A stretch of 63,769 nucleotides of DNA, the filler included, from Collodictyon triciliatum (Eukaryota), in assembly GCA_043381765.1 (NCBI GenBank). It is 7 parts of 7 records of this genome, joined end to end, with 100 filler letters (N's around TTAATTAATTAA, not from the genome) between each part and the next. Parts side by side here need not be neighbours in the genome. Positions count along the whole stretch, not along the records: positions 18,824 to 28,284 come from JBHJMP010003076.1; 6 more parts are not named here. One strand, 5' to 3'. A program made the position numbers and the translations under genes. Positions within the stretch are counted from its first letter, which is position 1. Each line of letters begins with the position of its first letter. Shown in pieces: positions 1 to 63,769 of this stretch. A model generated the notes under the pieces. That model made no database searches. It saw only the letters and a program-made list of their open reading frames with translations, and was not told the DNA's origin.

Positions 1-315
1 AAAAAAGAAAAAAAGAAAAAAAGAAAAAAAGAAAAAAAGAAAAAAAGAAAAAAAGAAAAAAAGAAAAAAAGAAAAAAAAGAAAAAAAAGAAAAAAAGAAG
101 AAAAGAAGAACAGAAGAAAAGATTCAACACCGAGCTTGCTAAAGAGCCCAGGAAGTCAGCGAAAATTATTCGCCGAGATGGTGGTTTAGCACCTACAAAT
201 ATTAAATGATGCTTATCGCCGCACTAGAGGAAAAAGTGAAATATATATGGATGGGTACGGGTGATGGTTAAGTCTGCAGGTAAGGCATTATCTTCTAGGA
301 AAGTTGAAATACCTT

Positions 316-3300
316 TCACTCTTCTTCCTGGTCTGCAATCGATAGATCGTCGTCTTCAATTATATCTTCGCAGTCATCTACAAGACTATCTGCCTTTTCT
401 CGCCATAAAGCAGCACTTTCGGCGCTCTTTTCCACAACCCATCCATTGTCAAAACATTTCGCCATCATATGAGCCTGGAACTTGGTAAACTTACCTGCCC
501 TACAATATTCGACAAAATCTTCATCAAATGGAACTGCCCCAACCGAAAGAAGGAGCTTTTTGTTAAATTGGCTCAACCCGTGGACATTTTCCAGTCGGAT
601 ATTCCCACCGTCTAATTTTCTCGGGCCAACACTACGAATGAACCCCCCAGAAACGATCGAATAGGCTCCCAATAAGTTGAATGCGTCACTGGTTTTGTGT
701 ACAATCGCGATTCTTTCGTCGGTGTTTTTTTTCATCACTAGATATCTATCTCGCCTGTAAGTCACATCTGATTTTTGCAAGCAGTAAACTTCATTTCGGG
801 CCACATAATCCCAAATACGAATGGTTTTGTCGGCACTGCTAGACACCAACCATTGCTCTCCATTTGGCCCCTGCACAGCAAAAACATGGTCGACAACATT
901 TGTGTGACCTTGCAGTATTCCTAGTTCATTTGCTGTTTCCACATCCCAGATTCGGATTGTATGGTCTGCGCTGCCAGATGCCAACCACATTTCTCCATTA
1001 GGCCCTTGGACAGAAGAAATGGATTTAATAGCGTTTGTGTGGCCTTCAAGTGATTTTACCAGAGATCCATTTGCCACGTCCCAGATGTTTATACACCCGC
1101 TTTTGGCTCCAGATACCACCCAATTTTCTCCAGCAGGCCCAGATAAATTCAAAATCAAACAGAAGCGATCTTCACTGCTTTCAATTCTCGTGGTGAATAC
1201 GCCGGCAGCCATATCCCAGATGTGAATTGTCTTATGGTTATCGCATGAAGCCAACCAATTTTCCCCGAGGGGTCCCTGGATTCTGCAGATACTCTTGATA
1301 CCATTCCTGTGGCCTTCCAAGGCCTTGACTTCATCTCCACTTGCCAAATCCCAAATTCGAATTATATTATCTCTATAACCACCGGCAGAAGCCAGCCAGT
1401 TTTCCCCATGAGGTCCTCGGATTGTGCAAATGCTAGAGATGGCATCTTTATGGCCTTTTAGCGCTTTAATATGATTACCAGAAGATAAATCCCAAATGCA
1501 TATGACCGTATCTTTACTTGCAGTAGCTAGCCATTCCTCTCCGCTTGGTCCTTGAATTTGACAAGCGCCCGTGATTAATTCCTTGTGGTTACCATAGAGG
1601 CCAATTTGGTCATCAGATATCAATTCCACAATATCGATCTTATTCCCAGAACCTTCAAGAGCCAACCAGTGCTCTCCATTAGGGCCTGGGACGTTGCAAA
1701 CCTTCTGCAATGGCCTTGTATATGAATGCTTGGATTGAATAAGGATCCCGGTAGTTGCATCCCAAATGTGTATGTTTCCATCATAGCTCCCAGAAACCAA
1801 CCAGTTTTTTTTGTTTGGGCCTTGCAAACAGCATAGAAAAGTGACGCCCTCTGAATGACCCTCCAACACTTTGATTTGGCTCTGTGTGGCTAGGTCCCAT
1901 ACACATACTGTAGTATCTCCACTTCCAGAAGCCAGCCAACTCTCCCCATGAGGTCCTCGGACAGAACAAATCCTTGTGACTTCACCTTTGTGCGATTTAA
2001 GCTGAATCATCGACTTTCCTGAAGAAACATCCCATATGCGAATTGTTTTATCATCACTTCCAGAAACCAGCCAGTTTTCTCCGTGAGGTCCTTGAACGGC
2101 ACAAATGCAAGTAACATAATCTGAGTGCCCATCCAGTTTCTTCACCAAGCTCCCAGACATCATATCCCAGATGCGTATTGTCATCAAGTCATCACTAATA
2201 TATGGAAAGTGGCAGGCTGCTGCTAGCCATTGCTCTCCATTCGGCCCTCGAATACCACATGTGTGCGCCACGGCAAAAAAAGGTTCTTGAATGACCTTAA
2301 TTTGGATGCCAGTGGCAATATCCCAGATTCGGATAGTTTTATCATTTAGTCCACCCCCTGAGACAAGCCAGTTTTCTCCATTGGGGCCATGAACATTGCA
2401 AAGACTTATAACAGCTTTAGTGTGTCCTGTTAGTATCCTTATCTGGTTCCCTGTAGCGATATCCCAAATACGTACTGTCTTGTCTGTACTCGCAGATGCC
2501 ATCCATTTTTCCTCATTTGGGCCGCTAATGCAGCAAATAGCCCATATACTTTCAGTGTGTCCACTGAAGGCCCGATGACATCCTCCAATAGTGACGTTAT
2601 TCATATTAGTGTTATTGAAATTGGAGTCTCCCAGTGAGGAGTTGCTCAATATGACACCTTCCAAATTTGCACCAGTAAAATCGGCTCCATCAATTACTGA
2701 GTTGCTGAGATTAGCATTTGGAATATTTATGTGGGACAGGTCCATACCAGCGAAAGACATTCTCATAAAATTTAAGAATGTGATTGCGTCAGATGCTGCT
2801 TTTGATTTTGTTCCGTCGTTTCTCGATGAATAAACGATTTTTAACAAAGCGGATGATATTTGTTCTCTGTTCCATGGTTCATTCGATTCAGTGTTTCCTA
2901 AGTTTTCCATGATGAACTCTCTTACTCTTGTAAAGGCGTGAGGCTCTTCGCATCTCCCAATCTCGCGCGAAATCATTGATAAATACTCGCACGAGTTTAG
3001 AGTTTTTGGATGGACCCATCCAAGACTTTGTTGTAGCCTATCCTTTATTGTGCTCCAAAACACAAATGCCTCCTGGTATTGTCTTAATTTTATGAAAGAC
3101 TGATTGATCTCTTCGCAAACATGCCAAATACCAACATTATCTATTCCATGAGTGTCTTCCAGACTTTGAATTAGAGTTTGATAGAGCAGAATGGCTAGCT
3201 CGTATTCATCCTTGCTTTTCATGAGTCGAATGATATTATCCACCTGTGTACCATCTTTGATGCATACTATCGTATTTGTTTTCTTACGAACCACTGCGGC

Positions 3301-3422
3301 CTTCTGGAAATATTCGACTACTTGATCCAATCTAACAGACAGGTGAGGAATTACAAAAATAATATTAAGCATTTACAAATCGAACGAAAAAGAAAAAAGG
3401 GCAACAATACCAATAATAATAA

Positions 3423-3518
<96 letters not shown>

Positions 3519-4642
3519 GCCATGATATGTATAGCAGAAAGAGATGTGCCTTTCAAGTTGATAATTTGTCCTTCCAACATTTTCAAGGGAGGACGAATAG
3601 TCAGGATGATTTTCTCCAAGTGTCCTCTTTCGAATAATCAATGTTTTCATGTAAGACTCCAAGGCAGGACGATACCTTTTAATTAGAGTTTGACATACAA
3701 CTAAGATAAAAAAAATTGACGGAATTTATTCTCTTTTTGGTTTTTTTTATTTCGCTTCTAATAATTGACACACAAAGGAAATGTATCTTATGATCTGGTT
3801 AAGAAAATTTGATAGAACCTTTTCAGGTCATGGTTAACATTTCCCATCAATTCGTAGCAATTAAGAACGCTTGGATGATTTTCACCTAGTGTCTTTGTGT
3901 AAATTCCTAACGCAACTGCTATTGCAGATAGAGCCTCTTGTATTCTAGATTTTTGATCATAATCATTACAATATATACGTGTTGTTTTGATGTATTTTTG
4001 GATACAAAATCTTGGTTAGATAATCAGGTCGCTCTCATCTACGAATTTTTTTTTTGTAAAATTACTTTCCAGTTTCGATGTCTACTTTAGCCAAATATTC
4101 TATGACAGAGGAGACAGATGGGTGGCTCATTCCGAGAGAATTCTCTATTATTTCCTTTGCCTCCTTGTAATATTTTATGGATTCGTGATACCTGGATCGT
4201 ATCAAAATAGATTATAAGGAGGATTTTTTTTAATATGCGATATTATTTTAAGAAATTTCATTACAAGGGAAGGTATTCTATAAAATCAAATTAATCGAAT
4301 CAAAACTTTTTCTCAGCCATAGATACATGCCCAAGATATTGGTAAGACAATGCCGTCAATGGGTGTTTATTGCCAACTTTTTTCAAACGAATTTCCATAG
4401 CTTTCTTGTATTCACAAAGGGCCATGTCGGTGCTAGTCGATAAGATGTTACAAAATGCCACAGAAAATATTGAACATATGAATTCACATTGAGTGCATAC
4501 TCATTCTGCGCCAAATAAAGATCTCCGAAACGGTCGTGGGAATGAGCTACATGAAGGTCGTTTTCATCAAACAGCTGTAGTCGCATATTCGAAGAAATTT
4601 GAAATTCACTCAGCGCCTCTTTCATCCTAAGTCCTTTTTTCT

Positions 4643-4707
<65 letters not shown>

Positions 4708-7498
4708 GAGCACAAGTAGACAATATAAAAATAACTTTTTCTGCTGCTGGTAGATGAATCCTATTTCTTCGTGTATTGTTGCTAACTTGTCGACATTGTC
4801 TTCAATATCTCGCAAAATATGCAAGCATCTACTATAGCACTTCATGGACTCGTTCCAGCTACAAAATGAAAAGTTGGATTCATTTTTGTTTTCAGTTACA
4901 TGTCCTTAACCTTGATAGTGGCCTACTCTTTTGTATGTATTTTATCAATCTCACTTTTGGAGGTTCTTGTACACACGCCCAAGAGTCAAATAATCTGCGA
5001 CTTCCGAATCTGAAATGATACGGACAATAAAAGTGAGAATAACCACGATATTGATCAGGAGTTTGGACTAGTATAGTTGTGTGTTGTATTGTTGAATAAA
5101 AAAGAATACATCAGATGGACCTTTCAGTTATGTGGATACCTTTTGATTTCACTTTTGCCAGGCGAACATTTAGTACAGACAAAAGGAAAGAATTTTCGTA
5201 GCACTCGAGAAAGAATTCGACGAGCATAGCTCCTTCCCTCTCTGATGACTATGTTAAAGTGAGAATGCAAATTTCCACCAATTTAATGGGACTCTAAAAA
5301 ATATTGTAATAGCTACAGTACTATCATGAGAGAGAGAAATGAAGTAATTGATATGGATTTATACTTTAATGAGAGATCCATAGACGTCTTTGTAATCTGC
5401 AGTCCCTTTTTCATGGATGGCCCGCCAGCACGAGAAGAATTCATAGCGGTAGCGACTACCTAACAGTGTTACGACGACCTAATTAATGGAGAAACTATTC
5501 AATACACATTGAAACAAACAACTCAAAAATGCTGGAGTTACTATTATGATGAGCAAGGGAACGCTACATGTTTTTGTCTTAAGTACTCCACAAGTAAATC
5601 GAATGAACTTCCTTCAAGAAGTTGATAGCATATCTCAGCAGTAACTTCTTCGTCAACACATTCGTTGTCGGAGTACTGACCAAAGAGCCACTTTCCATAA
5701 TGCTCATGAGCATTAATTTTGTCAACAAATTCAGAAAAGTACACATCCCCGACCGTTTTTAGGAGAAGCTGATGAAAGTACATGTATCTAGACAAAGTAT
5801 AAAGTCTTGAAACCGAAGATCATATGTTCTTAGGAAGACTAATGGGGCAGGTGATAATAACCATAATAACAAAACAGAACAAAAAGGAAAAAAAGATGGG
5901 AAAAAGGAAAAGATGGGAAAAGAGGGAAAAGAGGGAAAAGAGGGAAAAGAGGGAAAAGAGGGAAAATAGGAGAAAAAAAAGAAGAAGAAAAAGGAAAAGA
6001 GGAAAAAAGGAAAGAAGGAAAGAAGGAAAGAAGGAAAGAAGGAAAGAAGGAAAGAAGGAAAGCCACATACCTTCCGTTGCGAACAAACAATGACTCCATA
6101 AGAGTGAAAAAGAATGACTTCCTGCGATTTAAAGTTTAAAAAAATAGCTATCTTGGATACGATATGTATACTGGAGGGGAGGGGGTGCATAAATGCGTAT
6201 CACGAACCTAACTACTGTTTTTTCTTATCATATATTGAGTATTTTTATCATATATGCTAACCATTCAGCGAGCTCAAACCCATTTTCGATAGAGTCTTGC
6301 ATATATTTATCTAAATCGCCTTCGCTCAAGCCGATGCGGGAAACGAACAATACTTTCATAGACGTTGCGACAAATGGCACTCCTTTTTGTTTGTATAATA
6401 CAATTTTTAAATTTCACTTTTCACATACGAGTATTAAACCAATGAATATATGAAAAGAAATTAGTCACACCTGAAGCATTTATGTCACTCACATTTAAAT
6501 AATAAAAATATAATATGTTAAGAACATCAACAATATGTAAATAAAAAACATATCGTACCTTCCTTGTCGAATTTTTTCCCCCAACGGTTTATAATTAGTT
6601 GATATAGCTCGATAACTCCATCGGTTGATAGTAGCCTAGAAAGTTCCTCTTCAATCTTTTCATAAACACCGAAAACTCTGATTTCATCCAAGATAATTCG
6701 AAGGTAAAGAGGGTGGCCTTGGTTGGTATGTAACAGAGATAAATTACGCTCAGTATATATGAACACAAGATAACATGATTATATCTAGATATTCCTAGCC
6801 AAATATTAACCCGTATCATTAGATTTGTCCAAAATCATTCCCATCTGCATTTCACTCATTTTTTTGTCATAGCGCCTCATAAAGGATTCTGCACCCTCTA
6901 TTATTTCATCGGCAGTCAATTTTGCAACTGGTATTGGATCCAGGCCAATTTGAATGGCAGTCTAGAGTTTACAATTGGATACTTAAAATTTTATGTTATA
7001 TAGTTAAGTTAATAGGGTAGTTTAGGTAATTATTTTCTCATCTTGGTTTTCATCATTGTTTTATATATAAAGTAACGGATTACTTGGCATGATTCATGAG
7101 TGTCTATTGTTGAAACAACTACTGCGATGTTTTTTGGTGTGGTATGAGGCAACCATGTAAGCAAGTGGGGAGCCGGTGTTGCCTGTGACGACTGGATTTG
7201 ATTGACCGCGTCGATGAGGAAGACGAATTTGTCAGATCTGGAGTAAAAGATGATAGGAAAGTCGCATAAGTTACTTGAGTCAAATAAAGGAGAGAGAGAA
7301 AAGAGAATGTATTTGCCATTCGATAGCTGATAAGAGAATAGTTTCTAATTAATACACGATTTTTAAGTAAGTCCATTAGACATTACGTATTTTTTTCACT
7401 GATTCTCCTGATCAATCCATGGAATCCTTCCTTTTCATAACCTGCAAAATACAGCGTATGTCAGAATTAAAGGCAGAGATTTTCCCGGCGTGAAGAGA

Positions 7499-7589
<91 letters not shown>

Positions 7590-9032
7590 CCTGCATCACC
7601 CATTTTGAAGTCGTTGTACTGTTCAAGTCGAGCTGTTAGAGACCAGAAGCGAATAGATATACTACAAAAGTAATAGATATAATTAATATAGTGTGCCTAT
7701 AGATGACAATTGGTGCAATATTAGCAATTGTATAACCTCTCCACATAGTTGCTTAGGTTTGTGCATCCGACAAAATGGTAGAAAATTGTCAAGCCTGGGT
7801 GACTCAGGTTTTCCAAATCTCTTGTTGTTGCTGCCATCAAAGAGGATTTTCCTATGCCTGATTGCGCTGCAAGGACGATGATTTTTGTGTTGTCCGCATT
7901 CAACTGAGCCAAGGTCTAGAATGATTCAAGATGAAATGTTATTTTTAGATAAAATACTAAAATAGATTTTAATTGAGAAAAATCATAAATCCTTTCATTT
8001 TCACTTTCAGTCGAAACGAATAAAGGGAGAAAAAGAAACACACGCCACCTGCTCAGATATTATGTTGAGGAGGTCCTTTCGTCCTCCAAACCCTGTAAGT
8101 CGATGCATTTTGAACTGATGATGAGCCATATCTTCAGGATCTCTGGTCTAATCAGGTGTTTTTGGAGGGTTTATAATGAAGGGATGGAGATAGAAGCAAA
8201 GAGGGGCATTTTAAAGTGTTCCTCTAATGTCTTCTTGGGTAAACTTTGAAAGGACATGATAGGAATGAGATAAACAAACTATTTGATTTCCAAAATCACG
8301 TTCAATCGCAAAAGACAAGTGGTATGTCACGAATTCGGAGTATTCCTTAGCTCCTTTATAAGTAACATGCCCAAATTTAACTTTCACCCGGTCTTTCAAT
8401 TGCTCTTGCCTCCTTCTCTAATTGGTTGTTTATGGCTGAGTTAATAAAAGAAATCAATGTAGCTACCAAAATAGATATTTTTATTGGATCCAAGGATCAC
8501 TTGTCACTAAATCAGATGAAACAGAAGACTATATGATTAAATTATACAGCTTCTTCGTTTTCAGCTTGATAGAGTTGCCTTTCATTATCATTTTTGGCGT
8601 GTTGAACAGCGTGTTGCTCGTCACGGAGATAAAAGAAAGCGCGACTACAAGCAGGTGTCTCGATCAGGCATGCATATTGGACCTACAAAGAATAAGGTTT
8701 GTATTTATTGATGCATTTTTTAACTTATTTGGATGCGCATGTATACGAAGGAAAGAAATAAAATGGTAGTAAATTGAGCGTAGTAAAATAGTTACCTCGT
8801 ATTCGGTAACACTCAGGCCTGGTAATTTGTCGATGAAGGGGAAGCGAGTATTAGTTTCACTTCTCCATTCCACACAATTGTCAGAGGTTCTGTTCAGCTC
8901 AGTCTTGCTTTGGTCTGGAATCCATCCGTAGCGTGCACCAAGAGAGCACACAAAGTATGGGCATTTTTCGATAGATTCCAAGCAGCGAATGACGACCTAT
9001 TTTATTTTTTTCTTAATTTTGACAGAAGCTTT

Positions 9033-9104
<72 letters not shown>

Positions 9105-9300
9105 GTTTTCAGTTTATTTATGAACACTACGCTTGTGATACCAATATTTTAGAGTTTTTGAAAGCGATCTTTTAAAAATAATATATTTGAGGTAAGGCAC
9201 AAACCCATCCTTCGCTACTGTCCTCTGAAGTGAGTCCCCAGCGTAAATCGATAAAAACAAGCTCAATCCCTTTAGACTTGGCAAGCCTCTTGAGTCTAGA
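316..9300 (-). CDS. Multi-exon STAND/NLR-like protein: DUF4062 - NACHT/AAA - TPR - pentapeptide repeats - ~13 WD40 - SEL1-like (5' truncated at contig end)
   Basis: Minus-strand exons give IELVFIDLRWGLTSE (~9210-9300), CLESIEKCPYFVCSLGARYGWIP and SVTEYE (DUF4062), Walker A AQSGIGKS (~7846-7869), Walker B FLIDAVNQI..WLP (~7140-7235), GHPLYLRIILDEIRVFG (~6670-6720), and TPR exons (LGENHPS/LGENHPD, ~3560-4850). The last exon, 316-3331 (acceptor ttag), carries pentapeptide repeats (~2585-2760), WD40s (~800-2565) and MAKCFDNGWVVEKSAESAALWREKA. Confidence 0.85.
3421..3517. repeat. (AAAG)n intronic microsatellite
   Basis: Perfect tetranucleotide run inside an intron of the STAND gene. Similar simple repeats occur at 1-110, 4645-4700, 5880-6060, 7500-7587 and 9030-9100. 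Confidence 0.95.
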
Positions 9301-9313
9301 GGAAGATAAAGAA

Positions 9314-9413
9314 NNNNNNNNNNNNNNNNNNNNNNNNNNNNNNNNNNNNNNNNNNNNTTAATTAATTAANNNNNNNNNNNNNNNNNNNNNNNNNNNNNNN
9401 NNNNNNNNNNNNN
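9314..9413. other. Artificial contig spacer (44N-TTAATTAATTAA-44N)
   Basis: Identical 100-bp spacers at 9314, 18724, 28285, 37689, 47094 and 56497. TTAATTAATTAA gives stops in all six frames. Confidence 0.97.
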
Positions 9414-9528
9414 TTCTTTTTTTTTTTCTTTTTCTTTTCTTTTTTCTTTTCTTTTTTCTTTTCTTTTTTCTTTTCTTTTTTCTTTTCTTTTTTCTTTTCT
9501 TTTTTCTCACAGTGAGAAAACGTCCATT

Positions 9529-10766
9529 ATGTCTCTTACAGATACCAGCATCATGGGGATATTTCGTGCTTGCATCCAATCCCACGAACTCTCTTTGAGA
9601 ATTCTGACTCTCACGGAGTCCATTTTGAGCCAATCACCATCGCATTCGATATGTTGGAACTACAGAAGAGAGGTCCTTGTGGCCTTTTCCGAGCAGGTGG
9701 ACTGGTTGGAGGAGCATCGTAGGGTTCTGGAATGGACGTTGCAAAATCCTAAGTCGTATCAACTTTGGCATCACCGCCGATTTGTGCTCGAGCGACTTCC
9801 AGTCGTACCATTGATACAAGAAAACGAAAATATTGAGGAGATATTGGACGAAGATGAGTATAATTACCAGGCATGGAGTTTTAGGTTAATATTTTCTATA
9901 CCACACTATTATTATTTTTTACTCTCTTGTTGTATTGTCGCCCTTTTCTTTATTTTTCCAGTAATCCAGTAGGATAACACGAACAACCATGCGCTTATAA
10001 GTTCTTACATGTGGAAATAGACAGTATCTAGTTGAGAAGGCAGATACATGGGAGAGTGAGTTCGACTACACTGCAAGAAGAATCAGGGAAGCACCGCACA
10101 ATAACTCTTTATGGAATCACCGATTCTTTTTGTATCAGAAGAAGGGCTGGACAGAAGAAATTCGTATTCGAGAGATTCGGTAGTCCATGAGATGTTTTTT
10201 GTTCTTATTCTTGTCGTTCTGATTGTCGTTTGTTCTAGCCGTTCTGATTGTAATTTATCTTCATAATGTCATAGTGCATCAGTTTATTGATTGAAAATCC
10301 TCAGCTGTTTTCCCGCCTTAATCTCGACACTCTGACCCAGCTTAGTCACAGAGATTGTGCGCCTTCACCCCACAGCCGAAGCTGCTTGGAGTTATATCCG
10401 TGGGTCAGTCTCACCAGCTTTGGATTATTTATCTCTGAATATTCTCATCATCTTCCTACGACTGGATTTGGCTATGCACCTTTAATTAATGACCAACAGA
10501 AGGGAGAAAAAAAAGAACAAAACTTTATGGGCAATTTAGTTGGGGTCTAACAGCAACAATACAGGGTCACCAATCATCAAATGGAGGCCTACCCCGCCGT
10601 AAAACATCTATTAAGTGACCCGCTCTTCCACAAATCCATCTTTTGCCTAGTTCTGCAGCTTGAAATGCTTGAAAAGTCGCACCAGAGAACCGACTTGGAG
10701 GCTGCTTTGAATGTTAGTCAGTCAGATATTATCATTACTATCATCATTGCGCAGTCGGCCTCATGA
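9529..10766 (+). CDS. Protein prenyltransferase alpha subunit (farnesyltransferase/GGTase-I alpha-like), multi-exon, probably partial
   Basis: PPTA-repeat motifs ICWNYRREVL, NPKSYQLWHHRRFVL, EDEYNYQAWSFR and APHNNSLWNHRFFL (10021-10179), with GT-AG introns between them. Confidence 0.8.
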
Positions 10767-10775
10767 ACATTATTA

Positions 10776-10866
<91 letters not shown>
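10765..10866. repeat. (TAT)n microsatellite next to an N gap
   Basis: Direct sequence; similar (AAT/TAT)n tracts at 14412-14530 and 61430-61600. Confidence 0.95.
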
Positions 10867-11104
10867 NNNNNNNNNNACCTTGTAGATATGTGCCACACTG
10901 GCCGACACAGACACCATCCGGTCAGAGTACTGGCAGAAGCGCCGCTCACAGCAACTCACCCGCAGGCTCGAAGCGCTCCACCGAGCATAAAGAAACCCGA
11001 CCGAGAACACAAGCAAACTCTCCCCACCTGCCGACCCGTCGACACACTCACACCCACACACACACACACACACACACACAAAAGAGCGCAGCCTGTCTTC
11101 TTCG

Positions 11105-12430
11105 ATGCTCTTCTCTCTGCGCCTTCTCCGCCCGGCGATCTTCGTTCTACACCGCTCACTCCCAAGCCAGCGCCCGCCGTGGAAGCCGCTCGGCCCTGCC
11201 CAAACGCCGAGCTCTGCTCTTACTCAGTGGAGGCGCACGCCGCAAAAGCGCCGAGCAATTGTTGCAGCGCGCGATCCAGATCCTGTGCTGAAGAAGCTGC
11301 TCTCTGTGCCGCCACCTGAAGAGCGCGAGGCCGAGGAAGAAGGCGCTGTGCGTCCGGGCTTTCTGAGTCTCGTCAAGGCTGGTGAGTTACAGATCTGCAC
11401 GCACTGCGGGTTTGCGGTGCTTTCGCGGAGTCGGGGAAGAAACGATCGCGGGTGCAAAGCGCCCGGCCATCAGCAGCGGAACTCGGCCCATGTCTTTGTG
11501 CCACTCGACGAGGTTGCGCTTGCGCTCAGGTGGCTGCCCCAGGTCAAGCGTGGCCCCAGGGAGAAGAACATCATCCGCGAGTATTTTGCTCTGACGCGCT
11601 CCTCTACCAGCCTGGGTGCTGGGCTCGAGGATGAAGGTCGTGTGTCTTCGGGTGCTGAGTTTGGTGGCCAGGGGATTACTGCGCAGCAAAGGGATTCACC
11701 ATCGCGCAGTTACTCTGATGCACAAAGGAATACTTTGCAACAAAGGGATTCACCATCACGCAGTTACTCTGATACACAAAGGATTACTGCGCAGCAAAGG
11801 GATTCACCATCGCGCAGTTACTCTGATACACAAAGGAATACTGTGCAGCAAAGCGATTCACCATCGCGCAGTTACTCTGATGCACAAAGGAATACTGTGC
11901 AGCAAAGCGATTCACCATCGCGCAGTTACTCTGATGCACAAAGGAATACTTCTCAACAAAGGGATTCACCATCGCGCAGTTACTCTGATGCACAAAGGAA
12001 TACTTCTCAACAAAGGGATTCACCATCGCGCAGTTACTCTGATACACAAAGCAATACTTTGCAACAAAGGGATTCACCATCACGCAGTTACTCTGATACA
12101 CAAAGGAATACTGCGCAGCAAAGCGATTCACCATCGCGCAGTTACTCTGATACACAAAGGAATACTGTGCAGCAAAGCGATTCACCATCGCGCAGTTACT
12201 CTGATACACAAAGCAATACTTTGCAACAAAGGGAGACATCACCACGCAGTTACTCTGATACACAAAGGAATACTGTGCAACAAAGGGATTCACCATCGCG
12301 CAGTTACTCTGATACACAAAGCAATACTTTGCAACAAAGGGAGACACCAAAACATCGTGATTCACCCCCCAATCGGAATAACTCTCAAGCGGGTCGCAAG
12401 AAATATCATAACGATTATTTAGATCATTAA
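11105..12430 (+). CDS. Orphan intronless protein, 441 aa: basic N-terminus, Cys/His cluster, ~12 x 18-aa repeats
   Basis: Long GC-rich ORF from ATG to TAA; CTHCG...C...H...H cluster; C-terminal half is (TxQQRDSPSRSYSDTQRN)x~12. Confidence 0.6.
   Translation: MLFSLRLLRPAIFVLHRSLPSQRPPWKPLGPAQTPSSALTQWRRTPQKRRAIVAARDPDPVLKKLLSVPPPEEREAEEEGAVRPGFLSLVKAGELQICTHCGFAVLSRSRGRNDRGCKAPGHQQRNSAHVFVPLDEVALALRWLPQVKRGPREKNIIREYFALTRSSTSLGAGLEDEGRVSSGAEFGGQGITAQQRDSPSRSYSDAQRNTLQQRDSPSRSYSDTQRITAQQRDSPSRSYSDTQRNTVQQSDSPSRSYSDAQRNTVQQSDSPSRSYSDAQRNTSQQRDSPSRSYSDAQRNTSQQRDSPSRSYSDTQSNTLQQRDSPSRSYSDTQRNTAQQSDSPSRSYSDTQRNTVQQSDSPSRSYSDTQSNTLQQRETSPRSYSDTQRNTVQQRDSPSRSYSDTQSNTLQQRETPKHRDSPPNRNNSQAGRKKYHNDYLDH
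11671..12350 (+). repeat. 54-bp coding minisatellite, ~12.5 copies
   Basis: Unit gggattcaccatcgcgcagttactctgatRcacaaaggaatactNNgcaNcaaa repeats with period 54. Confidence 0.95.
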
Positions 12431-12686
12431 ATATAAAGGGTACTATCGACTCGTCATTCTGATATAAAGTTATCATACCACATTATGTATTGTGTTTTCT
12501 ATTATACATAAATATTCAAATACTGTAATTTCATTTATCTTTACGATTGCCTTAAGGAAAATAATTGTGGTGTTTAGTTTAGCTAAGACGCGTAGCGATA
12601 AGCATGACCACGCACCTTGCTCTGAGAAAAGAAAAAAAGTAGCGAAACTGTATCACATTTGTTTAAATGCCTTCATATAGCTAATC

Positions 12687-14298
12687 TCAACACTCGCACG
12701 TTTTTGTCGGAGGTGTGTTTTGTGACTTTGTACCTATTTGGTCAGAATTGGTGATAGTAACTTTTGTGGTTGAATTGGGCGCCTCTGAAGCCGCAGCTGC
12801 GCGAGCACTAGTCGTACTCCTATATTTCATTATATTAACTCTATATATATATATTCATTTGAAAGTGTTACGTTGCGGAGAGTTAAATAGGGGTATATCC
12901 AAGTAGAAGAAGCATATAATAGTGTGATTTGTATAAATTGGACACGATGTTTTACCGAGTTTTTTTGTAAGACTGGATTATATCCCGAAATATTTCATCA
13001 ACATTAATATATTCCTTCGATGAGGTTTCAAAGAAGCTTCCTCCTAAATGAAAAATACACCTTTCATGACAGAAAAGATACTGACACTATTTAAATATAG
13101 TATAATCCACCCATAAGGAGTCTGAACTGTGGTTAGTGATATAAAGAGTGGATAACCTATTGACGATGCGTATGCCTGTGCTACTTTCGGGTTTATAGCA
13201 CGGTTTTCTGGATTCTCTTTCACTAAATCCACTATGAATGCAGTTAGAAGGAGATAAAATCAGCTGGGATCTTCTAAAATTAAGAAATACTAAAGTAATT
13301 ACAGATCATGTTTAACTGAAAATGCTCTATGACCGATATCTGAATAAAAAAAACGCACATCTGGTTCCTACAACCACAATGTGACAATCACAGGAACACT
13401 GAAGTAGCTTCTCGTGATACTTTTTCAGACAGTGAAACGATGTCGCATCTGTGATGTCTGATACATAAAATATTTCTCAGATAGGAATATTCGAACTGAT
13501 TAATGCGTGCATAAGTGATGACAGACTCCCATTCATTAAGCAAAGAATAGTATCTACTTACCATACACAAGCAGAGCAGCATTGGCACCTCGACAATAAA
13601 ATGCGCTGATAGCCTCATAACGATCTGTTCATATAGATTGGTATTAAATGCAGAAAGTATATAATTTAGCGCAAAAAGCCATTCGTATGTCAACTTTTTT
13701 AATGTATTATTTGGCAATCATCCTTGTGTTTTCCAAAAATCGGGATTTACAAGCTCTTTGAAAGGAAAATGAACCATTCATTATATAAAAAAGTATTCCC
13801 TTGATAGCAATAACAAACTACCTGAGCCGGCTGTATCCCATATACCTACGTTGGCACCTTCACACTCATACGCAAAAAACATGGCTCCGATTGTCTGAAG
13901 TGGTAATATGATAATGATGTAATTTCAATATTTAGATATCCTTATGAAAAAGTTTTAATTTTAATCTTCTTGATAGATATATACATGGCAGGGTAGTTAT
14001 AGTTTAGTGCCAAGAAAGTAACCATTTTACATTCTCAAGAATCTTAGAAAAAGAGTACATATTTAAAGGATACGGATGCAACTAATCTTTGTTGATATGT
14101 CGCAAAAAAATATATATGGAAAAATGGAACGGGATGCGGACAGGAGAGAAAGTTGTAGCTCTTTGTTGACTTTGTATAAAAAAAAAAAAAAGAGAGACAA
14201 ACAGGTCCATGGTTTGTAAAGGTTTTGTTTAGAAGCGTGTGAACCAGCGACGTTTTTCCGACACCTTGAGCACCTAGCAGAACAACCTTGAGGTCCAT
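12687..14298 (-). CDS. RAB24: Rab24-like small GTPase, 7 exons
   Basis: Spliced product MDLKVVLLGAQGVGKTSLV...TIGAMF...[33 protein letters not shown]...VVVGTRLD...FFETSSK...TKTCEC*. DTAGS in place of DTAGQ and a Thr in G4 are Rab24 hallmarks; C-terminal CxC prenylation motif. Intron phases are consistent. Confidence 0.8.
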
Positions 14299-14411
14299 CG
14301 CGAAGCTTGGGTTTGTGCTGGACAAATATTTGTTTGTATGCTCTGTCTATTTTGCGCCGTGCTTGTGAGTGGGAATATAGGCACGTGAAGAGGATCGAGA
14401 GTGATAACGAG

Positions 14412-14513
<102 letters not shown>

Positions 14514-16959
14514 GTGATAAGTAATAATAATAATGATAGTGATAAGTAATAGTTTTGCTTCATTTTGTTTGTTTGCTACAAAGGAGCACTCAGTATCGCA
14601 TGAACCCATCGCACCTGCGCGCACGGCAACGCGGGCAGCCCGTGTGGGACAACAGAAGTTGTGGAGAGGCCTGGTATGGTATAGATGGGCCATATATGGA
14701 GTTAGATGTGGAGAAAGGTATGGTACTTAGGCGAGCTAGGAGGTTTGGGGGATTGAGAGATTGTATTCTATCGTATTTTATCTTCTTTTTTTTTTTGTGA
14801 GGAAGGGCATATAGAGAGTAGGGTATGTGGTGTATAAGTAGTTAGGGTGTTATTTTATGGAGAACGGTCTCTACTGAAGACGGACACAAGACGGCACATA
14901 GGACGACAGAGAGGACGACTAGCGAAGAAGCGTAGCGGATCGAAGGAGGTAATGAAGTGAAGGTATAAAGCAAGAGACCGGGCACATGACATGGAAGGTA
15001 GATGGGAAAAGTAGAATGGTGTGCGAATATAAAGTAATCGATGTGGATTGATGATAATGTATGCAGATTTATGTGGACAGAGTAGAAATGATGAGGAACT
15101 ATCAGAATGATGCGAATAAATGCGAATAAATGTGAATTGGTAGGAAATAGCACGCATACATCTGAGCGATAGCGTGCAAGACAATTAACAGGATGTGAAT
15201 AAAAAAATTAAAATTGTAGGAGATATATTAATAGTATTACATCACATAATTTATGGGAGATACTGATTTTTATTTTCATGTTACTTTTGTTGCATCTAGA
15301 ATGTTATTTTTTTTTTTTTGGTGTTTAAGCGTATAAGGTAGATTCTATTATTTGGAATTCGAGGGGGAGTTAATTACATACACTGATGTATTTTTAGGGA
15401 AAAGTTTGCCTCAAGAACTGTAATGCTAATGAAATTGTAGAATTTTATATGTCAAAAGAAATACTAGACCGGTGTGATTTGTTCTTTTTATATTATTTGT
15501 GAATTTACTTTGAATCGAATAAAGGAAAAAAAATATTATTTGTGAATTTATTGTTACGCGTAATTCTCATTAATCCTGAGAAACTGACCGTGGATAAAGT
15601 TGGAGTCTGAGTTATTGGTTGTTGTAGCGATGTATGCGATGAGATTATTATCGACATCTACTGATTTCATAGGAGGGAATCCTTAATTCAGTTCCTGTTT
15701 TGACCTGACGTGTAGCCAAATCCGACTCGTGTCACTTCCACATAGCGAAGGCAAAACTGTATTATTGGACTGTAGAAGGAAAGGTAATTTAACAAAGTAT
15801 AAACCTCCATCATATTGCACAAATTGGAAGAAAGAAAAAAGAAAAGGTAATTCAAATGCAACTTTGTTAAAACGAAATAAAGTACGAAATAATTATGCAC
15901 ATGTTATTTATTAAGATGTATCGAACGTTTGGGCGGTGTAGGTGGGCTAAATATAAGGATGCGCTTACGTTAAATTAAAAAAAGTATATTGTCATGTAAT
16001 TTTTATGTTCAAATTTATTTAACCAGTGCATTTATTATCATTACCATTATTATTGCTTTGATTTACGTGTATCAACAACAATACTCTTAATGCGTGAATG
16101 TTTTGATACCTTTCTTATAAAGAACGTGCTTGGGCTGTCCTATCACAGTTGGCTAATGAAGACCGCGATTACGCTTGCAGTGTGTAGTGGCTTATTGATA
16201 TCTCAAAATCTTATTCTGTATCATTTGTGAATGACTAATTAAATAGAATCGAATTGTTGAATAAATCACGTGTTTCATTTTTATTATTTTTTGAGACGAA
16301 ATGAGTATAGTACAGAAAACAGTGTATATATGGTTTGTGAAAAATATTTATTTGTGAAATTCATGCTTATCATTTGATTATATTAATAAAATCCAATATG
16401 ATGAAATTGAATGTCTAGATTTTGTGCCTGAAGAATGATTTATATTGCTTTATCTACTACATATCGGCCTTAGTGGTTGATGGCTTACAGGAAAATGATA
16501 AAGGCAAGTTTTAGTAGAAAGAAAATGTTCATAAAGTCTTGTTTATTGAACCTGTGTTTTTTTTTGATATATTTGTTGACTTTTTAAAGGGTTGAATTCG
16601 ATTATCTGGGACATAATTTCTTTATTTTAAAGCATGGTAGTGATAAACTATTATTACATATAACAACAGCACGATTTAAAATAGTTTACAAATATCCTTA
16701 GACAAAAGTTAAGCCCATGAGCAGCCTTTCAAACATGTATTTAATACTTCCAAGAGTTTCACTTCATATAGCGTCAATTCGATAGTTAATGACGTATACA
16801 TACACAGTGTAGATAAAATTTTGGTGAATTTTTTTATTGTAGTATTTGGCCCAATTATATGTATGCTTGAGTGGGTATGACTTGATAGTATTATGATGGC
16901 ACGGTAGTATCTTATTGCCAATAACAGTGGGTATTTTAAGTTATGTTCAGGACATCATG

Positions 16960-18240
16960 TAATGATTTTTGGTTTTGCACAAAAACCACACGGAAGGCAA
17001 CCAAGCCTCACTTTGACGACGGAAATGTTGTCTACGAGCACTGAAGAACGCGACCGGTGGAGCGAGCGGCGGGGATGCAGCAGAAGGAACTCTACCCGAC
17101 CGGCTGCGTGGTGCGCCTTGTGGGCGAGTAAACTGAGACACTGACGCATACCAAACGTCTGCGTCTGCTGGAGCAGCTGTCCGAAGTCCACCGCATCCGT
17201 ACACGCGGTCAATCTCTCACCGATGTTGTCTCGCCCGTGGTCAAGCTGAACATGCCTCACAAAGAAGCTGCCACAACCACGCAGCCACGCAAGACTCAGG
17301 ATTCGCCCTGCAGGCAGGGGAGTCCGCCATACGCAAGTGAAGCCGGTGACTACGAACCGGACCAGCCACACGGCGACACAAGGGCCACAGACCTGTCTTT
17401 GGAGGAGGGTTACGCCTCCGCCTCTTCCTCTTAATTCGCCCAGTGTGGCCCGGCGCTCTGCCTATGAGCGCATTGGGGGACTAACGTTCCCCATCTTGAA
17501 GGGTGGCTCAAAGAATCTTTCTTTCCCTTCGCCCCGGAGGATTTGCGATACATTTGGTTTTAAGACACATATCGATCTTGGCAGCTCCCTCAGTCATTCA
17601 GGACCGATTCCTGAAGATGCCATTCAAGAGGGAGGGGAAATGTCGCTCACTTTCACAACCCGTCGAGTGTCAAAACAATTTGAAACCAAACATCCCCTCG
17701 TGGATACCTCGCATCAGTCCTGACCTCCTCTATGGGTATACCGACCATCATACCCATACCCTACCCCAAACGAACCCATTAACAGACTCCCTGAGCCGGG
17801 AGACTGCAGGCAGCTAACACCTCATGACACGTGAGTCCTGAATAGCTGACCAAATCCACTTGCAAGACCTGCGGTAACAAAGCCAAAACTCCTGACCTTG
17901 GTTGAGAGAGACACCAGGGAGTGGAAGCTTATAGCCATAGGTTTTCTTTTGCAAGCAAGAGGGAGAAATCCCTTCGACAACCCCACTGAAAAGACCCTAA
18001 TACGGTCTGGAAGGAGGTGAGTCAACCATGCAGAGAAGTCCTCTTTGCACTCGACCTAGTGCTTATCAAACGAACCTCACTTCTCTTTTCACCATCCTTT
18101 TCGACACCTTGCGCCATCAAAGCAGTATTCCCCCACCTCCATCCAATCAACATCACCCGTCCCTTTTTTTTCTTGCTCGCGGGACACTATCACGCGTCCC
18201 CAAAAGAAATCCATGCGTCTCTTATCAAGCCTCAAGGACC
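16960..18240 (+). mobile_element. Highly decayed non-LTR retrotransposon (ORF1, APE endonuclease and pre-RT remnants)
   Basis: GC-rich, intronless, many stops and frameshifts. ORF1-like ...VVSPVVKLNMPHK; DLLYGYTDHH (APE SDH-like, ~17720-17750); LTSLFTILFDTLRHQSSIPP (RT N-terminal-like, ~18075-18135). Confidence 0.45.
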
Positions 18241-18249
18241 TCTCTTTTC

Positions 18250-18723
18250 CCTTTTTTTCTTTTATTTTTTATACCTGTTTTTCTTTCTATCTCCCTTATC
18301 CCCACCTCCTTTGGAACTACTTGCCTGATGGTTGAATGAAAGATTGTTGAGACGGGCTCAACAGCTAAGACTTTTAGAATAAAAAAAAGGAGCCGTCTTT
18401 TTTGAATGATATTTCTCTGGTGATGGCCGTGTTGCCTTCGTAAATTTTTTTCATGATGCAGAAGCCTTTCTGGTTGTCCCAGCATATTTGTCCTGCTGCT
18501 AATGGCTCGTTCAGGGGTATTGTCATTTCGCAGTGAGTATACAGAATCTGCCAACGCGAGAGCAAAGGCTCGGGTGTGTTTGGAGGTGGTCGTGGGATTG
18601 TTCTTTGTTGCAACTGTGTTTTGAAGTCTGCACACAGTTTGGTGATGAGTTTCCACATCCCAATTTGCCAAAACCCTTTCGGCTGCATGAACATGTCCGT
18701 CCACCACTTCATGGTCAGTGATA
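18250..18723 (-). mobile_element. Probable 3' end of a retroelement ORF2 with A-rich tail, truncated by spacer
   Basis: Trp-rich open frame KWWTDMF...FWQIGMWKLI...LLSRWQILY (18374-18712) followed on the minus strand by an A-rich tract (~18250-18290). Confidence 0.35.
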
Positions 18724-18823
18724 NNNNNNNNNNNNNNNNNNNNNNNNNNNNNNNNNNNNNNNNNNNNTTAATTAATTAANNNNNNNNNNNNNNNNNNNNN
18801 NNNNNNNNNNNNNNNNNNNNNNN

Positions 18824-19930
18824 GAAGTCTGCTTTACACACAAGACACAACCCCCGAAGGCTCTCAATTATGCCGGATGTGACGCAGTCTGCTTCACAAG
18901 ACACAAGACACGCCCTCGAAGGCTCTCCACTATGCCGTGATTACGACGCAGTCTGCTTCACAAGACACAACCCTCGAAGGCTCTCCACTATGCCCGAATA
19001 CGACGCAGTCTGCTCCACACACACGCCCTCGAAGGCTCCCCACTACGCCGAACGTCGACGAAGTCTGCTTCACACACACAAGACACACAGAGGCTCTACA
19101 CTATGCCGAACGTCGACGCAGTCTGCTTCACACACAAACCTCGAAGGCTCTCCACTACGCCGGATGTGACGCAGTCTGCTTCACAAGACACAACCCTCGA
19201 AGGCTATCCACTATGCCGTGATTACGACACAGTCTGCTCCACACACACAAGACACACAGAGGCTCTACACTATGCCGGGATGTGACGAAATCTGCTTTAC
19301 ACACAAGACACAACCCCCGAAGGGTCTGCACTATGCCGGAATACGACACAGTCTGCTTCACACACACAAGACACACAGAGGCTCTACACTATGCCGGGAT
19401 GTGACGAAATCTGCTTTACACACAAGACACAACCCTCGAAGGCTCTCCACTATGCCCGAATACGACGCAGTCTGCTCCACACACACAAACCTCGAAGGCT
19501 CTCCACTACGCCGAACGTCGACACAGTCTGCTCCACACACACAAGACACACAGAGGCTCTACACTATGCCGAACGTCGACGCAGTCTGCTTCACACACAC
19601 AAGACACACAGAGGCTCTCCACTACGCCGAACGTCGACGAAGTCTGCTACACAAGACACAACCCCCGAAGGCTATGCACTATGCCGGAATACGACACAGT
19701 CTGCTTCACACACAAGACACACAGAGGCTCTACACTATGCCGGGATGTGACGAAGTCTGCTTTACACACACAAGACACAACCCTCGAAGGCTCTCCACTA
19801 TGTTGGGATGAGACGAAGTCTGCTTCACACACAAGACACGCCCTCGAAGGCTCTCCTCTATGCCCGAATACGACGTAGTCTGCTTCTCACACACAACCCT
19901 CGAAGGATCTCCACTACGCCCGAATACGGT
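18824..19930. repeat. Modular minisatellite, ~19 units of ~53-64 bp
   Basis: Unit: gtctgctYcac(ac)n(aagacac)n-[aaccctcga|acag]aggctctccactatgcc-[variable 7-10 nt]-gacNNN. Confidence 0.95.
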
Positions 19931-20059
19931 AACTATAAGTCAACTACAACCAGAAATTATATTTTTTTGCTTTGCAATTGGCACTTTGTTTTGCGCAAGC
20001 ACATACTTCGTTGACGTTTTTTTGTCATAATTCGTACGGAAGAAGTTCATGCGTGCTTA

Positions 20060-21285
20060 AAGGGGAAAAAATTGAATATCTCCTGTCAAAATAGAGCAGT
20101 CTGTGCCAGATATGGGGAACATTCGAAGCCCAATTCCCTGTTTATTGAGCAACGGAGTCTACTTCACACACAAATACTGCTAAAGCTCTGCACTATGCCG
20201 AATACGAAAGCCGTAAGTCTTAAGCAATCAGATGTTTTATTAACTTCACTTCGAGCACTTTGATTTTCATTTGCAAAAACCTAGTCGATGAACTACATTA
20301 TAATTAATACGGAAGAAAGGTATATTCATGCACAGAGCATCAAAATTGAATATCTTCTGTCAAAATAGTGCGATATGTGTCAGTTATGGGGAACATTCGA
20401 AGCCCAATTGCTTGTTTATTGAGCAACGATGTCTGATTCACAAGGCACACAACCCTCAAAGGCGCTCCACTATGATGAATACGAAAACCGTAAGTCTTAA
20501 GCAATCAGACATATTATGCTTTCTCTTCACTTCACTTTGAGCATTTTGTCTTTTTACTCCACACACTTAGTGGATGTTTTTTTATTATAATTCATATAGA
20601 AGGCTTATTCGTGCATAGAGCATAAAAATTAAATCTCTCTTGTGAAAATAGTGCATTCTGTGTCCGACTATGGAACATTCGAAGCCTAATTCCCTGATTA
20701 TTGAGCAACAAAGCTGAATCGCGGACAAACACAACCCTCAAAGGCTCTCCACTATGCCGAATACGAAAACCGTAAGTCTTAAGCAATCAGACATATTATG
20801 CTTTCTCTTCACTTCACTTTGAGCACTTTGATTTGCATTTGCATACTTAGTCGATGTTTTTTTATTATAATTATTCATATAGAAGGTTTATTCATGCATA
20901 AAGCATAAAAATTGAATTTCCTTTGTGTAAATAGTGCATTCTGTGTCCGACTATGGAACATTCGAAGCCTAATTCCCTGCTTACTGAATAACGAATCGTG
21001 GACAAACACAACCCTCAAAGGCTCTTCACTATGCCCGCATACGAAAACCGTAAGTCTTAACCAATCAGACATATTATGCTTTCTCTTCACTTCACTTCGA
21101 GCACTTTGTTTTTTTACTTGCATACTTAGTCGATGTTTTGCTATAATTCATATAGAAGTTTATGCATGCATAGAGCATAAAAATCGAATTTCTATTGTGT
21201 AAATAGTGCATTCTGTGTCCGACTATGTGAACATTCGAAGCTCAATTCCCTGCTTATTGAGCAACAAAGTCGAATCGCGGACACG
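20060..21285. repeat. ~280-bp tandem satellite, ~4.5 copies
   Basis: The block aatagtgcattctgtgtccgactatggaacattcgaagcctaattccctg...gtaagtcttaagcaatcagac recurs with unit starts near 20071, 20346, 20627, 20911 and 21181. Confidence 0.9.
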
Positions 21286-22050
21286 AGACTCAACACATTC
21301 CCGTCCATGTGCAGACGCGAAGAACTTCAGGTGAGTATCCCATTAATACAACCATTATTATCATTAAGAGTCTCTTATTTTCTCCATCATTACCATTACA
21401 ACAATAGAAAACACTTGAGCATTTTTTCAGCATATCAATAACCAAAGAACCCATAATAATGTGTCGACAATCCATTTTCCAATGTGCATTCTCCAGTTTC
21501 TGATTGCAGAATTTCGGCCACTCTCCAACCGCAGCGACGCCGGACTTAGCACAAAGAGACGCATCCGTGCAGGTGATTCAGGAAACCCACGAACATGCAG
21601 CAACTCCTCCGCACCAACGCGACTCATGTGGGCACCCCCAGTATTCCCAGCCATATGGCCATTCCCAGGTCTTTGGTGACGCCCGGTGACGCACGCGACA
21701 AGCACCCGGCTATTCCCAAGACTTTCGATGCAAGAGGTCAACCTTGGCTGTGGCCAACCCCGAACCGGTGAATTTCCAAGGAAGCACAAGCACACAAGTT
21801 CTGCACAAGTCGTCTTCTCTGAAAAATCCGCGGGCCTTTGCGGGATATTTAACCTCGTCTTGTCGAAATCCTTCCTTCTCTTTTCTTATTCACAAAGTAC
21901 TTTCTGGTTTCCGTGTGCACAACCCTACCGTCCTGACTCGAGTAATTCTGTCCTGTGTGATTGTGAAGTTCACTCATAAAACAAATATATGATGTGTATT
22001 GTATTGACACATAGCCAGTACTCATATATACACAGACGGAATCTGTCCAG

Positions 22051-25000
22051 ATGTCCGACTACCTCACACCTGCCCAAGTGGATGAGCTTTTGGAAGAAGT
22101 CCGGAAACTCTCCAGGGATCCTGATATTGCCAGTCTAAAACGCTCCACATCTCTGAATCTCGGTGAAAAGAATCTGTCATCTGTGCCGCCTGGTGTTTTT
22201 CTGTTGACTAGTCTGAAAGAATTGTGGCTTGAAAACAATAAGCTGTCATCGCTGCCTGCACAAATATCGTGTTTGACTGGTCTCACATATCTCGATGTTC
22301 AAAACAATAAGCTGTCATCACTACCTGCACAAATATCGTGTTTGACTGGTCTCAGTGTTCTTGTTGTATGTGACAATCCGGTATGTTTTTATTCATATAT
22401 TATATTATGTTTATGTTTAGAAGAAAATGACTGACAACGATACACGCAGATGGAGGAGCTTCCAGCACAGATCACAGCACTCACAAATCTGAAAGAACTC
22501 TACATAAAATATACATACACACAAACCATAAAGAGAGCCCCGCGTGGCATCTCAAATCTCCCCTGCTGGAACAACACAGGATACTATGACTACCAACACA
22601 TCCGCGCTCTGCAGCTCTACGACCCCGTAAGCACACATCCACCCCCAACCCCCACATACACAACACAGGACACAACTAACATAACCCTAGGTCGATACCG
22701 CAGCTGAAGCTAAAAGAGCTGAAGAGGCTAAAAGAGCTGAAGAAGCTAAAAGAGCTGAAGAAGCTAAAAGAGCTGAAGAAGCTAAAAGAGCTGAAGAAGC
22801 TAGAAAAGCTGAAGAAGCTAAAAAAGCTGAAGAAGCCAAACAGAAACTGCTGCTCGAAAGACAGGTAAATGAACAACCTAAAATAAAACCACCATAATTA
22901 ATAATAATCTTTCGGGGATCTCACAAATATGAATATTAGACCCAGTTCGTGCAGGCCAAAAAGACAGTCCACCCAGGTTTACAATAAATCCATCACTGAA
23001 AGCGAAAGCAAAAAAATAAAATAGTTGTGGATTTTGTACTAACGACAACTACACAGACCAAACAAAGACAGAATACAAACCGTTCGCGGAGGGAGAGGTC
23101 TTCGCCTTGCAAACACCCGTCACAGGAGAGTAAGCAAGCGTCTAAGATCCATTCGATTATGAACACAATATTGGTATATATGGAAGCAAAAAAAAAACTC
23201 TCACTGAGCCCTTCATAACAGCGCATTCAAGGTCAGCAGCACAGATGGCGAATTCTTCATCGAAAAGATCCACGCCAAGGAGCTCAGCCCAGGGTGTTGT
23301 GGAAATGCCTCGCCCAAAGGTGAAATGCTGTTCATCACTATTGAGGAATAAAAAACCCTTTCTACTTTTCTGGTTGCCTTACCCGTTACCTTTTAGACCA
23401 ACAAAAGAGAAGACACAAATTGGCCAAAAAGGAAAAGCCAGCCCAGCAACTACAAGACGAAGAACCTCAAACAAACACCATAGACACACCTGTATTCATC
23501 CATTCTTTCGATCTGAGGACCCGTTTTCAAAAACAATAAAATAAAGCAAATACTAACTTAGCTTGATTCTAGAGCGAACAAGAAGCCAACGTCTCTGAAG
23601 CCGAAATCAATGCCTGTCTCAGCGGATGCCTCTGCGGCGTCTGCGTCAGCCAGTATAACAACCCGAGTTTCCTGCCATGCCAACACACATTCTGCTCCGG
23701 CTGCATAAAGACAGTCACCGACTCAAACGAAGAACCGCCGCTTCGATGCCCGCTATGTGCCGAGCCAGCCTACGTGGATGGGAACACGGTTGGTGAGTTA
23801 AAGGCGTATGAGTTTGACGCGGCCTCTCTGGGAGGCATGAACGCCGGCCTTGAGGCTGGGAAAGCCACAGCAAGCGTTGTGGTGATCAAATGCAAAGGGA
23901 AGACCAAGGGTCTGAGCTGTCAGAACGACGCTACTCACTACTGCACCGTCTGTGGTGAAAGAGGATTATTTTGCGAAACGCACAGTGATATGCATGCAGA
24001 TTCGAACGATGAAGACCACATCATAAAGTAATATCTAATTTTCGACATACTGATGTATAATAAAGTCATACGAGTTTTTACCTTGGCTATATTTCAAACA
24101 CATTCTCACATTCACTTTCGTCCAGTAAACTCGAGTTCGGAGCCGTACCGAGTACAAAGAAAACGGAAAACTGCCCGATCCACAAGAATATCCCAGTTGA
24201 ATACTTCTGCCCATCCTGCCCCGAGTCTCCATTGAAGTGTGCAAAATGTGTACTGGATGACCGCAATCATTTAGACAAACACATAGAACTTTCACAACAA
24301 GGATTCGACGCCAATTCTATTCTAGCCACCAAAATCCAAGAGCTCCGCAAGTCAGAGACCAAACTAGCACCGAATATTGCATCAATCCAGCTGAAGATGA
24401 GAAAGGTTAGCTATTTCAAAATATTTTATTTCCGTCTAAAAAAATCTGAGTTTGCCAGCATAAACATCACAATAACAACCTTGCCCATATAGGAAGCCGA
24501 GCAGCACCAGAAGAGAGGCAACGAACTCGATGCATTCATCAAAGAACTTGAAGCACAAGTCGGCCAGTTTAAGGCTGAGTCGAAGAAGGAGGTAAGCTCA
24601 ACTTTCTCGCGTTTTCCAGAGTTTTTTTTAAAAAAAAAAAGTATGCCATATTCCACAAGGATATTAATACCTACAATATAACCCAGCTCGAAGCGTTGAA
24701 CGAGTCCATCCTTGGCCCGCTGAGGGACTCGCAGAACAGCCTCATGAACGAAATGCGCCGAATCCACATTGCCAAACGAACCCTGCGCAAGCTGATTGAA
24801 AAGCCCGAAGGCGAGCGCTCCCTGATCCAGATGGGCAACGCACTGCGCTTCGCCAACCAAGTCCTTTATTCCAAATACGATACACCAATTGAGATTGCCC
24901 CACTTACCTTTGTCTCGAGACTGCCGCGAACCATCCTGGACGACCTCAAGAGCATGAACGAGACATTCATGTTTGGCCTGAGCACTGCTGAGGAAGCAGA

Positions 25001-25907
25001 AGGAGCAACGAAAGAAGAGGCCAAGACGAAGACAGAAGCGCTTCACTCGATCTCCGCCTCGCCAGCAAGCATCAAGGCTCCCAGCGCCTCGATTGACTCG
25101 TCGACTGGTGATGCCCGAATCGAGTGTCCGTGGGCGGTTTGCGTGCATCCACGGAACGGTAACATCTATGCGACGGACGAAGATTCGCAAAAAGTTCACA
25201 TTTTTAGCAAAGACCTCAGCCATATTTCCTCCCACCACACCGGACTCATCATCCCAAAGGCTCTTCACGGGCCAAGAGGAATCGCCATCTCCAACGACGG
25301 TCTCATTGCGGTTGCAGACTGCGAAGGCCACTCTGTGAAGCTCTTCACCGACCAGCTCACGCTTGTCAAGACCATCGGCGGAAAGAAGGGTAAGGAGAAC
25401 GGCCAGCTCAATCGCCCATACTCGGTTGCTTTCGACAGTGAAGGAAACCTCTACGTGGCCGACTCTGGGAACCAAAGAGTCCAGAAGTTCGACAAGAAGG
25501 GCGCGTTTGTCTCTGTCATTGGAGGCGCGAGCGAAAGTGGCGGCTATATCAGCTCGCTTATCAATGGGGTCTGCGTTAATGAAGAGGACAAGCTCTTAGT
25601 TCTTTGCGCCGGCTCCGACAGAGTCCGCATCTTTTCAAAGGACGGTATTTTCGAAGCTGAAGTCAAGCTGGAAGTGCCAACAAGCGTCGAGGCCTGGTCG
25701 CATATTTTCCGCGCCTCTCCCGGTGTCTTTGGTGTTTGCGAGAACAAGACCGGGACAGTCGCTTTCTACAACTACCAGGGCACAGTTCAGCACCGCATCC
25801 TCTTGGACGGCTGCCTGGGCGCCTGCTTCGGACTCGACGGCACCTTCTATGCCACAAGTCTTTCGCTAAAGTCGGTCTCTGCTTTCTCTGCTGACAATTC
25901 CCAATAA
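22051..25907 (+). CDS. LRR - (AEEAKR)n - SH3-like - RING - B-box - B-box - coiled coil - NHL (TRIM-NHL-like E3 ligase with N-terminal LRR)
   Basis: Phase-consistent exons 22051-22380, 22450-22626, 22691-22864, 22940-22976, 23057-23129, 23222-23319, 23397-~23491 and 23573 onward. RING CGVC..PSFLPCQHTFCSGCI..CPLC; B-boxes (HYCTVC..FCETH..H; CPIH..YFCPSC..CAKC..H); NHL repeats (GPRGIAIS..IAVAD, LNRPYSVAFDSEGNLYVADSGNQRVQKF). Confidence 0.85.
22703..22835 (+). repeat. 18-bp coding repeat (AEEAKR)n
   Basis: gctgaagaagctaaaaga repeated ~7-8 times; charged single-alpha-helix-like linker. Confidence 0.9.
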
Positions 25908-26145
25908 CTTTTCTTTCATTTTCTTTTCTTCTACTGAGAAGCAACACAAAAATTACAAGAAAATTGCTGAAATATTGATAATACTTGATTCGTTACCTCG
26001 ATGCTGGGGTTGTAAACATGGAAAGTAATGGATAATAATCTAATGCGTGTGTAAATAAATCATTCATAAAACATAGAAGCAAGTAATAGTCACGATAAAT
26101 TTATTTTTGAGAAGCCATCATCTTCAAGTGACTGGACACAAATCA

Positions 26146-28160
26146 GTTTTTTTTTTTTTTTTACCAGCTTTCATTTGGATACCCCATAAAAGATTCCCTT
26201 CATTCGATTCAAAGTGTAGCGAGGTTATGCCATACAAAGGGGCGAGATAGGTGCGCTTGGTAGAGCAAACGCGAGTAGGGGAATACACTGCTGCGAAGAG
26301 GCGAGCACTGGAAAGAAATTAGTGATAGCGAGTTGGTCAGGTGGGCGTCCCAACTGGTTGATTGGTTGCGTGGGTAGCAGGGGTTGGATGTGCTGTGGGA
26401 GTTATCTTACGACCCATTTCCACATCTCTCTTCGCTTGCGGTCAGAGTAGCGAAGAATGCGAGCGTGTTTCAGCAGGTTGTTCAGGAAGCTGTATTGCAC
26501 GAGGCTCTCAAGCCTGGCTACATTGATTTCTCGTTCGGGTGAATCATTAGAGCGAGAGAATGCACGCACACTCCATAAGGACCACATCATATGTCCCCTT
26601 GTGACTGTCCAGAGTATTCTAGAGTCGTGGGTCATTTGGTATTGTGGGCCAAACAGGATGTCAGATGCGCTGAGTCGGTTGGGAGCATAATCAAGCTCAG
26701 AGAGCATCTTGTGGGTAGACTCTGTCACTTTTTGAGCAAGAGAGCACTTCACAAATGTGTGTTCGATAGAGTCATCTCCACTATGGCGCATGGTGTATTC
26801 TGGAGAGGTCGTTGCTGCATGGACTACACGCGCACTTATCCACAGCTCTCTGTTGGAGATATTGAGAAGTAGGGCGCGGTGCTTCGGTAGTAGCTGAGGT
26901 ATACGGGCTTGCTTCCAGCTTTTGACTATTGGCGGGTCTATAATGCCTATGGTTTCAACCAAAAGACTCGTCTTCTCCGGTTTGTAAGAATTCAGTTGAT
27001 GAATTTATATCGAAACAGCTTGGAGCACGCCATGGCAACCGTGAATTGTGGAGAGTCCGGAGTAATGGACCGCCTTCGGTTCTTCAGGCGAAAGAAAAAT
27101 GGCGACGGCGCTCCGTATGAGATGAGATGTTGTGAGCGTCATTCTCCTTTGTTGTTCAGGACAGCTGTGGTTGAGGTTTGCATTCGAGGAGTGAAATATC
27201 GTTGCATTTTTCGGCGTTGCGAGGCTCCCATCCTTTTGGAAAGCGACTTGTTGCAGGATGAAGGAGCTGTTTCCTTGTTTCGACTTGATGATACGGGAGC
27301 TTTATGGTTTATCCCGGCAAGGTTGGCAAGTGGATGCTTCATTTAAAACCCTCATTTCCGCTCCGGGTTGAATCCCAAGATATACATAAAGGAGATTCAG
27401 TCCATAGTGACCAGGTGGGTGTTACGATGTCTCTGTCCTTGCGGCTCACCGCCGTGCTGCTTCTCCTCTACATCTTCTTTACTAGCCCCTACGTTTGCGC
27501 GTCTCTGTGAAAAGTGTTCATTGGTGCGTGGAAAAAGTTGTGGTGTGGTTCTCTGTTCAGAGGAAATGATGCTCGCGCTGGGGTGACAACACGGAGTCAA
27601 TCAGAGAATCCACCCACTCGGCAACCTTTCGGATGCCTGTTAGATTAAATGCGCTTATCCCTAAGCGAATCACTACATGTGACTTCAGGGAAGAAAATAT
27701 TCATTCCAGAAGAATGCTTGCTTCTAAAAACGACTGCTGTCAATGATGTTTTTATGGGTGTAGAGTGAGGTAGTCAACTAACCACGTATGGAAAATGAGA
27801 TGGCATTCCATTCTGCAGAGCCTGCTGAATACACATTGTGGTCAATTCCAAATCAGTCCAGCCGAGGAAACAACACCAAGAGCCGAATTTTCTTTCCAGC
27901 CCGTGGATTGTGCCTCTGCCTTTGATATAAGGTATTTCGCGTTTGTTGTCGCATCAGGGCACGAGGAAAAGTGTGAAGGAAAAGAGCGAGGGGAAATTCT
28001 GCCCAAAAGCGCGCTTGAGGCACAAGTGGATTCGCTTGGTTGGCATGGATGATTCTGGAGACATTTCCGCCGAGACTCTTCTCGGGAGACTTTTCCGCTG
28101 TCTGTAGGCTTACTGATTGGCCTGGCCGTCGTTCTTGCGATCACGTCCTGCCTGGCGCAG
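26146..28160 (-). mobile_element. Decayed LINE (L1/Tx1-like) ORF2 with zf-RVT-like C-terminus and poly(A) tail; RT core apparently deleted
   Basis: YVYLGI (~27370-27390), IGIIDP, DDSIEHTFVKCSLAQKV and HMMWSLWSVR motifs; poly(A) on the minus strand at 26146-26162; multiple stops and frameshifts; no YADD motif seen. Confidence 0.7.
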
Positions 28161-28162
28161 AT

Positions 28163-28284
28163 CTTTGTCCTTGTCCTTGTCCTTGTCCTTGTCTTTGTCT
28201 TTGTCTTTGTCTTTGTCTTTGTCTTTGTCTTTGTCTTTGTCTTTGTCTTTGTCTTTGTCTTTGTCTTTGTCTTTGTCTTTGTCT
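28163..28284. repeat. (CTTTGT)n hexamer microsatellite at contig end
   Basis: Direct sequence; reads (GACAAA)n on the minus strand. Confidence 0.95.
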
Positions 28285-28384
28285 NNNNNNNNNNNNNNNN
28301 NNNNNNNNNNNNNNNNNNNNNNNNNNNNTTAATTAATTAANNNNNNNNNNNNNNNNNNNNNNNNNNNNNNNNNNNNNNNNNNNN

Positions 28385-29340
28385 CGTCGCTGTCGCTGTA
28401 TGCGCGTATCTGCTGTGAGTCTTGCGGGCTCAGTTGTTGCCTGGCCTTGGCTTCCTTGACCCCGTTGCTGCTTGTCTGCTTGGCGGGTGTATTCTTTTGC
28501 GGAGCTTTTACTTGTCGTTGTTCGCGGCTGGTGGGCGCTCTTTGAGGATGCGCTTTGGACACTTTTTGCTCATGACCGTAACCTTTGAAGGGAGCTGGTT
28601 CTTGTGACAAAGAAGCTTCACCACGGCCGTGTATGTGAAAAAGCGTTCGTCCTTTTTGATCTCCACGTGGGTCGGTCTGAAGGGCTTCAGCTCCTCACGA
28701 AAGAGTTGCGGCCACACGTCCAGTGGTATTTGGTAGAGCATCACCAAGGTCTCTGTTGGTTTACTTCTGCTGAAGCTGATTGTAATATCACTTAAACTTA
28801 TTTGCTTCAGCTCGAGAAGCTTTCGGGCGTTTTCTGCAGTGCGGAAGGCGATCAGGTAAAGGCCTTCGCTGTCTGGTAAGCGCAATTGGATGGACTCTTC
28901 CCGAAGTTTGTTCACTTTCAAGAAGGAGGCGAGCGCATCTGTTAGCCTGCGGGCCTTGTTCTTGTTATAGACGACTTGCTCGACCCCGTGCAAAAATATT
29001 ATCCGATCAGACAGACTTGCAGGCGGCTTTCTTTCACGGGTCTTCCTAGACTTACATGCAACTCGGGGTTTTTCCGCACCAGTGTTGGAACCAGAAGAGC
29101 TGGCTGCAACTTGCAATGCCTTCGACGGGTCTAGCTTGTGTTTTTCCATTGGATGTGCGGGAAGCAAGAATGAAAAGGGAGACGCAAGTTTGGGTGGCCG
29201 ATTAAGTGGCGCAATAACAAAACAAGGAGTCTACTCAATCAATAGGCAACTTGGGGGAAGGTAGAAAGGGGACGCTGCGAAGCAACGGGGGGTCGAACGG
29301 GTTCTTCCAAACTTTGTGACACATACACACCACATTTCTC
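28385..29340 (-). mobile_element. 5' part of a non-LTR retrotransposon: ORF1 (gag-like, RRM-like) 28508-29167
   Basis: GC-rich intronless ORF with LYLIAFRTAENARKLL and LVMLYQIPLDV...LKPF, as in L1/Tx1 ORF1 RRM-like domains. Confidence 0.6.
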
Positions 29341-29530
29341 CAGCACGTACTCCGACGTCTGTCATACGCGTTAGCTATAAACGTCAACGTGGCAGAGCGC
29401 TTTCAAGTTCAGCAATCCTGTCATGCAGAAGCATTCGATAGAAAAGACACTGGCATGGGTTATTTTTTTTCTATTTTTATTATTTCAATCTCCGCATTTA
29501 TTTCGTTTAGACTTTGACTCTACGAGGGGG

Positions 29531-31066
29531 TTATGTCCTTTCAACCCTCGATTCGCCATATCTTCTAGAGTCGTTGTGTAGCTGAAAGTCTATTTTACCA
29601 ACCAAACCCGCGGATGGAATCATAATAGCGAGGTCGCTCCTACGAAAGGTTCCACAAAATAAGATGCAATTTCAGATGCTTCATTATAAATACAAAAATA
29701 AAAATAAAAATCCAAAGTGGGAAAAGCATAGAAATATAATGATAGATTGACGGACTTTTTATCCACCGACTGTGGCTTCAAAAAAATAACTGTAACGTTT
29801 GTGATGGTAAATATACACAAAGTATGTTCCTTCATCTTACAAGATTTGCTTGCGTGGCTCCTCAGATGGGCCTTTCGTCCAAACCTTGAATACATAATCC
29901 TGTTTCATATATATGTATCAGGTCAGATGGGTTTAGACAATAAATAGGGCAAAGCAAAAGATGTTGATGGCGTAAAAAGAGAGAACGGATGTTACATGTA
30001 TGGGTCAACCCAGTGACGATGAATGAAGAAATAATATTTGGAGAAAAAAAAAAAGAATTGGAATGGCCTACATTCGCTTTACAGGAAACAGTTATCCCGC
30101 ATATCTCATCTCCGACATTAAAGCGCTCACCAATAACAGCGAATTGCTATGATAGACAAAAGTCAGCAAAAGATTCATTTATACAAGCCTACAGGATAGT
30201 CATTGGTGCTCAATTCTTAAATGCACACCAAATCTTCCCATGCCTTCGACACAAATCCTCGTTTGATTTTAAATTTCAAGCGACCGCCATTGATGTTTGC
30301 GGGGTCCTATGGTCATGAAATAGGCGTGTAAATGCATTTTGACCGTGACACTGCGCAGATAAGGCAGGCGATGAAGTATCAGAACAACGAGGAAAATAAG
30401 CTCATCAGTGAATGGATTCTGCCTCATTTGTCAAAGAGTCACCTCCCAAAGCGGTCTGATGCCTTCTCTGAAGAGGTGATAGTCTGCAGTAATGGTTATG
30501 TCTCCAGGCCGCTTGATGTGATTATAGAATCTCCAGAATCCTTCGACCTAAATCTCCGTTAGTCCCCGGACTAACTTATAAGGGACGATACAAGTACTCG
30601 ATGTGGATATAAAGCGAGCAGGTAGGGCATCGTGTAAATGGGATATTGGTAATAGACCGATGACATCCTGTCATCTGCCTTAGAGGAAAAAAAAATTCTT
30701 AAATGCTTAGAATGAAATATTATCCATACGGTCGAAGCTGTGCCTAGCTTTTGTATATTTTCGCCGTAGTTAACAGCCATGTGGGACGGGTTTTTATCAA
30801 TCCAGAATGTGTAGCTGGCATGTAGAGGGTGTTCTCTGATGGGAAAAAATTATTAAAAAAAATTAATGACAAACAATAAAGATAAATATATAGGCTTCGT
30901 TAAAATGAAAAAGATAGAGCAAGTGTATGCGAACTAAAAATACATCGTTGGCTTACTGTTCAGCAGAAGTCTTTGCAGTTGCCGCTGTTGGTGTGTTTGG
31001 ATCTTTATCATTCGACGACACAGCAGCCTTTTCCGCCTGAGGGTCTCGTGTGTCACTAGAGTTCAT
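29531..31066 (-). CDS. EIF4E2: Class II eIF4E (4EHP/eIF4E2-like) cap-binding protein, 8 small exons
   Basis: Manual splicing gives MNSSD...EHPLHASYTFW...NYGENIQKLGTAST|VEGFWRFYNHIKRPGDITITADYHLFREGIRPLWE|DPANINGGRL...KAWEDL|QFAVIGERFNVGDEICGITVS..|DYVFKVWTK...|DFQLHNDS...*. Tyr at the W43 and W56 equivalent positions marks class II. Confidence 0.9.
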
Positions 31067-32825
31067 ATTTAGAAGGGAAATAGATGCTTTTAAGAGATAT
31101 ATGAGCAGGATAAAAACTTGGGAAATGAACGAGTAAGCAAACTATGACGACCTTTTAAGAAGGAGTTGGTGGGTGGAAAATGAATGGGGAGGAGGCCAAG
31201 CATCGTGAGATGTTAGAGAATGTGCCAGAATTATCATAAGAGGTTCGAACCTGCTCTTCTCCATCGCTGCTTGATGTATCTGAAGTATGTATTGAATATG
31301 CCGACAATGGATACCGAGGGAATCGAAGTAACAACTCTTTTCTTAATCGCTATTCTCTTCTTCTCTTTTTTTTCCAGCCAAGTTGTAAGCTCAGGGCCAA
31401 CGTATTGAAAGGGTGAATCTGTATCGATGTTTATCGGATAATGAGGTTTAGAAGTACAAAATCAGGTACGCACGACTTTTTGTGTTTTCAAAGAGAATGG
31501 TAACGAAAGGAAATAAGAAAGATAAAAATGAGGTATTCTGGTAAATATATGTATAATTATTCAGAAAAAGTGCGCGCTTCGCTTTATTTTGCAAGTTCTA
31601 TCTCAGATATTCTACTTCAAATATGGGGAAACATGTCTAAAAAAAGAAAAACGGCTGGAGCAGATAATAGTGTTTGAGCTGCTTTTTCAAGTTTGGTCTC
31701 AGAACTATTCAGGCCATGTTTCAAATATGCAAAAGAAGCCATCTTGCCGCTTCTTATATTGCGGTATGTGCTATTTTTAAGAGTCTAAATGAAAAAAATA
31801 AAACATAAATAACAAAAACACAAAAAAAAACTATTGAGTCACAGCTCCAGAAGAAGACGACTAAACATAAGCAAACACTTCAAACACACAGGCGACCAGA
31901 ACGGTTGTCAACCAGAGCACAAATAAACCAGGAAAGCCACTCAAGAATAGCATGGATTCTGTTTAATATCATTACAACTGCGTCCAACTTTCACAGACTC
32001 CCAATTATTATTTTTATCACGTTTCTTTACCTGCAAGGCGGTCGCAGCCCAACACAGAATACACACAAAGACGATACAATACAATAAAAAAAAAGAAAAA
32101 AGTCCTTCTTTCTCAACCGAAAAACATCTGAAATAAAAAAAAAGGAAACGAAAATGAAAATTGAAAAAGAAAACTCCAATAAAAAAAATATACAGTGGCT
32201 TTGCTGAAACATTAGTGTGTGTTTGTGTATGCCTTTCAACAAGCAGGCAAATGAGCCGCCTTCCAAGCCACCCAAACACAAGCATCGCGCCTGTTTGCCT
32301 CTGTGCCCCTTTCATCCCCGCAAAAAAGGCCGATCGAACGAGTGGAGGACGGCACACACGAACGCACAATCCAACTCTGGAAAACCACACTGCTGGCCGA
32401 ATTCCGATGAGATTTGGTGCAGAAGATACTTAATGATGCGCTCTGAATAAAAGTGAGTGTTCGAATCCAGATTAATGAATTGCACTCTTTCCAAGCGAGG
32501 TTATTGTTTTTGTTTTTGTTTTTCATTTCTTTTCTTTTTAATTTCTTTTTTTTTGTGATTACGATTAGCCTGTTTGAGTTCATGCGAACCGTGCGCTGAT
32601 GTCGGCATCTTTCTTTACTGAAGAAATAATATTGTACTACATGCTTTTCAATGTTTCACTTTCAATGGAAATTTTTCTTTATTATTACTTTTCTTCTTTT
32701 TTTTTTCTTTCTAGGTTTGAAAGGCGAACCAGAACACCACATCAGAGAAAACACGAGATTATAAAAGAAATTCATAGACCCAAAGGAAGTTCATGGATAG
32801 AAAGCGTGCATCATGCGATATGTTG

Positions 32826-34010
32826 CTACACCTGGCGGTACAATTCCCGAATGATTTGCAATGGAATCGTCCGATTCACAAAGATGAAGCGGCTGGTGCA
32901 GATGATGACTGCAACCAACCCAACCACGACAAAAAACAGCAGAATGTCTTCTCCAAGCGTAAACTCAGAGTGCGCAGATAGCAGAAGGAAATGGTTATTA
33001 GGGTGTGCAGGGGGTTGTTGAGTTTTCGGTTGCTCTGCTTGCTGTGTCTGTTGCTCTTGTGCAGGCTGTGTCTGCAGTGGTTGAAGCTCATCCAGACCCT
33101 GGGGCAGATTCGCACATATGGACGAGTACTGTGCGTGATGAATGCAAGTGATTGACGTGACTTGTCTTTCACATCGCATTTCCTGGTCATCGGCGCATGC
33201 GTCTGACGGGCTATTCACAACAACTCCATTCTCTACAAAAGTTGCGCTTCCTCCTCCGTCCAGATTGATGGCATTCACCAAACCGAGTTGTATGAGCAAA
33301 TCCGCAAAAGAATACAGCGAAACGCCTCGTTTCCAAGACTGTCCATCCACCTGCACAAGAACTAGCTCTCCGTCAAACGTATGCCCGATGGCCACGCGAG
33401 CAGAGACCATCTCCAGAAACATGCCTCCGCTTTCCTGCGTCGAAAGGTCCTCCAGATACTTGCTCTGTACGACGAAGGACTTGCCCTTGCGAACGAGCCA
33501 GACAACTCCAGATACAAGCTGCTTGAAGTTGCTTGGGTTAATTTTGCTGCTGCCCTCCTCCTGGCCATACATATTCGCGTTGGTGGGCATGGAGGATTTA
33601 TTGTGCGGGACGTAGCCTGTAAAGAACGACCCATCTGACAAGAGGCCAAATGATGCGTTCCTCCTTTTGGCCTTGTTGAGAATCTTTCCATCCGACACAA
33701 GATGCCCATGCCACTTGAGCGTCCGTGTGTTGAAGAAGCCAGCGTTGGTGGCGAAAAGACAATTATTTTGCTTGCTTGTGTGGCTTACGTGCGCGCGGCC
33801 AAAGTCACGTTCAGAATCGGATTCAATCGTGTCGCCCACAGTGCCCTGGTTTTCTGTCCTTTCGCCCTCTGATTTTGCCTGCATCTGATAAAGTGGTGGT
33901 GATGTCGATGATGAACCGTCCCTCCGGCTGTAGTCTGTCGCTGGTGGAAGGACCGAAAACAGCCTCCAAGATGGGTTGTGGAGTGTGGCGATGTGTCCAG
34001 TGATTTCGAA
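32826..34010 (-). CDS. NAGPA: NAGPA-like phosphodiester glycosidase (uncovering enzyme) with C-terminal TM; 5' end unclear, possibly frameshifted
   Basis: ATNAGFF, FKQLVSGVVWLVRKG, SARVAIG, QVDGQ, AINLDGGGSATFV, CERQVTSITCIH; hydrophobic segment ILLFFVVVGLVAVIIC. Confidence 0.8.
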   Translation of the reverse strand, partial: FEITGHIATLHNPSWRLFSVLPPATDYSRRDGSSSTSPPLYQMQAKSEGERTENQGTVGDTIESDSERDFGRAHVSHTSKQNNCLFATNAGFFNTRTLKWHGHLVSDGKILNKAKRRNASFGLLSDGSFFTGYVPHNKSSMPTNANMYGQEEGSSKINPSNFKQLVSGVVWLVRKGKSFVVQSKYLEDLSTQESGGMFLEMVSARVAIGHTFDGELVLVQVDGQSWKRGVSLYSFADLLIQLGLVNAINLDGGGSATFVENGVVVNSPSDACADDQEMRCERQVTSITCIHHAQYSSICANLPQGLDELQPLQTQPAQEQQTQQAEQPKTQQPPAHPNNHFLLLSAHSEFTLGEDILLFFVVVGLVAVIICTSRFIFVNRTIPLQIIRELYRQV

Positions 34011-34064
34011 GCTGCATGCCGTGGATGGTATATGAGGTTTTGTACAAGCAAGACCCCTCCTCCA

Positions 34065-34102
<38 letters not shown>

Positions 34103-34325
34103 AATGATAATGATAATGATAATGATAATGATAATGATAATGATAATGATAATGATAATGATAATGATAATGATAATGATAATGATAATGATAATGATAA
34201 TGATAATGATAATGATAATGATAATGATAATGATAATGATAATGATAGTAATAGTAATAGTAATAGTGATAATAATAGTAATAATAATATTAATAATGAT
34301 AATAATAATAATAATAATAATAATA
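34065..34325. repeat. Compound microsatellite (GAT)n(GATAAT)n(AAT)n
   Basis: Direct sequence. Confidence 0.95.
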
Positions 34326-35549
34326 AAACCCGTCTTAAAGAGGGTCTCATTAAAAAAAAAAATTGGGTTTTTTCCCAACAGGCTATCTATTGAGAAATTG
34401 GAAGACGAATTTTTTATTTTATTTTCATTATGTATTAGTGCGAAGCTGTCCAAACCTCCATTAGTCATTATTCTATAGTCTACATAAAATAACTGACTTA
34501 TACAAAATGATGTAACGAGTAAAGAGACGAACTAAATTTGAAAGATAAGATAAAGAATGGAAATAATTTTGCTTGTCTAATTATGTAATCATCAATTCAA
34601 GAAAAAAAATTACCAGACATGGTGCAAACTAGGACATGCATTAATGAAATATTCAAATAATAAGCAATTATGTTTTTTTTCTTGGGTGGTCGAATGATTA
34701 GAGGCAATCAATGCAGAGTAGACGAAAAGTAAATAGAAAAAATATATGTCGATTATTTGGCTATTATTATTTTATTTTATTTGGGATTTGGTTGTAGGCC
34801 GCATAATGTATCTTGAAAGCTTTTGACAAGACGTGCATGCCTTTTCCATCTAACTTTTCCACAAAGAGGCGTCAAAACGCATTTCAAATGAACAATATCA
34901 ATTTTTCAATAATTGCAATCCTTAGTTTAAACCTTCACAATATTTGCTCATGAATAGTTTGCATCGATAATATATTTTTATATTGGCATAAATTACCACT
35001 GCATTGAGAAGCTGGCTTGGAGAAGGGGGAATACTGCTTTGATGGCCCAAGGTGTCGAAAAGGATGTTGAAGACAGAAGAACCCCCTCACTCAATAAATG
35101 TGTTCAAATGTCATCGCTTAATATTAAAATTTGATATCGCAAACAATTAAGACGTTTAATTGATACAAATACATCGACTATTAAGTGGTGTGAAAGCAAT
35201 ACACTGGAAGAGAAAGACATGAGAGGTCTGTAATTTGAAACCATCAGATGACTTTCTGATTTATTCTGATAAGTCGAATGTATACACCCGATGTTCATCA
35301 CAATTTCCTTTTCCTCCTTCTTGATCGCTTAAGAATTGGTGGATAGCTGACCTGTGTTTCTTTTTCATTAACGGTTTTATCTGCTCCTAGATAAAATACA
35401 GATAGACCTGAGGCCTAGAGAGAGTTTTGCAAGAGGAAAATAGTTCTTTAATACTCCCATCGACACAGTACCTTATTGTGCGAAAGGACAAATGTTTTCA
35501 GATTCTTTGTATTTTTTTATTCTTCTTTTCAGATTAGTGCAGGATGGTG

Positions 35550-37102
35550 GGGATGTTGGCGTTTCAGATTCTGTAGATAATTTATCGAAGCTGACGCTGT
35601 GGTGAGCTAGAAAATTAGTAATGGTTTAGTTTTGTTACAATAAAGCTCGGTTATTGTTAAGTTCGAGTTTAAAATTATGTTTGAAGACAGTTCATCGATT
35701 TTTGCTTTACCAGGTTATTTGAGATATCCGGATTCACTATGGACGTTATGACGCTGATGCGCTCAGGAAAATCTACACACTTTTTGGGTATTTAATTTTC
35801 TTATAGATTCGGATTATTTACTTGAAGTGGAATATTACTTCGTTATGTCCCAGACAAAGGAAAGTAAGATTAGTCAAGAGTGATAAGCTCTGTGGCAAAG
35901 CACTGAGCCTAATGAGATAAAAGCTTAAATATTTGAAGTCGAATTGAAGTGTATTTGTCACCCATCCTCGTTTCGTGATTCCTATGTTCTGTCATAGTGG
36001 GTATTAGATTAGCCCATGGGTAATTCTTGCTTTAAGACAAAATTTCTAGTGCATTTGATGCCAGTTTCTCCTTGGAAGCCCCACTGAAATAAAAAAGACA
36101 GATTGATTACACTGTCGTACAGGTCTAAAAATGTCAAAGAATCTGCAATAGACATGGGCATATATGCAAAATATTCCGATTTATTCCAACATGGAGGCCT
36201 CAAAATACCAGAAAGTGCTCTTACAGTAGTTTTTTGCTCGTCTTTTTCAATGAATAGACACTTTAGTCTCCTGAGAGATGTAAACTGCGGTGGAAGTCTT
36301 CAGTCTATCTGAGATAAAAAAACCACTTTAATGAGCCCAGCTCTTACTGAATAAAGAGATGATTACCAAGGATTTGACGTATTATTTTATGGAAAAAATG
36401 TAACACATTAATTGAAAAGATAAAGCAGCACACCATATTCTGTACTATATTTAATTCTGAAAGATTTTAAAGGTTGGCTATTTCAGCAGTCATCGAGGCA
36501 GCTATATTGTTAGAAATGTTAAAGTATTTGAGACATGTCAGTTTTGATATATCAGTTGGAAGAAAAATAACTTGACTGTTGTATAAATGGGAAGCATTCA
36601 GATCCCACAAGGATGACATTCCTGCAGGAGGAAAGGAAAGGCAGTTGTTGGACTCTTTGAGCTCTCGGAGATTGTAAAGAGCTGAAATCTCTGTTGGAAT
36701 CGAAGAGAGTGCATTACTGGACATATCCAAGCTTGTCAAATACATAATGCTGCTTACTTGAATCGGCAAGGGTGAAAGTCTGTTATTCGAGACATGGAAC
36801 AACACAAGGTTGGTGAGAACCGACAGTACAGATGGGAGATATGATAAAACATTGACTCGGTCGCTGAGCCCAGTAAGCTTGGTGAGGGCTGATATATTTG
36901 CTGGGATAGCAGAAAGGTTATTGTGATAAAGGTCGAGACTAAGCAAGGCACTTAATTCATATACGCCCAATGACAGCGAAGAGAGCTCGCGGTGACCAAA
37001 TTCTAAGAATGTGCATGTTTTCAGTGCGGCTTTGCGACCGTCCAGGGTGAGTAACCGCTTTAGCTTCTCCAATTTTTCAATACTGCCGTGATAATTGTAC
37101 AT
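35550..37102 (-). pseudogene. Decayed LRR gene
   Basis: 36467-37102 encodes LRRs (LDLYHNNLSAIPANISALTKL) with eroded consensus positions; further frame-broken LRR remnants downstream (LTNLTFLCLGHN ~35840-35880; PERISVITSIVNPDISNN ~35715-35770). Confidence 0.65.
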
Positions 37103-38026
37103 ATTGCAGTGATTACCTGCAACTGAAATGGTGATTATTCTATGGGTATGATGTTTTCATTCTTTCGAGCCCTTATCAACTTCCGTGGCAAGTGTGAAGA
37201 GTTTTTCTGATGGTATTAAAAGATACAGTAGTGGGTGATGCGGGATTGAGTCGGTATTTTCCTCCAGATTACAAAAGATGTGGTTTTGAAGGAACCAATC
37301 CAATAATGGCCAATATAAATGCTTCCTGTCTATGAGACTAGCTGAATGTTTGCGGGTAGTGAGATGTGAGATGATATCCAAAGAGTCTGATGCTTGTTTA
37401 TCGTTTGTCAACACCCCAGGATACATGTATATTGCACTCTGAAAAAAAGTGGAATTTTTTTGAAATAAAAAAAAGGACAAATATGTTTGTTGTGGGCGGT
37501 AAGATGGCTTCGGGATAACCCCCAGACATTAATTGAATTGGGTCGTTTTCTTTTTCTTTTTTTTTTTGAGTTTTTTTGTGTTTTTTTGTGTTTTTTTTGT
37601 GTTTTTTTGTGTTTTTTTGTGTTTTTTTTGTGTTTTTTTGTGTTTTTTTGTGTTTTTTTGTGTTTTTTTGTGTTTTTTTGTGTTTTTTNNNNNNNNNNNN
37701 NNNNNNNNNNNNNNNNNNNNNNNNNNNNNNNNTTAATTAATTAANNNNNNNNNNNNNNNNNNNNNNNNNNNNNNNNNNNNNNNNNNNNTTTTTTTTTTTT
37801 GGTTTTTTTTTTTTGTGTTTTTTTTTTTGGGTTTTTTTTTATTGGGTTTTTTTTTATTGGGTTTTTTTTTTATTGGGTTTTTTTTTATTGGGGGTTTATA
37901 TTGGGGGGTTTATATTGGGGTTTTTTTTTATTAAGGTTAATAAAAAAAAATGCAACCTCGCTATTTTTCTTTTCTCCTCTTTTCATGGTAGTCTTGGATT
38001 ATTCACTTTGTAATTCTGCTCCGTAG

Positions 38027-41000
38027 TCCATATTCGGCAACTTCGACAATCTGTATTACTTTCACTGCGACTTCATCCTTCACTTCAACAATATGGCAAC
38101 CTCTTGGCCTTATATTGAAGACAAAATTGGGGGTATCTTCAAGAAGATGGTATATTAATTTCCCTAGTTGACCATGAAAGCAAAAAAATTATAACGTGCT
38201 GTGAGGTACTCAAAGACACTGTTTCTATTAGTTGAACTCTTTCACTGTCTATGAAGAATACACAAACAACTTTCGCCATTCCAAGGATGTTTTGTCCAGG
38301 CTGGAAGAAAATGAACCCTTTAGAGACCATCTTCGCGTAATTAGATAAACAGTTTCAAGGAAAATTATTATGAGCACAGTTGTATTTCCAACTCACCCAT
38401 TTTAATATATATTTATAGTAAAAGTATAAATAAAAAATGATGCAATATACATGAATAGTTGACTGTAGTCCAACATGCCGGCTTGTTACCACTCAATGCG
38501 TCGCTGGCGATACCCCTTCAAAGAGTTTCCAAGTACGAGACCATACTCGAAGTAATTTTTGAAATCACTTTTCACAATAATAATTATAATTATAATTATA
38601 ATGTCGCTCTGAAAATATACAAAATTTTGATGGAATGGTCTGAAATATCTGCTCCAATCGGTAATAATAGGACATCCTTGCTATAACTCCCCTGAATCAT
38701 CCTGACTACGTAGACTTAAAAGATGTGTGTGTCGAAATGAAGAGAATCAGCGCACATGTGCAGTCCAGGTGATTAGTATTTGTAATCCAATTGGGCTTGT
38801 CTGTAAGTTTTCCTCTCTTTAAAAGAAAAATGGTTTCCCTTTATTTCTCCAGACTCGAGCGATCGATTGACCGTGCTCAAGTTCTTGATGTTATGCAAAA
38901 ACTGGCAGATGGACATGTAATACCACCAGACCAATATCATATGAATTCAGACTATAAAGTTTGTTGTCTTTGGAGGTTTTCTAGGCATATTAAAAATAGA
39001 AATTAGGGCAATATAAATCTGGATTCTCGGTTTATTCGAGAGGGTGACCTCAGTGTTGTTGTGGAAAATAGATTACATGCACGCCACGCTTTTCTGTTTG
39101 ATGATCGAATTATATTAGCTAAATCAGATAGACGCAGGATGTACAAGTAAGTTCAAATATAATATTTTCCTTGCTGTGTTCTCTCAAATTTATCATTTGA
39201 ATTGTTTTATTTTGAATTATAATTTTTAATTTTTGTTGAATGTTGCAAGACAAGAACCAAGGCACTACTAATTCATTTTTAGATTTCGTGAGATAATGCG
39301 AATGTCCCAGATGCGATTCAGAGATCTTCCGGATACAACGCGTTGGTTATATAATTAAGAACTGAGATATTATTGAATGAATATTTTCTAACCTATGTAG
39401 ACAATTTTGAGTTCGTTAGTAATCTAATGGCGTTAAAATTTCACTTCACGTAGACGCACGAAATCTGTTTGAACTTGTGCTTGAAAGTCGCACCATAATG
39501 ATCTCAGCTCCCTCTCCAGAGGATAAAAGTCGATGGGTCTCGTCTATAACAAACCTTCTAAGTTACAGAGTCTCGAGAACTGGTTTTTTTCTCTTTTACA
39601 TGTTTTAATTTCCAGAGTATATATTTGATTTTATCAACCAGTAGAGTATTATTTGCAAGCATTTGTTCCATTGAGGAAATAAGTAAATAAATTAACTAGT
39701 TTTTGGCGCCCCGTTGGTAAATCTTCTGCATAGAGACCCGCAAGAACATGCTATCCCTGCATTTATTCGTGATGCTGTGGAAATTATAAAAAACACAGGC
39801 AATCTCAATTATGTATAGTAACAGTAATATTATCAAGATATTGATAATAGCCTTACCTATTTTCCTCCATTGGTATACTTGCTATGAACGATTGGCAAGT
39901 ATTTCGATTTATTCCTGGCATTCTTCATTCTCACTGGTGATGGGTTCCTAAGCAAATCCCAACAATATAGCCATTGAGTCGGAGGGCATTTTCAGAATAC
40001 CAGGTGATGCGGCTGTGTTGGAAGAATTACGAGAGCAACTTAATTCCGGTCGTGGCTATGATTACAGACAGTACAGCTGCGATACGCTTGCATCAGTGCT
40101 CAAGATGTGGCTTCGCGACTTACCAGAGCCTTTAATCCCCTACTTCCTGTATGAAGAAATCATCTCGATATCGGGTAAGAAACTATTTTCGGGAAAAAAA
40201 GAAACCTCAATTTTTTTTTCGTCTCATATTATTATATGGCTTCCTGAAAACAATTAAAATGATTAGGTATTATGGACTCTGAAGAGAAATTTAGGCTATT
40301 CAAAGATCTTATATTTAAAATACCCCATTTTAATCGAAATGTATTGCAATATTTCTCAAATTTTCTTTATGAGTAAGCTTTATATCCTTAAATGAACCTG
40401 TGTTTTAGGTTTTAAAAAAGCATGATGNNNNNNNNNNNNNNNNNNNNNNNNNNNNNNNNNNNNNNNNNNNNNNNNNNNNNNNNNNNNNNNNNNNNNNNNN
40501 NNNNNNNNNNNNNNNNNNNNNNNNNNNNNNNNNNNNNNNNNNNNNNNNNNNNNNNNNNNNNNNNNNNNNNNNNNNNNNNNNNNNNNNNNNNNNNNNNNNN
40601 NNNNNNNNNNNNNNNNNNNNNNNNNNNNNNNNNNNNNNNNNNNNNNNNNNNNNNNNNNNNNNNNNNNNNNNNNNNNNNNNNNNNNNNNNNNNNNNNNNNN
40701 NNNNNNNNNNNNNNNNNNNNNNNNNNNNNNNNNNNNNNNNNNNNNNNNNNNNNNNNNNNNNNNNNNNNNNNNNNNNNNNNNNNNNNNNNNNNNNNNNNNN
40801 NNNNNNNNNNNNNNNNNNNNNNNNNNNNNNNNNNNGTCCATCTCAGACCTTCCGAAAATCATCCGTGCATTGAACTACATTATTCAAAACCATCGCACTC
40901 TATTCCGACCGATTGACCAAGAGGAAGAACACGATATGTCGACCGTCACAAATGCATCATCCGAAACAAACAAGTCTACAGAAACTGATTTGTCTTCAGA

Positions 41001-41115
41001 ATGCTCTGAGGAAGAGCTTTCCAACGTAGAGCAAATCGGCGGCTGTGAAAGTGAAAATGAGGAATCGAATCAAATGGGCGGCTCATGCGATGGTGAAAAA
41101 GAGGAGGAGTATTGA
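38027..41115 (+). CDS. RhoGEF(DH)-PH-RhoGAP protein, multi-exon, 5' truncated, contains an N gap
   Basis: SIFGNFDNLYYFH, LAIPLQRVSKYETILE and HPDYVDL (DH); FIREGDL...AFLFDDRIILAK (PH); VFGAPL, EGIFRIPG (arginine finger) and ASVLKMWLRDLPEPLIP (RhoGAP); acidic tail. Confidence 0.85.
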
Positions 41116-41524
41116 TGTAGGATTCTCAAAAAAAAAAAAAATACAGGAGACCCTGTATAAGAGAAAAGCGCTCTATGCACATATACCCGCATATGAAAAC
41201 TCCACCAAAATTACATCATAACTTCAAACTGTCCTTATGAAATGAAAGGCGATATCGACATGGGTTATGAATTCATAGATTGGTTTAATTTGAATAATTA
41301 TTATTTTTAATTTTATTCAATCGCCACCGTATCCCCATAAATCATTTTTTGGTTCGTGAACTCTTTGGAGGACCTCTTCGATTTTATTAATGTAATATAT
41401 ATAAGAGCAAAATGTGTCATCCAAGCATATTTATGCAAAACAGTAAACAGTATTATCATATCCATGCTTTACACATCGTATCAACCTTATGAATCAGAGT
41501 GGACATAGACACCGGCTGGTTGGG

Positions 41525-44500
41525 CTACTTGGGCATTTGGAAATAGTAGCCGGACTCATTGGACGGGGATTGAAACCGTGCAAGGCGAGTGCGGCCAAAT
41601 ATCCCGGAAACATTCACAGAGACTGCATCGTAGCGCTCCTTGATGATGAACTTGAACCTCTCCACTTGGTAACGAGAAACCGAGAAAACGAGAATCATAA
41701 TCATGACAAAGTTGACTGTCACGCATATTGTCTCCAAAGCATCGCTTTGTCCGACCACGTTTGATACAAACCCAATCAGATACGAGAATGTCAGGACATA
41801 CAAACTAGCAAGCTCAAGGTGGTTGTCGAGCTTGTGGTTGTACGGGTACACGGAGTGGTGGAGAAAAGTGGAGGCCTGTTGCATAAAATATCGCATTTAT
41901 TATCATAGAAATAGGTCTAAATGTGTAATGTGCATATTATATTACATGGCATCTTATGTCATCTTATCTTATGCATGTGGCTTTGCAAGATTGTAAAACA
42001 GAAATTGGCAAATCGTGGTTATTAGGTCTATAGATGTAGAATGTGAATATAATGGTCGGTGTGTATTTACCTGTAAGATAAAGAATATAGAAATCGTGGA
42101 CACTCCCGGCCGTGTGTAAGGGACAACATTTATTACTATGGCCAACAAAAGTCTCCGGGTTAAGGTAACAAAGTCCCAATAGAAGAATTTCTAAATTAAA
42201 ATAAGAAATAAAGTATGATATCGGCGCTGTGACTGCATACCCCTTTTGTTATATGCATTTAACAAGGGCATAGAAAGAAGAAGAAAAAAACAGGAATAAA
42301 GTAGTGTTTGAGTTTAAGCTGTTAGAGTCCCCTGAAAAAATGAAATGTACGTACTATATGCCATCTCTCATTAAAGTAAAAAATATTTATGCATTAAAGT
42401 AAAATGAAAAGGTGGTAGCTCTACTTACTTCTTTGTAGACACCACAGAATGAGCTGTATATCATGTCAGAGTAATAGTCCAAGGGTGCCTTATCGCGCTT
42501 GTTGGCTTGACGGAAGATGTAGTATGCCCCAAGAATAGGATAGGCGAGTATGTAGAGGAAAAATACTACCAGAGATGCTCCAAGCATGATTTTATAGTCA
42601 TCGGCCATCGGAGAGCACGACAACCACGGATGTTCATTCAGATACCATGTATCATCCGCTTCAGAATAAAGAACACAGGAAAATACTTGGAATACTCGTT
42701 CAGCTGTCCTTGTGTACATAAATTGAAGGAGGAATAGGCATATATGCAGTACCTATAGTGGTTAAGCCAAATAATAAAATTATTTATATCATTTAGTCAA
42801 TAAGATATCAGATTCAGTATTTTCTTCTAGGGTTTACCCTACCTTAAAGTCGAAATGTCGCAAATTGAAAGGAAGAATAAAAAATTAAAAAAAGAAACTA
42901 AGTGAAATCTTAATCATATTGCCGGAAGAATAGAAATTAGCTCGGAAGGTTTAAGTGTCAAGGGCTTTCGTACCTTTGAAAATCGAGAATATCTCGTGAA
43001 TTTGTAGCTTAAAACAAGAACTATTGGCATCACTACGAATCGTGAATAGCTGACAAGATAGGGAGTGTATATGCTCGCATTCTCATACAGGCATCCCTTG
43101 TTTTGGATATTTTACGGTTAAAAATGATCTTTTCATCAAACAGCTAAACATAATAGCCACTATATTGATAGTAGAATAAGGGTTGATAAAAACAGATCTA
43201 ATATATATATAAAGAAAACCCCTTCATGAGAGATTTATGGATTTTATTTATATCGAGAAAATACCTGAGATAGATATTCAACGTTTGATAATTTTGCAAA
43301 TGCAAAAAATGGCTCCGTCCCTGCGCTGCTGTCACTCGAAGTAAATGAGCATGAGACTAGCAGAGATAGTAGCTGAAGGTGGATAAACAGTATTCGCAGT
43401 AATCCTACATATGCGGTGAAGTATATGAGAGTTTGCAAACAGAGATGAATAAAATGGTGAATAAATTTCCAAATATTAATTGCTTGATTATTACAATTAT
43501 TATATCAAGGAACAAAAAAAAAAAAATAACAAGCACAAAGTAATTGAATGCCATATAATAGATCTTTACCTGATTCATGAGAGGACACCCTTGCTATGAA
43601 AAAGAACAAGGCGAACACATACAAGGGAATTAAAAAGTAAAGAGCGAATCGAGACGAACTGGTGCATTCGTTACAAGAGTAGTCATTTTTTGTAAAGCCC
43701 CTGCTGCATTTCGAACACAACCTGTCTTCATATCCAACTTTGCAAGTGAAAGTAATCTCTTCATTAGGATTACACGCCTCTGCGTTAGGGCATACATACA
43801 ATTCGTGGAATCCATTTTCCTTCCTTTGAGGAAAGCACTCCTGAACAACCGATCCACCTGGACACTTGCAATCAAAAGGGCATTTTGTGCACGTTCCATT
43901 TGAACCCATCGAATCAGATAAACATATGCAGTATCGATAGTTATAATAGTCTGGGTCCAGCTTTACGGTCGCAGAGCCTTCATTCCCTTGTATTTGAGGA
44001 CAAACATACATGTCTGTTAAGATGGACAGCTCAAATTGTGTTGTGGTTTGGAAGCTAGGAGGAAGAGAATTTGTGGGTGATGACGAACGTAAGTTAGTTT
44101 TGCTCAAGTCAAGAAGGACTAATTTTTGAAGTTGATCGATAGATTCTGGTATATCCCCAACAAAAGGATTTCCTGAAAGGTCGACATCTTCCCACATAAT
44201 GGGTGCTGATATTGGTTCTAATGTACCGAGCAGGTTGTTTGCCAGATTAATTTTTGTCGCCCTCCCTAGAAAGTTGTATATTATACCATCCAATGTTCCA
44301 TATAGAAAGTTATTTTGAAGGTTTATACTTTGAGCTCGAAATGGTGTGTTTGCACGGACAACTGTGAAGAAATAAAAGAATGAATGTATATCGTAAGAAA
44401 GCTTATTGTAGCTCAAGTCTATCACATTTAAGTTTGAGTCTGATCCAAATAGATTGAAGGGAACAAAATTCAACTGATTATTCCTCATACAAAGCACTTC

Positions 44501-46929
44501 TAATGATGGGTTCCCTGAAATGTCAGGAATGGCTCCTGTGAAATTGTTGCTTGATACTTCAATAGAGAAAAGATTTGGCGTGCCCGAAAATTTTTCAATA
44601 GTTCCGTTTAACTGATTGAAGCTCAAGTCGATTTCCCTCAGATTTTTTGATTTGAATGGTGGATAGCTTCCAGTAAAGTTATTTCGAAACAAAGCGAGAC
44701 TTTCAAGGGATGGGCAATTTGCAAAGGTAGGTATAGTTCCCATTAAATAGTTTGAGGACGCAGAGAATGAGCGCAATAGAGGAAGGTGGAAATCTGGTAA
44801 GGTTCCTGTGAGGTTGGTATCTGCTACTGAGAGAATTTTTAAAGATGGGAGATTTTCAAAGTTGGGTATATCTCCTTGGAGATGGTTGGATGTTACCCAT
44901 AACTCATTAAGAAAACTTAACTTTGCAAAGCTAGGAATGGTTCCATTGAGTTTGTTGGCGTTGAGGGCTAATATGGTGATATACATGCTATTTTCGAAGT
45001 TGGGTATTTCCCCACTTATATCATTAATAAAAATAGATATCTCTCGTAGGTAAATAGAGTCACTGAATACAGGCAATGGTCCCTCAAGTCTGTTATTGAA
45101 TAGAGACATAACTTCAAGCACTGGGAGATTGGAAAAAGAAGGTAAGGTTCCCTTAATATTGTTCCCAAATAAATATAGCTGCTTCAATTTTATGCACTGA
45201 AAGTTTGGTATAGTCCCGGATATTTCATTCAGCTGCAAGTACAAAACATCCAGAGAAGTCATATTTGAGAAAGTGGGTAGCTGGCCGGTCAATCTATTAC
45301 TGAAAAGAGACAGCATAGTGGTGGAGAAAAGGTTTGTGAAATTTGGTATTGTTCCAGTAATTTTGTTGCCAAAAAGTGATATAATGATTGCATTATTGAG
45401 TTTTTGAAAGTTTGGTAACTCGAAAGAAAGCCTATTTCGAGAGAGAATCAATTTTGTGACAAGGTTATATTGATTTAATTTCGGAAGATAACCATACAAT
45501 AAATTATCATCAAATCTTATCTCTTGAATGTATGCCAAATTCTCGAAAGATGGAAAAGTTCCCTCCAAGAAATTATATGATCCATCCACAGTTTGGAGCA
45601 TGCTGGCTTCCAAAACCGAGGGTATTGACCCATCTATTCTGTTATCATAAAATATCAGCACTGAGCAGTTTTGGTAAAAATTTGGAAATGAGCCAGATAG
45701 TTCATTATCACCTATGTTGATCACTGTGGAATGATAAGGAACTAAAATATTATTGACGTCTCCGTGTAAGTTATTTCCGTGTAAATCGATTTGTTCGAGA
45801 AAAGGACATCCGAGAAAATCCGGTATTGGGCCTTCCAGGAGGTTTAGAGAAGCAGAGAACTCAAATAAGTAAGGCATGTGTTCCCAACGAGATATGGTTC
45901 CGTTTAAGATATTATCGTCCAGAGTTAAAGCTTTGAGATTTGTTAAATTCTCAAACGGTGGGATATTCCCATGTAACCTGTTTGTTCGTAAGTAAAGCAT
46001 TTCCAAGCCTAACATGTATTGAAAGTTTGGTATGGTTCCTGTTAGTTGATTGTTTGGTAGTTGCAGAATAGTTAGTTTGGGTAGATTCAGATCTACTAGG
46101 CTTCCGTGAATCATATTTCTGTGCAGAAGTACTCTTTCAAGTGTATTAAAATGCTCTAGCTCGGATTTTATTGTACTAAAGTCTCCATCTAAGTCATTGG
46201 ATGATAGGTCTATCTCAATTACTGGGCATTTTCCATCCTATAAAGTGGGGTGTAGGATTGTTATCAGTAATATGAGCTCTTGAAACTCAAGCAAAATAAA
46301 ACAAGAGGGAAAAGAAAGAGCAAATATCGCAAATATCGCAAATTTAAAAGGAAAGGTAGAGGCAAAAGTAAAACGTAAAACGTAAAAGCAAAGTTCTTTT
46401 AAAAAAATCTTTAACAAAAAATGCCAGATATATGTGAATCGTGTTCTTCAAATGTTAAAAGAAAATCTCGTTTTTTTTTTTTTGGGAAGATGGGTCATGT
46501 AATGCAAAGTTACAATAAAAATTGAAACATCACTAACCCCACAATTTTCATTTCGGCATACAGTCGAACAAGTCACTCCCTTCCAGAAGCAATAGCATGT
46601 AGAGTTACTTAGCCAATTTGTTTTATCATACCAAGACTTGCCATTCATTTTTTCATAAAAGGATTCCAAGGCTGCAGCGTTTGATTCAAATATCACTTCC
46701 TTAAGTGAGGCTGACTTGCTTTGATGTGGAGGTTGTTTTTTAATTTGATCAACATTTGCCTCCTTATCTTTGTGATTTTTTTGGTAATAACTATCATACC
46801 AATCAATATATTCTGCATTACTCTGCCTTTTATGGATCAGTTCCTTTACTATGTAGACAGCATCATCACACCCCAGCTCAGTTATGAAGATGTTCATATC
46901 TTCACTCAACAGGACAGTGTTCTCTCCTC
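41525..46929 (-). CDS. Receptor-like protein: LRRNT cap + ~28-30 plant-type LRRs + Cys-rich region + multi-pass TM domain (5' likely truncated)
   Basis: ALESFYEKMNGKSW..NWLSNSTCYCFWKGVTC cap; LxxLxLxxNxLxGxIPxF repeats; CKVGYEDRLCSKCSRGF; TM exons RILFIHLQLLSLL, RVFQVFSC..WYLNEHPWLSC and YPYNHKLDNHLELASL. Confidence 0.85.
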
Positions 46930-47015
46930 TGTCGGAGGATTTTAGTTAGAAGTAGAAACGCTTTTAATTTATGCTGTTTTTTGTTTTTGTTTTTTTTTGT
47001 TTTGTTTTTGTTTTT

Positions 47016-47093
<78 letters not shown>

Positions 47094-47193
47094 NNNNNNN
47101 NNNNNNNNNNNNNNNNNNNNNNNNNNNNNNNNNNNNNTTAATTAATTAANNNNNNNNNNNNNNNNNNNNNNNNNNNNNNNNNNNNNNNNNNNN

Positions 47194-47275
<82 letters not shown>

Positions 47276-47808
47276 TCTGCGTCCATTTACCGTCTCGCCC
47301 TCTTTTCTATATGATAAATTATTTTTTAATGAATAAAAAATTATTTATTCCTAACCCATTTTTTTTATCACAACATCTATTTTAAATGAAGACATAGCAT
47401 TAGACCGCCAACTATATTCATCTGATATACGTTATTTATTTGTAATTTTTTAAATAGTTTCGTTATCAAAGACAAATGGTTTATGGGATGCTCGCTGTCA
47501 ATACGCCAACATGCTTTATCAATAGTCTCCACAATTTTTTTATCATTCTTTATTTTATTTTAAATATAAGGAACATGGGGAATTTGTCCTTCGTTTTCTC
47601 GAGATAGTTATTACCAGATGAAGTACCTCAGAGCGTTTTACACAATCACTGTGTCGAAAAGAAGTATTCAAATGAACAATACAATTAATTGATAGGAGAA
47701 ATTATCTTGGTAAGTTGATTTATTACAAAACGCTGTGGTAAAGCCGAGCATATGCCATGACGCAAAATTAAAAGGAATGTAGAAAAGGAAGAGAAAGGAT
47801 GTCTTCGT

Positions 47809-50800
47809 TCATAGGACGTAAAAATCTCTTGGGCGGCCAGCCATCGAATATGCCGGCGCAGTTCCAAAGGAGCTTTCGTGGTTGTATGTCCCGGGCCCAG
47901 GAACTTTCTCAGCTGATTGTGATTATGATGATTATAATTATGGTTATGGTTATAATTTTTTTTAAAGTAAACACAAAATTAAAAGGAAGAAAAAAAGGAC
48001 TTTTGAGTAATATATCATTAATGACGAAAATAAGTCGCTTTGTGACGTTGATAATATAGTCAGTTGTCTGTGTGAGATGCCTGCGTGTGTCTAGGTTAGC
48101 AAATAAAGTTAACTTGACTGCACTATTACTTTTCATTGAGCTATAATCGCCACGGAATGAAAACGCCGGATTGTCGCCCAGTGGGTCGGTCTGCTCATAA
48201 TTTCCAGGACCAGGGTAATTGTCCTCTGAATCAAGTCACGCGTTAGATATGACGGAATGTGCCATGGGTTGGATCTACACATGTAAAAAAATCCATTGAT
48301 ATATATTAATACTAAGCACTTTGTTTGGATGTTTTTCTTTCTGCCATCGAAAATGCCGGGGCCGTGCCGAGAAGTGAGCGAATCATGTAATAACCTGGTC
48401 CGGGTGTAACGAGTTCTGGCAAAAATTAAAAATAAGATAAACCCTAAATACACCCCAGTCATCTCTGTAATAATGAATGCAGTTGTCCTCGCACAGGGAA
48501 TATATGTATATAATTATTGAATAGATAAAAGGTAAGTGAATAAATTAATAAATGAAAAATACACAAGGAAAAAAAGAAGAAACTGGAAGAAAAAAAAATA
48601 CTGGTCTCATCTGAAGGCCGCCCAGACATAGAGTAAGAAACCCCACTCCCAATCGAGTTTTTGTAATTGTATGCTCCTGGTCCTGGATTATCAGGCTCTG
48701 AGAAACAATATGAGAGTGTCTAAGTAAATACAAGAGAATTGTTTCTACTTTATGATTCATATCATATTACAGCATGATTAGAATTATGATTAAATCATTC
48801 AAACAGGAACAGTTACTTTTTTCTGGCGCCATGCGGCTTCCAATAGAATGTGAGGGCGCTTCTCCAAGTCTCGACTTTATGGGATACATCCCAGGTCCGG
48901 GCACGTCATCGGCTGATTATTAGTACATGTTATTTGAATAGATAATCACAAGTAAGGACTGCTTACTCAAAGTTCTATTTCAATTCGATGAAAATGCTAT
49001 GAATACGTAAATTATTATGCTTCGAATAATACAAATATGTATATTCATGTGTTTGAAATGAAACATTTTATAGGCTTCTGTCTCCCAGTCATAGAGTATG
49101 ATAGGGCGTCCCCGATTGTAGATTTTATAATATATGAATCAGGACCCGGCGACTTAGATTCTAAATCATTATTTATGCAAGTTTTATTTCTAAGTGCAAG
49201 AAAACGAAAAGGAAAGAAGACGGCCTGATTGCCCATTAAATATTGGTGTTATTGTTCCTACCACGACCAACCGCCACGTATGAGTAATGTATTACTTTCT
49301 CAATCTAACAGATTACCTTTCTTTAGCAAAGATGTCCCTTGTATCGTCCAGGACGGGCCTCCTCCCATAAAGCTTTTTGGTTCATACTTTCCCGGTCCAG
49401 GTGAGACGGTTTCTGTGGGTATGATAAATAAAATAGTCACGATTAGTTTTTTTTTTTCTTCCCTTCAACTTGTGCAAGATGATGAAGGTTTTGGCTTTGA
49501 TTCTATAAACATTGTTTGTGTGAGCAAAAATATTCACGTTTGGTTATGATGGTATACCAATAAAGTGAATCCACACAAATTAATATGCAGATTCAAAAGA
49601 AGAAAAACAGTATGTAATATTTTAACGGGGATTTCGATTCGGTTTTCGAACCATCTTTTGGCTTTGGTTTCCCAGGCATGGAGAATCCCCCCACATGTCC
49701 GATGTGACTGTGGTGGTCGTATTTTCCAGGTCCCGGTAAATCATTTTCTAATTATATAATATTTTGCTTCAAAAAATGACCCTCACACAATAAATAAATA
49801 AAAAAAAAAAAAAGCGATTGCCGAAGGGGACATACTATTTGCTGATGCTGGCCTTGAGTTCATCGAATAAGCGGGTGCTTCACCCAGTTTGGAGTATACT
49901 CGATAAGTCCCAGGTCCGGGAGTGTCAAATGCTTTTCATGGGCAGTTATGTCAGGCAACCAAGAGTGTTTCTACCTTCAAAATGAAAAAGATATCTGACC
50001 ATTTCATAACAAATGGAAATAAATCCTACCTTTTTCAAAAGCTGTTCTTCCGGTCATTGAGTACGCTGGCGCTTCTCCAAATTTGGATTTGATGCCGTAC
50101 GAACCTGGTCCAGGGCTTATCGTAATGGAAGGGTCTTTGTGACGACCAAGCATTGAATATGAAGGAAGTTCTCCAAAACTGGTTTGGAAGGGATATGCTC
50201 CAGGCCCGGGTACTTCGTTGTCTGTTTTAATGTTGCATCAGCAAATCGGATTCTCTCTTTCATTCTTTTGCTTTATACTTAATAATTTGTAATTTATACT
50301 TAATGCCTTGCACTTAATACTCAACATTTTATAATTTATAATTTTTACTTTATACTTAATACTTATTTCGATTTCACTAATAGATAGAAAAGTTGTATAT
50401 TTAACCATTCATGTAAATCTCTAGTTTGTACGATTTGTTAGCTGTTTTTTCCTTTTATTCGAGCTTCGATGGCTATAATATGAATGGAAAAAAAGGCAGT
50501 ACATGTGTCCAAGCGCAAACCTTTCAATTCGATGCGCTTATAACCAAAAGTGTAAGAGACTATTTCCCCCATCATACTTGGTATCTGATATGAATTTGGG
50601 GCTGGTGATTTCGGGGCTGTGATGGATAAATAAAGATACATAGTTAAGTAAATAAATAAAGACATTTCTGTACAATAGTTTGTCATGAAGTAAGCATTTT
50701 TTTCAGAATGACTGATACCTCCGGCTGATTTTGGACGTCCATGCATGGAATAAGCTGGTCCCTCACCAATGAAATTTCTGGCGTCGTATCTTCCAGGGCC

Positions 50801-52264
50801 AGGCGCAATGTCCGCTGAATTCACCCAATGTCAGTATTCAAAATGACATTGCATACAACATTAAATATATAATCATTAATATAAATATTTAGAAACATGT
50901 GAGAATTGTACATTTTACTTTTTAGAATGAAAGGAAGTGGAATAAAGGAAAAAAGAATAAAAGGAAGTTATTATCACTACACTTTGCTGAAGACGGTCTG
51001 GATTTGAAAGAATAAGACTCAGCATTTCCAATATCCGAGCGTTGTTCATAAGCACCAGGACCGGGTGTCTCATTCTCTGACAGAATTGAAAAGTGCAGCG
51101 TTTGAGGAATCAGTTTTCAATGCTACTTCTCAGTTAATACCAATTTTTTTTAAAAAAAAAAACTCCAACTCCAACTCCAACTCCAACTCCAACTGCAAGG
51201 TATTTTAGCATAGATATAACAGCCTAATAAACTTATTCTAATTAAAATAATGATGATTACTGTTCTTGGTCTCTTTCCTTCCGCCCATGGAATATGCAGG
51301 GGCGCTTCCGAGTGTACTGCGAATGCTATATGCCGTCGGGGCTGGATAATTCGGACCTTGTATAAATATCTAGGTTAAAAACATCAGAGTCGACCTATGT
51401 ACCCGGACATTGACGATGCTTAGAAGTAAAACATAATAGGAAACAACGATCAGAGTAAGAGTGTCATTCGCCATTTTTTTGAATATTCTTTGTTTTTATC
51501 TATAGCATAGTTTATGATGATGCAGACTAACTCATAGAATTACACCTTTATCCTTTATAGGGACCCCTGCCATACTGAAAGATGGAGATCGCCTAAATGC
51601 CGATTTTGAAGAGTAGGTGGCTGGGCCAGGTGTTTCACTTTCTATGTTAATTAAATTATAGTCTTTTTTTGTAAGAGACTGAGGACTTGGATATAATCGG
51701 ATAGTGATTTTCCGCTTATCTCCTCCATAGTTTCTTTCCAAGTAATCTTATCAATATGCTACCCTGTTTCTTGCGATGTCTCCCGTTCATAGAAAAGGCC
51801 GGCGCATTACCCAAGTATTTCGGGACATTATAAAAACCTGGGCCCGGGACGTCGTTCCCTACAACCGCAAATCGAGAGTTTTTCATTAGAGTGTAGGCCA
51901 AAGATCAAACCAAAATGGAAACAAAAGAAGCAGAGTATGGCACACACCAAAGCCTCGTAAAAATGAAAAGAATGACAATAACGACAATAAAAACACAAGA
52001 TGAGTATCATGGCCAGGAAGACAACTCTCCAACCAGTCTGCATTCGTCATTGATTAATTGACCGTATCCTTCCCTGCCTGCTGCATCAATTAAACTCGTA
52101 ATCACCATCACACACCCACAACTCAAACCTGTGTGATCGGACGGCCGAGAAGTCATCGTCCAACCGCCGACTGTGATCGGTGACTTTGGATCGTACGAAC
52201 CCGGTCCCGGAGAAGGTGGCCGCTTCTTATAAAGCTTCATGGAGGGCACTTGTGCATCGGACAT
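47809..52264 (-). CDS. SHIPPO (PGPGxY) repeat protein, ODF3/STPG family, ~18 repeats in ~17 exons
   Basis: Exons each read xPGPGxY...(A/G)PAYSMxGR, e.g. SPGPGSY (~52190), VPGPGFY, TPGPATY and APGPGRY; final exon VPGPGTY...RDFYVL* with stop at 47809. Confidence 0.85.
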
Positions 52265-52950
52265 TCTGCGGCCTTTTGGCGTCTGGACTTAGTCGTACTC
52301 GTTTGTGCTTTCCTTGGCTGCGATCTCAATCGAACGCAGCCCCTAAAGCAGCGGCACTTGTTTTGTCTTATCTACTGAGCGTGGCTGCAAAATCATGCTA
52401 AAAAGAATGAGATAACGGTATATACTGTGGAATCTATGATAAATTAATCTATTTAAAACATACAGCGCCTTTTTTCTCATTCAATAAATATAATTTCACA
52501 GTGTAATACAGACTGTATGATAATACAAACATGAGAATAGCGGACGGTTTCAACGCAGCATGCGCACCCACACGTCTTTGAGGAACACTATGGGAATAGG
52601 GGCATTCCAATCCCAGAAGGTCGTCAAATATACTTATGTAGCATAAAATCCAAAAAAAATCATTCTTACTGAATGTTTCTTCTGTCTTTTTTGATCCAGA
52701 CAAACGATTCGCGAAAATAAGGTGCGCCGAATCGTCACATAAAACACAAAAAACAAATGTTCACACAATGGCTAACTGCTACCACTGATTTCTTTCCAGT
52801 GCTCGCCTCTCCACAGCAATGTCTTCTCTTGCTGGCGTTTGCTCTCTACCATGCGCACCTATCTCGCCCCTTTGTATGGCTTAACCTCGCTGCACTTTGA
52901 ATCGAATAAAGGAAAAAAAAGAAAAAAAAAGAAAAAAGATCCATACACAG

Positions 52951-53820
52951 AAACACATAAAAAACACATAAAAAAACACATAAAAAAACACATAAAAAAA
53001 CACATAAAAAAACACATAAAAAAACACATAAAAAAACACATAAAAAAACACAANNNNNNNNNNNNNNNNNNNNNNNNNNNNNNNNNNNNNNNNNNNNNNN
53101 NNNNNNNNNNNNNNNNNNNNNNNNNNNNNNNNNNNNNNNNNNNNNNNNNNNNNNNNNNNNNNNNNNNNNNNNNNNNNNNNNNNNNNNNNNNNNNNNNNNN
53201 NNNNNNNNNNNNNNNNNNNNNNNNNNNNNNNNNNNNNNNNNNNNNNNNNNNNNNNNNNNNNNNNNNNNNNNNNNNNNNNNNNNNNNNNNNNNNNNNNNNN
53301 NNNNNNNNNNNNNNNNNNNNNNNNNNNNNNNNNNNNNNNNNNNNNNNNNNNNNNNNNNNNNNNNNNNNNNNNNNNNNNNNNNNNNNNNNNNNNNNNNNNN
53401 NNNNNNNNNNNNNNNNNNNNNNNNNNNNNNNNNNNNNNNNNNNNNNNNNNNNNNNNNNNNNNNNNNNNNNNNNNNNNNNNNNNNNNNNNNNNNNNNNNNN
53501 NNNNNNNNNNNNNNNNNNNNNNNNNNNNNNNNNNNNNNNNNNNNNNNNNNNNNNNNNNNNNNNNNNNNNNNNNNNNACACATAAAAAACACATAAAAAAC
53601 ACATAAAAAACACATAAAAAACACATAAAAAACACATAAAAAACACATAAAAAACACATAAAAAACACATAAAAAACACATAAAAAACACATAAAAACAC
53701 ATAAAAAACACATAAAAAACACATAAAAAACACATAAAAAACACATAAAAACACATAAAAAACACATAAAAACACATAAAAACACATAAAAAACACATAA
53801 AAAACACATAAAAAACACAT
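52951..53820. repeat. (AAAAA(A)CACAT)n 10-12 bp tandem repeat spanning an N gap
   Basis: Same unit on both sides of the 53054-53576 gap; a related (TTTTTTGTG)n tract lies at 37575-37688. Confidence 0.95.
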
Positions 53821-53906
53821 AGTAAAAATCGAAGGCTCACACTGACATACATACATTCGCTTCCAGACCTCCATCTCTGCCCGAACAGAGAAAACCAGCC
53901 AACCTC

Positions 53907-56107
53907 ATGGATCGGACCGCCGCTTTACAACAGCGACACAGCCTGCACGCTGCAAACAAAGAGGCACCTGCGACTTTTGCCCTTCCGCCACGGCCCCGCA
54001 CGTCGTACCGAATGGCCGGCTCGAGCGACATGAATGCGTCCGAGTCCTTTCAAAAGTACGTGGAGACGCCATTCCCGTCCCACGACGGAGTCGACCTTCA
54101 CATCTGCCTTTGGACCCCAAACACGAACTTCCAGCAGATTCCGGCAGCCACTGTGTTTCTGATCCACACGCTCTTTTCTGACAAGCGCAGCCTCTTTGAT
54201 GTTGGGAACCGATTGGCAGCAGCTGGCTTGCGCGTGCTCTCCGTAGACTTGAGAGGTATGTGGGTTTCTATCGTCTGGTGGTATCCTACCTCTCCAGTTC
54301 ATTCATATCTTGTCATCCCTCGAAGTGTCATTGGTGCCATTTTCTCTACTGTTAATTTTTCATCTCTTTGTATCCCAATCTCTGATGTATCTTTGAATAC
54401 TCCTATCTTTTTAATTTATAACACATTGCATCATCCTGAAATCGTATTTCCCTTCCTCTCTCCCTCTCTCTCCTTTCAGTAATATAAACCATGTCCTATG
54501 ATTTACTGACGGATATTCTGGGTTTAAAAACCATTTGTCCTCATAGGACATGGCCGGTCGGGAGACATTCAAGGAAAACTGAAAACCCCATACGTCTTAA
54601 TGGATTTGGAGCTGGTCATAGAGACATACTCAGTCCCTGCTCTACCAAACTTTGTCTATGGACACGGCTTTGGTGCAACGCTTGCCCTTGCTCTACTGAT
54701 AAAGCACGGCCACATCAAAAGCAAGCACGGAGATTCATCCCTACCATCATCTCCACGACTGCGCAGCGAGTCCCAGAAAGGATTCACTGACCGCAGGATG
54801 CAGATTCACGGGGTCTTGGCGACATCTCCTTGGCTACGTCCTGCAGAAGTGAAAACTGCATCACAACCACGACAATCTCAGTCTCCAGCAGCAAAGGGAT
54901 GGGGGCTGTTCTCTCAAAAGTACGCATGATTCGTATAATTATATCTCGTTGCTGATTTGTGTGTATGCAAATTCAATTGAAAACATTTCTCCACATCACT
55001 AGTCTTCTGTAATACTTAAAGCCCAACGATTTATTATTATTATATTGATGGACTTTTGCATTTCCCCAAAATGATTTAGTCAACCGCAATCTCCACGAGA
55101 ACAACTTAGTCCATATCATTCCAGAGATGGGACAAAATCGGTTAATATTGTACAACAATCTCTACATGAAGCCTGGAGACTGGGAGATATTTGTTTTCAC
55201 TCTGCGCAAAGTTTTGCATGCCCATTGCTATTGATCCATGGAGATGCTGACCACGTATACATATATACATATATATTTTATCTAATCAATTGCCATATTG
55301 TTCAATTTGGGCAGTATTCAGAAGTGGTCTTATATGTATCATGCAATTAAACTAAATTCGAATAAATACGTAAATACAGTATGCAAATCATGAGTCTTCT
55401 GAAGAGGTTTTTTTCCGTTAAAAATGAAAACATTTATGATTGCTGACATATTAATGGAACATCAGTTTGTTAATACTTTACCTACGTTTCCCATATTTCT
55501 CACGCACTTGTAGTTTTTCCAAAATGTGGTGACTTGCAAAAAGGAGCTTCACATTTGGCCGACAATAGGACATGAGATCGACCGAGGGCAGGAAAAAGAC
55601 GAGATTGTATCGGTAATGACCGTATGGATATATGACCAATGCAGGCAAATATATCAATACATGGAGACGGAATATCTAGACACTCTGGAAGCCGGGATTG
55701 AAGCTCCTTTAAACCCAGAGCCACAGATGACTTCCAGAACAAAGCCAATTAACGTACCACGTGCCAAGGAGCTTTTAGCCAAAGACCCGTCCCACCTCAG
55801 TACTTCGGCTCCAATCTTGTCAGGGCCATCGTCGCTTGCGTCAGACTCGACAGACTCATCAATCAGCACAGGCCAAGGTCTCTCAACAAAGGCACGGGAC
55901 ATCACGGCTGATCGTCGCACGATGGTTACTGTCGAGCAAGACTTTGATGATGACTTTGAGAGGGTCGATATGTACCCGTATACTTCAGATGACAATTGGA
56001 TGTTCGGAGATGATTTGAAAAAACACGAGGTAGGCGATGCAAGTTCACTTTCTCGCTCCTATCTTGATTCGATTGTTGCTGCCAAGAGAAGGTTGTTCTA
56101 TCTCTGA
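53907..56107 (+). CDS. Alpha/beta hydrolase (monoacylglycerol lipase/Hydrolase_4-like), likely catalytically inactive
   Basis: SHDGVDLHICLWTP, VLSVDLRG|HGRS, FVYGHGFGATLAL, TSPWL, PLLLIHGDADH and GHEI motifs across GT-AG exons. Confidence 0.8.
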
Positions 56108-56418
56108 TGCACGGAGACCAAGTCATTAGGAGAAAGAAGCATTGCTATTTGTTTACGGAAAAGTGCGGCCCAGTTGACCCGAAGTCATTATATCTTAACT
56201 AATAAAAGAAAGAGTACTAAAAATACTGACTCGTTTTCCGAGCAAAAGGATTGGCTGGTGTTTATTGTGAGAATGGCTTTTAAACACTCGATTCGCCTCA
56301 AGACATATGTCGTTGATTTCCTAAACCAAGGAAAATTTACCTTTATTAAAAGGCTACTTGTACCAAACTAAAACACTGCTTTTTCTCCCTTACATATCAC
56401 ATTTTTAATCACTCCCCT

Positions 56419-56475
<57 letters not shown>

Positions 56476-57233
56476 TTGTTTTTTTTTTTATTGTTTNNNN
56501 NNNNNNNNNNNNNNNNNNNNNNNNNNNNNNNNNNNNNNNNTTAATTAATTAANNNNNNNNNNNNNNNNNNNNNNNNNNNNNNNNNNNNNNNNNNNNAAAC
56601 ACCAAACCGCCCATTTTTTTTTCCCCTTCCTTTTTTTTTTTTTTTTTTTTTTTTCATTCTTTGCAAGCACCAAAATATCCCTTGATAGGAATTTCTTGAA
56701 CGATTGCATCCGCATCAAGGCCCAGTTGCTCGTGATATTTCATTCATGTACTCACCTGTACTCTTCCCTATCGTATTCCAGTCGTTCGCGCGCCAGATTC
56801 AAGCAATCGAAGACACCTTGTCGGGCTACTGATTCTCTTCTGCTCGATACAAATTGAGTCTGACTGCCTTGTGTGGAATAAAGCCACACCCCTGACGATT
56901 TTGATGGACGAAATTTGGCGCAAAGCACATAAGAACACGATTCAACAACAAAAACAAACAAACAAACAACAACAAACAAACAAACAAACAAAGTATGAAG
57001 TAGAATAACATAATGCAATAGCGCAATCAGAAGGAAAATCAATTCGGGCACATACGACTGAAAAAGACAATTTCATTATGTATCTATTCTATATGTTCGT
57101 TTCTCCTTATGTTATTCTCGCTCATGTAAATATTTGTTTCGTCGCTTATGTCGTCTGGAATGATAGATTGGTGAACCGCGCCTTATGCTATAAAGCTGTA
57201 CTTCAAAAATAAAAAAGGCGTGTATTCTCGGAT

Positions 57234-63222
<5,989 letters not shown>

Positions 63223-63769
63223 ATATATGCGGATTTTGCGCCAAAGTAGCGAACTAGCAACAAGCCAAACCAACAAACCAAAAGTCACTATATATGTGGA
63301 ATTTATATATAAGTATAATTTTAATTGCCAACATACCCATGTAAATGAAATTGTTGCTGCATTAGCGTGAATAAACACTATCGCACCTAGCACGGAGATA
63401 AAGATAGATCTGATAACCCACAATCCGGCTATTTATACAAAAAGGACAATTAAGCCTAATTAGATTGCTTGACGCGTTGTGACGCAACAGGTTGGGCATT
63501 TCGTGCGTATAAGTGGGCAAATAAAAATTCCAGCGCGGCTTTGAGCAAAAGAAATCCGAACAAATCCGTTCTGATCCGTCGCCTTTCAAACACACGTCCA
63601 TTCCAGTTTTGTCCAATAATCGCCCAACAAACCAATCAACCACGCGCTCTTCTGTGCTGAGGATCGGCTGCTCGTCACGGCCACGCACCGCCCGACTCTC
63701 GCCTCTGTGAACGACGGGCTCGGCAATTGGGCTTTGATTGAGAAACAAAAAACAAACAAACAAAAAAAA

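Follow-up and report, generated by a model that had tools for sequence, protein, structure and literature searches.

TeTIR-NACHT STANDs, as described in the available text of 10.64898/2026.09.21.753143, end in either WD40 or TPR repeats, and an activation mechanism is reported there for none of them. According to the same text, several glutamate-bearing TeTIRs are weak or inactive as isolated domains, and the NADase activity of human NWD1, NWD2 and NPHP3 is weak, absent or unshown. In bacteria, the accessible literature presents DUF4062 as an anti-phage NADase effector. A second receptor type combines NACHT, pentapeptide (PPR) and WD40 segments, and its transfer between endosymbionts and fungi has been published (PMC11291939, available portion).

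Here, we compare these systems with a gene of Collodictyon triciliatum located in a window of 63,769 nucleotides, which comprises seven contig parts joined by N-linkers. The gene lies on contig JBHJMP010003074.1 (window 1-9313), and our model runs on the minus strand from 9295 to 316 with 24 exons, 1956 aa and no internal stops. Its first 23 exons (9295-3550) join exon 24 (316-3331, 3016 bp, within a 1018-codon open frame) in frame, as the first-pass annotation had proposed for the many short exons encoding DUF4062, NACHT and TPRs. Twenty-two introns are GT-AG and one, the phase-2 junction intron at 3549-3332, is GC-AG. The gene is 5′-incomplete because the contig ends at 9313 and is followed by an N-linker and another contig; genes past 9313 were accordingly rejected as neighbours. 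The full family layout is CH-TeTIR(DUF4062)-NACHT-TPR-pentapeptide-WD40-SEL1, and this copy is an intact, 5′-truncated member of a chimera family of at least 111 genes. Its features are as follows.

Beyond the contig end at 9313, minus strand: upstream exons with the CH domain and the TeTIR start, placed from the upstream exons of paralogs.
9205-9295, minus strand: exon 1, the first inside the contig; middle of DUF4062/TeTIR with the RWG loop, equivalents of TEP1 R942-W943 at 9243-9238.
8796-8996, minus strand: exon 2; DUF4062/TeTIR core with equivalents of TEP1 C959, R976 and the catalytic E1008, the E being the final codon.
8049-8682, minus strand: exons 3-5 (8682-8548, 8417-8280, 8147-8049); TeTIR C-terminal part and linker toward NACHT.
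5365-7915, minus strand: exons 6-15 (7915-7737, 7661-7591, 7441-7387, 7237-7084, 6961-6811, 6717-6559, 6382-6262, 6121-6071, 5787-5568, 5478-5365); NPHP3/TEP1-type NACHT and the helical domains after it, Walker A 7870-7841, Walker B 7227-7198.
3550-5248, minus strand: exons 16-23; spliced 42-aa TPR array, each exon one repeat period (exons 16-18 at 5248-5140, 5009-4955, 4858-4736; exons 19-23, five 126-nt phase-2 exons, at 4626-4501, 4432-4307, 4191-4066, 3944-3819, 3675-3550).
3332-3549, minus strand: junction intron (218 nt, phase 2), with GC-AG ends here.
2962-3331, minus strand: exon 24 start with three divergent TPR hairpins, which correspond by homology to the final exon of TPR-only sister genes and are probably recipient-derived.
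2866-2961, minus strand: putative fusion seam (aa 1076-1107), past the TPR homology and before clear donor-family homology.
2587-2865, minus strand: AxxAITxL helices (2865-2758) and pentapeptide beta-helix (2757-2587), probably donor-derived.
778-2586, minus strand: 13 WD40 repeats of ~45 aa, double-propeller size.
316-777, minus strand: exon 24 end; tail common to the donor family (777-502), one degenerate SEL1-like hairpin (501-382), then an acidic end and the stop codon (318-316).

Pfam recognised DUF4062 on exon 2 above its cut-off (E 7.6e-6), the NPHP3_N/AAA P-loop (E 0.004) and TPR_12 on single exons (E 5e-5 and 1.6e-5). In exon 24, the predicted pentapeptide block and roughly 13 WD40 repeats were recovered at E 1.8e-11 and 3.8e-73, respectively; we counted 13 repeats, spaced exactly 45 aa apart in 9 of 12 cases. 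Further TPR sequence at the start of this exon had also been proposed and is well supported, though it has no Pfam match: a profile built from the sister genes' last TPR exons matches it, most of 147 lesser profile-search matches (two of them named TPR proteins) cover this part alone and in multiple stretches, and the AlphaFold model places three helical hairpins there. Word-based protein searches with the exon-24 start returned generic pentapeptide matches only, covering at most 43% of the query, and overlooked the Diphylleia proteins; Foldseek returned generic double propellers and Apaf-1 as its only matches. The SEL1-like motif is degenerate in this copy, with no Pfam match at E ≤ 10, but the same 44 residues match Sel1 in two paralogs (4.7e-7 and 2.1e-5). 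Two superstructure-forming arrays, TPR and WD40, stand in one protein.

The DUF4062/TeTIR domain lies directly upstream of NACHT in the model. Equivalents of TEP1 R942, C959, R976 and E1008 are retained as model residues R18, C35, R52 and E97, as mapped through the Diphylleia rotans transcript protein P0265 to the TEP1 structure 11gz_A, which the head of the Diphylleia orthologue matches at E 1.6e-16. Catalytic residues are likewise kept in Diphylleia. Equivalents of F902 and R914 fall on an exon beyond the contig here; both are present in paralog L038 and in P0265, while L034 has Y for F. Diphylleia and many paralogs have 15 more codons in exon 2 than this copy. The domain arrangement had been called NPHP3-like; as the catalytic glutamate, missing from NPHP3, is retained here, TTC41 and TEP1 are the nearer counterparts of the chassis. 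By analogy, an NAD-destroying head is probable.

Both parent types of the chimera are present in the C. triciliatum genome. The recipient type comprises intron-rich TeTIR-NACHT-TPR genes, among them TPR-only genes that have intron sites in common with the chimeras and whose last exon encodes TPR and contains the stop. The donor type comprises uninterrupted Mortierella-type NACHT-pentapeptide-WD40-SEL1 genes, with a relative in Diphylleia. A donor-block profile matches at aa 1108-1211 (116 bits), consistent with the proposed AxxAITxL-pentapeptide-WD40 block of the kind found in Mortierella, Reticulomyxa, ciliates and endosymbionts. The donor NACHT ORFs (1856-3000+ aa, uninterrupted) match the model only from aa ~1108-1114; model aa 1-1087 gave no alignment to them, so the block does not directly follow the donor family's own NACHT here. 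On homology, the boundary between the parents lies at ~2962-2866, ~370-470 nt within exon 24 and not at the 3331/3332 splice site; the first ~125 codons of the exon correspond to the recipient's own last TPR exon, as judged by a profile of sister-gene exons. We read 3′ ends in 14 of 20 fetched loci; five loci were cut short (L099, L109, L110, L113 and L117) and one, L118, is a deletion derivative. L117 was rejected as a TPR-only gene, since it runs off its contig and nests within the chimeras.

These observations bear on the earlier proposal that the whole 3-kb exon was taken up in one piece, either as a retrocopy or through horizontal transfer from a bacterium or fungus. Such a capture would suit an intronless exon 24 beside 23 introns in the remainder, the module's wider relatives, which include Mortierellomycota, Glomeribacter, Reticulomyxa and Paramecium proteins, and the published NACHT-PPR-WD40 transfer (PMC11291939, in its accessible part). 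However, the seam lies inside the exon, whose start appears recipient-derived, and the module's nearest relatives are resident and Diphylleia genes (five rows of this comparison were without a match). Exon 24 would be intronless because both source pieces already were, the donor being resident and uninterrupted. Composition shows no shift at the junction (GC and GC3, 0.417/0.423 vs 0.434/0.405), no poly(A) tract was seen after the stop on the coding strand, and the fusion is common to Diphylleia and to at least 111 copies, in line with one old event. Block capture is therefore largely refuted for this gene and retains only a very slight probability; the donor family itself might still derive from bacteria further back.

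In total, 111 of 150 scored pentapeptide matches stand after an exon-24 TPR part, giving at least 111 chimera copies, a number that alleles or chimeric joins in the fragmented assembly may inflate; 48 of the 111 also have a DUF4062 exon 3-9 kb upstream. In the pentapeptide tree (two rows left out for poor alignment), 18 own and three Diphylleia chimeras form one clade (support 99/99), and in the NACHT-half tree the chimeras and P0265 form a clade with SH-aLRT 99. The separate trees called for earlier each recover the chimeras; with 108 columns, the pentapeptide tree leaves most forks among them open. P0265 (P032243/P032246) carries the whole chimeric layout, P0264 (P040976) and P0266 (P021718) cross the same seam, and P0137 (P040774) is of donor type. 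The fusion thus appears old and single, and older than the Diphylleia split.

Alternatively, the layout could be ancestral, with introns lost from the last exon (e.g., by cDNA recombination) and the TPR-only genes being truncated derivatives. Loss does happen, as L118 has lost pentapeptide and WD40 segments and nests inside the chimeras, and the NACHT tree is compatible with chimeras nested in, or sister to, TPR-only genes. Yet the TPR-only genes are diverse and, like the intron-poor TeTIR-NACHT-TPR genes, branch outside the chimera clade; elsewhere the AxxAIT-pentapeptide-WD40 block continues a different NACHT type, so that a fusion is needed at some time; and both contributing segments are intronless in the parent types. 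We consider an ancestral layout rather improbable.

At the junction donor, all 35 evaluable paralogs have GT at the same site, and this copy alone has GC (1/36). P0265 is colinear with the model over aa 1-1803 (47%) and gap-free at the junction, which, together with the in-frame model and the paralogs' GT donors, favours a single gene, as first proposed. The copy might still be two units or a decaying gene, its GC donor a mutated and unspliced GT. That GC occurs in one of 36 copies would agree with this, as would the diverged repeats and three sequencing runs presumed to be RNA, in which nothing spans the junction or any other intron of this copy. Against it, the family has GC donors at further homologous sites, no stop or frameshift interrupts any of the 24 exons, and the exon 24 acceptor is conserved in an exon colinear with spliced relatives. 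One RNA-like run, which may be DNA, yields 98-99% identical contigs of the WD40 part (452-1338 and 1392-1852; 4 and 8 differences). We regard both readings, two units and decay, as highly unlikely.

The WD40 repeats of chimeras and donors appear to form one pool at the family level, more weakly so for this copy. Four-fold-site identity between chimera and donor repeats is 0.53, against 0.51 and 0.53 within the families, while the pentapeptide segment gives 0.35 over a background of 0.28 (six divergent loci left out). Among nearest-neighbour repeat pairs involving a donor repeat, 37/51 are mixed. Two loci are identical along 4.5 kb and then 74-96% in the last exon, a mosaic that alleles or chimeric joins in the fragmented assembly could mimic; for the first mosaic patch of L038/L040, the best source among the fetched loci reaches 83% and none is near-identical. 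In the tail tree, built without outside proteins and without four divergent donor ORFs, the donor family groups together (93/94) and chimeras as one clade are not rejected (AU p 0.255), so that its topology does not demonstrate exchange there. Repeats of this copy are less homogenised (identity 0.40 to other genes) and more diverged than the family average, and several have no GH or WD motif.

At four HNWD-equivalent sites, dN/dS is 3.16 (CI 2.69-3.70), or ~1.7 with local dS, compared with 0.24 elsewhere; these values come from NG86 counting on short repeats, which is crude, and the sites, drawn from the fungal paper, were picked after per-site values had been seen, so that the test is not blind. 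The same sites carry 301 residue combinations among 319 repeats. The gene is a good candidate for the NLR-like receptor suggested earlier.

From trees and homology boundaries, we infer that the chimera probably arose once, before the split from Diphylleia rotans, by DNA-level recombination of two resident genes. The final TPR exon of a TeTIR-NACHT-TPR gene rich in introns, its stop absent, would have been joined in frame to what follows NACHT in a resident, uninterrupted NACHT-pentapeptide-WD40-SEL1 gene. Afterwards, chimeras and donors would have traded WD40 repeats within a single pool, and these repeats would have diversified at the binding face. By analogy, the protein may be an intracellular non-self-sensing STAND switch held off at rest. 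A non-self or damage ligand on the variable WD40 face would trigger nucleotide exchange and oligomerisation of NACHT, upon which the TIR-like TeTIR head would hydrolyse NAD+, with cell death, arrest or a signal as the outcome; as for the TPR array, it could be a scaffold, an autoinhibitory arm or a second sensor. We hold this combined account of origin and function to be probable.

A CH domain usually points to the cytoskeleton. Paralogs carry one N-terminally, and this would fit a reading in which fusion and turnover are real but the proteins are scaffolds, serve prey or mate recognition, or undergo neutral gene conversion behind a silent enzyme head. So would the weak, absent or unshown NADase activity of NWD1, NWD2 and NPHP3 and the lack of a demonstrated activation mechanism for TeTIR STANDs in the accessible text cited above. 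Neutral conversion, however, does not raise dN/dS above 1 at a handful of binding-face sites while the rest stay at 0.24, both this copy and Diphylleia retain the catalytic residues, and bacterial DUF4062 is, in the literature available, an anti-phage NADase effector. A role outside defence is thus unlikely.

More tentatively, the recombining receptor candidates may constitute a combinatorial innate receptor system of ~150 genes in a deep-branching unicellular eukaryote, with one positively selected WD40 blade pool recombining between two unrelated NACHT chassis, one of which carries a TIR-like NADase executioner along with TPRs as its second sensor array. If so, a new specificity from either family could be wired to either output, and this would be the first protist NADase-effector NLR repertoire diversified fungal-style. 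The gene itself shows how an NLR-like protein comes by a second sensor array, with parents, seam and later repeat traffic readable in one genome, and it connects the recently described DUF4062 NADases with a sensor on which diversifying selection acts. Whether NLR-type immunity that ends in NAD+ depletion exists in free-living protists becomes a testable question.

Compared with TEP1, NWD1, NWD2, TTC41 and NPHP3, the chimera has the same TeTIR/NIR (DUF4062) domain immediately before NACHT (10.64898/2026.09.21.753143, 10.64898/2026.05.01.722283, 10.64898/2026.09.04.749371). Unlike the members described in the available text of these sources, it carries TPR, pentapeptide, WD40 and SEL1 one after another, preceded in paralogs by CH domains, and exists in more than 100 copies; by its sequence it is a variant of TeTIR/NIR-NACHT STANDs and no member of a described subfamily. 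With the NACHT-pentapeptide(PPR)-WD40 receptors of Mortierellomycota, Mycoavidus/Glomeribacter, Reticulomyxa and Paramecium it shares AxxAITxL, pentapeptide, WD40 and the post-WD40 tail motif, but the block stands behind a TPR array on an unrelated NPHP3/TEP1-type NACHT, with 45-aa repeats and an added SEL1 end (PMC11291939, available portion); the whole receptor layout is found in the resident donor family.

Like Podospora anserina HNWD/NWD HET-D and HET-E, as far as the accessible text of PMC1805685 describes them, the family appears to exchange WD40 repeats within and between genes, across NACHT clades, with diversifying selection at two position pairs that flank conserved residues on the propeller top. 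It is not orthologous and not an HNWD member, since CH and TeTIR, of NADase effector type, replace the N-terminal HET domain; it also has extra TPR, pentapeptide and SEL1 segments, a fifth variable site (-16) and about ten times more genes, and comes from a unicellular protist. Ectocarpus NB-ARC-TPR genes similarly combine a STAND ATPase with exons of one TPR period each, whereas here NACHT replaces NB-ARC and a WD40 module is added (PMC3341825, available portion). The Diphylleia rotans relatives in EukProt are unannotated transcript translations. Neither they nor this architecture were found described in the literature searched, which took in few subscription journals and main-text portions of the preprints. 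Animals, fungi and bacteria offer precedents for each of the parts and for the evolutionary mechanism; the combination is new, the principle is not.

The minus-strand gene at the start of the window resolved into the following exon model, to which all amino-acid numbers refer:

9295-316, minus strand: chain of 24 exons, 1956 codons, no internal stops
316-3331, minus strand: last exon (exon 24), 3016 bp

The model contains 22 GT-AG introns and one GC-AG intron, and bears out the 3016-bp exon that the first-pass annotation had described. Exon-by-exon Pfam searches matched DUF4062, an NPHP3-type P-loop, TPR_12, pentapeptide and WD40, with 13 WD40 repeats spaced mostly at 45 aa. AlphaFold prediction of exon 24 (13 input sequences; mean pLDDT 75.6, pTM 0.49) gave three helical hairpins plus three more helices, then the pentapeptide stretch, an extended series of beta blades and a helical pair at the end. 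The SEL1-like motif of this copy is degenerate and has no Pfam match; it matches Sel1 in two paralogs and has grown into a long array in another (12 Pfam stretches). Because the window consists of contigs chained by N-linkers and the gene's own contig spans 1-9313, the 5′ end of the gene is absent and the genes downstream are not its neighbours. Paralogs have further 5′ exons, encoding a CH domain and the beginning of DUF4062.

Elsewhere in the window, the next contig, and hence no neighbour, carries exons of a protein prenyltransferase alpha subunit (9532-10980, plus strand; PPTA, E 1e-16). A TRIM-NHL-like pair consists of a RING finger frame and, after it, an NHL-repeat frame (23573-25907, plus), and an NAGPA phosphodiester glycosidase frame has a likely membrane segment (32826-34289, minus). 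An uninterrupted 910-aa LRR frame with a C-terminal DUF7630 and a hydrophobic stretch appears receptor-like (43505-46237, minus); smaller LRR frames lie at 22015-22434 and 36467-37156. Frames at 26402-29230 (minus) resemble non-LTR retrotransposon ORF1 and ORF2 ends, with no Pfam match for 26405-27004. Long frames at 10991-12430 and 18780-19880 consist of tandem repeats of ~15-17 codons each.

The weak point of the predicted junction between exons 23 and 24 is the GC donor of this copy. The junction is supported by three observations: with this donor, exon 23 is 126 nt long and in phase 2, matching the four preceding exons; the homologous donor is GT, with the same acceptor, in all 35 evaluable paralogs (38 loci including this copy and two cut short); and P0265, a Diphylleia rotans transcript protein of 2619 aa, aligns to aa 1-1803 at 47% identity, ungapped at the junction. 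Independently of the junction, exon 24 alone holds TPR and pentapeptide-WD40 parts within one open frame. In a few loci an extra duplicated TPR exon sits between donor and acceptor. The additional penultimate exon of L004 (524-1066), L007 (611-1108), L051, L071 and L078 joins an exon 24 start to an exon 23 end; this internal duplication makes the TPR array longer.

The chimera belongs to a large family. When the genome was searched with the pentapeptide segment, 174 candidates emerged, and every one of the 150 scored matched. The exon-24 TPR part immediately precedes the pentapeptide in 111 of these 150, and in 48 of the 111 a same-strand DUF4062 exon lies 3-9 kb upstream; these counts are lower bounds on matches in which alleles are possibly counted twice. 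Thirteen contigs with an upstream DUF4062 exon were inspected, giving a complete exon chain in eight and chains cut by contig ends in five. When a profile running from the TPR to AxxAIT was searched against 1.84 billion representatives, three of the best 150 matches covered the whole stretch, all from D. rotans, from which we infer that the organism is a Diphylleia relative. In four chimeras (L079, L080, L081 and L083), expansion of the WD40 or SEL1 array has brought the last exon to 1900-2400 codons. In another gene of the chimera clade (L118:6089-7204, G000 C1605), the pentapeptide and WD40 parts are lost and the last exon passes from the first TPR directly to a Sel1 array (E 6e-20).

Both parent types are present in the same genome. 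The recipient type ends in TPRs: aa 1111-1300 were unmatched in all 20 DUF4062-exon loci picked for an absent pentapeptide match, the 3′ end was readable in 14 of the 20, and nine terminal TPR exons with a stop were extracted. TPR-only genes and chimeras have most tested intron sites in common. Fifteen of 20 long-ORF loci proved to be of donor type: their frames run uninterrupted for 1856 to >3000 aa, the TPR part of exon 24 is absent from them, and 14 have a Walker A match; the remaining five were long chimera exons. Eleven core donors align to the model from aa 1113-1114 through the tail. As a query, a donor retrieved proteins from Mortierellomycota, Reticulomyxa, Paramecium and Glomeribacter together with the D. 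rotans protein P0137, and in a quick tree, weak and with long branches (SH-aLRT 83-94), the resident donors and P0137 group apart from the Mortierella/Glomeribacter clade.

Further variants accompany these types. A 3173-codon frame contains a tandem pair of donor-type NACHT units (L087:771-9998, G000 C2561). A third DUF4062 layout in the genome, of TEP1/NWD1 type, lacks the pentapeptide and has DUF4062-NACHT-WD40 in one uninterrupted frame of 1891 aa (L033:152-5824, G000 C1526). Intron-poor DUF4062-NACHT-TPR genes with 22-25% identity to the model (L047:2913-6680 and L048:2100-5504) served as outgroup. Directly 3′ of the TPR exons of one TPR-only gene lies a 340-aa frame (L102:3580-4614) that we take to be SPRY-like in appearance; it has no SPRY match in Pfam and is possibly another added tail.

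A profile of TPR-only last exons covers exon 24 until aa ~1067-1075 and the donor-type protein profile begins at aa 1108, which places the seam at ~2962-2866, 370-470 nt into exon 24. In the simplest history, the last TPR exon would have lost its stop by recombination and been joined to the post-NACHT part of a donor. Retrocopy need not be invoked, as neither piece has introns in its parent type. The pentapeptide tree (108 columns, bootstrap not completely settled) unites 18 chimeras of this genome and three from Diphylleia in one clade (99/99), and the tree of the NACHT half likewise groups the chimeras with P0265 (SH-aLRT 99), with one contig-truncated locus within; the fusion thus looks single and old. 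The first-pass annotation had proposed that the 3-kb exon was captured en bloc, by retrocopy or horizontal transfer. It recognized the kind of event correctly, but misplaced the boundary, which lies inside exon 24, as well as the age, given clades shared with Diphylleia in both trees, and the source, as the donor type consists of uninterrupted genes resident in the same genome.

After the fusion, chimeras and donors appear to have gone on exchanging WD40 repeats as a common pool. At four-fold degenerate sites, chimera-donor identity rises from 0.35 for the pentapeptide segment (background 0.28) through 0.47 for the tail to 0.53 for the WD40 repeats, as against 0.51 and 0.53 for repeats compared inside each family; the best chimera-donor repeat pairs reach 90% DNA identity. 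Of 133 disjoint nearest-neighbour pairs drawn from 319 repeats, a donor repeat occurs in 51, and mixed pairs make up 37 of those, where by our arithmetic full mixing would predict ~43. Two results speak against exchange: the repeats of this copy stand further off from the pool (0.40), and in the tail tree the donors stay together and chimera monophyly was not rejected (AU p 0.255). Two loci, L038 and L040 (G000 C3072 and C2032), are 100% identical over 4.5 kb including introns and then 74-96% in a mosaic last exon with differing WD40 array lengths, and their first repeats resemble donor genes slightly more than one another. Alleles or misassembly may be an alternative source of this mosaic.

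In Podospora HNWD genes, repeats are described as undergoing concerted evolution across loci, with four selected codons in two pairs at the propeller top (PMC1805685). Mapped via flanking conserved residues, the equivalent sites would be -15, -13, +6 and +8 relative to the central Trp. At these four sites dN/dS was 3.16 (bootstrap 2.69-3.70) versus 0.24 elsewhere, in a comparison that was not blind, as per-site values were known before the sites were named; pair choice depresses dS, and using the sites' own dS we calculate a ratio of ~1.7. Site -16 is likewise high (3.66). The four-residue combination is distinct in 301 of 319 repeats.

In three 2026 preprints, DUF4062 is shown to be a TIR-like NADase (TeTIR; 10.64898/2026.09.21.753143, 10.64898/2026.05.01.722283, 10.64898/2026.09.04.749371). 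Mapping via P0265 to the TEP1 structure 11gz_A (E 1.6e-16) shows that the residues corresponding to R942, C959, R976 and catalytic E1008 are retained in this copy; those corresponding to F902 and R914 fall in the exon missing from this contig. We grade NADase activity of this copy as likely and no higher, because some TeTIRs are reported as inactive when tested as isolated domains (10.64898/2026.09.21.753143). The WD40 face would bind a ligand, the NACHT would then switch and oligomerise, and NAD+ hydrolysis would be the output; the putative role is in defence. Scaffolding or autoinhibition is a guess at what the TPRs, the pentapeptide block, the CH domain and the SEL1 part might contribute. 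Our literature search, with preprint supplements and most subscription journals outside its coverage, found no published account of this domain combination; the TeTIR STANDs that we find described terminate in WD40 or TPR (10.64898/2026.09.21.753143). In the same source NPHP3 is described as lacking the glutamate, whereas this copy has it, so the designation 'NPHP3-like' holds for the layout alone.

Follow-up and report, generated by a model that had tools for sequence, protein, structure and literature searches.

A 58-bp minisatellite inside a longer, 283-bp tandem repeat, upstream of an LRR-RING-B-box-NHL gene in Collodictyon triciliatum

Variant-repeat minisatellites, known from MVR-PCR, are arrays with units of 9-100 bp that fall into a few variant types and follow one another in interspersed order, as described in the excerpt considered here (PMC2599865). 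The same excerpt attributes their change to shifts of block boundaries, to conversion of single repeats, and to misalignment of sister chromatids with conversion of the SDSA type (PMC2599865). Candida glabrata carries compound minisatellites and megasatellites, whose long motifs measure 126-429 bp, lie in coding regions only, and are multiples of three in length, according to the portion of the account drawn on here (PMC2566889). In the rDNA intergenic spacer, promoter duplications and short imperfect "enhancer" repeats are found upstream of the gene promoter (PMC12326227, in excerpt). The locus described below shares traits with these systems and differs from each of them. Its array is a real minisatellite, non-coding and otherwise ordinary, and the sole notable feature of this array is that the origin of its unit can still be read next door.

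The window, that is, the whole stretch of 63,769 nucleotides from C. triciliatum that was analysed, carries the array on its plus strand at positions 18824-19930 (1107 bp). Splitting at TCTGCT, which is invariant, delimits 19 units of 53-64 bp, which run head-to-tail from 18828 to 19930. The first unit (u01) starts at 18828, directly after a four-base remnant, GAAG, at an assembly gap; the final unit (u19) starts at 19879 and ends in ...GAATACG, with GTAACT following at 19929. TRF reports the array at a period of 58 with 17.8 copies (18902-19928, 75% matches) and again at a period of 119 with 9.5 copies (18824-19928). At up to three mismatches, AGGCTCTCCACTATGCC has 23 matches in the window, where 100 shuffles give an expectation of 0.06; 19 of the 23 lie in the array, each with at most two mismatches, and four in a neighbouring repeat. 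Both the unit length and the head-to-tail order agree with the range of about 9-100 bp given for minisatellites (PMC2599865, in excerpt).

The composition of the array is distinctive. With a GC content of 0.537, it shows a GC skew of -0.28 and an AT skew of +0.26, which bears out the strong C/A skew reported in a first-pass annotation of this DNA. That annotation had also called the units CpG-rich. They are indeed CpG-dense, and CpG is not depleted in them (observed/expected 0.97 vs 0.86 for the window), but the density is mainly a consequence of the higher GC content. CpG decay was rejected as the source of the unit variants: given this ratio, and counting variant states in the gap-free columns of 18 units, 17 transitions stand beside 16 transversions. 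A coding array was rejected as well, with unit lengths that vary, are not multiples of three, and keep no frame. Open frames on the plus strand of the array exist because of its C/A-rich composition, and a frame of 213 aa has no match among proteins of 117-373 aa.

The array had been described as about 19 units that draw on a small alphabet of reused modules, and this description holds. Across the 19 units, the 7-nt stretch that follows TATGCC reads GAACGTC in five, CGAATAC in three, GGGATGT in three, GGATGT in two, GTGATTAC in two, GGAATAC in two, and GGGATGA in one; it is truncated in one more. The multi-base differences among these modules occur without intermediates. At the middle module, 13 units have ...CYCGA and the other six have ACAG, whereas the 5' part of the unit is a CA run interrupted by AAGACAC, which comes in 13 length variants. 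No two of the 19 units are identical. Two constant blocks had been claimed to frame the modules. Both blocks are present, but their constancy is limited: GTCTGCTYYACA is exact in 15/19 units and AGGCTCTCCACTAYGCC in only 6/19, the latter block having 11 variants and varying in 10 of its 17 columns. The position of the ATG in the ...CCACTATGCC block is held by ATG in 14 units and by ACG in five. Nor does a constant-variable-constant design describe the units, since the supposedly variable modules are drawn from six recurring variants, 6-8 nt long, rather than being unique inserts.

Every unit junction was previously thought to keep a mini-palindrome. The sequence in question, GACNNNGTC, is a conserved part of the junction and occurs at 16 of the 18 internal junctions, the other two reading GACGAAATC; as a meaningful palindrome it was rejected. 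Mini-palindromes of this 3-3-3 form are present in 51% of shuffled 58-mers, and GACNNNGTC is therefore no signal in itself. A perfect 8-bp palindrome, CGTCGACG, is restricted to four units of the GAACGTC type, where it arises at the unit junction (19053, 19111, 19574, and 19632). Speculatively, a template switch within such a quasi-palindrome might be a one-step source of the GAACGTC module.

The extent of the array is bounded by the assembly. An artificial contig linker (N44 + TTAATTAATTAA + N44; 18724-18823) cuts the array, and its second N run (18780-18823) directly adjoins the repeat, a gap that the earlier reading had missed. Because of this cut, the array has at least 19 units, and what stands to its left may come from elsewhere in the genome. 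The window as a whole is a chain of contigs joined by six identical linkers of the same composition, located at 9314-9413, 18724-18823, 28285-28384, 37689-37788, 47094-47193, and 56497-56596. Four of the six abut simple repeats, namely T-rich runs, a TCTTTG microsatellite, and the 58-bp array. It is repeats that drive the contig breaks, and the joined contigs need not be neighbours in the genome; annotators of this genome should be aware that a repeat lies behind the break at 18823.

The order of the units records duplication of blocks and exchange between units. Units u01-08 and u09-16 are 88.6% identical to each other, against 76-81% at lags 1-7 and 9-11, and u08-u09 resemble u10-u11 (98% and 91%). 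As a higher-order period, one duplication of eight units is seen, amounting to about 2.4 periods in the gap-cut array. A four-gamete test was applied to 22 informative two-state columns of 18 units, with u19 left out and gaps treated as a state; all four combinations are observed in 73 of 231 informative column pairs, and the Hudson-Kaplan minimum (Rm) is four exchange events inside the unit. GAACGTC and GGGATG(T/A) are each seen with both middle modules, and u14 is a visible chimera that joins a 5' half of the u13 type to a 3' half of the u04/u12 type. The claim that the array recombines is accordingly supported, with these incompatible pairs, at least four exchanges, and one chimera. The ACAG state, which is five bases shorter than ...CYCGA, is linked to CTCTACAC in five of its six units, and for this reason it is traced to a single event that was copied later.

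These traits place the array close to the variant-repeat minisatellites. As in those arrays, few variant types occur in interspersed order, as the modules and the incompatible site pairs both show, and the mechanisms named for them fit the mosaic seen here (PMC2599865, in excerpt). In contrast to what the same excerpt describes, a single allele is at hand here, unit length varies through the internal CA run, and the source segment of the unit is visible next door (PMC2599865). Mean pairwise identity between units is 0.796 (153 pairs), similar to that between the copies of the adjoining 283-bp repeat (0.73-0.87), which indicates an old array without ongoing homogenisation.

Immediately downstream, a tandem repeat of 283 bp adjoins the array at 20045-21283 (TRF: 20067-21283, 4.4 copies, 82% matches). 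By alignment it comprises, on the plus strand, four full units, R1 (20045-20318), R2 (20319-20600), R3 (20601-20883), and R4 (20884-21156), and a partial fifth copy, R5 (21157-21283), which shares the first 127 bp of the unit and is 83-86% identical to R3 and R4. Repeat homology stops at 21283. The whole 58-bp unit aligns inside each of R1-R4, with a conserved CCGTAAGTCTTAAGCAATCAGA next to it. Furthermore, the last array unit and the 116 bp after it (19929-20044, plus strand) align with the 283-bp unit over its exon-like part and its tail, the 116-bp stretch being homologous to the part of R1-R4 that follows GTAAGT. For each of R1-R4, the observed local score against this stretch was reached by 0 of 500 shuffles. 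The array therefore lies inside an older, sixth copy of the 283-bp repeat (R0), at the very segment from which its unit stems, and the stretch at 19929-20044 is the tail of this old and diverged host. This nesting, which is directly observed, had escaped the first-pass annotation. The R0 tail is 0.61-0.66 identical to the 283-bp copies; among these copies, R3 and R4 reach 0.87, R1 is 0.73-0.75 identical to the others, and the copies proximal to the downstream gene are most alike.

The homology also gives the variants a direction. States common to R1-R4, namely ACAACCCTCAAAGG, TATGCC, and GAATAC, are the ones seen in units of the CGAATAC type, among them u19 at the array edge, and the ACAG, GAACGTC, GGATGT, and GTGATTAC modules are therefore derived. 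Outside the locus, the 283-bp block has no match elsewhere in the window or in metagenome contigs, and the 58-bp unit block has 0 matches in metagenome contigs, prokaryotic genomes, and viral contigs; as these collections exclude the genome of this organism, the null results say little about copy number. Neither sequence was found in the other scanned windows of this genome.

A comparison with C. glabrata is instructive here, within the limits of the excerpt at hand (PMC2566889). As in that yeast, a short and a long motif (here 58 and 283 bp) share sequence at one locus. Unlike the yeast repeats, both motifs here are non-coding by length, and the short array forms one block in one long unit and is not intermingled with the long motif (PMC2566889).

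Each full 283-bp copy has an exon-like appearance. GTAAGT follows the homologue of the 58-bp unit in all four, and in three of them an ATG and five more codons run stop-free into GTAAGT in phase 0: R1 (MPNTKA, ATG..GCC, 20195-20218, GTAAGT at 20213), R2 (MMNTKT, 20472-20495, GTAAGT at 20490), and R3 (MPNTKT, 20754-20777, GTAAGT at 20772). The corresponding frame of R4 (MPAYEN and one further base, 21031-21055, GTAAGT at 21050) is out of phase through a one-base insertion. All four lie on the plus strand. The stretch from ATG to GTAAGT is among the three best conserved parts of R1-R4 (0.85-0.90 vs 0.69 overall). A GTAAGT in one 283-bp unit is not rare by chance, and because R1-R4 are duplicates of each other, the shared ATG, phase, and GTAAGT amount to about one observation.

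What the unit may have been copied from is suggested by the gene that follows. On the plus strand, a partial intron-exon model at 22036-25907 encodes LRRs (22051-22380), a RING domain (23573-24031), a weak B-box (24064-24492), and NHL repeats (24579-25907), a domain layout that points to a product of the ubiquitin-ligase type. A candidate acceptor, acacag, is found at 22030-22035; the frame from 22036 is open, reads TESVQ, and runs into the ATG at 22051 (MSDYL...). Protein searches turned up nothing from the same organism with which the 5' end of the gene could be fixed, and the closest long relatives among the matches are generic LRR (39-53% identity) and NHL (24-39% identity) proteins. The gene also contains a coiled-coil repeat, (EAKRAE)n, of 18 bp x 7.5 copies at 22706-22840, so that its domain order of LRRs, coiled coil, RING, weak B-box, and NHL is TRIM-NHL-like with added LRRs. 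Just downstream of the gene, a minus-strand open frame of 200 codons (26402-27004) with a weak zf-RVT match (E 0.0049) is probably a LINE fragment.

Between the repeat and the gene, the end of a putative mini first exon can be placed at 21307-21336 on the plus strand, where an ATG at 21307 opens eight codons (MCRREELQ) that reach GTGAGT at 21331 in phase 0. After GAGCAAC, the ATG is offset by 41 nt in this proximal exon and by 44 nt in the 283-bp unit. Similarity of 21284-21454 to the matching part of R1-R4 is not significant: shuffles reached the score for the sequence from 21284 onward in 53, 98, and 95 of 300 trials, and in 3 of 300 for a single piece of R2, 18 nt long. Thus, it is by position only that the proximal exon 1 can be equated with the unit. 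With this qualification, the 283-bp unit is probably a duplicate of the proximal upstream region that takes in a short first exon with an ATG as well as the beginning of intron 1, and the 58-bp unit would correspond to the leader-to-ATG part of that putative exon. For annotation, this means that the LRR-RING-B-box-NHL gene may begin with a short first exon that carries an ATG and lies within a tandem repeat. Within the presumed first intron, the segment 21424-21823 is richer in GC (0.49-0.56 vs 0.34-0.40 in its flanks) and holds a 152-codon open frame on the minus strand, which is without a Pfam match; the true promoter or 5' exon may lie in this segment.

Judging from the sequence relationships at the locus, we consider it likely that the array is a by-product minisatellite that has no sequence-specific role and was amplified from a piece of about 58 bp inside R0. 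Under this reading, the 283-bp repeat would have arisen by serial duplication of the region just upstream of the LRR-RING-B-box-NHL gene, and the piece in R0, a decaying distal copy, would then have been amplified in tandem, through replication slippage or unequal exchange between sister chromatids together with conversion of short tracts. If the amplified piece was the leader to just past the ATG, it follows that every unit has ...CCACTATGCC. Four ordinary processes suffice for the combinatorial look of the array. Slippage of the CA run would have varied unit length, one indel would have produced the ACAG type, blocks of units would have been duplicated at lags 2 and 8, and units out of register would have exchanged short tracts, by unequal sister-chromatid exchange or gene conversion. 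Clustered changes would also have altered the 7-nt stretch after the ATG, and the outcome would be a mosaic of few reused variants. Neutrality of the array is suggested by the absence of signals of function, and the mutational mechanisms, like the exon or promoter nature of the 283-bp unit, are presented here as plausible readings of the pattern.

The alternative that survives best is a functional battery in which each copy supplies an alternative promoter and a mini first exon that is spliced to exon 2, in which case the array would be the long, ATG-laden leader of the most distal copy and would tune expression or N-termini. An ATG, a short ORF, and a phase-0 donor are found in R1, R2, R3, and R5, and even the last array units can be read from an ATG at 19860 to GTAACT at 19929 in phase 0. 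The open frame from 22036 and the good conservation of the ATG-to-donor stretch agree with this arrangement too. However, the copies decay with distance from the gene, from 0.87 between R3 and R4 through 0.73-0.75 for R1 to 0.61-0.66 for the R0 tail, R4 is out of phase, u19 has ACG instead of ATG, and units of 53-64 bp keep no frame. We therefore regard a functioning battery as rather unlikely. A stronger form of it, in which mini-first-exon modules, each with its own ATG, five to eight codons, and a phase-0 donor, feed exon 2, and in which the distal leader is a 1.1-kb ATG-studded minisatellite whose length and module order set the amount of the ligase, appears more doubtful still. If this were true, a putative immune-type E3 ligase of a deep-branching protist would have a "tuning knob" based on repeat length.

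The rDNA spacer offers a different model for an array at this location. In Xenopus, the 60/81-bp repeats of the rDNA spacer share sequence with the promoter. At the present locus, AGGCTCTCCACTAYGCC or the CA-rich part of the unit might have been multiplied upstream of the gene as a protein-binding, enhancer-like array. The array is placed 2.1 kb before an ordinary protein-coding gene and stands in a row with tandem copies of the gene's proximal upstream region, a layout that recalls rDNA spacers with their promoter duplications and short imperfect "enhancer" repeats (PMC12326227, in excerpt). The likeness is one of architecture, with proximal upstream copies and short derived repeats upstream of a gene, and it comes from the layout alone; unlike an rDNA spacer, the window contains no rRNA match. 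A multiplied binding site is also difficult to reconcile with the variability of the block (10 of 17 columns, and 11 forms in 19 units), which makes such an array improbable.

It appears very unlikely that the array is the margin of a large subtelomeric or centromeric structural satellite which the assembler was unable to span. The array does run into a gap and contains a higher-order duplication of eight units, as such an edge might. But its units all differ, and a mean identity of 0.80 is unlike that of homogenised large satellites; the array sits within a local 283-bp repeat beside a gene, no telomere-type repeat is attached to it, and its unit is found neither elsewhere in the 63.8-kb window nor in other scanned windows of this genome.

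The array had also been proposed to serve as a template for small RNAs, and covariance among its units had been suggested as a check. Four units folded as RNA show no gain in stability over 200 shuffles (z of 0.00 on the plus strand and -0.94 on the minus strand), and RNAalifold on the 19 units and R1-R4 yields three pairs at -2.39 kcal/mol with 0 compensatory changes. Thus, neither a fold beyond that of shuffles nor compensatory change, the two marks of a structured small-RNA gene, was detected, and the units have no stable or conserved fold. In Rfam, the whole window has nothing at gathering score. With a limit of E<=10, the region 18824-22100 yields only the snoRNA snR57 at 20805-20884 on the minus strand (E 3.4), a weak match of 22.9 bits against a gathering score of 50, which lies inside R3 and outside the array. 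A block of the 283-bp unit, GGAACATTCGAAGCC, has what we take to be a resemblance to a B box. Reading the unit as a tRNA-derived SINE or Pol III element nonetheless found no support, with 0 tRNA genes from ARAGORN and no tRNA match in Rfam. The exons of spliced leaders are kept identical between tandem copies. That the units or 283-bp copies template short RNAs, as in a small-RNA or spliced-leader-type gene array, is most improbable: a tandem exon-like piece with GTAAGT after it and a T run about 95 nt further on has the right outline, but there is no Rfam family at gathering score, including any described SL RNA family, no fold beyond shuffles, and no covariation, while the "exon" differs among R1-R4 (copies 0.73-0.87 identical) and the last 283-bp copy runs into a protein-coding gene.

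The by-product minisatellite that we favour would be of small significance beyond this locus. It could nevertheless serve as a textbook case of minisatellite birth, with source segment, host repeat, and later block duplications preserved side by side. Should the repeat be transcribed, or vary in length between strains, it would become a candidate regulator of the LRR-RING-B-box-NHL gene.

Two other features of the window are worth recording. On the plus strand, a 54-bp tandem repeat of 12.5 copies with 91% matches (11673-12349) lies within an open frame of 479 codons (10991-12430), where it encodes an 18-residue period rich in Ser, Gln, and Arg (…QRNTVQQSDSPSRSYSDA…) that is without a Pfam match. 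On the minus strand, an open frame of 1018 codons (316-3372) encodes many WD40-like repeats with a recurrent "GPxGExWLAS" insert, preceded by an N-terminal stretch that resembles pentapeptide repeats.
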